A DNA stretch of 64,000 nt from Monocercomonoides exilis PA203 (taxonomy: Eukaryota; Protista; Preaxostyla): contig LSRY02000055.1 in the NCBI GenBank assembly GCA_001643675.2, forward strand, positions 496,001 to 560,000. Reading direction: 5' to 3'. The notes beneath the pieces are model-generated. The model was not told the DNA's origin. It worked only from the letters and a program-made list of their open reading frames with translations, and did not search any database. The translations under genes were made by a program, and so were the position numbers. Below, piece after piece: positions 1 through 64,000 of the stretch. Position 1 is the stretch's first letter. The number at the start of each line of letters is the position of its first letter.

Positions 1-296
1 ATCAACAGAAAAAGAGTTATATTGAAATATCTTCAAAAATACCAAAAAAAGTTTTGAATCTGTCTTGTCGGTCGACTTGTCGAGGTACTGTTTGAAAAGT
101 CGGTCTGTCGCAAAGGCCTAATAAGTGGAAATAAATATCATTAAAAAACAACACTTTTGGGTGGAGCAGTTTTTAGTGATATCAACAAAAAATTTACTAG
201 AAAATTTTCTTGATCAATCCCATAACAAAATTTTCATAATCATCTTTTTTGTAAAAAAACTTTAATGCCCGTGAGTCGAAAGTTTGTCTTTGGATT
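1..296. repeat. Left arm of an inverted duplication (partner 3048-3343); contains the reversed left end of the GGCC-TIR element (TIR ends at 118) plus ~176 bp of flank
   Basis: 1-296 is the reverse complement of 3048-3343 (ATCAACAG...TGGATT vs AATCCA...CTGTTGAT). The match runs to the window edge. Confidence 0.95.
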
Positions 297-387
297 TGAT
301 AACGCATCACTTAAATACTTCACAATTGAGATTTGAAATTTACAATTTATCTCTGTATAAAAACTATTTTTCTGATTTTTTAAAAAT

Positions 388-2103
388 GTGATTTTAGAGG
401 AGACTTCTCATTTATTCAATAATTGTTCAAATACAAATCATGGTGGAGCAACATGTTGCGATGACCTGTTCTACATAGACATCATAAAATCAAATTTCAC
501 AAGTTGCACCGCTCTACAAGGAGGAGCAACTTGCATCGCTTGGACACAATCAAACTCTGATTGGTCATTCTCAGAAAACAAAGTTAAAAGTTGTTCAATT
601 GCATGCTTATGTGGAACCTGTTGGTATTTTAACATGGGAAGAACACCAACAAGTGCTCAATTCCTGTTTTCCAAATGCAAGTGCATCTCAAATTCTGGAG
701 GTGATTCAACTGGAGCTTTAACATTTTATAATCCGCCAAGCAATAAACCAAGTCAATTTTCAATCGTTGAATGCCAGTTCATCAATAACAAATAAACTGC
801 TTCTTCCACTTATGGAGGTGCTGCACTGTGCTGTACAGCAACTTATTCCTGGATGAATAGTATGAAATTCATGACATTCTGCTTCTTCGATGGCAATACC
901 GCAACAAATGGAAGAGGAAATGATGTGTTCTTCAGTGGTAATGCCATTACTCAATCTCCGTTTGTGAATTGTGGCTCAACAACCCCAGCAAAAAGAGTCT
1001 GTTATAGAAATACAGCTGATAACGCCGTGTACAATGGCTGGCTCCCTCTCATTGCCCAGAACAAAATCGTTTCTAACAGCGGAACTAATTCTGATGCCTT
1101 TGGCAGACCCCAACAGACCCCATGTTCCACCATCGAGTGTGCCCTCAACGGATTCATATCTCTCCTCCAAGACGCCTCTCTCACCCTCCTCACCTCAACA
1201 TTTGCTCCCACTCAAACACTCACTTTCAGCGCAGCTGATACAAAAATCACTGGAAATAATGAATTTTATCTATTTTCATCAGAATTTCTTCAATCGTTTC
1301 ATCTTCTAATTCAAATAGCTTTTCATTTCACTTTATATTCATGAATTATTATCTTCTTTTCAACAGAAGAACTTATCATCACTTTTCTTTCGAGAAGTAC
1401 AACGGTAGCTCAGAAATTAGTATCTCTTCGACATTTCCTCATTTTATTTCTCTTCTTCCTCTTCTTTTTCCTCTTTCTCCTCCTCCTCCTCATCATCATC
1501 ATCATCATCATCATCTTCTTCTTCTTCTTCTTCTTCTTCTTCTTCTTCTTCTTCTTCTTTCTGCTTCTCAAAAAATGAAAAATTTTCCTTCTTGTTTTTC
1601 TCCTTCTCCTTCTTCTTCTTCTTCTTCTTCTTCTTCTTCTTCTACTTCTTCTTCTTCTTCTTCTTCTATTTCTTCATCGAGTTCTTCTCCACCTTCTCCT
1701 TTTACCCGCTCTCATTCAGATCTTCAATACTCCTTCTTCGGCTTATTGGTTATCTTCTGTTTTCTCCTGTAATCTCTCTCTTCTACTCCAATGTCCACTC
1801 CTCTAACTATCCACTCTGACCTCTCCATCAAATAACCATTCTTCAGAGCAAACTTCGACTTTAACACAAACTCTGCCTGGATAAGCGAAGCCATGCTCCT
1901 GCGAGTCTTTGAATTCAACATCAGAAAGAGTCCCCTCATACACTTCACAATCTTCAAGCACATCCTCAGATTCTCCTTGTGAGGAACCGACTTTGTGAAT
2001 AGATACATCAACGGGTGGTGCCTTTTCTGCGTCTGTAACTTCCGCCATTCGACAAGACTCATCCACACTCTCCTCGTCGCTGTGTCGCTTCCTCGCGAGA
2101 TTG
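388..2103 (+). pseudogene. Decayed fragment of a Cys/Gly-rich surface (parallel beta-helix-like) protein family gene
   Basis: ORFs 388-795 and 853-1344 are in one frame, separated by a TAA at 793. Motifs GGA, CxFxxN, 'GNDVFF' and 'TPCSTIECAL' parallel the 13-22 kb gene. Downstream it is interrupted by CTT/CAT microsatellites and more stops. Confidence 0.7.
1479..1680. repeat. (CCT)n/(CAT)n/(CTT)n trinucleotide microsatellites
   Basis: Directly visible tracts. Confidence 0.95.
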
Positions 2104-3047
2104 TAATGTGCAGAGCACATGAAATGTCTCATAAACTTGAACTACAATTCATTTAAACACTCGCACTGCAACATCTTCTATGCAGCTGTTCTTTCAGACA
2201 ACCATATTTCAGTTCTCCTCATTTATTTGTTCACCACGTTTCATTACATAAATGCAGTCTTTTTGACAACCATCTTCTGTTCAACCAGAAAAAATATTGA
2301 AAAAGTGATCAAAAATTAAGTAATATTGATTTGTTGAAAAAATGTTTGCATCAAAAGAACTCAAGTGAAATTTTTTCAAAGCAAGTATTTTTCATAACCT
2401 TTTGAAACATTTAAATAACTGTTAACCAAAAAACCAACTTCAACAAATACCATTCTTTTTCTCATATATTCATCACTTTTCCATTTTTCCAAATTGCTTC
2501 CTTTTTGCATCTTTTCTTTTGCTTCTCCTTTTTTATCCTTTTTTATTTGGTTTGAATTCACAATATTAATGTATATTTTTCAAAAGTTTTTCATTTTTAA
2601 CATTTAAATTTTCTGAAGAAACCAAAAAGATGTATTATTTTGACTTCACTGTTTTGTTATCATTCGAAAAAAATTATTATTAAATGAGACAATTTCACTA
2701 TGGTGAAATGATCCTATTATCATTTAAACAAATATTCTCATATTCTCTAATTCAAACACAGCAATAATAATTGTCTTCATTTCATAATTATTGCTCACCA
2801 GTAAAAAAAACTCAAAACAAATAAACAACGTTATTAATTGTGAAAAAAATAAATGAATAATTAAATACTTAATTTAACATTATATAAAATAAAAAAGTGA
2901 ATATTAATTCAACAAAAATAGGTTGAAATAACTTCATTAAGTTGGTTTTTTCAAGAAAGAAATAAATCAATAGAAAAGAATTAAAAAAAAAATAAAAGAG
3001 AAGAAAAGGCATGCTGAACTTGTTATGAAATAATTGTCGTTTTATAT

Positions 3048-3343
3048 AATCCAAAGACAAACTTTCGACTCACGGGCATTAAAGTTTTTTTACAAAAAAG
3101 ATGATTATGAAAATTTTGTTATGGGATTGATCAAGAAAATTTTCTAGTAAATTTTTTGTTGATATCACTAAAAACTGCTCCACCCAAAAGTGTTGTTTTT
3201 TAATGATATTTATTTCCACTTATTAGGCCTTTGCGACAGACCGACTTTTCAAACAGTACCTCGACAAGTCGACCGACAAGACAGATTCAAAACTTTTTTT
3301 GGTATTTTTGAAGATATTTCAATATAACTCTTTTTCTGTTGAT
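3048..3343. repeat. Right arm of the inverted duplication with 1-296
   Basis: Reverse-complement match to 1-296. Confidence 0.95.
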
Positions 3344-4149
3344 TTTTTTTGATTAATAAAAATATATTTCAAATTTCCTTCGACAATTAACAACTTTTTT
3401 TGATATTAAAATTTTTTCTGAAAAATTACCAAAAATTCATTTCTAATGGTTTATCGACAGATCTTTGTCGAGATCAGTCTGTCAAAAGATCAGTCTGTCA
3501 AAAGATCAGTCGGTCAAAAAGATCGAACTGTCGAATGGAATAACATTTTTAAAAGCATTTCTTCATTTCAGAAATAGACTTTTGTGACTGTTTTTTTCAT
3601 AAATAACTTTTCAACTTGAAAAATTAAATGATTTTAAAAGAGAAGAAGTGTCTAGTCTATCTGGTATATAATATTATTAGTCCAAAACCTCAATTTGTTA
3701 ATCGCAGGAACTGCTTTCAGATATTGATGTTATAAAACGTCATTATCCAAATAAATAATTATGGAAGCATTCCATAATAATAATTGATTTTTTTGTTTTG
3801 TTTATAAACTTCAAATTTGTGAAAAATGCAGTTGAAAATATGAAAAAGGTTTAGCAAATATCATTGTTTTAATAATTAAATACAATTTATATAATAGTAG
3901 TTTGATGGAATTGTCAATGCTGATGATATTGATTTGAAATAAACAACAAATAATTTTGCGTAATCGAAACACCTGCCTTGGAAGAATAATTCATTCAAAC
4001 GAGAAAAAAATGAGGAAACAAAAATATAGAGAAACGACGAAAGTTGTTATTTAAATAATTAGAGAAAGAAAAAGAAGCCATCTAGATTTTGAAAAAGAAA
4101 GCTGAATTAATATAGAAAACAAAAGAAGAAAAAAGAATTACAAACTGTT

Positions 4150-5000
4150 AGGGATTAGTTCACCTGCTTTCTTTGTTCTCTTTTCTGCTTCTTCTTCCTC
4201 TCCAACATAACCTTTAAAAATCTCTTCTCCTTCGCTTCTTTCCAACGTCTCCTCTTTACCTCTTCACAATCCAACTTCTTCTGCTTCATCTTCTCTTTCA
4301 TCATCCTTCTTCACCTTCCTCTTCTCCTTTTTCTATCTTCTCAATCATCTTAATAACTTCACAGAACGTCATTTTGTTCAACCGCAATTTCTGTTCTTTA
4401 TCGAATATGCAACTGCATCAAGTGCTTCATCATATTCAATACTTACTCCAAAACATGCTATTATTTCAACAACTACAACAACAGCTATTGTAACTATTTC
4501 AGCAAAAAAATTTAACATCATCCTGAAACAACATCTTCAAACATTATTTCTCCTCGGAAAAGCCTTCCATCACATTTCCCCACTATTACTTCCATGCAAA
4601 CACTTTCTCTATCAATGCCATCTCCGTATCAGTCACAATTTGTTGTGCAAATTGTGAACCAACATATTTTCAATCCCTTGTCGACTTACTGAAAGACTTT
4701 GCCATCGAGCGAAGCAAATTCACAAATGGAAGAACAAAATCCATCCATTTCTGATTCTCAGCTGCATCCGCTGTTGCACATTTGATAACAGCAGCATCAG
4801 CAACTGAAGGCAAAAATTGAAGCAACATGACAAAACACACAGACTCCTACTCAAAAAACTTTTCCTCAAAATAGCACTATTCTTTCTTCACTGATTTCAC
4901 CTGCTTTTACATCTTAACCTTTGTCAGTTGCATTGCCGGTGATAACTTTTTCAGAATTTGCGTAGTATTTCATTCCACACGATGTACAGGCATTTTTCCA
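4150..5000 (-). pseudogene. Decayed host gene fragment (helical-repeat-like) inside element A
   Basis: Protein-like reading ('...AAENQKWMDFVLPFVNLLRSMAKSF...') broken by several stops. Confidence 0.35.
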
Positions 5001-5074
5001 TCACCTGCTATTTCATCTTCAATTGCACTTACAAGCTTATATTCGACGCATCTTTGGATACTAAGTTCAATTGT

Positions 5075-6200
5075 CATTGGGCGGAAAGTGGTGCTGAAGC
5101 AGCAGCGAGACTTGTGGAAGCTTGCGATCCAGAATGAACTGGAAAGAGTGAGGAGGAAGCGAGAGAGCTGGAGCTGACAGCACATCAACCAGAAACTGAG
5201 AAACGATATGTTGAGCATCATGAAGGAGAAGGCGCGGTATCTGTGTGCGATGGAGCAGGAGATGCTGGAAAAGGGCGTGAAAGACAGAATGAAAAATTCC
5301 TTTGCAGAGATTTGGAGAATCACGATGAACAAGCACTTAAGAAGGTATTTGAGGAATTTGAAGACAGGGAGAAAGAATTGTTCTGAATGATGTGAAAGAG
5401 ACGATTCTTTGCTATCAAGACTGATTGAAGAAGGCGACAACATTAAGAACAAAGACATCACAGAAGCGGAAGAGGCACAAGCAGATGACAAGAAAGATGC
5501 ATTTGTTGCAAAAAAACGAAAGATTGAGGCAGCTCGTAGCAGGGCAAGTGAATGAAGGAGTTCAGATGGAGGAGTGATGAAGGGAGATTTCAATGCATCC
5601 AAAGAGAGAGCAGGAAAAGCAGAGAGAAGCATCAACGGCAGCGAAGCAGAAGCTGCTGGAGATTGAAGAGAGATAGAGACAGAGAAGAATGGAGTCGGAA
5701 AGAGAAGGGAAAGAAAACAAGGCCATTGAGAAGATTTTGAGGGAAGAGCAAAAGAGAATTGCAGATCATGAAAAGCAGAAGTTGAAAAAGGAGGAGAAGA
5801 TGTTGCGGAGAAGCGAAAACAGGAAGAGGCTGAACAAAACAGAGTCCAATCTGAACAGAAAGAAGAAGCACTGAGACTGCAGGGCGAGTAGAAGTTTGCG
5901 CAGATTCGTGACAGGCTGAAGAAAGAGGCGGAAGCTGCTGAATGAGAAGCATCTGGGTGCATTGGGGATAACAGCTGCGTTGCTGATGACGATTACAGAG
6001 AAAGATGTGGTATTCAAGTTTGTGATCGTGCAGTTCTTTCAGGTGTTGGGAGATGCGCAAAAGAGAGCAGAGGATGTTATACTGAGGGAGAAGGAGAGAG
6101 AGAGAGAGAGAGAAAGGAATCGAAATTGAGAGAAAGAGAAAAAGAAAGAGAACTTGCTTCAAAAGAGTCGAAAAATTAAGAAAGCTCAAAAAGTTTAAAT
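5075..6200 (+). pseudogene. Decayed coiled-coil (E/K/R-rich) host gene fragment inside element A
   Basis: Fragments 5208-5390 and 5689-5874 are helical and charged, with stops and a frame change between them. The 330-aa minus ORF is their antisense shadow. Confidence 0.5.
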
Positions 6201-7306
6201 GAAGCTTCTTCAAAAAGTGAATTTTCAGAAATTCCAGCTTTGCTTTAAGCAACTTTTGATTTTCAGTCAATTCTCCATCAGATTATAATTCTTTCTGCAA
6301 CGCACGATGTTCAAATTCTTCATCACATCACGAAAAACATAAAACAAATTGCAAATGAACAAAATAATCAGCAAATAATGTCGATCTCTCAATCACCAGT
6401 AACTCCCACTCATTGCTCAACATCGATTTCTCCTTCATGTCCTCTTCTTCAATGTCCTGTGTTTATTTCTCCATCTTCTCAGACTTCGCTTCCATTAAAT
6501 TCTGTTATTTTAACACAAAACTACCAGCCTTTCTCACTCGCTCCATCTTCTTCTTCTTCCTTATATTAACATAATTCTGTTTTAATCTATTTAAGCTTCT
6601 GCTACTCAATATCCAATTGTGTTTGTGATGAGCGAATTTACATTTATTGAATGCAAGAGGCTGCTGTCAATTTGAAGTGTTCAAAATTGATCAGTTTTTG
6701 ATGCAGAAATATTGGAACAGACGGAAAAAAAAGAACACAAACAGCAAAACTTCAATTCATTTTATATTTTGTTTTACTATTGTCTGGACTGAAACCGAAT
6801 ATTTTCATAAATCAAACTATTGTTTATATATTTCAATTTTTATTTTGTTTTGGTTTGATTGCAACATTTGTTTGGCTTCGTTTTATTTTCAAAATAGAAA
6901 AAATGAGTTTTATTCGAAAAATTTTGCTATTTTGCTTTTTAGCTTTCTTGAATTTCGTTTCATAAAAAAAGAATTTTCAAAAATATAACACTTTATTTTT
7001 TGTTCATGCTAAAATGAATATTTTTCGAATCTTTCAGTTAGAGAAAAATTTGGATGCTAGAACGAATATCAGATGAATTAAATACATTGTGAATCTCAGA
7101 CTCTCATTAAGAAAAAAAAAACCTCGACATAGGTTTTTCCATTCGACCGACAATCATCCAATAATTTTTCCTTGTCGCAAAGGCCTAGCCACTTATTATC
7201 ATGAATGAAATCGTGAAATTGAAGGAGGTATTTTGTTACACTTATGCCGTTCATGTTGAAGTACATGTTGGAATACTAGTGTGAAGGGTGGACAGTTGAT
7301 TGCCAC

Positions 7307-10300
7307 ATTAACGAAATATAACTGACTACACACACGTTCGTTGTACCATCATTTTTTTCAAACAGTGTCCAAGTTGATGTTTTGCCTGCACCGGGTTGAT
7401 GGTGCAGATAATGTGAGCGATGCTGTGGCGTGGAAATGTTGAGTTTAATCTCCGAGCTTTTCACCTGCACATGGTGCACAGGATGCACCGGGTCAAATAT
7501 ATCCTATAAATTATGTGGGCAAACGAGCAAACGGGGCAAATGGGCATAATACATTTTATGTGAAAATGAACTGTTACCGTAAATGTTCGACGTTAACTTC
7601 AACATCATCTTCCCCGAAATGTTCGTTTCAAAAATAATTCTGTTTCAAAAAAAAATTGTTTTTTTAATTTTTATAAAATGACAAACCCCCTAACAGACAC
7701 TGACAACGTAATCCAACAACTGATTGATTCAATGGAAACAGAACAGGAAACGATGGGAGAACGAATGAAAGATCACATCGTTGACTTGTTCGACTACAAG
7801 AAATACTCTGACAAGAAGCAGGGTCAACGACACACTGGAACAGCTGTCGATATCAGCAAATGTGAGGATCTTTGTGTCGTTGATGTTGACATTAACAAAT
7901 CCCTTCAAGCTGAACAAACAAAAACCATCAGGAATTCCATTCTCGACAAACTCCCACGAAATGTCGGACTTGTACAAACAGCTCATGGTGGTCTTCACAT
8001 TTATTGTGAGCTGTGTAATTATCCCCTCAAATGTTCATCACAAACCAAAGTGTTCACGAGTCCAGAGAACGATATCGACATTTTTGCAGGTATTGGAGAT
8101 GGAAAACAGAGACTTGTTGTTCAAGCTGACTCTTCATACAGAGAGATGAAAGATGGCAAGAGAATCATCACCAAATACATTCCCCTCAACAATTACAGAG
8201 AGCTCACAGATCTTTCATCACTCGAATGTGTTCTTGACGTATTCGGTATTGACCTCAAAACAGAGAATACATCAGCAACAATGGCAGCTGAACCACACAA
8301 TCTTTTCACACAAGATGGAATCGTTGAAATGTCTCCAATAATCGCTCTTGTTCTTGTCGATGGACTCAAAGATGTTGAAATACATAACGATACAGGTTCT
8401 CTGTCACTTGACTCTGAGTTAACTCTTTTGCCGTTATTTGCAGCCCTCAACTCTTTCGTCAACATTAAGGGTTTTCACAACCAATCGATAGATTTTCTTT
8501 TCACTCAAGAAAAAGACACAGCAGCGTAAACAGCAAATGCAATCACTCACCATGAAAAGAAACGAAACAGGTTCAGAGATAACAAGTCACATCCATTTGT
8601 TCTTCAAAAGATTGTCAAGAGATGGAGTCCATCATATTACAACGATGTGATCATTCCACTCCTCAGAAAAGAGAATGAGCAAAAGGAAGAACCTCCACGA
8701 GAGATTTCTGTTCATGAAATAGATCTCAACTCATCGTTCTCATTTCCGAAATCAGGGATAAAGCTTGTCGAAAACAATACTCCTCACTGTCTGAAGTCGC
8801 TGAAGATCTCACAAAAGTGCTGAGATTTGTTGAAGCAAGGATGGAATTCATTGTGACAAAGTTTGACATTCACCCCTCTTGTTATTCGATATCATTCAAT
8901 GCAAAATCAGTAATGCATAAACTGTTCAAAACAATAAAACTCCGGCATGATGACAAAAAGACTATCACAGTTGAGACAGCTTTCGATCAATACTCTCATG
9001 TTCTATCGATCGATGGGGTGAAGTTCTAGTCAGATAACCCTCGAATATTCTCTCTGAGACATTGGTTCAAATATCTAATGACAAACGAACAAAACAACGA
9101 AATCATCAAACCATTCCTTGATTTAACACGAGAAGTTATCTCCAACAACAACGATGAACTCTATCAAAACATCCTCTGTTGGATTTCGTCAATTGTTCAA
9201 AATCCTGGTAAAAAAGCAGAAACATCACATGTTCTCAAAAGTTTGCAAGGTATTGGAAAGAATATCTGGACAAATGTTCTTGTTGAACTGTTGGCTGGAT
9301 ATTCATATCCAAATGTCACAGAGATTGCAGAACTGACAGGACAGTTCCACTCCATCGTCGAAGGGAAAATGCTGATTGTACTGAACGAATTGAAGAATGT
9401 TGGAGATGATCGAACAGCTAACTTTGATGCATTGAAGAGTATAATCACCGATTCAACAATCAGAATCAATGAGAAGAATCAGCCAAGAAGAACAGCTGAG
9501 AACGTAGCTAATTTCATATTTGTGACAAATCACACATACCCAGTAAAAATTGAGATTGGTGACAGAAGATATGTTGTTTGTGATTGTAACTCAAAATATA
9601 AGAACAATCTCACATTCTTCAAGGATTTCACTAACTCTTTCGATAATGAATTCTATGAACAACTTCTCTGTTATTTCCTCAGCAAAGATCTCACCAATTT
9701 CAACACAAGGGCTATTCCAACAACTGAGGCAAAGGAAGATATCATTGCAGCATCACTCTCTGTCATCGATGTGTTCTGTCAGGAGCATTACAATAAACTC
9801 AAAGAAGGGTGGAGATGTTCTGATGCACTATGTTTCAGACCAGTTGAATACAAGAACGATCGCTCATTCCAACTAGCAATTAAAGACAGATGTGAGAGAA
9901 AACAAATGGGTGGAAGAGGAAATCAAGTGTGGTGTTATAAACTCAAACCAGAGTATGAACAACTCTTCAAACGACGAGAAGATGAAGATGACATGGACCG
10001 TTCTGTGGAAATCAACTAAACATATTCGTATTTTTGGAATCATTAATACACAAACGATACAACTTGTGTGCCACCAACGAATTAATAATGTATACCACAG
10101 AAGATGTCATGTGGCAATGTGGCAAAATGACAACATAATCGAAAATAAATAAAAACCCTCAAATTCATAGCAAATTAGGGGGAAAATGCTTATGTTAGCA
10201 GAAATTGCATGTTGGCAGCTCTTTTCAGATGAACTTAAACTATCCTGGACACCTGGACACCTGGACACGCTTCCAGCACGGAGATTTAACTCAACATTTC

Positions 10301-10470
10301 ACTTCCCCAAGCATCTCGATATTGCCACAACCCGGTATCCTGGACACCGATTTACCACTTTTTCAAGTAAAAATATTGTTGTTGGCAACCAACGATAACA
10401 TCAACATGGACCACTGTCCTTAACAATCAACGATTCAATTAACGTGTTCAGTCAGTTATATTTCATTAAT
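7307..10470. mobile_element. Putative integrated replicon/viral-type element: Prim-Pol-helicase gene between degenerate inverted repeats
   Basis: Colinear inverted blocks: 7307-7327 with 10450-10470, 7362-7381 with 10397-10417, 7391-7398 with 10328-10335, and 7433-7454 with 10279-10300. Confidence 0.6.
7678..10019 (+). pseudogene. Disrupted Prim-Pol (AEP) primase-polymerase fused to an SF3/D5-like helicase (DUF5906, NrS-1 polymerase-like architecture), ~780 aa when reconstructed
   Basis: N-terminal 'LCVVDVD' and 'VQTAHGGLHIY' are Prim-Pol motifs. C-terminal Walker A 'LKSLQGIGKN', Walker B 'LIVLNE', 'LKSIITDSTIRINEK', motif C 'FIFVTN' and Arg finger 'GDRR'. Lesions: in-frame TAA at 8527, frameshift near 8742, in-frame TAG at 9027. 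No introns seen. Confidence 0.88.
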
Positions 10471-10717
10471 TAACACATTTATCCCAATCAAGCTTGTTCA
10501 GGCAATAACCACTAACTTTTTCCATCAACTCATCTAACAACTCATCACTTTCGATAACCTTTCTCCTCAATATCTTAATCAACTTCTTCTGTTTTTCAGT
10601 AACATGTTCGTTGTAATACTTAGTTTCTTCTTTACGTTTTTCCTGAAACTGTTTAATTTGTTTCTGTTGAGCCTCTTTCGCTTCTTCCACAGTTGCGTAT
10701 ATCTTCTTCCGACCCAT
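10466..10717 (-). CDS. Small basic helical protein (83 aa), convergent with the primase-helicase; putative DNA-binding accessory protein
   Basis: Intact ATG-to-TAA ORF 'MGRKKIYATVEEAKEAQQKQIKQFQEKRK...' with protein-like composition. Its stop lies in the right inverted repeat. Confidence 0.6.
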   Translation of the reverse strand: MGRKKIYATVEEAKEAQQKQIKQFQEKRKEETKYYNEHVTEKQKKLIKILRRKVIESDELLDELMEKVSGYCLNKLDWDKCVN

Positions 10718-11001
10718 TTACGATAAAACAAAAAACAAAATCAATTATTTTTATTCACGATCACACCAACGATAAAATCAACTGTCATCACTAATTGTCA
10801 GACTAATTTTCCATCTTCGACACTCACACCTGTTATTTCCATCAACGATAACACAAACGATTAACAAACAGGTTCAACACATAAAGCTGTTATTACAAAC
10901 TCATGTATTTCATCAACGAAAACATCAATTTTCACACAAATTCACCACTAATTTACCAACTTCGACACACTGGTTAATGTTTTTGCTAATTCTCCTTCTT
11001 G

Positions 11002-11250
11002 GAGATATGGTATACCCGCTATGGATATATCTCGATTACACCAATCAATAACTCCATCTTTATCGAACATCACTGAATATCTAATCATGATAAACCCCCT
11101 AAGAGTATCAGCAACAACTCTCGATCTCTATCTTATAATCATTGCCTATTCAACTTATAATTCAAGATGATAACTACAACATGATATTCATAAATCGATA
11201 TTATTGAATGACCTAATCGAGATGGATCCATAGCGGGAATACCATATCTC
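11002..11250. mobile_element. MITE-like element (249 bp) with 37-bp TIRs
   Basis: GAGATATGGTATACCCGCTATGGATATATCTCGATTA (11002-11038) versus its inverse at 11214-11250, 3 mismatches. No clear TSD. Confidence 0.65.
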
Positions 11251-13024
11251 TTTTTCATCCAAAAAAATTGAATGAAACCAAATCATACTATTTAGGAGTC
11301 AAACCTCTTGTCAAACATTACACACTTATCAACAACATGAATTTTTTTAAATTGCATTGCAACATTTCAATATGAGAATTAAGAATGTCTTTTTCAAAAT
11401 ATAACGATTCAGAAGTTGAATTCTTTGAATATGAATGAGTTTGATTAGCAATGACCAAACATTTATTGAAGTGAAAGCAAAAAGTGTTGGAATAAGCGAG
11501 TAGTTAATGAAAAATACAACATCAGCCATTATCATTCATAACTGGATGTCATTCAAATGATCACTATTATCATATCTGACATTTTGAATACAAAATTGAA
11601 ATTTCATCACAATGTGAAACAACTTTTGAAAAATTTCAGTTTTTTACAAATGAAGTGTTTTTCAAATGTTGGTGAAATGTCAAAACCAATAAATAAAACT
11701 TTTCTCAAAACAAATGAATAATTAATGAAAATGAAATGTGAACCTGCAAGAGTTACATGAAATGCAGTCATATTGAATAGCTCTTATAAATCAGAGCATT
11801 CCATTGATTACAATATAATAAAAAAAAGTCAGGGGGAAAAAAAATGATAAGCTCCATTTCAGAAATATCGAAAATAGAATAAATATACTCAGAAACAATT
11901 CTTTCTTGGATTTTCAAACAATTTGTTTGTTTATTGAAATTTTTGAGTGCGTGTTAATCAAAATAAAATGAAAAAAATTCACAAAAATAAATTGTTGATT
12001 CTGTTGACTCATTCTCTAAAAAAGAAAAAGAATAAAAATAAAATAAAAAATAAAAAAAAAAAATAAAACCAAGGAGTTGAAAAGGACCGAATTTGCGAAG
12101 TGAAAGAAACCAATAAATAAACAAACAAATAAAAAAGAAAGCATTTGTCTTTCTGTATTATAGAATCATATGTTGAATAAATCAAATGGAAGGTTTCAGT
12201 TGGCTGGTGAAATGCTAAAAATTATTCAGTTAGGAACCCTCTCCCTCCCCCTCTTCTATTTTTTCCCCCTCCACAAATACCTGGCCTTTTTTGTCATCTC
12301 AGAAACAAACAGTTTCAATTGTGATTAAAATGTTTCTTGTTCCAACCAGACAAATCAAATGCACCAGATCACCAATTATCCGAAATCTTGAAAAGAACCT
12401 TGATACTCCAATAATAACTTTCGAAAAGGCTCGTTTTCAAAAAATAATGCCCAACTGGATCACCATTCATAATGTCAATGCAGCTGACACTTTCTTCGTT
12501 CAAACTTTTCGATGATCAAAAATTTCATGTTTTGGCAATCAAATAGAGAAGCGGTTGCCAGAAATAGCTCTGTCATTCATTTACACACTTGAAGATGGCG
12601 GGAGGGAAAAATAGATGGATAAAGAGAGAGAAAGAAAGAGAGAGAGAGAGATCAGATTTGCTCCTTTGAGGATGTCTTGCCGAAGGACAAAGAAAAGAAA
12701 AGAAAGAAAAAATTCTTGCACCTGAAAATGAGCTGATGGTGCAAACTCAAATCACACTGAAATGATGCTCAAAGCGAATAGTGACTTCCATTCTGCACAG
12801 AATGGAAAAACGGGCAATGTCTCACACATGCAGGCAAATGAGTGCTGAACATTTCTCTTGGCTGTCCGACAAAATTCGTTTTTGAATGACTTTTCCGAAT
12901 ATGTGCGACTATTTCGCTCACTTGCCAGAAATCTTCCAAAAATGTATCAGCTGTAAACCAGAGCCTCGTTGTTGAATGCAAAAGAAATAGATCCTCAATT
13001 ATTGTTCAATTATTCTCGCACTTT

Positions 13025-16000
13025 TTATGCAACTTCATCCCTCATAATTTCTTTCATCCGTTTTTTCACCTCTCCCAGCGTGGGCCTTCCCCTCGCATCA
13101 TCCATCCACATCCTCTCCATCACCTCAATCAGCTCCTCTCCCTCAATCCCTTCCGTCAGCGGACGCACCCCATCCCTCATCATCTCCTGCGCTTCCTCTG
13201 CATCACACTCGCTCAACGGCTCTTCCCCTGTTGTCATTTCATGGAGAATCAGTCCAAGTGTGAAAACAACTGCTTTTCCAATTCCCTCATCTCCCACTTC
13301 CTCTTCATCATCTTCATTTTCGCTGTTAAGTTCAGGCGCCTTCCATCGCTTCATTTCTTCCTTCTGCTTTTCATCCTCCAATTCTTCATTCAATAGGTAT
13401 ATTTCATTATTTCCTTCCTCAACAAAGATTGTATGTGGGCACAATTGTTTCCCCATCATTTCCACTCTTTCATCATCAACCGATATCAAATGCTCAAACA
13501 GTTCTGCAACTGCTTTTACCACCTCCTTCCCATCAACAACATCCATTGCTCTTGTTCCCAGTGTGAAATCCCCTTCAACAGAATGAATCATCGAGTATAA
13601 TGTTTTGATGTTCTTTTTCTCTTTCTCTCGAAATGGCTTCTTTGCTGATATCACATTGAGTGAATGAGATTTTGGTGCCCCAGCAGCAGAATCATTCTCG
13701 GAAAATGGCAATGAAGATTCCAAATCTGGAAGATCGTTTTCATTCAGTATTTCATCATTGTTCATTGACGGAGGCTCTGGAAGATCTTCTTCATCGTTGT
13801 CAATGAGAAGCGGAATTTGGCTTGTCATCCCTTCCAGCAATGTCGATGGCATTTCACTCATCTCAAAGCTTCTTCCATTGTTTTCCCTTCTTCTCCTCTC
13901 CATCTTCTGCATTATCTGCTCATTTTCCAAAATTTCTTTCTCAACTTTCTTTTCCACTTCTCTTAGTTTCCTTCGCAAAAGCACAACAACCACAACAAAT
14001 AAACCAACAAAAATTAAAAGAGCAGCAATGCACCCAATAAAGGCAAATAAACTCCATTCAATCCCGCTTTCTCCTTTACAATCTTTGCAGCCTCCTTCTG
14101 AAATTCTATCATCTCCAGTTGAAGGAGACACAGTTTTATTTATCACAACCAATTTATTAGAGGATAATGAATTCCCTTTCCCAAACAGAATGCTCATGCT
14201 CACTTCTGTTTTCTTTCCCATCACTTCCACCTGCTCTGACGTGATAACCGAATGAATTTCGTTTTCTGAAACACACTCATTTTCTTCTATCTTTTGTGTT
14301 TGGATCAGTTCAACGTCCCCGTCTTTCATGCTTATCTTCAGCGACAAGTTGCACGGAAGAAGCAGCTTCCCCCGGATGCTCAAGTCCATGCCCCCACTCG
14401 CCTGTGTTGTGTTCTTCACTTCTTCCAGAACTGGGATGAAAAATGATGATGTTCTTTCACTCGCTATCCCTCCCAATTGACATCCTTCGTCCAAAATCCA
14501 AAGCGATGAGTTATCTTTCAGTCCGTCTCCACCTTTCACACTTGCAACATTCAGCTCGCTGTTCCCTGTGCAGATCACATTCCTTCGCGCTGACGGATAT
14601 CCCTCAACAGATGGATTGTTGTTCTCAAACTTGCTGTTTTCTATCATCAAGCTGCCTCCACTCACCCACAGCCCTCCTTCTTTGCTCTTCATAACTGTTG
14701 TTTCCTTCATCTCCACATTGCTGTTTTCAATGTCAATCAACGAGCCGCTCCATTCGCATAATTTCTCTCCTCTTCCTTGTTCTTCATTCACTGTCTCTGC
14801 TTCTTTCTCCTCTTTTTCTCCATCAAACACACATATCTCAACCTTCACTTCCTTGGATCGCCTTATCTGCATCATGCTTCCCTTCTCCACCGAATTCGCG
14901 CTTTTTTCAAACGAGCAGTTCAGCACACTCACCTCCTGTTCTGCGTCTTCCATCGCAACAACACATCTTTCTGATGCTACACTCACATTCTCTATCCTCA
15001 TGATCTTCATCACCACCTTCGCTTTTCCTCCAACACTCACAACATCTCCCTCACTTTTGATATTTGAAATGCTCGTTTCAAGCAGCGTCACATTCGATTC
15101 TCTGTTGAATAATAATATTGACCCTGTTGAGTGCAAATCTCTAAATGCTGAATCAAATATCCTCAGCTCTCCGCTTTCCACGCTCACAACCGAACTGCTC
15201 AGCTTCATGTCTTCTGCTGTTGCTGATGAGTAGAACTCGCATTTTTGGATCTCCATTGACCCGTTCTTCACTTTCATGATGTAGCTGTGAGAAGCCTCAA
15301 ACGTATCTTCAAACTCGAATGAGCACCTCTCCACAGCGCTTTCATTTATAAACTCCATGATGCAATCCTTCTCTGCCGATTTCTCAATCTTAGATTTCAG
15401 CTTCACAATCGCCTGTGTCTTTTTGTATGAGTTCACATTCAGATCTCCAATCACACATTCCTTTGTCACAGTCCCTTCTCCGTCAATCAGAATCGCATTC
15501 ATCACTCCTTGCTCAATGTGGTCAATCGCTTCGTTGATGCTGCTGCATGGGTTGCCCTGAGCTCCGCATCGTCTGCCATCATCCCCCGACCCATTCAAAA
15601 ACACTTGAAGACCTTTGAAGAATGTGATCAGCGGAATAACATCCATGTCAGTTTTCCCCTCCGAATCACTCCCGCAGATGGAGTTGTTTGTGCCCAATGA
15701 TTCCTGGTTGTAGTTCAGCGAGAACAGTGTTTCGTTGATCTGGTGCCCAATTGAATGGCATTTGATGAATATGTCTTTCCCCACAAATGCGTCGTTCAGC
15801 CTGAACAAGATATTCACAATCTTGAAATTCAGTGATGGAATCTGACTTTCATCATCAATGTTAACATTTCGTGGGTCTGCTCCATCGATATACAGCCCTC
15901 CACCGCGCCCTGATCCCGTCGAGCATCTGCATGTCGAAAACGTGCTCCCATTCACCTTCAAAACCGATTCTTCACTCTTCAGCACCAATTTCATTCCTCC

Positions 16001-19000
16001 TCCTTCTGTGTTCGAATCGCTCCTGCACGTGGACATTGTGCAGTCTTCGATCGTGCATTTCATCGCATAATCAAACGATCCCAATTCAATCGCACTTGCT
16101 CTGCTTCCTTCGTTTATGATGTTTTCAAACGAACAGTACACAACTTTCAACACAGGCTTGTTGCCATTCAAACGAGTGTTTTCATTTCCATTCATCTGGT
16201 TTTCCTCTTCTATCATCGAAATCAGGCTATTTTCTTTCAAAGTCGCTGATGAAATGTTCACATTCTGGATCGTCACCTGGCTCGCAGTTTGGCTGAATGC
16301 AATGAATCCTTTCAATTCGTTGATCTTATTCAAAGTGCAGCTCTGAACTGCTGCGCTCCCTCCGTTCACTTTTATCAGGCAACACTCAAAACTTTCAACA
16401 TTCCCGCCAGCTGACCCAAATGAGCAGTCCGTAACTGACAAGACTGAATTCGTTCCTGATGATTCAATGAATACTGCATGATTGGTGGTTGTGCTGGGTT
16501 TGGTGAACGAGACATTCACAAACGACAGACTCACATTCGATGATATCATTGAATCTTTCAGATCATTCCCATCTTCATCAGATATTGTCACAGCTGTCCC
16601 TTTCTTTGTTCCTTTTATCACAACTGCTGGAGCCTCTGAATCTGGCAAAGTTGGCAACGAAGACAAGAATGATATCGAATGGCTCAGCAACCCTGAATCC
16701 CCAATGCTGATCTGGGATTCGCCTTTTCCAAGTGTCGAATATCTCAGTGATATCAGGTGATTGATCGATGAACACGGTGCTTCAGAAAAGCCACACCCAC
16801 TGAAGTCTCCTCCTTTTTCATTCGATACAAACCCATCTTTGCTCCAGTTCCTCCACAAATACACAACCAATGGAATCACATATCCCTCATCTGTGCTTGC
16901 TCTCTCCCATCCACACAGCTCATCCAATGACTTCTCATCACTTGCACTCAACCCCCATTTCAGTTGTTCGTTTGACATAACATCGTCCAGCTCATTTCCC
17001 GATATGAACACTTTCTTCCCTTTCCAAGCATTGCACCTGCTGAATGTCACTCCTTCCATCTGAAATGATCCCATTGTATCTGCCAATTCAACAAACATCC
17101 CTCCTCCCATTCCTCTTCCTTTCTGCAAGTTGTCCTCTGTTGGCACCTGGCATCCTGTGAATGTTACGCTATTAATCTCCAAACTTCCTCCGTTCTCAGC
17201 TGAAATCATCATCCCTCCTCCTTTCATCCCACCTCCCCCTGTGCATGTTGTTGAAATGCTGCAGTTATCCACAACTGCGCTTCCTCCTTCTTTTATCGCA
17301 GCACTGATGCAACCTCTTCCTTCTACGCTCCCACCTTCCACCGTCACTCCACTCACTCTGCTGTTCTTTATCTCCAGCTTCTCTCCATTGCTTATTGTTA
17401 TTGGTGATTTGCCGTTCATCGTCAGTGTCGTTACACTTTCCATCATCAATCCATCCACAATCAGTTCTCCTCCCGCAACATTCAACACGTTGTATCCTAT
17501 CTTTCCACCCGTAAATGCTCCACTTTCAAATGACACTGAACAGCTCGCCAGACGCAGTGTTGATGATGAATGGATGAGTGCTCTTCTTCTCGAACTCAAC
17601 TGTCCTTTCACAACAAATGAAATACTGCTTATAGTCAGAGAATTCGAACATCCGACAAACCAATCTTGTGTGCTTGATCCTTCTTCAACCACATTCACTT
17701 TCACCCTTGTTATCTCTTCTCCTGCTGTCACTTTCCCCGAAACACTCACATCGAATGAAGGCCCGATGACTTCATCCTTTATTGATGATTCAGAAGAAAC
17801 CTCAACTCTTTGGAAGCCTTTCGGAACTCGAGTGCTCATGCAATAATTGATTGTTTCACACCCAAACTTCTCAAATCCACAGTAGCTGTGATCCAATGCC
17901 CTCTCTCCGCTCCCATCGACAGTCAGCTTCGATTCGATGGTGAACAAATACACAAACAGCGGAATCACTTTCTCTCCGTTCCCATCCTCGCTCCCGCACA
18001 ACTTCAGCACATCTGTTGGTATTTCGCTTGAATCAAAAAACTTAAATGTTGTTGCATCTATTTTTGAGTCCAATAGCACACCACTCCCACAGCTCACAAA
18101 CACGTCTTTCCCATATTTTGCTTTTGTTAAAAAATGAAGATGAAAATTTAACTTCTGATGCAATTTCCAACTTGCTCTTCGTGCTCAGCATCTCCAGCTG
18201 CAATCCTCCCCCTGTCCCTTCATTTGCTTCAAGCTTATTCGCCTCGCATCCATCGATTTTCGTCGATCCATTCACAACAACACTTCCTTCTCCCGTCACA
18301 CTCACACACAACCCTCCTCCTCTTCCTTCTTTTCCGTCTTTTCCATGGCATTTGCAATTTTTAACTGTGCACGTGTCTATTTCAACTCTTCCATTTAGCC
18401 CAGCCCCTCTGTCCACACCAACTGTTCCAACAACCCATCCTCCGTTCCCATATTTCTTTTCCACGCTTGAGACTTTGCATTCTGAAAAGCGCACAAAGTT
18501 CACGCCCCCGACAAATTGAACCAACGAGCTGCTTTCAAACACCAATGTCCGATCAATCAACAATTTTTCCAATATCATATCTCCTCCAATCGCCTTGACA
18601 AAGACATATCCAATTGAGTGATCCCCATCGTCATTCGATGAACAGACAACTGAGCATTCTGAGAGCGTAAGGAGCGTGGAATTTGCTAAAATCAGCGATG
18701 GAGCACCTGACAGAACCGTCGGAATGCTGAAATCGATGCTGCTGATGGAACATTCGCTCTGCACATCAATCAAATATTGAAGTCCAGTAGTTTCTGGATC
18801 AACAACCTTCACACTCTTTTCATTTCCGGTGCAAAAGATCTCCCATTTATAAGCATCACTCATCGACACTACTTCTGCCAGCTCCAATCCTGAATCAAGC
18901 TCGATTTTTTTATTCACACCTGCATATCGCAACTGAGCAGCGTGGGTGATGGTGGCACACGGATAATAAGCAAATCCGCAGAATTGCGAATCATATCCTC

Positions 19001-21914
19001 CCAATTGGTTCTTTGCCTTCCCCACATGTGCAGCAGCCGGAAATGTGTCCAGAAACACATTCAGTGGGAATTTCTTCATATCTTCATCACTCCGATCGAA
19101 TCCCTCCAGCTCGTCGAATGCCGATGTGTTTCGCGGAACATTAAACTTTGAAGAGGAGATGCCCCATTTCACACAATTGCTCCCATTCACAAACAGAAAT
19201 TTCCCCCCCAATGTTGCTGTACAACCTGAAAAGTCAACAGCCATCATCGAGATATCGAAGGCAGAACTTTCCCCGATATTTTCCAGATACAGCATCATCC
19301 CTCCTCCATATTTGTTACACTTGCATCTGTTCAATTTTGTTTCCTCGTTTGCCGCGGCTGTTGAACTCCCCACCCGCAACTTGCTTGAAGATGATTCCAA
19401 CTCGACCTTGATCCCACCACCACTTCCAGTCTTGCACTCGCAATCTTCGATTGTCACATTCTTGACCACAAACGTTTCTCCTGCCTTCACACTCTTTGCC
19501 ACAACCACCCCATCTCCTTCAGTCAACTTCACATTCGTCACCTTCACATTCGCCAGCACGCTGTCTCCTGATGCTGTGGCTGTCAGATACAGTGCAGATG
19601 ACGATAATGACGACAATGAAGAAGAAGAAGAAGAAGGAGAAGATGGATTCGGCTCAGAGAACAATGGTTTTGAGACATTCAAATTTATGATCTCCACATC
19701 AACCATCGACAGCTGTGACAGCGGCACCACAAACACTGACGACGACATCACATAGTTTCCTGAAGAAACACTCGTGGTGATCACAACATCCTCCAATGAG
19801 AGTGACCCACCCCCATCAGACACCACAACCACATTCGGCGAAGAAGGATTTATATTTGAGTTGCAATCAACTTTCATGTGCAATAAACCAAGGTTTCCTG
19901 TCGAAACACTGAACAACGTTCCTACTGCTGATGATGATGAAAGGGCTCCTATTTCGATCGAACTCTTATCTTTGCCTTTCCCAATGACTGAAATCTTCTT
20001 TGTTCCAATCTCAATTGTTGTTGTCTCACTTTTGTGATTCCCTTCCATCAGTGTTATTGTCAAGCTAATCTGTATTTCGCACATCTCAAGCGCCTTCTTC
20101 ACTGTCAGACAAGGATTTGATTCATTTGACCCGCACAGTTCATACAAGTCATTTCCATTCACCGAAACATAAATCGTCTTATCCTTCAACCATTCCTTCT
20201 TTTCTGTGTGCTGAAATGTCCAAGCATTTGCATTCGAGTAGTTGTATGCATAACACACTCTTTGATCATTCGCGTTTGTTGTATAACATTCATAGAACGG
20301 ATTGTCTGAAGTCGAAATGGCATTGTAATAATCAAAATACATCACATCATGCCCATATGGATTGGAGGTTGTTCTGCATTTGCATTCATGGAAGAACAAA
20401 AAATAACAATAAAATTTATCATTTGGCGCTGTTGCTCGATTTGGATACAATTCCAACCCTCCACCATATCCATTTGCTGTACATGAAATAAATTGAATGC
20501 TCCTCATTTTGAACTGACTTGGAACAGTCACACAACGCATGCCTCCACCTCCATTGCTTGTCAATGAGCATGAGGTGAAACTGCAGTCAAACACACACGC
20601 ACTCTCCCCTCCTCCATTTTCTGAACCAATGCAATCAGCTCCTGAAACCTGAAAACTTTCGAGAAGAAGTCCTCCTCCTAAGCCACTAGCTTTGCAATTC
20701 TGGAATTTACATCCGCTGATCCGAGCACATGTTGAAACAGAGCTGACGTACATTCCTCCTCCATATTGATTTTGTGCTGTACACTCATTGAACACATCGT
20801 TTTCGATATGAACAGACTTTATTGTATTGCACATAATTCCACCTCCGCGACTGAATGCAAAACAGTTATTAAACAGACAATTCGAAACAGAGAGCTCTCC
20901 AGAATTGAGATTATACATGAAAATAGCCCCTCCACTTGATATTCCATCAGTATACGAGTCGCTTTCTCCTGTTGTTTTCGATCCACTCCATTCACACCAA
21001 ATAAATGAGTTTGCTCCATTGGTTGTTGTATTCTGTCTTCCTGGAGTTAACTTTCTGACTGATGTTCCTTCACATACAACATTCTTTGTCCGGCAACATC
21101 CGATGAATGAAGTGTTTGAAACAGATAAGGAAGCCAAGGGGTTGTTGAGTGAGGGAACAATCCCTCCATCATATGCGTCGCAAACTGATGAAAAGGAGCA
21201 ACTATTCATCAAACAAGTGGTTTGGGTTAACATTGTGGTTGAAGGTGAACATGCCTCATTTGCTGTTGAGATGTTGAAAAATGTCAGATGGGAGAGGGAT
21301 ACAAGGGGTATTGAAGGGGATGAGAGGAACGGGGCTGATGAGACACAAAAAGAAGAGAAGTGTGATTCACTCACTGAAATACTCCCTTCAATGCCTTCTC
21401 CATATCCATCTCCTTCTCTTCCTCTTCCTCTTCCTCTTCCTCCTTCTCCTTCACCTGCTTTTTCTTCACCTCCACCCTTCTCCCCTCCATATCCCTTCCC
21501 TCCAAACAGCCTTCCCGAGTATATCTCTCCCCCACTTCTCCACCCCTTCAATGTGATGTTCCTCAACACCCCAATGCTCCTGCTCAGATCAAATGCCCCT
21601 GCACCATCATCCTTCCCCATCCCCATAACACATCCTCTCACCACAACCACACTCCCTTTCCTTCCACACACAACATTTCTGCGCTCGTCCTTTATCAGCA
21701 ATATCCTATTCATTGTAATTGATGAATTTTGCATGTGTATGCATCCTCTAATATAACTTTTGCAATTTTTATATTTATAATCTTTTGAAAAAATAAATGA
21801 TCAAAAATTGAAATAACTGTCATCTATCAATCAATATAGGAGCATACTTCGATATTCTGCACTTAGCATACAGGCATATATCAATACGCTAAAATAACAA
21901 ACAGTTGATGACAT
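13025..21914 (-). CDS. Giant type-I membrane receptor-like protein (~2,900 aa): signal peptide, Cys/Gly-rich beta-helix-like ectodomain repeats, one TM helix, C-terminal kinase-like (pseudokinase) domain; one frameshift
   Basis: Predicted exon 1 21914-21848 (MSSTVCYFSVLIYACMLSAEYR) and a 66-nt GTATG...AAG intron 21847-21782 that splices in frame to ORF 18042-21734. Removing one A at 18122-18125 joins it to ORF 13025-18163 (FFN-KAKYGKDVF). Repeated 'GGG..l' and 'CG....PC.TI' modules. TM 'WSLFAFIGCIAALLIFVGLFVVVVVLL' (~13978-14057). Kinase C-lobe motifs RWKAPEL, VFTLGLILHEMTTGEEP and RPT. Confidence 0.85.
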
Positions 21915-22216
21915 GTTTAAAAAGATATTAACCTTTTTCCGATTATTATATTATTGAAATTAATGATGGGTATATATTTTTTTATTGTTTGTATATTTTT
22001 AATATTAATAATATATATATAATTATTAGTTTATAGATAAAATTTTATTTTATATATCTATAATAGAACTACTAAATTTCGCAAGGAAAAGAATAATTTA
22101 AAATAATTTCAAGATAGCATGATTTAAAATGCGAACATTTTTAAACTCCTAACATTTTTTGTTTGCGTTTTTTTTAATCAAAACGAAAAATAAAAATGTT
22201 TGATGATCCAGCTTTG

Positions 22217-22469
22217 AATATATGTCAAAATTTTTTTGAAAAGTTCCTTTTGTATAATTTTCAAATACAGAAAAATTTTCATATTTCAATCAATTTTCTG
22301 TTCCTTCTCACGAAACTTTTCTTGAATGAAAATAATAACATTGTGAAGATTTTCTTTTCATGACAGCGAAATTTGGTGAGTGGGAATAGATATTTGATAG
22401 AAAAAGAAATTTCAATTTTATTTGAAAATTAAACAAAAGGAACTTTTCAAAAAAATTTTGACATATATT
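22217..22469. mobile_element. MITE-like element (~253 bp) with ~51-bp TIRs
   Basis: AATATATGTCAAAATTTTTTTGAAAAGTTCCTTTTGT... (22217-22267) versus its inverse at 22419-22469, one mismatch. Confidence 0.7.
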
Positions 22470-22547
22470 TAATAATCATGAAAATATTTTTCATATCAAT
22501 ATTTGTGTTTGATGAATATCTTGTGAATTTTTAATCTATATTTGATT

Positions 22548-24272
22548 ATTTGTTTCGTCCCATTTGGACTAAGTTTCTGTCTTTGTACTTTTTTAACTAG
22601 AAGGTTATAAAGCAAATAAAACAAAGTTTAATAGATGCGAATATTATTTGCTTTTAACTATTTTTTCGATTGTTTTTCACATTTTATTGTTTTTATCAAA
22701 AAATTCGAAAAATGGAAATTTCTTTGTAATAAAATGTTTTTTTTGATTTTCAAATTATGCTTATGAAAAGTTAACAACTCACATAAAGTGTTCAATTTGT
22801 TTAAAATATTGAGAAATGTTGTTATTGAAATTGCATTAATCAATTTTTGATTATTTCATTTTTGCTCATTTAATTTTTGATTCTAATAAGTATGATAAAC
22901 AAGTTAAATTTGCGATATGGGACAAAATATTTGACTTCAGGCATTTTCATTAAAAAATTATGCATTTTCGATGAACTTTTTGTGATCTTTGAATTTGAAA
23001 AAAAAAGTTTATTTTTTGAAATACCTGTGACATCACAAAACAATTTGTGATCACATCAATGACGTTTGTTTGCAGTTATGAAAATCAAATTTATTTTGAA
23101 ATCTAGTTAAGTTTAAAAATGTTATAAGTTAAACAATTTTTCCATGCTTTGTGTATAAAAAGCTTGAAAGTCCGTATTTTCCCCCATATGTTTTTATCTA
23201 ATTACACCAAAAATTATTCGAAATCGAAAAAGTTTATTTCAAAATCTTAAATGTTTAATTCAACATCGAAAATTCTTTATCATCTTAAAATTCGAAAAAA
23301 TTAATAAAATTCATACTAATGTCAGTTTCTTTTCTTTCAGTGAATAATCTGAGGAATTTGTCAACTTCAATTAGAAATAAATATTTTAGATGTGTTTGTG
23401 GGATTTGATTTTGTTCAATAAAGTGAATATAAAAAAATTGAATATTTTTTAATTCTTCACATGTACTCAGAATATAATAAGCAATTTTTGCAAAAAATAA
23501 AAGTGATACGATAGTTCAAGATCTTGTTTTGTGCACAAAAATTCAAAAAATCATTTCATTTACCGAAAACAAAATGTTTTGTATTTCATTTATTGCATTG
23601 GAAACTGATAAAATATTTCATTTTCAATATTCAAAATGAGAAAAGAATCGATTGATATCAGTCTATATCGTAGAAAACAGTAGCAAAAAACGAAAGAAAA
23701 ACATTTCTATAAATAAACATTTGTTGCTATTAACATTTGTTTCAATAAAATATCCTTGGTTTTGACTTGAATTGAAATTCTGAACTAATTAATTTCATTT
23801 TCGATTTTGAAATAAACATTTTCGATGTTGAATTAAACATTTTAGATTTTGAAATAAACTTTTTCGATTTCGAATAATTTTTGGTGTAATTAGATAAAAA
23901 CATATCGCAAATTTAACTTGTTTATCATACTTATTAGAATCAAAAATTAAATGAGCAAAAATGAAATAATCAAAAATTGATTAATGCAATTTCAATAACA
24001 ACATTTCTCAATATTTTAAACAAATTGAACACTTTATGTGAGTTGTTAACTTTTCATAAGCATAATTTGAAAATCAAAAAAAACATTTTATTACAAAGAA
24101 ATTTCCATTTTTCGAATTTTTTGATAAAAACAATAAAATGTGAAAAACAATCGAAAAAATAGTTAAAAGCAAATAATATTCGCATCTATTAAACTTTGTT
24201 TTATTTGCTTTATAACCTTCTAGTTAAAAAAGTACAAAGACAGAAACTTAGTCCAAATGGGACGAAACAAAT
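22548..24272. repeat. Foldback structure with ~455-bp arms; left arm interrupted by a MITE
   Basis: 22548-22919 is the reverse complement of 23901-24272 (this explains the identical 61-aa ORFs on opposite strands). 23186-23273 is the reverse complement of 23818-23905. Confidence 0.92.
22919..23185 (+). mobile_element. 267-bp MITE with GGG...CCC termini and an ATAT target duplication (Sola-like by termini/TSD)
   Basis: gcg-ATAT-[GGGACAAAATATTTGACTTCAGG...CTTGAAAGTCCGTATTTTCCCCC]-ATAT-gtt. The opposite arm keeps the empty site gcgATATgtt (around 23898-23908). Confidence 0.85.
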
Positions 24273-25099
24273 GTGTATTTCTTTTTGAAAATTCACCACA
24301 GATCAATAATCCAACAAATGGACTTTATTTATTGAACATTTTGTTTCCTTAATAATGGAGAAAAAATCGAATTTTCACTATTTGGTTTGCTTATTCATTA
24401 CAAACCTCTTCACAAAATATATATATATATATATGGCACAATCTTTTTGAAAAGTCGGAAAACTTTAATTTGTCACCCTTAAAAGATCAAAAAATAAAAT
24501 ATTTTCAATTCTATTGTTTTAATCAAAATCCATTATTGTATTAAAACAATTGTTCATTTTAGTGATGTTTTGGATTTTTTTGTGAAAGTTATGTTTTTCA
24601 TGTTTTATTTTTATTATTTATTTTCGATCAATCAAAAATATTCTGTAAGTTATTGCAACTAAAGAAAGGCACAATTTTGTAGAAATGACGGAGAATTCAG
24701 AATAATAATTGATTTCTTTAAAGAAAAACACGCAAAATTTGTTGAAATTCTCTTTTTTCAAAACAAAATAAGGAGTTTGAATATGTGATGAATTTTGATA
24801 AGATCACAAATCAATAGTCAAAAATTTGAAAATGAAGGTGTAAATTTTTTCAGTTTGTTTTGAAATTTTCATTTTAGGCTTTTTTTGTAATCAGACGTAC
24901 ACATATAATCTTTATTTTGAAAAAAATTGTTGAAGTTTTGAATTTGAATTACAGAACGAACAACGAAAGAAGTTGAAGAATGAAAATTTTGGAAACACTC
25001 TCACGGAAGTTTCTTACGATCAAATGTTCGCGCCAATAGCAGAAAATGCCTCTCCAAAATGATTTTTCATCTATATTATCAGATTCACTGTCTCCTGAA

Positions 25100-27480
25100 A
25101 CTTCTTAAATAAATGACAATGCATTTCATCCATCTTCAGCAACCACAGCTTCTTTTTTTCCTTCTTTAAGAAATTCGCCTGATTCGCGTACACGCTTATC
25201 AAATTACAACCTGTTGCTAATGAAGGCCAAAACGATGAGAAATATGGATGAAATGGTTTGCAGACTCCAACGCTCTCGCGCTTCCAGATTCATGAACATA
25301 AAACATCAAATAACAACCAACTTCTTCACAAATCTCTTTATAACCATAGTTATGGAATCAGTCTTTCCCTCTTTTTCTTCACACTATTGAATGCCGTTTC
25401 ATTGCTCCGTGTATGCTGAATACAATTGAGACAGAAGTTGTCTACAATGATTATTACATCATTCAAACAGCAAGCAGCCAACGAGTGAAGAGGAAGAGGA
25501 AGAGGAGTCCAAAAAGGAAGGATAGAACGAAGAAGAGTTAACAGAAGAAGGAGAAATCAAATTGTTGTGCTCAGAAAGGATATTATTATACAACGTATGA
25601 TCGATCGAATCACAGACCAGTGAAAGAGGAATTTGTGATGCTGTAGAAGAAGAGGAAGAAGAAGAATAAAAAGAAGAAGAAGGAGAAAAAGAAAGAAGCA
25701 GTTGATGTGGTTTGGGGCTGCTCATTGGCAGTGCAGCAAAAGAGAAGGAAGGCATCAGCTGCTGAAGTCTGAAAGAAGAGCCTGTGGAATAGGCAGAGGA
25801 AGATACAGATATTACCACACGGGCTGAACTGAAATAAACTTCTTCCTTCTCCGCTATTGTAGCTCGTCGTGGTAAATTTTTCAGTCATTTTCGCCTTCGA
25901 AGGATGTTAAATTTCTCCAAAGCACAGTTTGCTTTAAATGCTTTATTAACATTTGCGGGTCGCATATAAATTTCAGCACATTGAGCACCGTCCCTTATTT
26001 CTCGATAATTACGATGAAGAAGCGCATAACAATGATCTTCGAAAAGTCCGCAGATAAATGTGCAAAGATAAGAAACTCATGCAAAATAAAGCAGTAGTCT
26101 GGCAGCACTTTGTGATACTCCCCGTTCATCGGTTGCGTGATGATATGCCACCTCCTCAGCACACACCTCAGCACACACCTCAGCACCGCTGGTTCACTCA
26201 GAAGAAACGCCATAACACGTATTATCCGTATCAACTGGAAAAGAGTGGAAGTCGACTCCACAGAAATCAGGAAGATGATCAACAGGCCCTGTGCAGTGTC
26301 GCTCATTCCAGAAGCAATCACTGCCAATCTCTGCTTTGTCAGGTAGCTTTCGAACATGTCGTTCCCACAGCTCATCTGCAGAGCAGAAGAGGAGGAAATA
26401 ACACTGTTGTTTTTGTTGCTATTCCCACTTCCATTGCCGCTGCGTGGTGGATAATTAATGTGCAGTTTGTGGTTCACTTCATCTCTGGTTTTTCAAATGT
26501 TAGGCTGCTTGCATTTTTTCTTCGAAGGTTTGCTCTTTTTTCTCTGTTGTCTTTTCAATTTGCACTTCTTTTCCCCTTTCTTTTGACTACTCCATCTTCA
26601 ACATAAAAATCACTCTGCTCTGAACTTCCGCTTCTTCTACCACGTTAACAAGAAGAACCAAAAACAGAAGCAGAAGAAGGTGATGCTGTTGCATTTGCAC
26701 TTCCACAAGCCCCAGAAAACGACTAGATCCTCCACAGTGTGCAGAACGACTTTTGCGGAGCACATTTGAATGATCGCACATGATGATAAAACTCGCTGCA
26801 CAAGTGATACAGCTTCAGCATAGCACGGACACCTGCTTCGCCATGCAGCGAAACGCCTCCAAAGGAAGAGGTGAGGCTGATACAGCCAAGCAGCCAAAAC
26901 ACAGTCGATCTCTGCAGCTCAAACTGTGCAAAGGGGGAAAAAACTGCTGGAACGTCAGCCATATTGCACTCGCCATATTCAAAAGGAGTGTTATTGCGAA
27001 GGAGAGCTGGCTGCGCGAGGCATCGAAGTAACGATATTGGCTGTTTGTGCAATTATTGCTTCTGCTTTTGCTATTGTTGCTGTAACTGCTTCTGCATTTT
27101 CGGGATAGTGCTGACTGTTTGGCTTAAGAAGAGCGAAGGGGTTGAAAAAGGAGCATTCAGGAGCAAAAACAAGTCAGAGTCCATAAGTTGGATCTGCAGG
27201 TTATGAAATTGTGCTTGTTGACGGTGCAGCTGCTGCTGTTGTTGTTGAAACGGAACTTATTTTAATTGCATATGCAGAGCTTCATCTCTGTTCACGACAA
27301 CTCTGCCAATGTTATCAGGAGCAGAAGCCGGTTGAAGATGGTCTGCTTGAGCAGTCGCATTGATTAGAGTTTCACGTGCACGTTGAACTCCATTTGCTGA
27401 TCTTCGAAGACGTTGTAGCGGATATGAGGGCGCTGCTTGAAGAATGACGAGGCAGAAGAGGGGAGAGGGTTCATGGTAAG
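25100..27480 (-). pseudogene. Decayed large host gene (Gln/Ser-rich, helical-repeat-like)
   Basis: Protein-like fragments 26723-27052 and 25995-26477 with numerous stops and frameshifts. Confidence 0.5.
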
Positions 27481-27524
27481 ATGATGAAGAGGAACAAGAA
27501 GAGGAAGAGGAGGAGGAGGAGGAA

Positions 27525-27601
27525 GAAGAAGAGGAAGAAGAGGAAGAAGAGGAAGAAGAGGAAGAAGAGGAAGAAGAGGAAGAAGAGGAAGAAGAGGAAG
27601 A
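27525..27601. repeat. (GAAGAAGAG)n 9-bp tandem repeat
   Basis: About eight consecutive units. Confidence 0.9.
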
Positions 27602-27715
27602 AAAAATGGTGAAGATGCAGGAAGATGCATTTTAAGAAATTGAAGATGGAAAAGAGAAGTTAAAAGAAAGAGAGATTAAAGCAGGAGAACGAGACGGAAA
27701 TGGATATTTCATCGG

Positions 27716-29150
27716 ATGACTACTTCCTTCTTTGACATAAATTGCATTTATGAGCCTTTCATTCAAATGCAATCACAACCTCTTTCTCTTCAACATGATT
27801 TAACTTTCTTATCAACTTATTCGTTTGCCTCATCGTCTTCAGCTTTTTCTCGTACTGTTGTTGCATTGCCTCCATTTTCTTCTTCCTTCTCTTCTTCCTC
27901 TTCTTCTGCTCCTCATTCTCTCTTCCCTGTCATCTCTTCCCTCTCTTCTTCTTCTTCCTCTTCTTCGCTCAATTCCTTCTCCAACCTCACCATCTCCCCT
28001 TTCCTCTCCATCTCTGATGCCTCTTCTCTCCCTTCCTCCTCTCTCACCCATGCCTCCTTCACTTCTCCTTCCTCTTCCTCTTCCTCTTCTTTCTCCTTCC
28101 TCTTCCTCTTCCTCTTCTTTCTCCTTCCCCCTCCCCTTCACCGAGACCACCGATCGTCTTCATCTGCTCAATGAGGGTGTTTGTTTCGTTATTGTCGCAG
28201 TTCGGTCTCGGATCCACTCGAATGCCATTCAACATGGAGCTTCTCTCTCTCATCATCAGCGGCTTTTCTCACCCACATTTGGAGGTTAAAGAGAATGGAA
28301 AAGCAGAAGGGGAGAGAGAAAGAGAAAGAGAAGGAGAAGGAGAGGGAGAGGGAGAAGAGGAAGTGTTGAAGGAAGAAGAGTTTAAAGAGGAAGTCGAAGA
28401 AAGCAATGAACGAACAGTTGCTTATTGGGACTTTCTCATACACCTCCACTAATTCTGCGTGGTGGACTCATCAAGATACAAGACACACGTCGTCATCCAC
28501 CAGAAACCTCTTCCATGCAACTCGGATCACTCTTGTCACTCGCATCTCTTGCATCATTCGTTCCACAGCTCGCAAGGTGGCAATCGCACATCCTTAAAAA
28601 CCGAGCAAAAAGTTGACAAGCCGCTGGATGATCCACTGGAAGATCCCCCTAAGCGTCCTCTTTTTCTTATGAACTTGTCTGGAGAAAACTAATTTTAGGC
28701 AAAGTCAAAGAAAGATCAGGCGCTTGTTGTTTCTCCGACACTTGTTCCTTTTTGTGTGCAACCAGAGACGATAACGCAATGTGTGTTACAGGTTATGTGA
28801 GCGCTCACGTTCTGTAACAAAAGAGCCTAGCCGCTTGAGCTTCTCCTCTTTGACGAGGCAGAGGAGGTATAGATGCAGCTTTAGAAGAAGCAGAGCACAA
28901 ATATTTGCTGCCAGAGAAGGATGAAGAAACATTCATGATGTTCAGGCAAGCGAATCGCTGGGTAGCTCAGAGTTGGAGAGGACTATGAACTTCTTGCAGA
29001 ATCTACGGAAGACAAGTCATCGGAATTCAACAGCTCCGTAATTTTCAATACGCAGCTTCCAATGAACTTCTTCTTTTTCTCGATGCAGAAGCATGAACAG
29101 CGCCTACCAATGACAACAAATAATCCTCCTTGAATTCGATAAATCATCTA
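27716..29150 (+). pseudogene. Decayed Ser/Glu-rich host gene fragment
   Basis: ORFs 27716-28174 and 28171-28452 read as a frameshifted continuation; later stops. Confidence 0.4.
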
Positions 29151-30399
29151 TTGCATTGAATTGTTGATGCAAAAGAAAAATAATAGTAATTATTTCATTG
29201 GTATTTTTTATTTCGAGGAACTGTTTTTTCCAAAATAATCAACAAAAAGAAATGCAACAAACATCGTTATTTATTTATCAAAAGTCTTTCCCATTAAAGA
29301 AACACAAAATATTGTGATACATGACATTTATTTCATGTAACACGTTTTGAATCATTTTCTTGCAACAAAATTATTTGCGTGTTTAATAAAACAACACAAT
29401 TCAAAATATAAAAAGAATGTATATAAGAAAAATAAATAAAAAGCTTGATTATGCTTTTGATAGATGAAAGAAGGAAAAATTAAAAAAACCTCTTTTCAGA
29501 TTAATAATTAAAAATTCTATTCTGGTTTATTCAAAAAAAAAAATTAAAATGCAAGAATAATGTTATTTTCTAAGTTTGTGCTTTATAAAAACATTAATGT
29601 AATTTGACATATTATTTGTTATTTGATGGAAAATAATTGCCAGATGATCTCTGATTTTTCAAAAAGATTTTTTAACCAGTAAATTTTATTCTTCATTCAT
29701 GATGCCCATCTTGAGAATCATTCTTCCACATGGTTTGCTTTTGTAATTATGACAATTCTGAAAAAAAACTTTCAAAAGTATTGTTATTTATCCAAGATCA
29801 ATAGATATTTATTTCTGTAGGGTCTGTGTGAAGGTGAATAAGCTCTGTGATTTTTAAATTATGAAGAATTTAGATAAGGGTTTAATTATCTTTTGGCGTT
29901 ATATATAAATAATCTTGTTTCAATTTATTTTTCACATATAAAGCAAAATGCATAACTGAGTGAAGAGTGCTTCAAATATTTCAAGTCATTCACTCTGATT
30001 GCAAATGAAATGCTCTGATTAACTTGGTTTGTAATTACTGATACGTTCATCGATTTTATCCTTTTGGATTTAATTATTGTATGTTCTTTTGGATAAGTGT
30101 TTAAATTGTTAGTTATAAAATACATCTGATGAAATAAGTTGTGGAGAAAAGAAAACCAATGTGGAGAATTTCGAAGTGCTGGATAACGCCTATAAATAAG
30201 CTCCTAAAATGTTTTTGAGATTTCATTCACAAATCAATTCACTACTTTAGTAATTGAAGTTATTATCTTATGATAAAAATAAAAAAGGTTTTCATTTCCT
30301 TTTCGTTTGTCTTTTCGTTTCACTCCTTCGTCCCTCTTCTCTTGCTCTTTCACAGAGATTTCAGATTTTCAAAAAAAAAAAGAAATGCAAATCGAAGTA

Positions 30400-31760
30400 T
30401 TTTCGTTTTCATCGCTTTCCAAAAACGTCTGAGAAGCCACAAACAGGCTTCACTGTCGGTCGCGATGGTGTATGTGGAGCATCTTCTACAGAGCAGTCGA
30501 GGATGAAATCAAACAGAGTTGATGTGTTTTATACAACAACTGGCTGACTTTTTGATCTGATTGAAGAAATGAGAATCTCTCTTTGGAACTGCGCATGTGA
30601 TTCATGGAAAAATTCAAGAGACATTTTTGCAGGAGAAGAAAGAAACGGTAAAGGTAAAAAAGGAGAAGTAGCTGAACTTGGAGTTTTTTGATATCAACGA
30701 AATTGATCGATTGCTGGACTTTTGGCTCATATCAGATTTGGAGAAGAAAATTAGAAAAGCACATTGGTTCCGCAGAAAGCTGAATGTATCGACAAAATGA
30801 AAAAGAAGTTGGAAGCGAAGACTATATTGCAATTATAGGAGATCCCATCCAATGCAAAGCGCACATTTTCCTTCTAGCTTTCCATCACGACTTCTTATAA
30901 CCTTCAGTAATCTTTTTCATTTTCAAATTCACAAGCCCCAACTACCACATTTTTTTTCATCTCCGCGCACGTATTTTTTCTCACAGATCCTTTTGTTCTC
31001 GTCCACATAGCCTCTGTGGATCAACACCCTGTGCAGGCACTTTTTGGTATCGAAGCCCAATTCAATGTGTGTTGATTTCGTTCGATCTCATGTATAATCC
31101 TCTCTATTATCTGTAAGCACAGTGCAACCAAGTGATTGAAAAAAAAGAATGAGAAATTGAAGAGATGGTTTGAAAACCTTTGAAGGAATCTAAAGATGGA
31201 GCATCATATTTTCTAACAAAAAGACCGAGGACAATAGCTTGCATATAAGCCGAGAAGAAGCCTTTTCGCTGTCACCCATTGCACAGTAATCTTAAACATG
31301 CACAGATGGAACATACGCTGCAGTTGTAAAGGATGAACAACATTGCTTTGCTGATTGCTACTGATGCGCAAGCTCGAAGAATTAATTATCCACATGAAGA
31401 ACAGATTGTTGAGAAGCTTGCACCAACTGACACCGAGACAAACGCGCATCGTTCTGGAAGAACAAAGGAAAGTTCGAGAAGAAGAAAATTAGTTGTGTCG
31501 AATAATCATATGGATGAATTCCTTGCAAAGGTGGAATGACAGAGTACGATGAAGTTTAAACACATTTCTGCGCTGTTAGAGTGGAAAATGATAAGTGCAG
31601 CTGGAAGAAATTCAGCAGAGCAGATTGTGGCCGTTTCAGATTATCTAGTACCATTCTTCAAATATGTCGCAGAGTTGCTTGTGAATAACTTGGAGGAGGA
31701 TGATCGAAGGTGGATATTATGAGAGAGGCAGCGAAGAGGAAAAGGAAATGAATAATTATT
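30400..31760 (+). pseudogene. Heavily decayed coding remnant, product not identified
   Basis: Raised GC and short protein-like segments (31333-31539) between many stops. Confidence 0.3.
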
Positions 31761-32209
31761 GAGGCTCTTAGAAAATGATGCTTTGGCAAATTAATAAAAT
31801 TAGAAATTTGGTATTGAATATAATTTTGTATTTGTTGTTTTGTTTCATTGTGATTTATGTGAAAATTTGAAACATTTCATTTTGTTATTTGCATGTATAA
31901 AAGGAGCTAACTTTAAAAAAAATCAATGTGAATTTTATTCATTAATATTTGTATTCTCTCATAGCTACACAATAAAATTTGGTATTTGATACGGACAACA
32001 AAGAGAAACGAAGTGAAGTTCAACTCAAAAAACTTTAAAATTTTTCTTTTCTAATCTTTCTTTTTTTTGGAGCCCTTGGTTAAACAAAACAAACAACAAA
32101 TTAAGCAACTTTTCAAAAATTAGAAGAAAACACTGAAAATGAATTGACAACAATAATATTTCTCAAGGAATATATATTATCAACATTTTATTCACTTTTA
32201 AGCCCTCTC

Positions 32210-32760
32210 TCAAAGTATCATCCCTGTTGAGAATGCGACTGACTCCTTGGTTGCTCCCATCTTCTTATTCATCAGCAGCTCGGGTGCCTTCCATCTCAGG
32301 CACTCTTTTTTGAAACTATCTTCATCCTCAAATGCTGATGAGGGAAGAGAGACGCCATCATCATTACTGGTTGAAGTCACAACAGTTGATGATGAGATGG
32401 AGGACGAATCTGAATCATCATCAGAAGAACAATCTGAGTGCATCGCAATGCAGATCACCATATGTTCTGAGAATAGCGCAATGTCTGGACTCAGATTGGC
32501 CAATGACTGAAGTGGGTTTTCCATCTCATCAAATGAATGAAGCGCAAGATTAGCCACCCAGAACAGGATCTGAGCAGCTGTTTGTTCTCTTTCTCTCAAA
32601 CTGCACACTGTATAATCCTTCATCTCATATCTTGCAATAAGTTTTTTAAGCTGTGTATCTATTTGGTCCAAAGATACAATCACCTGTTGTCAAATGCTTT
32701 CTGCATCTTTTCAAAAGCTAATGTTTCACACCAAAAGAATTTCTAATTCGTTTTAGCCAT
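32210..32760 (-). pseudogene. Truncated C-terminal pseudokinase fragment of the receptor family
   Basis: 'LANLSPDIALFSEHMVICI...CLRWKAPELL...VAFSTGMIL*' parallels the C-terminus of the 13-22 kb gene. It stops prematurely. Confidence 0.8.
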
Positions 32761-33275
32761 TTGTTCAAAAATGATTGTTTTGAAAAAAAAAACAACTAAA
32801 AGAATAATGACATATAATAGAACATACATGATAAATACAATTTCAACGCAAATAATAACTTGTTTTTGATTCACACTCCATTTTCAATCAAGAAAATGAT
32901 TATTCAAATTGTTGTTCATTATTAACGAATAATGAATAGCATTAATCACCAATAAAAGTGTTGTGAAAAATTGTTTGGAAAACACACAATGAAAATAACG
33001 AATCCGTCTCGTATCATTAAAAATATGAATTGTTAATTAAAAATCAATATCCCTTTAATTTTAAAAATGAATAAAGCTATTTTGGTTTGGGAAAAAAAGC
33101 AAAAAATGAGAAATGTACTTTGCTTATGTTGAATATCAAACTGGTGCATAATCGTTTTTGGATATATTATTATTTATTTCATAAAAAATAATAACGGGAA
33201 GATCTCTGATTTTTCAAAAAGATTATGCCATATATATAAAAGAAAAAAAAAAAAAAAACAATTTAGAAACAAAAT

Positions 33276-33531
33276 GAGTGATTATTTTTAAAAACATAAC
33301 TTTTTTCGGGGTGTTGATTTTTCAAAGGTTGTTAGTCATTAAATAGAGATTTCGTTTTTTATTGATAAATTTAATGAAAACCATTTCAAAAGCAAATGCT
33401 TATGCTGAAATGAAGATGAAAATATTTTTTATTTGTATTCTTACATCTCAATATTTTTTTGTAAATTTTCAATTTAAAATCTCGAACAATAATTTTTTAA
33501 TGAAAATGCCTGAAATCATATATTTTGTCCC
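33276..33531 (-). mobile_element. Partial or chimeric member of the GGG-ended MITE family (~256 bp)
   Basis: The right end (...ATGAAAATGCCTGAAATCATATATTTTGTCCC|ATAT) matches the 22919 end. The left ~60 bp matches 47972-48036 inverted. Confidence 0.55.
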
Positions 33532-33732
33532 ATATATCCATAAATTTGATAAAAATAAAAATTTCAGTTTTGGAATATGAAAAGGTTTTATTCGATTGGA
33601 TAATTTTTTAATTGTTAATTCATGAAGTCATCGAAGTTTGTTTCGATTGCTTTTCATAAACGAATTGAGATTTGTTGATGAATCAATATTTTATTTGAAT
33701 TAAATTTTTCATTGTGCAGAATGTGTCTATCT

Positions 33733-34142
33733 AGTATATTCACAGAGAACGAGGCAAAAATATTTCAATGAAAAAAACAAAAAAAAAAACACAGAAAAAA
33801 AGAGCTTTGGAAGGTTTCGAATTCCCGACCTTTGACCAACTGAAAATCAATGGTCGAGGTGGCAAACGCTTGCGCCACTCGATCCAAAGCCCAACCTTAC
33901 TTTCTTATGACTCATCTTAAACATGGCTTAACCCTAACCCAAAAAATCCAAAAAATATCAAGTTTTTTTGAGTGCTAACCCTTAAAAGAAAATTGGGGAC
34001 ATAACCCTAAGCCCAATATCTGTTACGCTAACCCTAAAACCTAAACCAATCTTTAAATACAGTGATTATTTTGGAATTTTAACCCTAAAAATAAAAAAAT
34101 ACTGGGTCTGATCAAATCTACCCCGTTCTCTGTGAATATGCA
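33733..34142 (-). mobile_element. 410-bp TIR element with an 8-bp TSD, carrying TTAGGG motifs and a Pol III-type RNA unit
   Basis: TSD GTCTATCT at 33725-33732 and 34143-34150. TIRs AGTATATTCACAGAGAACG / CGTTCTCTGTGAATATGCA. TAACCC(TAA) motifs at ~33928-34088. Confidence 0.85.
33802..33892 (-). ncRNA. Putative ~91-nt Pol III (tRNA-derived or vault-RNA-like) structured RNA
   Basis: 10-bp closing stem GGGCTTTGGA/TCCAAAGCTC. A-box-like TGGCGCAAGCG and B-box-like GAATTCGAAACC. Internal hairpins TCGAGTGGC/GCCACCTCGA and GACCA/TGGTC. Followed immediately by an oligo-T run. Not a canonical cloverleaf. Confidence 0.55.
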
Positions 34143-34239
34143 GTCTATCTTTTAAATTTTTTTAAAGATTTACAAGTTTGCATCGAATTCACATCACCTT
34201 TCGAAAAAACTTTTCAATTTTGGGCAGTTAAACAGACAT

Positions 34240-35030
34240 ATTTGAGGAGAAGAGATTCTTCAGATGAATGTTGTGAAATACCACAGAGAGAAGATAATTA
34301 TGTATTCTACGAATGAAAACGCAACAGATAGCAAGCGATGTGGTGAATTCATTTTGCATTGTCAATAATTGAATCAAGAAGTATTTCATATAATTCGTTT
34401 ATCTTATTCTCAGCTGTTCGTATAAGGAAACAGACATGAAAGGTAAATAAGAAGCAATAAATGAAATTATTCGTTCATTGCAATCTCAATCAGCTTTATT
34501 TGTGCATCTGAACTCAACAGTTACTGATGCGAAAAGTTTTATCGCAACTTTAGGATATGTTCAGATTGAGAGATTGAAATTCAACTTTTAGCAATTCTTT
34601 TCATATTCTGGAAGTTCAATTATTCATGAAGCAAGTGGCCAGCTTTCTCTTTCATTTGTTGATTTTTCATCTGTTGGCCAATCAGAAAACATTGAAGCTG
34701 TTGTTCTGAATTCAACATTGTAAAACATTGAAAAATGAATTCTTCATGTTGATAACTGCTCGGTGTCTCTCCTTTCATTCCAGAAGCCTTCTTTTCTGTT
34801 AAATGGAGATGAGATTAATATCATAAATATGAAGTTTAAACACATTGAATCAATGGCAAATGTGTTTAATATTACTGACTGCAAAGAAGTTGTATTCAAT
34901 GGAATATCTGCAGATGGAGTGAAATTGTCTGAAGGTTGCATCATTCAGATTGGCGGCTCAACTTCGGGAACAATTTCTATTGAAATCTCCCCATTCAACA
35001 ACTGCTAAATGAATACAAAAGGAGCCTCTT
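34240..35030 (+). pseudogene. Decayed ectodomain fragment of the surface-receptor family
   Basis: 'NATDSKRCGE...C' module and beta-helix-like ORF 34763-35008, with stops. Confidence 0.6.
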
Positions 35031-35499
35031 CTATTTTTGCTTCTCCCCCTCCCTCTTTTTAACCTTCGCATTTTTCAACTTCTTCAACTTCTTTTCGCAC
35101 TCTTTGTTCAGAAATATGAAAAAAGATAAATGTTGTATTCTCAGTGTTAACAACATATTTGTTTTTTTCAAAAGGTTTTTGAAAGGAAATGAATGCAACG
35201 AGAAACAAAAGAAAGATGATGAAGAAAATGAAGAAGATGAAGAAGATGAAGAAGATGAAGAAGATGAAGAAAGGAATTAAAAGAAAACGTCAATGATGAA
35301 AATGTCATCTGGAAAATCTGAGTGTCGATAACATCCACTGCATACTCAAAGAACAGCAGCTTGTGTTGTTGCCATCGCTTTCTAACTCGGAGACTTCTCG
35401 TGCTGTAATGAATAAGTTAAAGAAGAAGATAATAATGAAGCATGACAAGGCATTCACTCCTCCTCCCTTCTTGTGCCATGCTTTTGAGTCTTGAAACAA

Positions 35500-37900
35500 A
35501 ACCACTCACTGTTAGTCTCACAGCAGCTGCCCAAAGCAGATCGTCACTTTTTCATTGTTCTTTCCCAGCTGTAGCCCCACCATCCTGAACATCACCCTCT
35601 GCACTTCTTTCTTCACCACCGTCAACTGCATAGACTCCACTGAAATCAATCACACTCGGCCGTCTAGCACTATCTTCAGCAGCTTTAGATGCCGGCTCGC
35701 AGTCTTCACAATTTCGCTGTTCTCCGATTGTGAAAGAGGCTCTCATCGAAAAGCAGCATCACACACATCTGGATGCATGAGGCACAGTATGAAGAAGTCT
35801 TTGCTCTAAAACGCCTCCAGCACCTACGCAAGCAACTGCAGACAACAACCAGATAGTATGTACGCACCCCGGAAGATCCGCAACGACAGCGCCTGTGGCG
35901 TCTGCGGGGGGCACACACAAAAGAGATTCCATCTCTGAATTTGTGATGCACCTGATATTGTAGACGAAGACAAATACGAAGACGAAGAAATCAAGGTCTC
36001 GCTAGAACATATGGCATCGTACAGCGCCATTATCGCCTTCTTTATTCATCTTTTTTTTATGCCCAGTAATTATTCAGCAGAATCTCCAGAAACACATACG
36101 CATCGATCTCTCCCTTCTCCGGCTGCAGCCCCTCAAACTTCCCAAAAAACATCTATATCTTCTTCTCAGACGCCCCTTCAAGCACCGTGTTGAAAAACAA
36201 GAAGAACTATAGCTTGTCTTTATTGAACTTCCCTGGCACACACTTCCAAACAGCCGCACATCTGCAAAGTCCTTCCGAAACAGCTCCACTCCGTACACCA
36301 TCACCCACCGCGCCGCCTCGCTCTTCTTCTGCACCGCGTGCTTCAACTCCAGCCACATGCACACAAAGTCCCCAAACCCCTGCCCACCCGACACTGCCTA
36401 CGCCCAGTTCTGCTGTGATATTGTCAACTCACATCTCCAAATTCGTCGACAGCGTTCACACCAGAGACAGCTTCAGCCCCGTCTTCAGCAGGATCAGCAT
36501 CCACTCCACCGGCATAGACGACCGTCGCGTGGGCGGCATCCGAAACATACGCACCGTTTCGTAAGCTGCCTGCCCCTGCGACTCAGAGACCGTTCTTATC
36601 AGCGATTCCATCACCTTAAACACAACCGGTGAAGACGCAGCATCATCAAAAGATGAGCCTGACTCAGATCCACCTGACGAACACACAAGCCACTCCGACT
36701 CTTCCTTGTCTCTGCTGTCTGTTGTCTGTTGTCTGCTCAAGAAGCATATTCAGACGCTGGCTGCAGTCGCTCACCCACCCCTGCCCCTTCTACTGTCACA
36801 GGCACACGGTCCTCCCGCTCTCTCTTGGGATCATTGTGCAGCAACAGTCAAATACCATACAACTCCTCTTATCTCTTTCTTCTGCCTTTTCACGCTCCTC
36901 CGCTTCCTCTCATTCTCAGCCTCCGCTTCTATTCCTCCTCCTTTTCATCCTCGCCCCATCCCTCTCACTTTCCCATTTCTCCTGTGCTCCTCCTTTTCTG
37001 ACCCCACCAATCTACCCCCGCAGCATCTTCTCTTTCAGCTTCTTCGCCTTTTCAGTCAGCTGCTCTTCTGCCTCTTCATGTTTCGCCTTCATTTTCTTCT
37101 GCTCCCACTTCTATTGAACAGCGCATTCTGCATGTGTATCGTCTTTTCCTGCACTTTCGACAGCACCATTCTTTTCGTATCTTTCGTTGATCCCAGATCT
37201 CGCTCCCTCACTTCCACCTCAGCCGAAACTCTTTCCACCCACCGTTGTCTTCTTCCAACAACACTCATCCTACTCCCAACTTTCACTTCAGCCACCTTCA
37301 CACACACGTTTGGTTATATCTTAGCAACGCGGCAATTTTTGACGATTGCTTCAAGCTTCACATGATTCTTTTAACACAGCTCATAAGGCAGAATCAACAA
37401 AGAAGAAAACGGAATCATCCCTCTTTCCGCTGAGGCCAATGAAGAAGGCGTAGCAAGCGTAATAATTAATTCATCAGTTTCCGCTTGTCATCCACACTCA
37501 CCACTCCACTCTGCTGCTTCTGTTGCTTCTTAACGTTCTCAGTCCCCACATCAATCAGCTCTGCCTTCTCCTTCATGGCCACCAGCTGCTCATGCAGATC
37601 CTTAACTTTCTTCACCTCTGCAATGTTCTTCTCACTCATCTGCAGAATCTTCCTCTAATTCATCCTTTGATCTTGTCCTTCTCCTGCAGCTGCTCCGTCA
37701 GTTCACTCGCAGGCTTCGATATCCGCTCTTCGTATCGGATCTTCTGCAGCAGCATGACGAACTTCACAAACTTCTTCTCCACCACCTGCTTCGCCTTCTC
37801 ATGTTTTTCCTTTATATTTTACTCCTTCTTCTTCTTCCTCTTTTGGTACCTCCTCATTTTCACATTCTTCTCCTTTCTCTTCTTCTCCATTTAATTCTTC
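35500..37900 (-). pseudogene. Decayed GC-richer host gene(s), partly coiled-coil
   Basis: Protein-like fragments 36456-36740 and 37089-37307 with many stops. Confidence 0.35.
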
Positions 37901-40508
37901 TTCTTCTTCTTCTAATTTAACTTATTCTTTCACTTCTCATTCTTCCTCTTCTTCTTCTTCCTCCTCCTCCTCCTCCTCTTCTTCTTCTTCTTCTTCTCTT
38001 TCTCCTTCTTCAAATTCTTCTTCTTCTTATTCGAATTTATATTCTTCTCATCCTTTTGCAACCATTTCATTAGTTTACACATCATCTTTATCTTCTTCTT
38101 CTTCTTCTCTCCCTTCTTCTTCACATTCTTCTTCTTTATCATCTTCTTCTTTTCATAATTTCAACATATCACACAGCTTTTTTTCCATCTTTCTTTTCGT
38201 CTCCTACTTTGTATTGACATTTGATTTCTTTGTTTGAACTTCTTCTTTTTCTTCTCCTCCTTCTTCTTTTGTCAATTTGACATGTTTCATGTCATTTTGA
38301 TTTGACATGTCTGTTTTCAACTGAGTTGCGGAATTATCTCCGGAAAATATTGAACGTCCCCGAACGGGGGAATTTATTTTTGGTGATTTTTTTATTTTTG
38401 AATTATTTGAAGAAGAAGGAGGAGGAGGAGGAGGAAGAGAAAGAAATGAGTATGAAAAGAATCAAATGAAGAAGAAGAAGAAAAAGAGGAAGAATAAGAG
38501 GAAGATGTGTTTGAGGAAGAAGAATGAATGAAATTAGAGGAAGAGGAAGAGAAGGACTGGTTTGTTGGTAGATGGAAGAGATGAAGAGAGAGAGCGAATA
38601 AAAAGTAGAAGGTGAAAAAGGGATGAATGTAATGGCATGTTCTGCGTCTGATGGAGCACAGATTCATTCTAATTTGCACAGACAAGCAAATAGAGATGAT
38701 AATTGTATTTGAAGAAGTTTGAATATTCTTCCCGCTGGAAAATTGTGATTGAGGAGGGTTCTATTTCTTGTTGTATGCTTGCCAACGTGTGGGACCTTCT
38801 TCTGATGTTTGCGATGGATTTTTTCCGTTTCTGCATTAGCGGCTAAGCCGGTAACTTCTTCGGTATTCCATTGGGTGCGGTATCTTCTGCAAGGTGACAT
38901 CGAAAGGGAGATTGGAAACTCCCAATTTCGTCCTTTTTCGTTAAACTGCTTCACATGCACCTGTGCTCCCTTCTTCTGATTCTGTGCATTTGACATCTGC
39001 TTGGCCTCTTGCATCTCAAAGTTCTGAACATAACTTTGCCTTTCCTCTTCGCGCCAGGTGGAAGGAGAACATGAATAACTTCTTGGTTGTCTTTCGCAAG
39101 TCCAAGAGCTTCTTTTCATTCAGAAGTTTCTCACTTTTCCCCGCTAAAACAAGAAGTTTTGACATCTGTTTTCTTTCTCATCAGAGGCGCATTCCGAAAA
39201 TGATAATGATATTTTTTTCAACTGTAATTAATGAAACGTCGAAGCGGGCGAAAGTGTCTTTCTCAGATTTGTATTTTTCATCTATAAAATACCATTCAAA
39301 TAATTTGTCATCTTTGGAAAATGTTGTATGTTTTGTGAGTTCATATCCAATTTAAACGTTCAGACTGCATTTATGCATTTCTTCCGTTCAATAATTCACA
39401 ATTGGTATGAAAGCTCCATTATGAAAAAATTGCTTTTGTAACATTTTCTATATATGTTCAATAAGATTCAGTTAAAAATCTATCCGATTTTGCTCTTTCA
39501 GAACAAATGTTAATTGCCTGTTGACGAAACTTCCAAACTCTAAAAAACGGGATTTCTCAGCACTATTGCACTTCTCATCTGATAGAATTATTCGGTTGTA
39601 ATGATTAATATCCTTTTTCTGCATTTTTCCAATGTTAGTGAATCTGAGTTCCCACTTTGGAGAATTGAAAAATTAACCAATATAATTTGAGAAATGTTGG
39701 AATTAAGTGGATCGACTTGCTTTCGAGAAAATATCATCAAAGGAGCTGGAAAATGTTCAAATGCAAAATTTTCTTTGTCCAACTGCAAAATTGAACAATT
39801 ATTTTTTAAAAAAAAATAACATATAAACCTTAAACCTTCATTTATCCTCTTTGTCAATACTCTGATCTCATTACAAATTGGAATTTACATCAAGGAGGAA
39901 TTGAGTATCATTTGAACAGATTTGACAATAAAATGAATGAAAACGATAAAAACTGATATTCGCATAATCATGATTTTTCAACAAGTATATTTAAGATAAT
40001 ACTTATCGAGCAACAACTTTGCTTTGTATCAAGTTTGTTTAAACGCGATTAATGCAATTTCATGAAAAAAACATTTTTAAATTAATCAAAAAACAACATT
40101 CTAAATATTAATGAATGTTATAATGGGGCAAAGCTGTAAAAAAAATTGAATGCACCATTTAATGGTATTGAGATTTAACATATTATTTGAATTAAGCCTC
40201 TGCGACAGATTGACATTTTTTAAACAACTCGACAAGTCGACCGACACAATAAATTCCTCTCTTTAATTCATTTTTCATTTATTTTCTTTTTTCATTGCCA
40301 ATCAAAATTATAGATTAAAAAATATTGAACTGTTTTTTTTATTAAATCAATTAAAAAAATTTATGAATTATGAAAATCTTAAAAATTTTTTCACAAAATT
40401 TTTATTTATTTAAAATTCAAATTTAATAGTGGGCTATTGACAGATCTTTGTCGAGATCAGTCGAGTTGTTGAAAACAGAAAAAATGACTGTTTATGTTTG
40501 ATTATTTC

Positions 40509-40910
40509 GGAAAGATTGCTCATATGCGGACCCTTTTGATCATAGAACCATAATAATATTTATAGGGTTTAAATAAATTCTTTTACTGTCTTTTGTAGTT
40601 GTTTTAGGGTTAGGGTTATCACAAAATTCTTCTTTAAAAAGTTGTTATAGGCAGTAGGGTTGTGTCTCAAATCTTCTTTTTAGGGTTTTGATGTGAAAAG
40701 TGATGTTTTTAATTGACCAAACTTTTTGGGTTAGGGATATAGATAAAAGAATACGTGAAAAAAGAACATTTTGGGGTGCAGAAATAGCACAACAGGTTAG
40801 GATGTTAGGACAGCACGAGAAGGATGCGGGTTTGATTCCTCCCGCATTCTTCATTTTTTTTTTGCAAAAATAATTAAAAATTGAAAGGTCCGCATAAGTG
40901 CATTCTTGCC
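40509..40910 (+). mobile_element. 402-bp Merlin-like MITE (GG...CC ends, 8-bp TSD) with TTAGGG motifs and a Pol III-type unit, nested in element B
   Basis: TSD ATTATTTC at 40501-40508 and 40911-40918. 24-bp TIRs GGAAAGATTGCTCATATGCGGACC / GGTCCGCATAAGTGCATTCTTGCC (4 mismatches). Confidence 0.85.
40773..40863 (+). ncRNA. Putative Pol III-type small RNA unit (tRNA-derived)
   Basis: A-box-like TAGCACAACAGG (40785), B-box-like GGTTTGATTCC (40829), 12-bp hairpin GAAGGATGCGGG/CCCGCATTCTTC, then T10. Confidence 0.5.
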
Positions 40911-42299
40911 ATTATTTCTCGCTTTCTAATTGGGAGATATGTTTAAACTTCAATGTCAAATTTTTTGTTCATATTTGATTCTTTCTTGTTTTGATCTCTT
41001 GTTATGAGGTAATGCAAAAAAGGAAAAAACTTCGTTTCAAATTTACATTTTTCAAACTGCTATTTTTGTTCATCACTTTGAAGAGGAAATGGTGTTTAGT
41101 GTTTTTCAAACAATCCTCGTTTATTTTATTTTGTTTCAAATACTTTGAACAAATAAAATAACGTTGTTTCAATCAAAACATAATACTGTCGTGACAATGG
41201 AGAAAAATGATGAAGTTTTTGTGTGAAAACTTTCATTATAACAAATTGAAGGAAAAATCTTAAGTTCCAATAAAAGGATTTTTAAAAAAAAGTTATATGA
41301 ATCCTTTTCGAGAACATAAAACATTGAAATTGATAAGCAAAAAAAAGTGAATGATAAAAGTTCCTTCAATTTCGAAATGTGCAGAGTGCGAAGCATCGAT
41401 CGAACGAACTTTATTTGTGAGCTGCGATGAACATTTGGAAACTGCAACTGTGACGAAGGAGCATATAAAGTTGAATGCAAAACAAAAGATGATTGGGGAA
41501 ATGAAGATTGTGGAAGAAATAATGCAGTCCGAAGGTGGAAGGAATACTTCATTGACATGAAAGAAACAGTTTGACAGAAAAGAAAAGCAAAAGAGGGGAA
41601 GAAGGAAAATATTTCATAAAATAGGGAAGAAAGGTGCGAATTTAAATGGAAACGAATGATTAGCGAATGACAGAAGATCGTTGCATATTAATGCCTGCCG
41701 GGAGGAGTAATTTTGGATAAGCCTATTGAAATTTGAACAGTTGTGCCTCTTCAAATTGTACCTTTGACATCTTAGCGAGATGAAAAACACACAATGGTGT
41801 AAGTGTGATGCAAAGAATATGAGATTGGGTTGATTTCTCTGATGCATATGTGACATATCATGATGAAAGGTTTGTGTTGGTTGAACACAGCTTCTCTCTG
41901 TAGCTTCGCAGGTAGCTTTATCTGTGAAAAGATGAATGCTGAATCTTTTTTAACATGGGCATCCAGATAGTGCTTGTTAGCCTCTTTTTTCACAGCAACC
42001 TTGTTCCTATCGCATCGCATGTGTTCATCCTCTTCTCATTCTTTCCATTCTGTTTCTTCTCAGTCTTTGGTGTCTTATGGATCAGCATTCGAATCACTTT
42101 TTCATCTCCAATCTGTTGCTGTGCGTGGAGTGTGCCATGCGAATCGCTATCTTGTTCGACTTGAGCTTCTGTATTCAAGTCAACTTCTTTCTCTTTTCAA
42201 TTGAGACAGATGTATTCATCTTTGTTCTTTCTATATTGCAAAGAAAGTATTTTGAAAAAGTGAATGAAAATTGTTATTAATAGGAGATAAAGAAAACAA

Positions 42300-43600
42300 T
42301 GAAGTTATGGAGATTGCCTTTGCCTAGTTTGCATTTTCTATCTGCAACAACCCATTATGAATGTTTATCAGCTCTGTCTAAAATTCTGCTTTCGTTGAGT
42401 GTTCATTTCCAAAAGACATGTTCAAATAGCTTATCTGCATCTCTCCAGTTTCAGTAATCTCAAACAGCCTTGACACATCGTTATTTGAATGAACCAAATC
42501 ATGCACAAGAACAAAATTCCTGACAATAAATATATTTGTTGATACCAAAAAAATAGACAAACCAGATGCTTCATATTCCGTTTGAAATGTTGAGCTTTAA
42601 TCACTTTGGCTTCATATCTATTTACTATTAGTCCAACATTCCACGAATTTGGCGTGTGTTATTGTTCCAGAAAATGCTTGGACATTAATAACCAAGAATG
42701 GAATCATCAAAGAGAGACAGTGGCTGATTGTGCAGCATGTGCGGTTTTCTTCCCTTCCTCATGCATATGAATCAATGGAATTGAGTTCGGTTTATTCTGA
42801 GGAGATTTGTCAAATGATTCTTAAATCGTTTCACAGCCATTCACTTTTATCAATGAAGGAATCTTAACTTGAACTAACTCTGTTTCCTGTTTGTCTAATA
42901 AAATAGCAGGTGGAATAAATGTTATTTGCTGCAGAATTTCGAAGAGCAATGTCATGTACTCCTTTCATCCATGTATAATTGTTGAAGAAATTGTAATAAA
43001 ATAAAATCCCATTATTATTCGAATTTTTTATTTGGAACACATCGTGTGCTCCACACGTTGAATAGCAAAGGAAAAACAGGAAATATGAAATAACGGCACG
43101 GTCCGTTTGTTTCAATATTCAACTGCTCAAAATCTTCTATCCATTGAACTTTTTGTAAAATGAAATATAATTCATGAATAAATAACTAAGTATTTCTGAT
43201 CTATTTTCATAGAGAACGAACATCAATAGTTCCTGTATCTGTGCCTGAAAAATATTCCAAAACAATAACAGACCATTGACTGTTCGTGTATATTTTCTAA
43301 TAAAATTCATATGACTCTGTAGTCAAAAATGGCAAGAAAAGAGCATTGTGCATAAATTGAACAGATCGCAACGCATTTTGTTATTTTCCACACATTTTTT
43401 TTCCGTTTCTCTTAGTACAAGAAGCATGATATATATTACCAAAATGCATGTTCAACAGTCAGAATAGTTTATGCATCGTAATGAACATTGAAGGCTCATT
43501 TGCAAGATGATGAGCAATTTTAACATTCGCAATTTGATATGATTCTTTCTGATGTAATCATTTGCTCATTTCTTCAAGCGTTATTCTATGTTTTTTTCTG
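42300..43600 (-). pseudogene. Decayed surface-receptor family fragment inside element B
   Basis: 'YFLFFLCYSTCGAHDVF' and 'SRLFEITETGEMQISYLNMS' resemble ectodomain modules of the 13-22 kb gene. Confidence 0.5.
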
Positions 43601-46360
43601 GAAAAAAGAAAATAATCGTTATTTGTCCCATTTTATCTAAAATATTATCAATAAGAAAAAAAGGGAAATATGAATTAATACATTGTTCCTTATTGTTGAA
43701 ATAAGATAAATGTGAAGGATTTTTCGTATCATGCACATGAGAATGAAAGATTGTTGAATGAAAAGAAATAACAAAAAATAAATCAATAAGAAAATTGATC
43801 AAAATATAATATTTTAAATTTCTCTCAAAAAATCAAAAAATTTCCTCATATTTCATTAAACAACACTGTTTTTTTTTTTTAATGAAGATTAAAAAAAAAA
43901 AAATTTATAATATATTTTAAGCTCTCAAAAATTTATGCAAAATAAAAATATTGGTAAAATTTAAATCCTCTTATTTCTCGACAAAGACTTTTCAGCTCGA
44001 CCGACAAATAACTTGATAATTTTTTGTGTCGCAGAGGCTTACTGTAAAATGAACAAGAAGAAAGAAATTTTTGAGTCACAAACAAAATAAAATGAATTTG
44101 GTTAAATATTCACAAAATATTCAAAAATATTTTTTGATAATTCACGATAAAAAATATTTCTATAAGAAATTACTCCATGAAAGCTAATGAAAAAGTCTTC
44201 TTATCCTTTTTCTTCCATCTCATCAAATATTTTTCATTATTAATTCTATTCTTTTCGTTTCATCAACCTCCTTTTCATCTTTCTCTTTTTCTTTTTATCG
44301 CCTTTTAATGTTCATCAAAAAAAGGAAAGAATACTTAAGTCATTATGTCATTTAATGTTTGCTGTTGAGTCTCCTTCAAAATAGAATCGACTGCTCCAAT
44401 TTTCAACAATCCTTCAACTTTTGCATCTCATTTTTTCGCAACATTTCTCAACAAATAGATTCATCTCTCGCTTAAATCTTTGTGATTTTCCTTTGCAGCA
44501 CTAAATGCCCAAGCAATGCCCTCAACAAGCCCAATAAATTCTTCATTCCATAAGTTGCATAACCGAAGAAAATTTACAATGTTTGGAACCATCTCATCAA
44601 AACGCACTTTTATTTCGTTTCTTTTCCCTTTTCCTCTTCTTTCTTTTTCCAATTCACCCACTTTGTCAGCTCTTCCAGCTCTCTTATTTCTTCTCTCGAT
44701 AAATGCAGCTCTTTCGCAACAACAACTTCCAGTTCTCCTTTCATGCACGATCTGCTTTCAAAAAACTGTCACTCTGTCTGATATGAGAGTCTTGTTTGAT
44801 TGTTGTATTTTTTTATTTATTGGATAATCTCTAAAAAATAATCTTGGAAAAGTTCACTCCACGTTTCCAAAAAAAATTGAAAGAAATTCCTTAATATCAA
44901 AAATAAATGGAAATGTTCACACATCATATTCATTTTAACAATTCAATGATAACAAAGCAGATTAAACATCCTTTTGAACTTCCTCTTTTCCCTCTTTCTT
45001 CAAAGAAACATTCAGAAGACCAGAAATGCAAATAGAAAGCAATTTAAAAAAAAACCTACTGCAAAGCAAAAGATAACATACACAGAAATAAGAAAGAAGA
45101 TTTTCGCTCTTCCCTTCTTTTTTCCTTCGTCAGCAATCATCCTCTCATATCTTTTGTTAAACAAAGATTGGTCAAAAATTTTAATTAGTTCATTTTTCTC
45201 AGAACTGTGATATCCCATATGTTTTAACAGCAAAAACAGATTCTCCAAAATATTTTCTTTTCTCAAATCATTTTGTCCATTTTATTGAACAGTTCTTTTG
45301 CGAAAATAGATTTATATTCTTCTTTGTTCATTCCATCCATCGCTTCTTTCATTTCAAGAATTATCTGTTTCCTTTCTCTTCAGTTCAGCGTTCAAGCTTA
45401 GAAAACAATTTCAAATAAAAAACAAAGAAAGAAACACAATAATCAAGAATTTTTGAATAATAATAAAAGCAAACCATATAACATTCATTATATACACATA
45501 TATTTTGCATTTTCATCATTGATTTCATTCAGGAAACAACATCGTTTAATCATGAAAGTTGAATTTGAATATGCTTGGATTCAATAAATTGAAGAAAAAT
45601 CGAAACTCAAAGTGTTAATGACATCAAAAATGTTGACACTATTTTTTTATGTTTAAATATGATCAACAAAACATTTTGTTAGAAAATTTTGTTTTATAAT
45701 TATTTTTTGGCTACAATGGATAAAATGATCATTTAATGGAAACATGTTCATAAATTAAAGACAATATTCGTATTAAATATTAACACTTATGATTATATTT
45801 ATTACAATTTTTTTTTAGGTGACCGATAGTAACAAAAAATTGCATGTCGTGTCGCACAGGTCTTGTCACATGAAAATGAGACAACTTTGCAGAATAAAGA
45901 AAAAAAATATTTTCAAATTTCGGAGAAACCCTGAGTCATAATAATCTCCAAGTTCTTCCGAAAATTAAAAACGATAAGTTTTTTATTCATGGAAGCAAGT
46001 TGTTTCATTTTTGTATAATTTATAAGTTTGCATTTATTGATGGAATAATTGGACTTATTATCTTTTTGTGACAATAAATAATAGTTGAGATAATGCTAGT
46101 GTCCGCAGTCATTAAAAGAGTTCACTATTATCAACACTCACTACAATAATACATTTTTCTTATCTCAATATTCAAACGAAAATTTCAATATGAATTTCTT
46201 TCTGACGAAAAAATTATGGACTTAAAAATCATCCGTGTGAGGTCACAAAACACTATGTTTCGATTTCACTTGTGACTGTACAAAAATATAAGAATTCATT
46301 TTATTTTGAATCTGAGAGAGTTATGAAATGTTATGAAAAATTCAGTCTCAAAAATGATTT

Positions 46361-46628
46361 GGGAGAAAATACAGATGTTCAAGCTTTTTTTGAACAAAGC
46401 ACAAAAAAATTACTTCACTCATTGCTTTATTTCGCTTTCGCAGAATTCAAAATAAATATGATTTTCATATATTTTCACATGCTTCATTGAAATCAAATCA
46501 TAAAGTTTTCCAACATTTCACGAATGTCAAAAAATGGACCCATTTTTATTGTGTTTTTTGATCTCAAAAAATCAAAGAAAAAAAAATAATATTTCAATGA
46601 AAATGGCTGAAGTTCAATATTTAGTCCC
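46361..46628 (-). mobile_element. Second full-length (268 bp) copy of the GGG-ended MITE, inverted
   Basis: ATTT|GGGAGAAAATACAGATGTTCAAGC ... GGCTGAAGTTCAATATTTAGTCCC|ATAT. Both ends match 22919-23185 and the length agrees. Confidence 0.75.
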
Positions 46629-46643
46629 ATATTTTTACTATAT

Positions 46644-47270
46644 CAAAAGATGTTGAATAATAATTTTTTGTTCAACTAAAGTTGCATTTCAATTCTTTCC
46701 GATTTTTTCCCAAAAAATTTTTATTTTCTGACAGACTGCTGCTTAATGCGATGCCATTATCAACAAATAAATAATTTGAAAAGATTATTTTTATTAATAC
46801 ATATAACACTCGAATGCTTATCCAAAATGAATTAATTATTTCTGGAAACTTCCTTTTTATCTGTCAAAAGGGATTAATATCATCATCATATTTTGATCTG
46901 ATTGTTTTTGCATTTTCACTTTATTAGTGTCATTTGGAAAATATAGAGATGTTGCTGTGGTTCGTTGTGTCGAGTTCCATTTTTCAGAAAATTATGAGAA
47001 ATTGGTAAAATAATCAGATCAATCAAAAAGTAGACATTTTCACCTTTGAACAGATAAAAAGGAAGTTTCCAGAAATAATTAATTCATTTTGGATAAGCAT
47101 TTGAGTGTTTTGTGTATTAATAAAAATTAACTTTTCAAATTATTATTTTGTTGATAATGGCATCGCATTAAGCATCTGTCAGCCAGAAAATAAAAATTTT
47201 TTGGGAAAAAATCGGAAAGAATTGAAATGCAACTTTAGTTTAACAAAAAATTATTATTCAATATCTTTTG
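46644..47270. repeat. Foldback element with ~220-bp inverted arms
   Basis: 46644-46864 versus 47050-47270 reverse complement with scattered mismatches; ~185-bp spacer. Confidence 0.88.
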
Positions 47271-48719
47271 TTATTATGAAATCATAAATTAAGTTCCATT
47301 TGTTTTTGAAATTGTGAAAAATTAATAATAAAAACATTTAGCCCTTGAATCTGATAATGGTGATGTTGGGTTTATTTTTCATTTTTCTTATTGGATCTGT
47401 CAAACACTAAAAAGATATTGAAAAATGTGTTGAAGAACTCGACAATACTCATATTATCGAAAAGAAAATATCTTAGTCATTTCCATCTGTGTCGATTATT
47501 CACTTTTTCATTTTTCATGTTAAATGAGATAAATGAAGGGGAAAAACAGATTGAAAAGAAATAATAATTTTGAAATTAAAAATGGTGAATATGTTTACAA
47601 TGATAACATTTAAAACAACAGAAACACAAAGCTTGCGGGAATACAAGCATGTCTTTGATCATAAAAATAAAACAAAAACATTATTTTGAAGATCTTTTTG
47701 AAAAGATAGAAATGATAAAAATTAATTTTCACAAACAATGTTACACAACATTTCAAAGTTATTTGCGTATATATTATGTGTGATTATTTTTGAAAAAATA
47801 TTTCTTTCAAACAAAAATTTTGGTTCAAAAATGTCTCTTGAAAAAAACAACAGTACACTGAAGAGTGAAAAGGCTTATTCAAAACGTTTTTATCCTTTAT
47901 TTCACTCAAACATTTGAATATAAAAACAAGTTTTAAACTTTTTCTCTAATGAAAAAAAATAACTTTCAAAAAATTAACAATCTTTGAAAAATCAACACCC
48001 CGAAAAAAGATATGATTTCAAAAATAATCACCCATTAATTAATATGGGTGATTTTTTTTGATATCATAAAAAATAACGAAGTTTGATCATAAAAAATTTT
48101 CATAAAGGGTGAGGTTGATAAGATTAATTTTATTTGAAATTGCATGAAAATATAGATCAATATATTATTATTATTAATTCTTTGTTGATTTTAATTTGTT
48201 TCCAATTGTTTTTATTTCAAATATCTCTGAATAAAAATAATTTCAAAAAAAAATTTCGACAATTCAATAAACGTTATAAAACATAAGTTTTCTTGTTTGA
48301 AAATGATATAAACAATTTATAAAATACGTAATCAATCAATTTTTTATATAAATATAAGTTTTATGATGTTATTGCAAAGAAATTTTTAAATTAATTTTAA
48401 AGATCTCAAAACATTTGTTGAATTTTATCAATTCACATTAACACTTACGCAAAAATATAATAGTAACATAAGACACTCATCAAGTAATCAACTGTTTGTT
48501 GATAAATTTGTTTGTAAACAAATAAACTTAGAAATATTTAATTATTATCTAAATATCAAACAAAGTTTAAGATAAATAAAGAAAATTTAAAAAAATGAAA
48601 AGAAACTCGTCAATTTTTGCTTTTTCCACTTAAAAAGCTTCTATCGCACGAACATCTTCATTTTATCTTCCTCTCTTTGTTTCTCCTCTGATTCTCTCTA
48701 TCTCCTTCTCATCAATAAT

Positions 48720-51700
48720 ATGTCATCAAGTTATCTGCCTCCTTAGATGCTCTGTTTTTGTCTGCCTGTTCGTTTTGAGAACAGATTGGTTAAAAACCAG
48801 TTTCACATGAAAGGATATGAACAACAAAATGGTGCATGAATATAAAGCGCTGAACCATTGTTCCAGTATCCTTGTGGCGCCCATTTCTCCATATCGCTTC
48901 TGCATCCCCTTCCGCGGAACTCGCATCCCTCCGTTCACTTTCTCTTTGCTCGCTGGAGTTGACGTTGTGTCCATCTGCCCGTCTGTTCTGGCTGACTCCG
49001 ATGATTCTGGGCTGCCTGCTCCAGGATCCAGAAAAGTCTACGCTTTGGACTCTGCCTGCATTACTTTTCACCGTGCTCACCAGATATTCGTTAACCAGCA
49101 CACTGGCTTCTCTTTCCATCAGTGTGGCTCCCCGCTTCCCTCCGCGCTTCTCTCTCCACAGTCATCCACCACATCTCCCCTTCCATCGACAACATCCTCT
49201 GGATCTGATGCTCCTCCTTCTTCGACGCCCTGACCTCCCTTACAGACATCCGATCCGAGTTCGTACAGTAGAGTCTTATTCTTGTTCTTTTAAACATTAT
49301 CAGTTGGCTATAGACGTATTTCTCAATGGCTGTATCATCCTTAAAGTTATTCCTCCCTCTATTTCTCCCTTCGCATTCCTCCGCTTTTCTCTTTCTTTCC
49401 ATCCTTTCCTTCTTCCTTCTCTCCTTCTCTCTCATCCTCCTTGCCCAGATCTCATCCTCTCTGATTTCCAGTGCCTTCATTCCTTTCTCAGTGAACCTCA
49501 GCTCCTGCGGATATTTCAGTATGCAAGCCAAAATCCCCTCTTTTCCGTCGCACACAAGCTTCTCTATGCCCCATCCATCAACAGGCAGCATCAACACTCT
49601 GTCTTCCATCGTGCTTCTCTGCCCGCAAGTCTCAGCACAGCCGACCCAGTGGTGGAGAAGAGAAGGAAGAGTGAAATGGAGCGAGCACTGTATTTCTTGA
49701 AGAACAGAAGAAGAGGAAGAGGAAGAAAACGAAGAAGAAGAAGAATATATAACTGAGTCTGAATATGGAGACGATGTCGAAATAGTCAGTCGAATTTATA
49801 CTGAAGAAGATGGAAATACTTTTCTATCTGGTTTCGAAGAGGCATTTTGATGAGAAGTAATAATACCATTTGGCTGATCCTCTGCATCATCTTCGTTTTC
49901 ATCGTGAGTTATTGTTAAAGAGCCGTGAGTTTCTGCTATTTTGGCTTCATTTTCGCTTTTCTTTTCTTTTCTTTTTCATTTCCATTCTCAGTTTTCTTTT
50001 TGGAAGAAACAGAATAAGAGAGCAGACTTGAAGATGGAGAAGAGGACAATGAAGATGAAGATGGATAGGAAAAAGCAGTGGAAGAAGATGACATCAAAGA
50101 AGATGGTGATAGAGATGAGTTCCTCTACTGACTTGATGCTGGCTTCCTTTTCTGTTTTTTGATTTCAGCTGCATTTTGCGAGAGAGTCGAGAGTGGATAT
50201 GTAATAGAGATCGGTTTGAGGGTGCGATCGCTGTGCTTCTTGTGTGTCTGTGCAAGTGGCTGGAGGGGATGACAAAATTGTTTGATAACAGATGTATTTT
50301 GAGAGGCTGATGAAGAAGATGAAATAGAAGAAGTTGAAGAAGAAGGTGATGATAATGATGCAGTTGGTACAGCTGTTGAGGAAGGAGATAAGGTTGTTGT
50401 TGACGAGCTGGATTTTGAATGAGATGACTTTGAGGAATGAGAGTGTGAGTGAGGCTTTGAAGAGGAGGAAGAAGAAGCAAAAGTGTTTTGAGATGACAGA
50501 GAAGGATGTGGAACTTCAACTTCACTTCTATTAGCAGAAGAATCCGAAGAAGGAGAAGAAGAAGAAGCTTCTTTCACGCTTTTTTTGCTGTGCTTGCAAA
50601 TTTTCTTTGTATTTCACAAGATATTCATCAAACAGCATGCTTTTCTGCAAAGGAGTAGAAAAAGAAAAAGAATAAGTTTTTGAATCAAACATCTTAAAAC
50701 ACATTCGCATTTTCACTTCGCTTTTTCTCCGAATGTGTTTGTTCTTTTGGAGCATAATTTTCTTCTTGTTCTTCTTTTTCTTCTTCTTTTTTTTTTTTGA
50801 AGAAGACAAGTTTTTTGAATTGTCATCTTTTCCATTTTCTGCAGCTGAAAATGTGCTTTTATTGAAAAACACTTCTGCAAAGCTTCCAAATTGAACAGCC
50901 TTCCTGTCAAAATACAGATCATCTCGTATTTGAAAAATCTTCATCCACCAAACAACAAGAAAGCGATTCAACATTCTCCTTCATCAACATCTTCCTCTTG
51001 TTCGCTTCATTTTTGAAGTTCGATTCGCTTCTTTTTGTCTTCATCTTTTTCAGATACGAAACAAATACCTCTTTCTTCTTCTCAGCCTGCTCCAGCGCCT
51101 TCTTCTGCGGTCTTCGAGCTTTTCCCGATCTTTCTCAAAGTTCTCATTCTCTTCCTCCAGCTGCTCCTTTGTCTCCTTCTCTGCCTCTTCCTTCTGTATC
51201 TTCTCTATCTTCCACTGAGTCGCTTTCTCTTCCTCAATTCTATCGATGCGGCTTGGAATGGCTGACAATTTTGGCTCAGGAAAGCACAGTGATGAAGTAG
51301 GAACAGACGCTGTGAGGCAGAAGAAAGCGAAGAGGGAAGAGAGGAAGAAGGAACAGGATGCCACATTTGATGGGTGGGAGATGGGGTGCTGGTGGGAAAA
51401 GGAGATAAAGAGCACATTGAAAGAGGAGGCGAAAGTGATGATGGTGAAGAAGGCAAAGCATTGACAATCTGATTGTTATCAGATGAAATTGGTGTGGATG
51501 GTAAAGAAGAAGATAAGATGATGATAAGGAAGAGGAGGAAAGAGAAAAAGAGAAGGATGCTGATCTAGTTGATTGGAGCGTTGACTGAAGAGTCTGATTT
51601 GGTCCATTTAACGTTGTGTTAATAGCATTTTGCTGGTTAAAAGGCAAGTTTTTCATTCTTTCTGCTTCTCTTTCTCTTTCTTCTCTCAGCTTCCTTTCTT

Positions 51701-54700
51701 TTATTCGCCTCAATCTTTCGTCAAATTTCATTCTCGCTTTCGTTTATTGCTCCTTTCACCACATCCCATCTTTCACTTCCTCCTCAAACAACTTGTCATC
51801 AAAAAGCGCAATGTGACAAACAATTATCAGAGTCTGCATCCTTTCGCTTATCAGCGACGAATACAGCGAAAGAATATCTGTATTCTTTTTCTCCTCTTTC
51901 CTCCTCTTCATCCCTTCCAATGAAGCATGAATGCTGCTTTGTGGATCCTTCACGTATTTGTTGAAACATTGTGGAGGGATCAATAAAGAAATCTGAGGGA
52001 TAGACAAAGCAGAGGATGATGATTGAGAAACAGATGGGGTCAAAGCTTTGTTAGCAGTTGTATTCTTTGACATAAAGAAATTATGATCTTCTTCTTGAAG
52101 CAGAACCATGTTATCTTTGCTGCATTTCTTCATTCAAGCTGCCATTTTTTTTTGTCTTTTCCTTTGGATCACTGAAAAACGTTTTGACGCTCTGTGAATA
52201 AGAAGATAATGATGATGAAATCACTGAATATGTGTCACGAGCATGCCTGCCTTTCAACGAAGCTGATTTCGACGCTTCAGACTTGCTTCAATTCAGCTCG
52301 CTTTTCTATCTCTCTTCTTCCTCTTTGTCTTCAATACAAAATTGTGCATTTCCTCTTATGCTTTTCCTCATTGCATTCACACCTACTACTTCTGCTTTCC
52401 GCATTTGTGAAATTAAACTCAAAATCTCTTCGTCTGCCACAACTTTTCCAGACAATTGTTATTCTTCGAAGTATTAAACTCTAAATGATGTTCTGCTTCC
52501 ATCAAATGACTCTAAATGGATCATTCTATCAACTTTTCTATTTGAAGTTCCATCTTTCTCTGTCTATAAATATTTCTCATGTTCAATTCTTTTTCTTCTT
52601 TCTCTTCCTCTTTCATTCATTTGTTCATTCTCGTTCATATTCTTCATTTTCTTCCTGTTGACCTCTTTTTCTTTTCTTCCCAGCATCTGCCTGAAGAACT
52701 CTGTTTCAAACAAAAGGGCATCCGCATAACAGAAGAACGATGGATGGAAAAGCGGTGTTAACGAAGGAGAAGAACACATCAGAGTGAATGGGCGAGCGTG
52801 TGGGTGTGTTATAAAAAGAAGGCGTGCGTTTTGATGAGTGAGGGAGTGGAGAAAGAGGCAGCAGAGACAAGGGTGGAGTCGGGAGATGGAAAGCAGAGAG
52901 GAAGAAGAGAGAGATCAAGGAATTGTTTGTGTGATTGAACTGAGGCATTGCTCGCTGCTGTCAAAGGAAGTTTTCACAGAGGCAGCTGAAGAAGAAGTCG
53001 ATAAAGATGTTGCTGTTGGGTTTGCAAAAACAGAAGCAGAACTTGACGATGATGAAAAGAAAGAAGATGCATTTAAAGTCATTTCAAATGTTGTTGCTTG
53101 AGCATTTGCTGCTAGATAAATATGTTTGTTTTTGTGGGAATTCGGATGATTCGTGATTGTGTGGACAATCATCCCTCCTCTCTCTTCTCTCTCTCTCTTT
53201 TTTTTTTCCTCTTTCTTCTTCAAAGTCATCCATGTCCAAAATGTCGTATCGAGTGCCTGAAACATCATAGCTCAGTTCGTTGAGTCTTCCTTCTCCCTTT
53301 GCAGACGAAGCAAAAACAGGAGAATGGCACACCAGTGAAGAACAAGGTGATGAGTTTTCAGTCAATTCATTGTCTTCCATCGCATGTTTGTCTTTGCTGT
53401 TTTATCTTTGTTCTCTGTCAGCTTCTTCAGCTTCTCTCTTTCTGAGATCAGATCCTCCAGCGACTTAAAGAAGATGTCCATTTCTCTTCAGCACTTCACT
53501 CCACAATCACGAATGAATGAGACATTGATGTTGAAGTGAATTAGATATTCAATGAAGATATTTGAGATTGTTCTGTTTAAGAAGAAAAAAAGGAAGAAGA
53601 AGAGGAAGAAGAGGAAGAAGAAGAAAAAGAAGAAGAAGAAGAAGAAGAAGAAGAAGAATTGGAAGGATAAGAAGACAATGAAGATGAAACAGCAGAAGGA
53701 GAACAAGAAGAAGAAAATGAAGAGGAAAAGAGATAAACCTGAGGTGTATCATGAGGAGCAAAAGAGTTGGAGCGATGAAGATGGAGATGATGATTTCTTT
53801 TGCGATGAGAAAGATGAGAAAGATGAGAAGAATTGGTAGAAGGAAGGAAGAAATCAGTTGTGGTGTTGTTGGGGTTCTTGTTTGAGGAAGAAGGATGGGA
53901 ATAAATGGAAGAAGAAGTAGAAGCAGAAGAAGAAGATCATAACGAAGATGAAATTCCTGAAATTCCTTGATATTCTCCATGCTTCTTCTGTTTGTTTGCA
54001 TCATCATTCATTCTGTTTGAAGATAAATTGAAATTCTGCTTGTCTGGAGAAGGAAGAAGATGTGTTTCTTCTCTTTGAAAAGAGCGATGTGGAAAGGAAA
54101 AGATATTGGATTTGAGACGATCAGATGAAGAGGAGGAAGAAGATGATGAGGAAGATGATAAAGAAGAGGAAGAGGAAGAGAAAGAGAAAGAGAAAGAGGA
54201 AGAGGAAGAGGAAGAGGAAGAGGAAGAGGAAGAGGAAGAGGAGGAAGGGAAATAAGAAGAAGAAGAAGAAGAAGAAGAAAGATTAGATTGAGCTAAGAGA
54301 CGTAAATTGTGAATGCCAGCATATGAATGAATGGCTGGATGAGAAATGTTCATTGGAGAAGAAGAAGAAGAAGAAGAAGAAGGGGAAGAATTCAAATTAT
54401 TTGAAAAAGAAGTGGAAGAAGAATTTAATTGAGCAGAAGGAGAAAGAGAAGAAAAGGAAGAAGAAGAAGATAATGAAATATGAAGGGAATCTTGATTTGT
54501 ATTATTTATTGAAGTGACAGAAGAAGAAGAATGTAATGGAGAAAGAGAAGAAGAGGGAGAAAGGGAAAGAGAAGAGGAGGAGGAGGAAGAAGAAATAAAA
54601 GAGAAGGAAGAGAAGGAAGAAGAGAAGAAGAAAGAAAAAAGAATAATTCCATTTGAAATTCAAAATTTTAATAGAACATTTTGGAAGATGTTTATTTCAT

Positions 54701-57320
54701 TGGATGAGAGAGAGAAAGAAGGAGAAGGAGAAGGAGAAGGAGAAGATGATGATTATGAAACAATAGAAGAGGAAGAAGAGGAAGAAGATGATGACATTGA
54801 AAATGATGAATTTGAAGAAGAAGAAGAAGAAGAAGAAGAAGATTTTGAATTGGAAGAAGAAGAGGATAATGAAGAAGAATACGATGAGGAGGAGGAGGGG
54901 GGAGGAGGAGGAGGAAGAAGAAGAAAAAGAAAAAGAAGAAGAAGAAGAAGATGTTGATGGAGTTGAAGAAGAAGAGGAAGAGGAGGAGGAAGAGGAAAAG
55001 GAAGTAGTAGTAGTAGTAGTAGAAGAAGAAGAAGAAAAAGAGGAAGAGGAAGAGGAAGAGGAAGAGGAAGAAGAAGAGGAAGAAGAAGATTGGTGGAAGT
55101 GAAAGGAGGTTTTGCAATGAAAGTGATTGAAGTGCATTTGAACATGTTTCATCTGCTGCTTCTTTCTCCTCATCCGTAGAAGAGGTAGCAAAAGAGCGAG
55201 ATATTTGGACATAGCAACATTCAGTTGCCTCACAATCAACTGGCCGTGATGACGATTAGAAGGAAGATGATATCAAAGATGATGCTAATTCTTGATACTC
55301 CGTTCTTTCAGCAGTTGCTCCTTCAAATTGTTCAGATTTGGACGAATAAATTTGGTCATCCAATGGTCCTTCTAAAGATTCTGAGGTTTTCGTGTTTGCA
55401 TATCCTTTTCAGCATCTTCTTCCTTCTCTTTCACTCTCACTCTCTTCTTCTTCGTTTTCTTTTCTGACTTTTTCAAGTTCTTTGTTAATAACTTTTCTTA
55501 ATTCCTTTTATAACATCCTTTCATCTGGTTTGATTGCAATTCACCTCAATCTCCCTCATTTCCTCGACCTCCTTCATCTTCCAAATCATCATTTCACCTC
55601 TTCATTTTCTCCTCTTTCTGTCCCTTTCGATCTGAGCACTCAACAAAACGAATCAGAATTCTTGTGATAATTAAAAAATAAGGTTCATCTTTCCCTTTTG
55701 CCTCTGGCTCAACAGAACTCTTCATCTGATGGCCAGCCCTTCTTCTGTGTGGATGAAGACATGCAGAATGGGTAGAAAGCAAACCAAGTGGAAAAGCAGA
55801 GAAAAGAGAAGAAGAAGAAGAATGGGTAGGTTGCTGTTTATTCTGTGCCTTTGAATTATTACGGAGTTGCAGTTGAGAAAAGCAGAAGAGGGTAAATGAG
55901 TTTCTGGAAGCTGAGTAAAATCGAAGTTGGAAATTTGCACAAAGTTGCCTTTTTTGTCACTTTATGAATTAATCAAACGAAAATGTCTTCGTTGCAGTCA
56001 TTTGTTACCGTTTTTCATTCGCCTCGCTTTATCTTCTTTTAAGCTGTTTTTCTTTCTGTTCTCAAAAAGAAATGAGATATTTTCCTTTATATTTTCTGCA
56101 GTTGCACCTATTTTCAGCTTGCAATCACGGTGCAGGCGGAGGAGCGAACGAATAATAAACAGCACTAGCAGATACAAATAAAATTCGCGGTTGATAATAA
56201 CTTCTGGTATTTTTATAGGAAATTGTATTGCCGTTTAGAAAAAATACCGTTGTTGATGTAATAGATGCTTCTGCTTTTGCTTCTGCTGTTTCGATCGTGT
56301 TGGGAGTGATTTTTCCTGATCGTTCGTTTTGTGTTCTCGCAATCATCGGAATCATCACACATGAAGTTTCTTTCTTCTTCCATTTAATCATATTTCATTT
56401 CCTTATCTTCTTCATTCATTTCTCCTACTCTTTCTATTTCTCTCCCTTTTTTCGGATAAAATTCTTGATCCTTCATCTTCATCTGCAAATTCAGCTGTTC
56501 TTCATTTGATCGATTGAACGGCAAATGGGGAGATCTGAACGTAAAACAACACATTGCTTCAAATTCAGTCGAAATTTTCAATACAAATTGGATAATGCAT
56601 CAGAGATGATGAAAAAATGGAATGGGATGTGGAAGAAGACGAAGATTAAGAAGAAGAAGAAGAAGAAGAAGATATTGAAGTTTCAAATGCCATATGATAT
56701 TCAATGTCTGCCTCCTGCTTCAAATGTCCAACAAATTGATTTGCAAATCAAATTGTTATTCCATCAGAACATCACAATAATTCTACAAAAATACACTCAT
56801 TGAAAAGAAAGTGCCAAATCCATTTCTGTGAAAGTGACTTGTCTCTCTTTCCGGTTGTATCGACTTTCTTGTCTTCTCTGTGTAACTTTTTTATTCTTTA
56901 GCCATCTTCTCTTTGTTTCATTCATCGACGTTGAGTAAAAGGCTATTAACATTTTCCAAAAAAACATTCTCCAAAAGCAATATCTTATCGAGCAATGTTC
57001 TAAAAGAATGAATTTTTATCAGATAAGCTCAGTTTTCGCTCATTCCGTATCCCAAAGAAGGAAGAAGATGAAGACGATGCAGAATAAGATAGTCAAATAT
57101 GGCTATCAACAACAAAATATGAAGAAGAAGATGAACAGATATTGTGAATAAAACACCTCTTTTTCTCTCTCTGTCGGAGTGGCTTGTGATGAAGTTGAGC
57201 CATATGAGAAGAAGATAGCAGTATATCCAGCAGTATATTCAGCAAAACAAGAATCGCCAAAATTAACAGTGCGATCAGAAAAAACATTTTGTGTGTTGAA
57301 TGAAACAATCATTGGCCATT
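48720..57320 (-). pseudogene. Long decayed low-complexity (Ser/Glu-rich) host gene region
   Basis: A chain of minus-strand protein-like fragments (e.g. 49091-49609, 50125-50577, 51756-52133, 53937-54395) split by stops, frameshifts and microsatellites. No domain recognised. Boundaries approximate. Confidence 0.4.
53575..55090. repeat. Dense GAA/GAG/GAGGAA microsatellite tracts
   Basis: Directly visible purine tracts at ~53575-53660, 54130-54280 and 54700-55090. Confidence 0.9.
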
Positions 57321-57566
57321 GAAATGTTTCATTTGTGTAAGGCTCTCTTGTTGTTCAACAAATCCATATCAATAATTTTGTTGAATAATCTGAGGCTGAA
57401 AATGAATGATGAATTCATTAAATTTTCCGCTTGAACACGCCTTTATGTATATAATCATTTTTGAAAGTTATTGTTCTCCACACAAACAAAAAATATGGAA
57501 AAAAATATTCTTTATTTGAAAAATAAAAAAAATATAACGATCAAATCAGGCTTTTGTTTATCAAGA

Positions 57567-60500
57567 ATGAATCCTTTCAAAAGAAAACATAACGGAATTG
57601 GAAACAAGAGCATCAAACGGGATGTGAAAAATCTAGAAAATATTTTTGGAAAAATGTCAGAGAACCATGCAGAACTTGTTCTCTTATCATTTTTACAATC
57701 TACGAAGCAAGGAAAAAAACTTTTGGAAACATTGTCCAAATCAAAAGCATGTTTGTATTTGTTTTAATATTAAATACAAAATTACTAATATTTAAACATC
57801 ATTTTTCAAATAAACTTGAATTATTTTATTTTCTATAGCTATTCCAAAAAAACATTACAATGAAATAGATATTAACTCAGATTCAGAAAGCACTGAATCA
57901 TTATCATCAGATTTAAGTCCAATTGCTTCTGTGCCTGCAACTTCGAATAATTCTGAATTATTATCATCAGATTTAAGTCCAATTGCTTCTGTGCCTGCAA
58001 CTTCGAATAATTCTGAATTATTATCATCAGATTTAAGTCCAATTGCTTCTGTGCCTGCAACTTCGAATAATTCTGAATTATTATCATCAGATTTAAGTCC
58101 AATTGCTTCTGTGCCTGCAACTTCGAATAATTCTGAATTATTATCATCAGATTTAAGTCCAATTGCTTCTGTGCCTGCAACTTCGAATAATTCTGAATTA
58201 TTATCATCAGATTTAAGTCCAATTGCTTCTGTGCCTGCAACTTCGAATAATTCTGAATTATTATCATCAGATTTAAGTCCAATTGCTTCTGTGCCTGCAA
58301 CTTCGAATAATTCTGAATTATTATCATCAGATTTAAGTCCAATTGCTTCTGTGCCTGCAACTTCGAATAATTCTGAATTATTATCATCAGATTTAAGTCC
58401 AATTGCTTCTGTGCCTGCAACTTCGAATAATTCTGAATTATTATCATCAGATTTAAGTCCAATTGCTTCTGTGCCTGCAACTTCGAATAATTCTGAATTA
58501 TTATCATCAGATTTAAGTCCAATTGCTTCTGTGCCTGCAACTTCGAATAATTCTGAATTATTATCATCAGATTTAAGTCCAATTGCTTCTGTGCCTGCAA
58601 CTTCGAATAATTCTGAATTATTATCATCAGATTTAAGTCCAATTGCTTCTGTGCCTGCAACTTCGAATAATTCTGAATTATTATCATCAGATTTAAGTCC
58701 AATTGCTTCTGTGCCTGCAACTTCGAATAATTCTGAATTATTATCATCAGATTTAAGTCCAATTGCTTCTGTGCCTGCAACTTCGAATAATTCTGAATTA
58801 TTATCATCAGATTTAAGTCCAATTGCTTCTGTGCCTGCAACTTCGAATAATTCTGAATTATTATCATCAGATTTAAGTCCAATTGCTTCTGTGCCTGCAA
58901 CTTCGAATAATTCTGAATTATTATCATCAGATTTAAGTCCAATTGCTTCTGTGCCTGCAACTTCGAATAATTCTGAATTATTATCATCAGATTTAAGTCC
59001 AATTGCTTCTGTGCCTGCAACTTCGAATAATTCTGAATTATTATCATCAGATTTAAGTCCAATTGCTTCTGTGCCTGCAACTTCGAATAATTCTGAATTA
59101 TTATCATCAGATTTAAGTCCAATTGCTTCTGTGCCTGCAACTTCGAATAATTCTGAATTATTATCATCAGATTTAAGTCCAATTGCTTCTGTGCCTGCAA
59201 CTTCGAATAATTCTGAATTATTATCATCAGATTTAAGTCCAATTGCTTCTGTGCCTGCAACTTCGAATAATTCTGAATTATTATCATCAGATTTAAGTCC
59301 AATTGCTTCTGTGCCTGCAACTTCGAATAATTCTGAATTATTATCATCAGATTTAAGTCCAATTGCTTCTGTGCCTGCAACTTCGAATAATTCTGAATTA
59401 TTATCATCAGATTTAAGTCCAATTGCTTCTGTGCCTGCAACTTCGAATAATTCTGAATTATTATCATCAGATTTAAGTCCAATTGCTTCTGTGCCTGCAA
59501 CTTCGAATAATTCTGAATTATTATCATCAGATTTAAGTCCAATTGCTTCTGTGCCTGCAACTTCGAATAATTCTGAATTATTATCATCAGATTTAAGTCC
59601 AATTGCTTCTGTGCCTGCAACTTCGAATAATTCTGAATTATTATCATCAGATTTAAGTCCAATTGCTTCTGTGCCTGCAACTTCGAATAATTCTGAATTA
59701 TTATCATCAGATTTAAGTCCAATTGCTTCTGTGCCTGCAACTTCGAATAATTCTGAATTATTATCATCAGATTTAAGTCCAATTGCTTCTGTGCCTGCAA
59801 CTTCGAATAATTCTGAATTATTATCATCAGATTTAAGTCCAATTGCTTCTGTGCCTGCAACTTCGAATAATTCTGAATTATTATCATCAGATTTAAGTCC
59901 AATTGCTTCTGTGCCTGCAACTTCGAATAATTCTGAATTATTATCATCAGATTTAAGTCCAATTGCTTCTGTGCCTGCAACTTCGAATAATTCTGAATTA
60001 TTATCATCAGATTTAAGTCCAATTGCTTCTGTGCCTGCAACTTCGAATAATTCTGAATTATTATCATCAGATTTAAGTCCAATTGCTTCTGTGCCTGCAA
60101 CTTCGAATAATTCTGAATTATTATCATCAGATTTAAGTCCAATTGCTTCTGTGCCTGCAACTTCGAATAATTCTGAATTATTATCATCAGATTTAAGTCC
60201 AATTGCTTCTGTGCCTGCAACTTCGAATAATTCTGAATTATTATCATCAGATTTAAGTCCAATTGCTTCTGTGCCTGCAACTTCGAATAATTCTGAATTA
60301 TTATCATCAGATTTAAGTCCAATTGCTTCTGTGCCTGCAACTTCGAATAATTCTGAATTATTATCATCAGATTTAAGTCCAATTGCTTCTGTGCCTGCAA
60401 CTTCGAATAATTCTGAATTATTATCATCAGATTTAAGTCCAATTGCTTCTGTGCCTGCAACTTCGAATAATTCTGAATTATTATCATCAGATTTAAGTCC

Positions 60501-63500
60501 AATTGCTTCTGTGCCTGCAACTTCGAATAATTCTGAATTATTATCATCAGATTTAAGTCCAATTGCTTCTGTGCCTGCAACTTCGAATAATTCTGAATTA
60601 TTATCATCAGATTTAAGTCCAATTGCTTCTGTGCCTGCAACTTCGAATAATTCTGAATTATTATCATCAGATTTAAGTCCAATTGCTTCTGTGCCTGCAA
60701 CTTCGAATAATTCTGAATTATTATCATCAGATTTAAGTCCAATTGCTTCTGTGCCTGCAACTTCGAATAATTCTGAATTATTATCATCAGATTTAAGTCC
60801 AATTGCTTCTGTGCCTGCAACTTCGAATAATTCTGAATTATTATCATCAGATTTAAGTCCAATTGCTTCTGTGCCTGCAACTTCGAATAATTCTGAATTA
60901 TTATCATCAGATTTAAGTCCAATTGCTTCTGTGCCTGCAACTTCGAATAATTCTGAATTATTATCATCAGATTTAAGTCCAATTGCTTCTGTGCCTGCAA
61001 CTTCGAATAATTCTGAATTATTATCATCAGATTTAAGTCCAATTGCTTCTGTGCCTGCAACTTCGAATAATTCTGAATTATTATCATCAGATTTAAGTCC
61101 AATTGCTTCTGTGCCTGCAACTTCGAATAATTCTGAATTATTATCATCAGATTTAAGTCCAATTGCTTCTGTGCCTGCAACTTCGAATAATTCTGAATTA
61201 TTATCATCAGATTTAAGTCCAATTGCTTCTGTGCCTGCAACTTCGAATAATTCTGAATTATTATCATCAGATTTAAGTCCAATTGCTTCTGTGCCTGCAA
61301 CTTCGAATAATTCTGAATTATTATCATCAGATTTAAGTCCAATTGCTTCTGTGCCTGCAACTTCGAATAATTCTGAATTATTATCATCAGATTTAAGTCC
61401 AATTGCTTCTGTGCCTGCAACTTCGAATAATTCTGAATTATTATCATCAGATTTAAGTCCAATTGCTTCTGTGCCTGCAACTTCGAATAATTCTGAATTA
61501 TTATCATCAGATTTAAGTCCAATTGCTTCTGTGCCTGCAACTTCGAATAATTCTGAATTATTATCATCAGATTTAAGTCCAATTGCTTCTGTGCCTGCAA
61601 CTTCGAATAATTCTGAATTATTATCATCAGATTTAAGTCCAATTGCTTCTGTGCCTGCAACTTCGAATAATTCTGAATTATTATCATCAGATTTAAGTCC
61701 AATTGCTTCTGTGCCTGCAACTTCGAATAATTCTGAATTATTATCATCAGATTTAAGTCCAATTGCTTCTGTGCCTGCAACTTCGAATAATTCTGAATTA
61801 TTATCATCAGATTTAAGTCCAATTGCTTCTGTGCCTGCAACTTCGAATAATTCTGAATTATTATCATCAGATTTAAGTCCAATTGCTTCTGTGCCTGCAA
61901 CTTCGAATAATTCTGAATTATTATCATCAGATTTAAGTCCAATTGCTTCTGTGCCTGCAACTTCGAATAATTCTGAATTATTATCATCAGATTTAAGTCC
62001 AATTGCTTCTGTGCCTGCAACTTCGAATAATTCTGAATTATTATCATCAGATTTAAGTCCAATTGCTTCTGTGCCTGCAACTTCGAATAATTCTGAATTA
62101 TTATCATCAGATTTAAGTCCAATTGCTTCTGTGCCTGCAACTTCGAATAATTCTGAATTATTATCATCAGATTTAAGTCCAATTGCTTCTGTGCCTGCAA
62201 CTTCGAATAATTCTGAATTATTATCATCAGATTTAAGTCCAATTGCTTCTGTGCCTGCAACTTCGAATAATTCTGAATTATTATCATCAGATTTAAGTCC
62301 AATTGCTTCTGTGCCTGCAACTTCGAATAATTCTGAATTATTATCATCAGATTTAAGTCCAATTGCTTCTGTGCCTGCAACTTCGAATAATTCTGAATTA
62401 TTATCATCAGATTTAAGTCCAATTGCTTCTGTGCCTGCAACTTCGAATAATTCTGAATTATTATCATCAGATTTAAGTCCAATTGCTTCTGTGCCTGCAA
62501 CTTCGAATAATTCTGAATTATTATCATCAGATTTAAGTCCAATTGCTTCTGTGCCTGCAACTTCGAATAATTCTGAATTATTATCATCAGATTTAAGTCC
62601 AATTGCTTCTGTGCCTGCAACTTCGAATAATTCTGAATTATTATCATCAGATTTAAGTCCAATTGCTTCTGTGCCTGCAACTTCGAATAATTCTGAATTA
62701 TTATCATCAGATTTAAGTCCAATTGCTTCTGTGCCTGCAACTTCGAATAATTCTGAATTATTATCATCAGATTTAAGTCCAATTGCTTCTGTGCCTGCAA
62801 CTTCGAATAATTCTGAATTATTATCATCAGATTTAAGTCCAATTGCTTCTGTGCCTGCAACTTCGAATAATTCTGAATTATTATCATCAGATTTAAGTCC
62901 AATTGCTTCTGTGCCTGCAACTTCGAATAATTCTGAATTATTATCATCAGATTTAAGTCCAATTGCTTCTGTGCCTGCAACTTCGAATAATTCTGAATTA
63001 TTATCATCAGATTTAAGTCCAATTGCTTCTGTGCCTGCAACTTCGAATAATTCTGAATTATTATCATCAGATTTAAGTCCAATTGCTTCTGTGCCTGCAA
63101 CTTCGAATAATTCTGAATTATTATCATCAGATTTAAGTCCAATTGCTTCTGTGCCTGCAACTTCGAATAATTCTGAATTATTATCATCAGATTTAAGTCC
63201 AATTGCTTCTGTGCCTGCAACTTCGAATAATTCTGAATTATTATCATCAGATTTAAGTCCAATTGCTTCTGTGCCTGCAACTTCGAATAATTCTGAATTA
63301 TTATCATCAGATTTAAGTCCAATTGCTTCTGTGCCTGCAACTTCGAATAATTCTGAATTATTATCATCAGATTTAAGTCCAATTGCTTCTGTGCCTGCAA
63401 CTTCGAATAATTCTGAATTATTATCATCAGATTTAAGTCCAATTGCTTCTGTGCCTGCAACTTCGAATAATTCTGAATTATTATCATCAGATTTAAGTCC

Positions 63501-64000
63501 AATTGCTTCTGTGCCTGCAACTTCGAATAATTCTGAATTATTATCATCAGATTTAAGTCCAATTGCTTCTGTGCCTGCAACTTCGAATAATTCTGAATTA
63601 TTATCATCAGATTTAAGTCCAATTGCTTCTGTGCCTGCAACTTCGAATAATTCTGAATTATTATCATCAGATTTAAGTCCAATTGCTTCTGTGCCTGCAA
63701 CTTCGAATAATTCTGAATTATTATCATCAGATTTAAGTCCAATTGCTTCTGTGCCTGCAACTTCGAATAATTCTGAATTATTATCATCAGATTTAAGTCC
63801 AATTGCTTCTGTGCCTGCAACTTCGAATAATTCTGAATTATTATCATCAGATTTAAGTCCAATTGCTTCTGTGCCTGCAACTTCGAATAATTCTGAATTA
63901 TTATCATCAGATTTAAGTCCAATTGCTTCTGTGCCTGCAACTTCGAATAATTCTGAATTATTATCATCAGATTTAAGTCCAATTGCTTCTGTGCCTGCAA
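57567..64000 (+). CDS. Spliced gene (3' end outside the window): basic N-terminal domain followed by at least 101 copies of LSSDLSPIASVPATSNNSEL
   Basis: Exon 1 from ATG 57567 (or 57495) to 57750. Intron GTTTGT...TATAG at 57751-57838, phase 1 (T|CT = Ser). Exon 2 reads IPKKHYNEIDINSDSESTES and continues in frame, without stops, through the array. Confidence 0.65.
57893..64000. repeat. 60-bp tandem array: 101 complete identical units from 57901 plus a partial unit, running off the window
   Basis: Unit TTATCATCAGATTTAAGTCCAATTGCTTCTGTGCCTGCAACTTCGAATAATTCTGAATTA. No variant unit seen. Confidence 0.99.

Follow-up and report, generated by a model that had tools for sequence, protein, structure and literature searches.

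A 64,000-nucleotide stretch of the genome of Monocercomonoides exilis PA203 (contig LSRY02000055.1, positions 496,001 to 560,000; hereafter the window, whose coordinates are used throughout) carries a broken gene for a Prim-Pol (AEP)-SF3 helicase replicase, which is flanked by inverted arms and belongs to a multicopy family. The reading preferred here, held with confidence that stands about halfway, is that of a decayed, capsid-less AEP-SF3 module from the Maverick/PLV gene pool of metamonads, multiplied as a unit of ~4 kb; the module likely spread by itself or with a helper. The following features make up the unit.

7307-7552, forward strand: left arm, with blocks at 7307-7333 and 7362-7381 and a 26-nt core at 7433-7458
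7466-7488: left-arm tandem units, three 9-nt units with TGCAC
7678-10019, forward strand: Prim-Pol (AEP)-SF3 helicase replicase pseudogene, intronless, spanning 780 codons plus a stop
7753-8268, forward strand: Prim-Pol catalytic domain, residues 26-197, recognised by its fold and by the motifs DxD, TxxGGxHxY and a third acidic residue
8527-8529, forward strand: break 1, in-frame TAA stop (tblastn against P0001)
8744-8745, forward strand: break 2, one-base frameshift (tblastn frame change)
8784-9947, forward strand: NrS-1-like C-terminal region comprising collar, SF3 ATPase and C-terminal domain (P0001 residues 370-757)
9027-9029, forward strand: break 3, in-frame TAG stop (tblastn against P0001)
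10243-10470, reverse strand: right arm, inverted relative to the left, with the core at 10275-10300 and blocks at 10397-10417 and 10444-10470
10243-10268: right-arm tandem units, three of 8 nt
10466-10717, reverse strand: intact gene for an 83-aa basic protein with a GRxxxY...E...Q motif, convergent on the replicase and outside the right arm
10764-10823 and 10911-10968, forward strand: two diverged 60-nt direct repeats, 78%
11002-11251, no strand: 250-nt foldback with 50-nt arms, 86%

The three open reading frame pieces that a preliminary description of this DNA had joined into one intronless gene of ~780 aa do form a single gene, because tblastn of P0001, an unbroken M. exilis gene model of 758 aa, runs ungapped across both frames: 7678-8745 in frame +1 corresponds to residues 1-356 (90% identity) and 8745-9950 in frame +3 to residues 357-758 (89%), the window gene being 89% identical to the model overall. 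The same alignment locates the two stops and one frameshift for which the copy had been called dead, and the indel at 8744-8745 is present in contigs of all four host sequencing runs. Across 124 alignment columns with conservation of 90% or more, the window copy has nine private departures and P0001 has one. A reading of TAA and TAG as glutamine in the host was ruled out, as TAA terminates the adjoining kinase gene and the two element genes; it is also contradicted by a paralogue with different residues at both stop positions. Besides the replicase pieces, no open reading frame of at least 150 aa occurs within 6283-12889. The window copy is supported as a dead, broken replicase of non-host origin.

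All of the Prim-Pol and SF3 motifs quoted in the preliminary description are found in the translations, and its assignment of the gene to NrS-1/DUF5906-type replicases agrees with both the domain and the fold searches. In the structural models, the Prim-Pol domain resembles pRN1 ORF904 (Foldseek, 1rni, E 6.8e-5; against pRN1 (VIA), Z 9.9 and rmsd 3.5 over 153 aligned residues) and NrS-1 6a9w (Z 8.1), and D69, D71, H107 and D134 are conserved in 93-98% of 85 alignment rows. Similarly, the model of P0001 is close to residues 305-718 of NrS-1 6k9c (Z 27.2, rmsd 3.7, 364 aligned) and to the SaPI5 primase-helicase 7om0 (Z 19.1), with a phmmer match to 6k9c at E 7.6e-16. The two Pfam families suggested for confirmation fared differently: the helicase piece matches DUF5906 (PF19263) at E 9.6e-21, whereas the N-terminal domain has no match to PF09250, was not identified by Pfam, PHROGs or PDB sequence searches and is recognised by fold alone; the NrS-1 HBD likewise has no Pfam match in the replicase. 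These models predict an AEP domain and an NrS-1-like hexameric helicase region, and they support a Prim-Pol-SF3 protein of the NrS-1/DUF5906 type whose enzymatic activities are predicted only.

The colinear inverted blocks that had been reported around the gene stand well clear of chance. The outermost pair (7307-7333 and 10444-10470) agrees over 27 nt at 89% and the core pair (7433-7458 and 10275-10300) over 26 nt at 92%, with further pairs at 7362-7381 and 10397-10417 and in a short block near 7390 and 10330, all of them colinear. The flank-to-flank score is 135, compared with a mean of 62 (sd 8.7, max 93) in 500 shuffles, and a score of 57 compares with a mean of 23 and a maximum of 36 in 458 other window segments. 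The arms are gapped and 74-92% alike by block, and are not near-identical terminal repeats. The TGCAC triple, a pattern picked after being noticed, occurs once in the window and in 0 of 100 shuffles, and once more among 94 loci totalling 689 kb, where it lies ~265 bp upstream of the L012 replicase. Among those 94 loci, the non-coding flanks have no match. In viral contigs, the arm core has one match, at chance level.

The small basic gene noted earlier is real, but it lies outside the right arm rather than between the arms, and the proposed element size of 3.2-3.5 kb underestimates the repeated unit, which reaches ~11251 and does not terminate at the arms. The 83-aa protein is 89% identical to MONOS_17995 and has 12 more relatives (E 1e-6 to 9e-4); it has no ESM Atlas match of at least 0.9 and no shared Pfam family. 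A profile built without locus L011 detects the convergent small gene of that locus at E 5.9e-6, and the pairing of replicase and small gene thus recurs there. Farther right, the foldback has a fold z of -8.65 (0 of 200 shuffles as strong), and 6-8 contigs from runs X2 and X3 continue beyond 11251 into dissimilar AT-rich flanks; the repeated unit extends rightward as far as the outer edge of the foldback, at ~11251, and the foldback itself may be either the element end or a separate miniature element. The end at 11200-11255 has no counterpart on the left side of the window, where no left terminus was found; the left part is possibly truncated, because 7257-7330 is single-copy. The best 5-6 bp matches for a target-site duplication are out of register and at chance level. 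Other repeats adjoin the unit at 6898-7188 and 7190-7248.

Sister copies are evident in the host. Six M. exilis records of the family lie on six different contigs and form, with the window copy, one clade in a quick tree (SH-aLRT 100). The host data are contigs of four DNA runs from one sample, possibly the source of the window itself, and summed contig depth in them is not copy number; on this scale, the replicase gene rises ~6-20 fold in X2 and 8-14 fold in X3, the left arm at 7405-7552 stands ~13-17x above single-copy contigs in both, and depth drops back beyond ~11250. Depth over the small gene and right end is several times that over the replicase, and the small gene appears to be commoner than the replicase. 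Two sister contigs run from the left arm into the start of the gene (7461 to 7686, in three of four runs; 7470 to 7541-7696), others continue from the end of the gene across the right flank (9847-10212, 9825-10135), and P0106, a near-complete gene model, continues into sequence resembling 10020-10082. Joints that connect the arms on opposite strands are seen in as many as four of four runs. The left arm and right flank are common to sister copies, although no contig of the runs spans a whole one.

These copies bear on two of the rival explanations. In one, the unit would be a chance pile-up within an intergenic repeat cluster, namely an old captured viral gene, passively duplicated with its host segment, among unrelated miniature repeats; the adjoining repeats and the differing depth of small gene/foldback and replicase could be so explained, but the arm order is too far above chance, sister copies retain the arms while the spacer diverges, the gene pair is seen again in L011, and host DNA around the gene is not co-duplicated, all of which make this account very improbable. 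Alternatively, a free linear replicon with long inverted ends, either a plasmid or a satellite of a gut giant virus, might have integrated here, each end consisting of foldback, small gene and arm, with its own Prim-Pol-helicase and with the left outer end lost at this site. Loose ends at 7370 and 7385 that resemble the reverse complement of the right arm would suit such a replicon, as would a joint from 7419 to 10506 that connects a left-type arm with the small gene in all four runs, a strong foldback that terminates the unit, and an arm pair that faces inward from both sides. It is nonetheless a rather improbable source, since contigs past 11251 enter dissimilar flanks as integrated sites do, sister contigs diverge widely (many below 95% identity), unlike a clonal high-copy plasmid, one of them joins 10755 to 11197 without the inner foldback arm, and the left and right arms are only 74-92% alike in blocks; no free form is seen in the contigs, a type of data unsuited to showing one.

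The main rival, an alternative that the preliminary description had also named, holds that the unit is the surviving end of a longer Maverick/PLV whose PolB, integrase and capsid were lost at the site; the end module would consist of the terminal sequence at 11251, the small gene and the replicase, and the arms would be internal repeats. This is a tentative but substantial possibility, and the closest viral relatives speak for it. The Maverick-like contig L093 carries a full Prim-Pol-SF3 fusion adjoining DUF4108 (E 5.7e-6, just under the Pfam cut-off), pPolB (ESM 0.96) and an A32-like ATPase, and its replicase is nested inside the family of the window copy in a quick tree; helicase-only relatives (L001, L005, L008, L002) adjoin A32 ATPase, pPolB or HNH genes. 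Of 1705 TvMav3 copies, the accessible text credits 91.8% with a 'DNA primase domain protein' and 8.6% with a 'Poxvirus D5 protein', near DUF4108 (PMC12289875), and primase-helicases adjoining terminal repeats are described, in the accessible part of another source, as PLV end modules (PMC11296320). A published survey reports six capsid genes in M. exilis, a count close to that of annotated replicase records, so some copies possibly lie within full viruses; moreover, the sharp end is found on the right side only.

Several observations pull the other way. Directly upstream of the replicase, the left arm of sister copies occupies the place that DUF4108 takes in L093, which has neither such inverted arms nor a TGCAC triple. 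With the open reading frames of 16 related loci as queries, no relative of pPolB, A32-like ATPase or DUF4108 and no further viral gene is left in the 64-kb window; in particular, the pPolB frames of L093 and L008 (tblastn, E 0.01) and the ATPases of L001, L005 and L093 (tblastn) return nothing, in line with the earlier remark that no PolB was visible. Among the best 120 of 482 matches in the ATPase search, none is named M. exilis. The greater depth beyond the replicase, over small gene and right end, is more in keeping with short derivatives than with the decay of a few long viruses, and the support from TvMav3 is weakened in that we infer the P0044-TvMav3 link with no TvMav gene name matched to the family. 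Elsewhere, relatives are remote or uninformative: three open reading frames beside the replicase of L013 have no Pfam family, scans of viral contigs give 12 distant helicases (24-31%) and no match for the N-terminal alignment or P0044, and plasmid matches are limited to the helicase at below 30%. The argument that short metagenome contigs are small elements was dismissed, as A32 ATPase relatives lie on equally short contigs.

The occurrence of the same family inside Maverick-like sequence makes a stripped-down viral replication module likelier than a wholly new element. The preliminary description had proposed a possible undescribed class, to be abandoned if other copies lay within ordinary Mavericks or lacked the repeats; the multicopy state and the arms kept by sister copies uphold part of this proposal, which is weakened because L093 belongs to a Maverick-like contig without such arms and because mobile AEP-SF3 modules are already in print. 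A preprint (bioRxiv 10.64898/2026.10.13.758929) proposes their independent mobility and, in its accessible text, describes repeat-bracketed AEP modules and one element with the AEP gene only. In the full-text literature searched, whose coverage leaves most subscription journals and Repbase outside, no paper describing this element in oxymonads was found.

If a stripped-down module is the right reading, the unit would have originated as the replication module of metamonad Maverick/Polinton-like viruses. By analogy with pRN1 ORF904, NrS-1 and SaPI Rep, the C-terminal domain of the intact protein would bind the short tandem units of the arms, after which the protein would unwind the DNA, prime de novo and extend; with such priming and extension, the module could replicate independently of PolB and of any host origin. 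With no integrase found beside it among open reading frames of at least 150 aa, entry into chromosomes would proceed through break repair or with the help of an integrase that a resident Maverick/PLV provides in trans, and replicase-bearing copies would come to be outnumbered by shorter derivatives that retain the small gene and right end. A bolder and unlikely version would place the copies in a distinct metamonad class of 4-5 kb self-priming DNA elements without transposase, integrase, PolB or capsid, in which one Prim-Pol-SF3 protein would read iteron-like TGCAC triples in the inward-facing arms and copy the element, which would then be templated into chromosome breaks and would have foldback ends. 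Its commoner non-autonomous derivatives would carry the small basic gene only, and the class would be either the free-standing chromosomal source of the TvMav3-like primase-helicase or the refuge of that escaped gene.

Integrase-free AEP-SF3 mobility has until now been proposed on the basis of a few virus genomes. A cultured protist with many dispersed copies, the P0106 gene model and candidate cis sites would open the proposal to test, as ends, target sites, origin binding and copy-number change are all measurable in M. exilis. Confirmation would name part of the 35% unclassified repeats given for the M. exilis assembly in the accessible text of PMC8767320, and mobile replicases would become the new label for hundreds of genes of Trichomonas, Histomonas and Streblomastix now listed as 'Poxvirus D5' or hypothetical. 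Should the copies prove to be ends of ordinary Mavericks, the value falls to that of a useful annotation.

Among known systems, TvMav3 is described in the accessible text as 15-26 kb long with PolB, integrase, ATPase and capsid-like genes, of which those tested are absent from the window (PMC12289875). Trichomonas vaginalis, with a cluster of 198 same-family sequences (54% in the helicase piece), and L093 share the protein family of the window replicase. Of the Maverick/Polinton hallmarks, the unit displays neither near-identical terminal inverted repeats nor a 6-bp target-site duplication, its left end being possibly lost, and a protein-primed PolB is absent from the window by tblastn. NrS-1, pRN1 ORF904 and SaPI5 share the order of Prim-Pol, helical domain, SF3 helicase and C-terminal domain, but they belong to prokaryotic phages, plasmids and satellites and have a structural identity of 11-20%. 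Transpovirons are likewise small, capsid-less and replicase-centred with inverted ends; the classical ones are linear giant-virus elements of ~7 kb with a superfamily 1 helicase, whereas the window element is chromosomal and encodes an AEP-SF3 protein in place of that helicase. A close likeness is to the mobile AEP-SF3 modules of Polisuviricotina, which in the accessible parts of the two sources are likewise a repeat-bracketed fusion, described there with no linked integrase (bioRxiv 10.64898/2026.10.13.758929; mobile helicases in PMC11296320), and the window gene, bracketed by repeats and apart from any capsid module, has the arrangement that characterises this proposed mobile class. Those modules are reported there from inside polisuviruses, from tandem positions next to them, or from giant virus genomes, in which flanking repeats are absent, and the word Metamonada has no match in the accessible text of the preprint; the module in the window, by comparison, sits among oxymonad host genes, is present in many copies and is accompanied by a small basic gene and a foldback end.

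The three reading frames that the preliminary description had joined into one replicase gene are pieces of a single gene, since P0001, a 758-aa M. exilis gene model and the best of 105 matches among 1903 candidates of 577–2000 aa, aligns ungapped across both segments (7678–8745 at 90%, 8745–9950 at 89%). The interruptions of this gene and two features farther downstream are listed below.

Breaks in the replicase gene, and features beyond the small gene
8527–8529 (+), break 1, TAA stop
near 8744 (+), break 2, one-base frameshift
9027–9029 (+), break 3, TAG stop
beyond the small gene, two 60-nt direct repeats
11002–11251, foldback, 250 nt, z -8.65

In addition to these two stops and one frameshift, conserved residues have been lost: at 124 alignment columns conserved at ≥90%, the window copy departs at 14, nine of them privately; P0001 shows a single private departure, and the median over the remaining 84 rows is one. 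The feature is real and the copy is dead, as had been claimed, and has been decaying. A second family protein, P0106 (804 aa), reads through all three break sites and on into sequence like 10020–10082.

The family, described beforehand as a Prim-Pol and SF3 helicase fusion of NrS-1/DUF5906 type, was correctly identified. The helicase piece matches DUF5906 (E 9.6e-21) and NrS-1 chains (E 7.6e-16), and residues 370–757 of the P0001 structure model (pLDDT 87.6, built on an 85-row alignment) superpose on the NrS-1 C-terminal region with Z 27.2 and rmsd 3.7 over 364 aligned residues; the SaPI5 primase-helicase reaches Z 19.1 against the same region. No primase profile matched the N-terminal piece in profile and sequence searches; the best fold match of its model (pLDDT 80.3) is the pRN1 Prim-Pol (Foldseek E 6.8e-5; Z 9.9, rmsd 3.5, 153 aligned), with NrS-1 and other AEP enzymes ranking next. 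D69, D71, H107, and D134 are retained in 93–98% of the 85 rows, which represent 85 of the 105 matches. AEP and SF3 folds are predicted for the replicase from these models.

Four colinear inverted blocks flank the gene on either side, with a flank-to-flank alignment score of 135 (maximum 93 among 500 shuffles) and, in a second comparison, of 57 (maximum 36 among 458 other window segments). This part of the earlier account stands; the blocks do not enclose the whole element, as the small gene (10466–10717, minus strand) lies outside the right arm, and the extent first proposed missed the foldback and the direct repeats. Each arm carries three short tandem units inward of a 26-nt core; the arms are gapped and 74–92% alike, and are therefore diverged inward-facing modules rather than newly formed terminal repeats. 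For the small protein, 13 relatives reach E ≤0.001 among 1.84 billion sequences. At locus L011, a relative of the small gene (E 5.9e-6) is convergent with a distant helicase and accompanied by further genes on the same contig.

That the family is multicopy is shown by six NCBI records on six M. exilis contigs, by raised summed depth, and by sister contigs reaching both flanks. The six records and the window copy fall into a single clade in a quick tree of 122 of 124 rows, two being left out for short coverage. Contigs from four DNA runs, all of one sample that is possibly the window's own source, were aligned to the locus; their summed depth, which is not a copy number and serves for rank and limits only, is about 6–20x (run X2) and 8–14x (run X3) over the gene, 13–17x over 7405–7552, about 20–30x in the right flank, 34–50x over the foldback, and 40–75x over the small gene, relative to single-copy contigs (baseline about 220 in X2 and 11 in X3). 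Two sister contigs run from the left arm through a diverged spacer into the start of the gene, and others span the junction between the end of the gene and the right flank. Past 11251, 6–8 contigs in X2 and X3 enter unlike AT-rich flanks, a hallmark of an element end, and this is the right limit of the repeated unit. On the left, 7257–7330 is single-copy and 7190–7248 is the end of another repeat; therefore no left terminus is visible, and no target-site duplication was found at the locus. This other repeat has ~20x single-copy depth and unlike flanks behind 7248, and the leftward continuation common to its other copies is missing in the window. A 65-nt sequence occurs twice in the window (7123–7187 and 43977–44041, 74%), the first copy within a longer repeat (6898–7188) ending just short of 7190. 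Several contigs connect arm pieces of left and right type that lie on opposite strands. A free linear replicon is an improbable reading of the locus. The genes around the element are host-type, including a 1719-aa kinase at 13025–18184. On the minus strand, 13025–21800 holds this 1719-aa frame and another of 1252 aa; the former ends in a transmembrane segment and a tyrosine-kinase-like domain (PF07714 E 4e-7), whose family has been reported to be expanded in M. exilis. The window closes on a tandem array (57893–64000) of about 102 copies of a 60-bp unit, 99% identical, that continues past its end.

The preferred reading, to which we give an even chance, takes the locus for a capsid-less AEP-SF3 module, Maverick/PLV in origin, which multiplied as a ~4-kb unit. 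Related enzymes provide the basis for a scheme in which the tandem units of the arms would serve as the loading site of the intact protein; it would then unwind, prime, and extend, so that the module would be copied without PolB. Insertion may proceed through break repair or through an integrase acting in trans. A published survey gives M. exilis six capsid genes (PMC10120064). A helper may therefore be present, and capsid-bearing M. exilis viruses may account for some of the replicase copies. AEP-SF3 fusions are common PLV replicases (bioRxiv 10.64898/2026.06.19.733378), mobile helicases flanked by repeats and T. vaginalis primase-helicase homologues were noted by Barth et al. (PMC11296320), and a 2026 preprint (10.64898/2026.10.13.758929) proposes repeat-bracketed AEP modules moving without integration genes, with one case of an element holding only an AEP gene; hence, the idea of mobile AEP modules is already in print. 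No description of the replicase family or its anatomy in oxymonads was found in the literature searched; the available portion of the M. exilis assembly paper (PMC8767320) makes no mention of viral, Polinton, Maverick, or poxvirus, and that of the egovirus preprint covers polintons of parabasalids only. With many copies in a cultured host, integrase-free mobility becomes testable.

Scans yielded 80 metagenome, 12 viral, and 2 genome loci, and the full fusion occurs in three of the 16 closest, which were examined. Neither a PolB nor an ATPase is seen in L012 (5.1 kb) or L013 (7.4 kb), both read under table 6. Across 689 kb, the TGCAC triple, a pattern picked post hoc, recurs only once, in L012, ~265 bp upstream of its gene. 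A partial, diverged second replicase N-terminal region at 712–1262, upstream of the intact L012 gene, suggests tandem insertion. In L013 (3190–6756), three ORFs without a Pfam match follow the AEP-SF3 gene, and at the contig end lies a perfect tandem array of 16 bp (7329–7442), a candidate terminal repeat. L007 (127–2568) and L009 (563–3142) join the same helicase type to another N-terminal region unmatched by the family profile, which points to domain swapping. Helicase-only relatives adjoin A32 ATPase, pPolB, or HNH genes in four loci. The main rival reading, that the locus is what remains of the end of a longer virus, is less probable than the preferred one. The third fusion, L093 (9.4 kb, positions 1–9384), is filed in a bacterial genome bin, but it is likely an element of a gut protist that was binned wrongly; L094 resembles a second such case. 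In L093 the fusion lies downstream of DUF4108 (E 5.7e-6; 26.7 bits, the cut-off being 27) at a distance of 85 bp, together with an A32-like ATPase and a pPolB (ESM 0.96 to PF03175 clusters, no HMM match), and inverted arms are absent. This ordinary Maverick-like context and the concept already in print weaken the undescribed class first suggested. The tree places L093 inside the family, where it groups, with weak support, with the T. vaginalis protein (P0044). Its likeness to the T. vaginalis class 3 Mavericks (TvMav3) is one of layout: P0044 may correspond to their primase gene, which is listed close to DUF4108 (PMC12289875 supplement 1), an arrangement similar to that of L093.

Follow-up and report, generated by a model that had tools for sequence, protein, structure and literature searches.

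The window, i.e. the whole 64-kb stretch of Monocercomonoides exilis DNA that was analysed, contains two short elements, A and B, each of which is bounded by TIRs, flanked by an 8-bp TSD and composed of a telomere-box filler followed by a Pol III-type unit and a T-run (Table 1). Both elements had originally been predicted on the basis of their 8-bp TSDs and distinct TIRs; both were located in the window, and both proved to be multi-copy in the genome. The TIR arms of element B are 81% complementary over 27 nt, and those of element A are 95% complementary over 19 nt (33736-33754 and 34121-34139). The subterminal motif TTGATCAGACCCA of element A is common to all families and to an autonomous element found elsewhere in the genome. 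Relative to the respective family consensus, the B box shows a change of GG to AA in element A and a change of the C of TTCGA to T in element B, and the folding z-scores of the two units are -2.9 and -3.8, respectively. Within the window the motif TAGGGTT is confined to these elements: all nine of its matches in the 64 kb lie inside A or B, each on the strand of the corresponding unit, against 2.85 expected, and none of 100 shuffles reached nine. When one-strand TAGGG boxes are counted, each element carries about four to six of them, all upstream of the unit and on its strand, as had been anticipated for TTAGGG-type motifs.

Table 1. Features of elements A and B and their positions in the window.
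Feature	Position	Strand	Details
Family-A Merlin MITE (element A)	33733-34142	-	410 bp; ~10% divergence from family; both terminal bases mutated
Element A, TSD	left 33725-33732; right 34143-34150	.	GTCTATCT, 8 bp
Element A, TIR at telomere-box end	34121-34142	-	subterminal motif TTGATCAGACCCA inward of TIR
Element A, telomere-box filler	33929-34090	-	4 TAGGGTT + degenerate boxes, all minus strand
Element A, tRNA-derived Pol III-type unit	33802-33892	-	91 nt; closed by terminal stem GGGCTTTGG...CCAAAGCTC
Element A, unit A box	33866-33877	-	
Element A, unit B box	33813-33823	-	degenerate in window copy: AATTCGAAACC
Element A, T7 run	33795-33801	-	candidate Pol III terminator, directly after unit
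Element A, TIR at unit end	33733-33754	-	
Family-B Merlin MITE (element B)	40509-40910	+	402 bp; termini GG...CC
Element B, TSD	left 40501-40508; right 40911-40918	.	ATTATTTC, 8 bp
Element B, left TIR	40509-40535	+	27 nt
Element B, telomere-box filler	40561-40742	+	5 TAGGGTT + GGGTTAGGGA, all plus strand
Element B, Pol III-type unit	~40773-40852	+	
Element B, unit A box	40785-40796	+	TAGCACAACAGG
Element B, unit B box	40829-40839	+	GGTTTGATTCC, in loop of 12-bp hairpin
Element B, T10 run	40854-40863	+	candidate Pol III terminator
Element B, right TIR	40884-40910	+	27 nt

Elements A and B are real transposons, namely cut-and-paste Merlin MITEs of M. exilis. Genome-wide, family A comprises about 20 elements (38 ends) and family B about 10 (18 ends); at least seven elements were found for family C, and at least four MITEs plus four longer elements for family E. 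In each of the families A, B, C, E and F, nearly all of the full copies inspected have an 8-bp TSD of their own, a few being imperfect or unclear, and it is the occurrence of copy-specific TSDs in multi-copy families that identifies A and B as real transposons. Families A to F all have GG...CC as their consensus termini. The GG termini proposed for the two elements are thus present in the family consensus and in the B copy, but not in the A copy of the window, in which both outermost bases are mutated. The assignment to Merlin/IS1595, a superfamily characterized by TSDs of 8 or 9 bp, is supported, being based on the 8-bp TSDs, the GG termini and an autonomous partner that combines family-A TIRs with a DDE_Tnp_IS1595 transposase, that is, on the same TSDs, termini, TIRs and transposase as in known Merlin (IS1595-like) transposons and MITEs. 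Merlin families of Monocercomonoides sp. PA203 have been described as having 8-bp TSDs, 5′-GG termini, TIRs of 22-29 bp and a DDE_Tnp_IS1595 transposase, and as comprising many TIR-distinct families (PMC8101967).

The autonomous family-A Merlin (C10:32740-34247; L017 187-1694) is 1,508 bp long, is flanked by the TSD TAACATAA and has family-A TIRs. It encodes an intact ORF of 355 aa with a match to DDE_Tnp_IS1595 (PF12762) at 1.6e-23 in Pfam, and the family-A unit, the T-run and the TIR follow 3′ of this ORF; telomere boxes and filler are absent from the element. A second A-type copy is located in L027. In family E, two 1,482-bp elements were placed by their coordinates (C1:757433-758914 and C43:87591-89072), and in both, judging from these coordinates, the DDE domain is followed 556 bp downstream by the same-strand B box of the unit, the corresponding distance in family A being 555 bp. 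The unit is found on the strand of the transposase ORF, ~215 nt downstream. A 1,371-bp TIR pair at C37:392227-393597, again taken from coordinates, is a candidate autonomous partner for family C. No autonomous partner with family-B TIRs was found, the pairs of such TIRs located in the genome all being of MITE size. The expected autonomous IS1595 elements with matching TIRs were therefore recovered for family A and, by coordinates, for family E, but not for family B. A strict B box with a T-run downstream accompanies only a minority of the Merlin transposase matches.

Since the unit lies 3′ of the gene in an autonomous Merlin that has no telomere boxes, the MITEs correspond to the transposon with its ORF replaced by filler. 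They have inherited the tRNA-like unit from full-size Merlin transposons, where it forms a native 3′ module, and the part specific to the MITEs is the telomere-box filler, not the unit. The MITEs have therefore not captured a small RNA gene of their own.

At the sequence level the unit is of Pol III type, as had been proposed, with an A box, a B box, tRNA-like spacing and a T-run. The A and B boxes are separated by 44-45 nt in families B, E and F (44 nt in element B) and by 53-54 nt in families A and C, within the 30-60 nt typical of type-2 Pol III transcription units, and a T-run of at least five follows the unit in every family. The combination of B box and T-run gave 395 matches versus 17 for a reversed-pattern control. 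An end-to-end alignment of the family-E unit with tRNA-Pro(TGG), covering positions 6-72, scored z = 9.2 and was matched by 0 of 300 shuffles, and the tRNA descent of this unit is shown by the alignment. When compared with the tRNAs of M. exilis, the units of families A, B and F reached z = 3-4 and that of family C z = 2.3, mostly on the basis of the B box. A tRNA identity of the units was rejected, as Rfam gave no tRNA match for them at its gathering score, nor when E was allowed to rise to 10, and ARAGORN at default settings found no tRNA in them; at thresholds of 70-80% ARAGORN returned only odd 'tRNA-???' matches, which were not counted. RNAalifold detected double changes in 4 of 28 pairs in family A (covariation term +0.41), and for families B, E and F taken jointly only the B-box hairpin was common (covariation term -0.02). 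Furthermore, a weight matrix of the tRNA upstream motif, built from 27 real tRNA genes, gave a strong match in family F alone (score 11.4; background p ~1e-4) and a weak one in the window B copy (p 0.007), with no clear match in families A, C and E, so that the upstream motif is not general evidence for the units.

The filler is ~170 bp long and is 82% identical between family A and families C and D, and its box positions are common to all six families. Cross-family identity amounts to 73% for the TAGGG columns and 68% for the B box, as against 44% for the remaining columns (permutation p for the boxes = 0.0004). By these alignments the filler is homologous between MITE families, that is, its sequence is conserved, beyond layout alone. 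The original statement that the architecture of the elements is conserved but not their sequence does not hold, because the internal part aligns between families.

A further line of evidence comes from transposons inserted next to the unit. Element H, which is Harbinger-like and has a DDE_Tnp_4 transposase, sits upstream of tRNA-Phe and tRNA-Pro at a distance of 5-9 nt, and three further independent tRNA loci have H-type ends upstream of them. H also sits 5-9 nt upstream of the family-A unit in C19, C43, C13 and C21, and C91 shows an upstream junction that matches. In the C19 and C43 copies carrying the subterminal motif, the same H end faces the unit. Among the family-A copies, at least five of seven independent breaks fall within ~30 of 405 bp (binomial ~4e-5, by our own arithmetic). 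Some of the H-bearing copies in C19, C43 and C13 may share one ancestral insertion. Homing insertions were seen in family A only; the breaks in family B are clustered ~100 nt upstream of the unit and were caused by other elements. Because H has one and the same spacing and orientation before real tRNA genes and before the family-A unit, this unit is probably occupied by Pol III factors. Repeated H insertions at one site of a repeated sequence could instead reflect a sequence preference of H. Other transposons thus handle the tRNA-like unit as they do a real tRNA gene, a situation that is not known to have been described for a DNA transposon lineage.

We hold with moderate confidence that A and B are non-autonomous members of an M. 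exilis Merlin lineage with a built-in Pol III-type unit, putatively occupied by Pol III factors and serving the transposon. The full-size members of this lineage, of ~1.5 kb, have a TIR and ~60 nt ahead of a transposase gene without introns, which is followed by a further ~215 nt, a degenerate gene of tRNA origin with A box, B box and T-run, and the second TIR. In the MITEs, the transposase ORF is swapped for the ~170-bp filler with five to six TTAGGG boxes in one orientation, and this filler has been passed between MITE families of differing TIRs. Beyond the anatomy, the autonomous partner, the homology and the tRNA descent of the family-E unit, all of which are shown, the main step of the proposal, suggested by the tRNA-homing insertions, is that TFIIIC/TFIIIB would occupy the unit in the cell. 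Going further, the module may serve the transposon rather than the host: as a compact boundary or roadblock bound by Pol III/TFIIIC 3′ of the transposase gene, the unit might keep the ends of the element accessible and insulated, and the telomere boxes of the MITEs might add sites for a Myb-type TTAGGG protein. Single copies, including both of those in the window, would then decay neutrally. In a bolder version, which we put forward only tentatively, a degenerate tRNA, maintained by the lineage as its own Pol III gene throughout its diversification, might recruit the TFIIIC/Pol III complex of the host as a built-in chromatin boundary or Pol II roadblock to which the MITEs add telomere-protein sites. 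The resulting two-factor module would be mobile, would maintain access to the element and would shield what lies beside it. More remotely, interstitial TTAGGG arrays spread by the MITEs might seed new telomeres; the genome has 40-50 small chromosomes.

Alternatively, the unit could be a neutral relic of a tRNA gene caught by an ancestral Merlin and kept through overlap with subterminal sequence required by the transposase, in which case it would have neither Pol III binding nor transcription. The missing match to tRNA models, the lack of convincing covariation and the neutral decay of the copies are all compatible with such a relic, and the unit lies less than ~200 nt from the end of the element, where transposase-binding sites are common. 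We nevertheless find this rather unlikely, given that the A box, the B box, their spacing and the T-run persist in five or six families whose unit sequences cannot be aligned, and that tRNA-targeting transposons strike the 5′ edge of the unit with the spacing and orientation that they show at tRNA genes.

Yeast chromatin boundaries include tDNA/TFIIIC elements as well as subtelomeric anti-silencing regions with TTAGGG sites bound by Tbf1, and both tRNA genes/TFIIIC sites and Tbf1 sites act as barriers there. The M. exilis elements resemble these regions in combining a B box with TTAGGG repeats, but differ from yeast boundary elements in that individual copies are not conserved. The suggestion that TFIIIC site and TTAGGG boxes form a portable insulator/anti-silencing cassette, or that a small-RNA gene is being spread, would imply a benefit to the host and retention at individual insertion sites. 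The conservation of box positions between families would agree with this, but selection is visible between families only. Within family A the difference from consensus is 0.083 for the A box, 0.121 for the B box and 0.065 for the rest of the element, and within family B 0.135, 0.045 and 0.082, respectively. That is, by a test set beforehand, the A and B boxes are not better conserved across copies than the rest in families A and B; they differ from consensus as often as the other positions. This decay within families, together with the B-box mutations in both window copies, argues against a host-selected insulator. Moreover, copies are interrupted by other transposons, and the autonomous elements do without telomere boxes. 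A host-serving cassette is therefore unlikely and is not supported by the data.

Still less probable is an action of the unit in cis on the transposase mRNA, in which RNase P/RNase Z would cut the tRNA-like fold to form the 3′ end, as in MALAT1/mascRNA, the Pol III boxes being kept only as part of that fold. The position of the unit ~215 nt downstream on the ORF strand, with identical spacing in two families, would suit such a role; yet the cloverleaf is not retained, the MITEs keep the unit although they have no ORF, and the T-run right after the unit is a Pol III feature. Finally, the reading of the unit as an independent SINE that landed inside a MITE, to which its tRNA-derived head with A and B boxes lends some resemblance, can be dismissed, because the unit is not missing from most copies but occupies the same place in all full A and B copies examined, in all families except D and in the autonomous element, and the elements have TIRs and a fixed 8-bp TSD, whereas the unit itself lacks a poly(A) or LINE-type tail as well as a separate TSD.

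The Merlin lineage with a built-in unit resembles tRNA-derived SINEs in occurring as many copies that have a degenerate head of tRNA origin, with A and B boxes inside it and a T-run after it. Unlike SINEs, which are characterized by LINE-mediated retrotransposition, variable TSDs and a 3′ tail, it has TIRs and fixed 8-bp TSDs, with the unit at the 3′ end of a cut-and-paste element. Host-derived sequence between TIRs is also seen in Pack-MULEs and other transduplicating DNA transposons, but these carry fragments of protein genes captured copy by copy, whereas here a Pol III gene derivative has been kept through the diversification of the lineage, autonomous members included. Compared with the PA203 Merlins already described (PMC8101967), the additions are the unit 3′ of the transposase gene in the autonomous element and the common telomere-box filler in the MITEs; a term search of that paper found neither 'MITE' nor 'tRNA'. 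On DNA transposons or MITEs with Pol III units, nothing relevant appeared in the literature searched, which, its coverage being incomplete, is a weak sign of novelty.

Pol III-promoter modules are a hallmark of SINEs and retrotransposition, and here a lineage of DNA transposons has conserved such a module, even in its compact autonomous members. Should Pol III factors bind the unit, this would provide a natural example of a transposon that benefits from a TFIIIC site which it carries itself, and through the MITEs both TFIIIC and TTAGGG sites would be scattered over a gene-dense protist genome. The copies would, under the same assumption, also constitute a ready in vivo reporter of what tRNA-start-homing DNA transposons recognize, being tRNA-like in promoter but not in sequence. 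Repeats other than H were also observed within ~10 nt of tRNA gene starts. Ty3 and TRE5-A are known to target the start sites of Pol III genes (PMC6101501), and small-RNA genes serve as insertion sites for Dada DNA transposons (PMC3706591). H and the other repeats behave similarly in inserting within this distance of tRNA gene starts, and likewise at the family-A unit. However, H differs from Ty3 and TRE5-A, which are retrotransposons, and from Dada, which is sequence-specific and inserts inside the gene, in being a cut-and-paste element of PIF/Harbinger type that is found upstream of the gene.

Both elements of the window, A and B, were confirmed as described, with terminal inverted repeats (TIRs), 8-bp target-site duplications (TSDs) and TAGGG boxes on the strand of the unit, that is, of the tRNA-like, Pol III-type stretch with an A box, a B box and a T-run. 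All nine TAGGGTT heptamers of the 64-kb window (G+C ~35%) lie inside the two elements (2.85 expected; none of 100 shuffles reached 9), each on the strand that also bears the unit: minus for the four of A, plus for the five of B. TTAGGG is the telomere repeat of M. exilis, for which 153 tRNA genes have been predicted (PMC6759080). The assignment of the elements to Merlin also proved correct, on the strength of the 8-bp TSDs, the GG...CC termini and a transposase-bearing parent with family-A TIRs. The genome searched (101 contigs, 82.3 Mb; for the ONT assembly of Monocercomonoides exilis PA203 see PMC8767320) contained nine or more full-length relatives of A, which are 85-90% identical to it, and seven or more of B; a TIR pattern search gave 38 family-A and 18 family-B ends, and 0 with the reversed pattern used as control. 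In alignments including the flanks every copy of A and B had its own 8-bp duplication, and the termini of both families are GG...CC, the window copy of A being changed at both outermost bases. Own 8-bp duplications and GG...CC termini are Merlin hallmarks as summarised in PMC8101967, which reports that this species has more than 100 Merlin copies with 8-bp TSDs, in at least seven families; by term search, the words MITE and tRNA are both absent from that paper. Strong GC skew (to -0.46) together with very long ORFs marks three other parts of the window (36000-38000, 14000-20000 and 57872-64000).

The parent was found by searching the genome with a Merlin transposase profile, one match of which fell within a 1.5-kb pair of family-A TIRs. 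Its ORF matches DDE_Tnp_IS1595 at 1.6e-23, with a weak IS1595 zinc ribbon, and a second A-type copy (contig C21, locus L027) has kept the C-terminal transposase region at 85% identity. The MITE is this autonomous element with the ORF replaced by filler, the ~170-bp part that holds the telomere boxes. No telomere boxes occur in the autonomous element, so that they must be dispensable for mobility. Furthermore, DDE domain and unit share a strand in two long elements of sister family E, with the B box 556 bp downstream of the domain, as compared with 555 bp in A. Since autonomous A and E elements carry the unit in the same geometry (for E, as judged by coordinates), the unit belongs natively to this Merlin lineage and predates the divergence of families A and E. 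Another Merlin element (L060:258-1396, on C61), with a transposase 38% identical to the family-A one and a TIR starting GGCAAAATGAAAG, is nested in a Harbinger-like element adjoining tRNA-Phe.

Coordinates of the elements, families and insertions (C-numbers are contigs of the genome and L-numbers loci extracted from it; bare coordinates refer to the window)
Feature	Location	Length	Details
Element A	33733-34142		TSD GTCTATCT on both sides; TIR arms 19 nt, 95% complementary
Element B	40509-40910		TSD ATTATTTC; TIR arms 27 nt, 81% complementary
Autonomous family-A element	C10:32740-34247 (L017 187-1694)	1,508 bp	TSD TAACATAA
C10 element, start			family-A TIR, then TTGATCTGACCCA motif
C10 element, ORF		355 aa	begins after only 63 nt; intact, intronless
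C10 element, 3' of ORF			~215 nt spacer, the 33 nt found ahead of the MITE unit, unit, T-run, right TIR
Family-E long element	C1:757433-758914	1,482 bp	TIR, B-box and transposase coordinates
Family-E long element	C43:87591-89072	1,482 bp	TIR, B-box and transposase coordinates
Family C	L018-L022	394 bp
Family D	L028-L030		TIRs ~120 nt; piece of telomere-box filler; no Pol III-type unit
Family E	L048, L049
Family F	L046, L047
Element H	L050:707-3897 (C19), also in C43	3.2 kb	DDE_Tnp_4 (PIF/Harbinger) ORF, L050:2852-3262 (-)
H-type insertions near tRNA genes	L060, L069, L094, L101, L110
Repeat terminus X	L091, L112, L013, L057, L059, L072		doubled GGGGAGnnAACCCGnnC motif, then AGTGATCA

Four more families (C, D, E and F) surfaced among the search matches. 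The original prediction held that the architecture was conserved but not the sequence, which is incorrect, as the A filler is 82% identical to the C and D fillers (with a weak match to B) and the internal parts can be aligned across families. In an alignment of nine full elements all but the outer TIRs were alignable, the common blocks being a subterminal TTGATCYGACCCA, a AATAAAAGAA block, the unit and the T-run, with five or six telomere boxes whose positions are constant. Between families, pairwise identity averaged 0.73 both in the TAGGG columns and in the subterminal motif and 0.68 in the B box, as against 0.44 elsewhere (permutation p = 0.0004 for the boxes), a difference possibly inflated by anchoring of the aligner on these motifs. 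Such motif-specific conservation among MITE families suggests that the telomere boxes may help the MITEs to succeed. Compared with the 82% of the filler, family ends cannot be aligned between families; even to its own family-A parent the right end of the MITE is only ~84% identical. Being far more alike between families than the ends, the filler must have moved between families, and one possible route would be template switching at the common subterminal motif during gap repair. One family-D copy adjoins tRNA-Gln (L028-L030).

No unit was called a tRNA by ARAGORN at default settings or by Rfam, the latter even at E up to 10. A-box matches are TAGCGCAAGCGG in A, TAGCACAACAGG in B, TAGCCGATCGG in C and TGGTCTAGTGG in E; the B box is GGTTCGAnnCC (GGTTCAATTCC in family E) and follows the A box after 44-45 nt in families B, E and F, as compared with 53-54 nt in A and C, and in each family with a unit the T-run lies a few bases or less from the last stem. 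Over positions 6-72 the unit of family E can be aligned with the tRNA-Pro(TGG) of this genome (z = 9.2), and it is itself homologous to the units of B and F, which indicates that the units are in all likelihood decayed tRNA derivatives keeping promoter boxes and terminator. The Pol III unit originally proposed is plausible and gains indirect support from the insertions described below. The family-A fold (a terminal stem plus two or three hairpins) shows double changes in only 4 of 28 pairs, and across B, E and F the B-box hairpin is the only part in common, so that the data argue only weakly for a conserved RNA fold. Upstream of 27 non-redundant tRNA genes (L075-L114) there is a weak motif (A-run at -21 to -17, T-rich stretch, CAASAA at -6 to -1), to which only the family-F unit gives a strong match.

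Several family-A copies are interrupted just upstream of the unit. The insert is element H in C19 and C43, a 1-kb derivative of H in C13, and other H-type elements with AGAAC...GTTCT ends in C21 and C91. It ends 5-9 nt before the GGGCTTTGG of the unit in C19, C43, C13 and C21, for which the unit-side junctions were read; that in C91 is known from the upstream junction only. In C19 and C43, the copies with the subterminal motif of H, it is one and the same H end that points towards the unit, and when further H copies were traced by this motif that end was again found ~9 nt upstream of tRNA-Phe (L060) and tRNA-Pro (L069). In a sample of 40 high-scoring tRNA genes, H-type ends lay 5-7 nt upstream at three independent loci and the unclassified repeat terminus X at two. 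Two independent tRNA loci (L087/L088 and L100) have repeat Y, ending ...GGGAATTATTCCCGGGTATTTGACACGCTA, ~8 nt upstream of the gene. In the family-A copies L013 and L012, of each of which one half was verified, X or a relative has cut the unit close to its 5' end; the X terminus also adjoins Harbinger-like ends. Some of the H-bearing family-A copies may share one ancestral insertion; a conservative count places at least 5 of the 7 independent family-A breaks within ~30 of 405 bp (binomial ~4e-5). H might also choose the insertion site by sequence preference. Most simply, H and X would recognise in the unit the same thing as at tRNA genes, which, by analogy with Ty3 and TRE5-A (PMC6101501), may be the TFIIIB/TFIIIC complex. 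This tRNA-like insertion pattern was seen in family A only.

Other breaks were also observed. The family-A copies L010 (C6:321045-321341) and C39:199765-199871 are broken at about the same place (A coordinates 293-303), the break in L010 adjoining a 50-nt poly(A) run that may be a retroelement tail. In the family-B copies L055 (C26) and L056 (C80), two unrelated elements of 468 bp and 2,934 bp, with 9-bp TSDs, have entered the identical 9-bp target CTCGAATCT, ~100 nt upstream of the unit; with a third break 7 nt away (L043), this is a second insertion hot spot.

The MITEs had been proposed to spread an ncRNA gene or a TFIIIC plus telobox insulator. Within families, the fraction of positions differing from the consensus is 0.083 in the A box, 0.121 in the B box and 0.065 in the rest for family A, and 0.135, 0.045 and 0.082, respectively, for family B, and the B boxes of both window copies are changed (A has AA for GG; B has T for the C of TTCGA). 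Boxes thus unprotected in individual copies, and mutated in the window, argue against a host-selected insulator, and a host-serving role finds no support here; boxes kept no better than the rest of the element had been named beforehand as a sign against the proposal, and for individual copies this is what was found. Between families, however, boxes, spacing and terminator have been retained as the remainder of the unit diverged. This persistence between but not within families implies selection on the source elements, i.e. for the transposon. The reading preferred here is that the module recruits Pol III factors, which is somewhat more likely than not, and that it benefits the element. Much less certain is the specific benefit: the module might form a boundary or roadblock where the very compact transposase gene ends, on its 3' side, and might keep the transposon ends accessible. 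New here are the unit-bearing autonomous parents, the descent of the E unit from tRNA-Pro, the exchanged, MITE-specific filler and the contrast between within- and between-family conservation. Moreover, L005/L006, L035/L036 and several tRNA pairs (e.g. L094/L095) are identical copies with identical flanks, inverted and a few kb apart, which points to local inverted segmental duplications.
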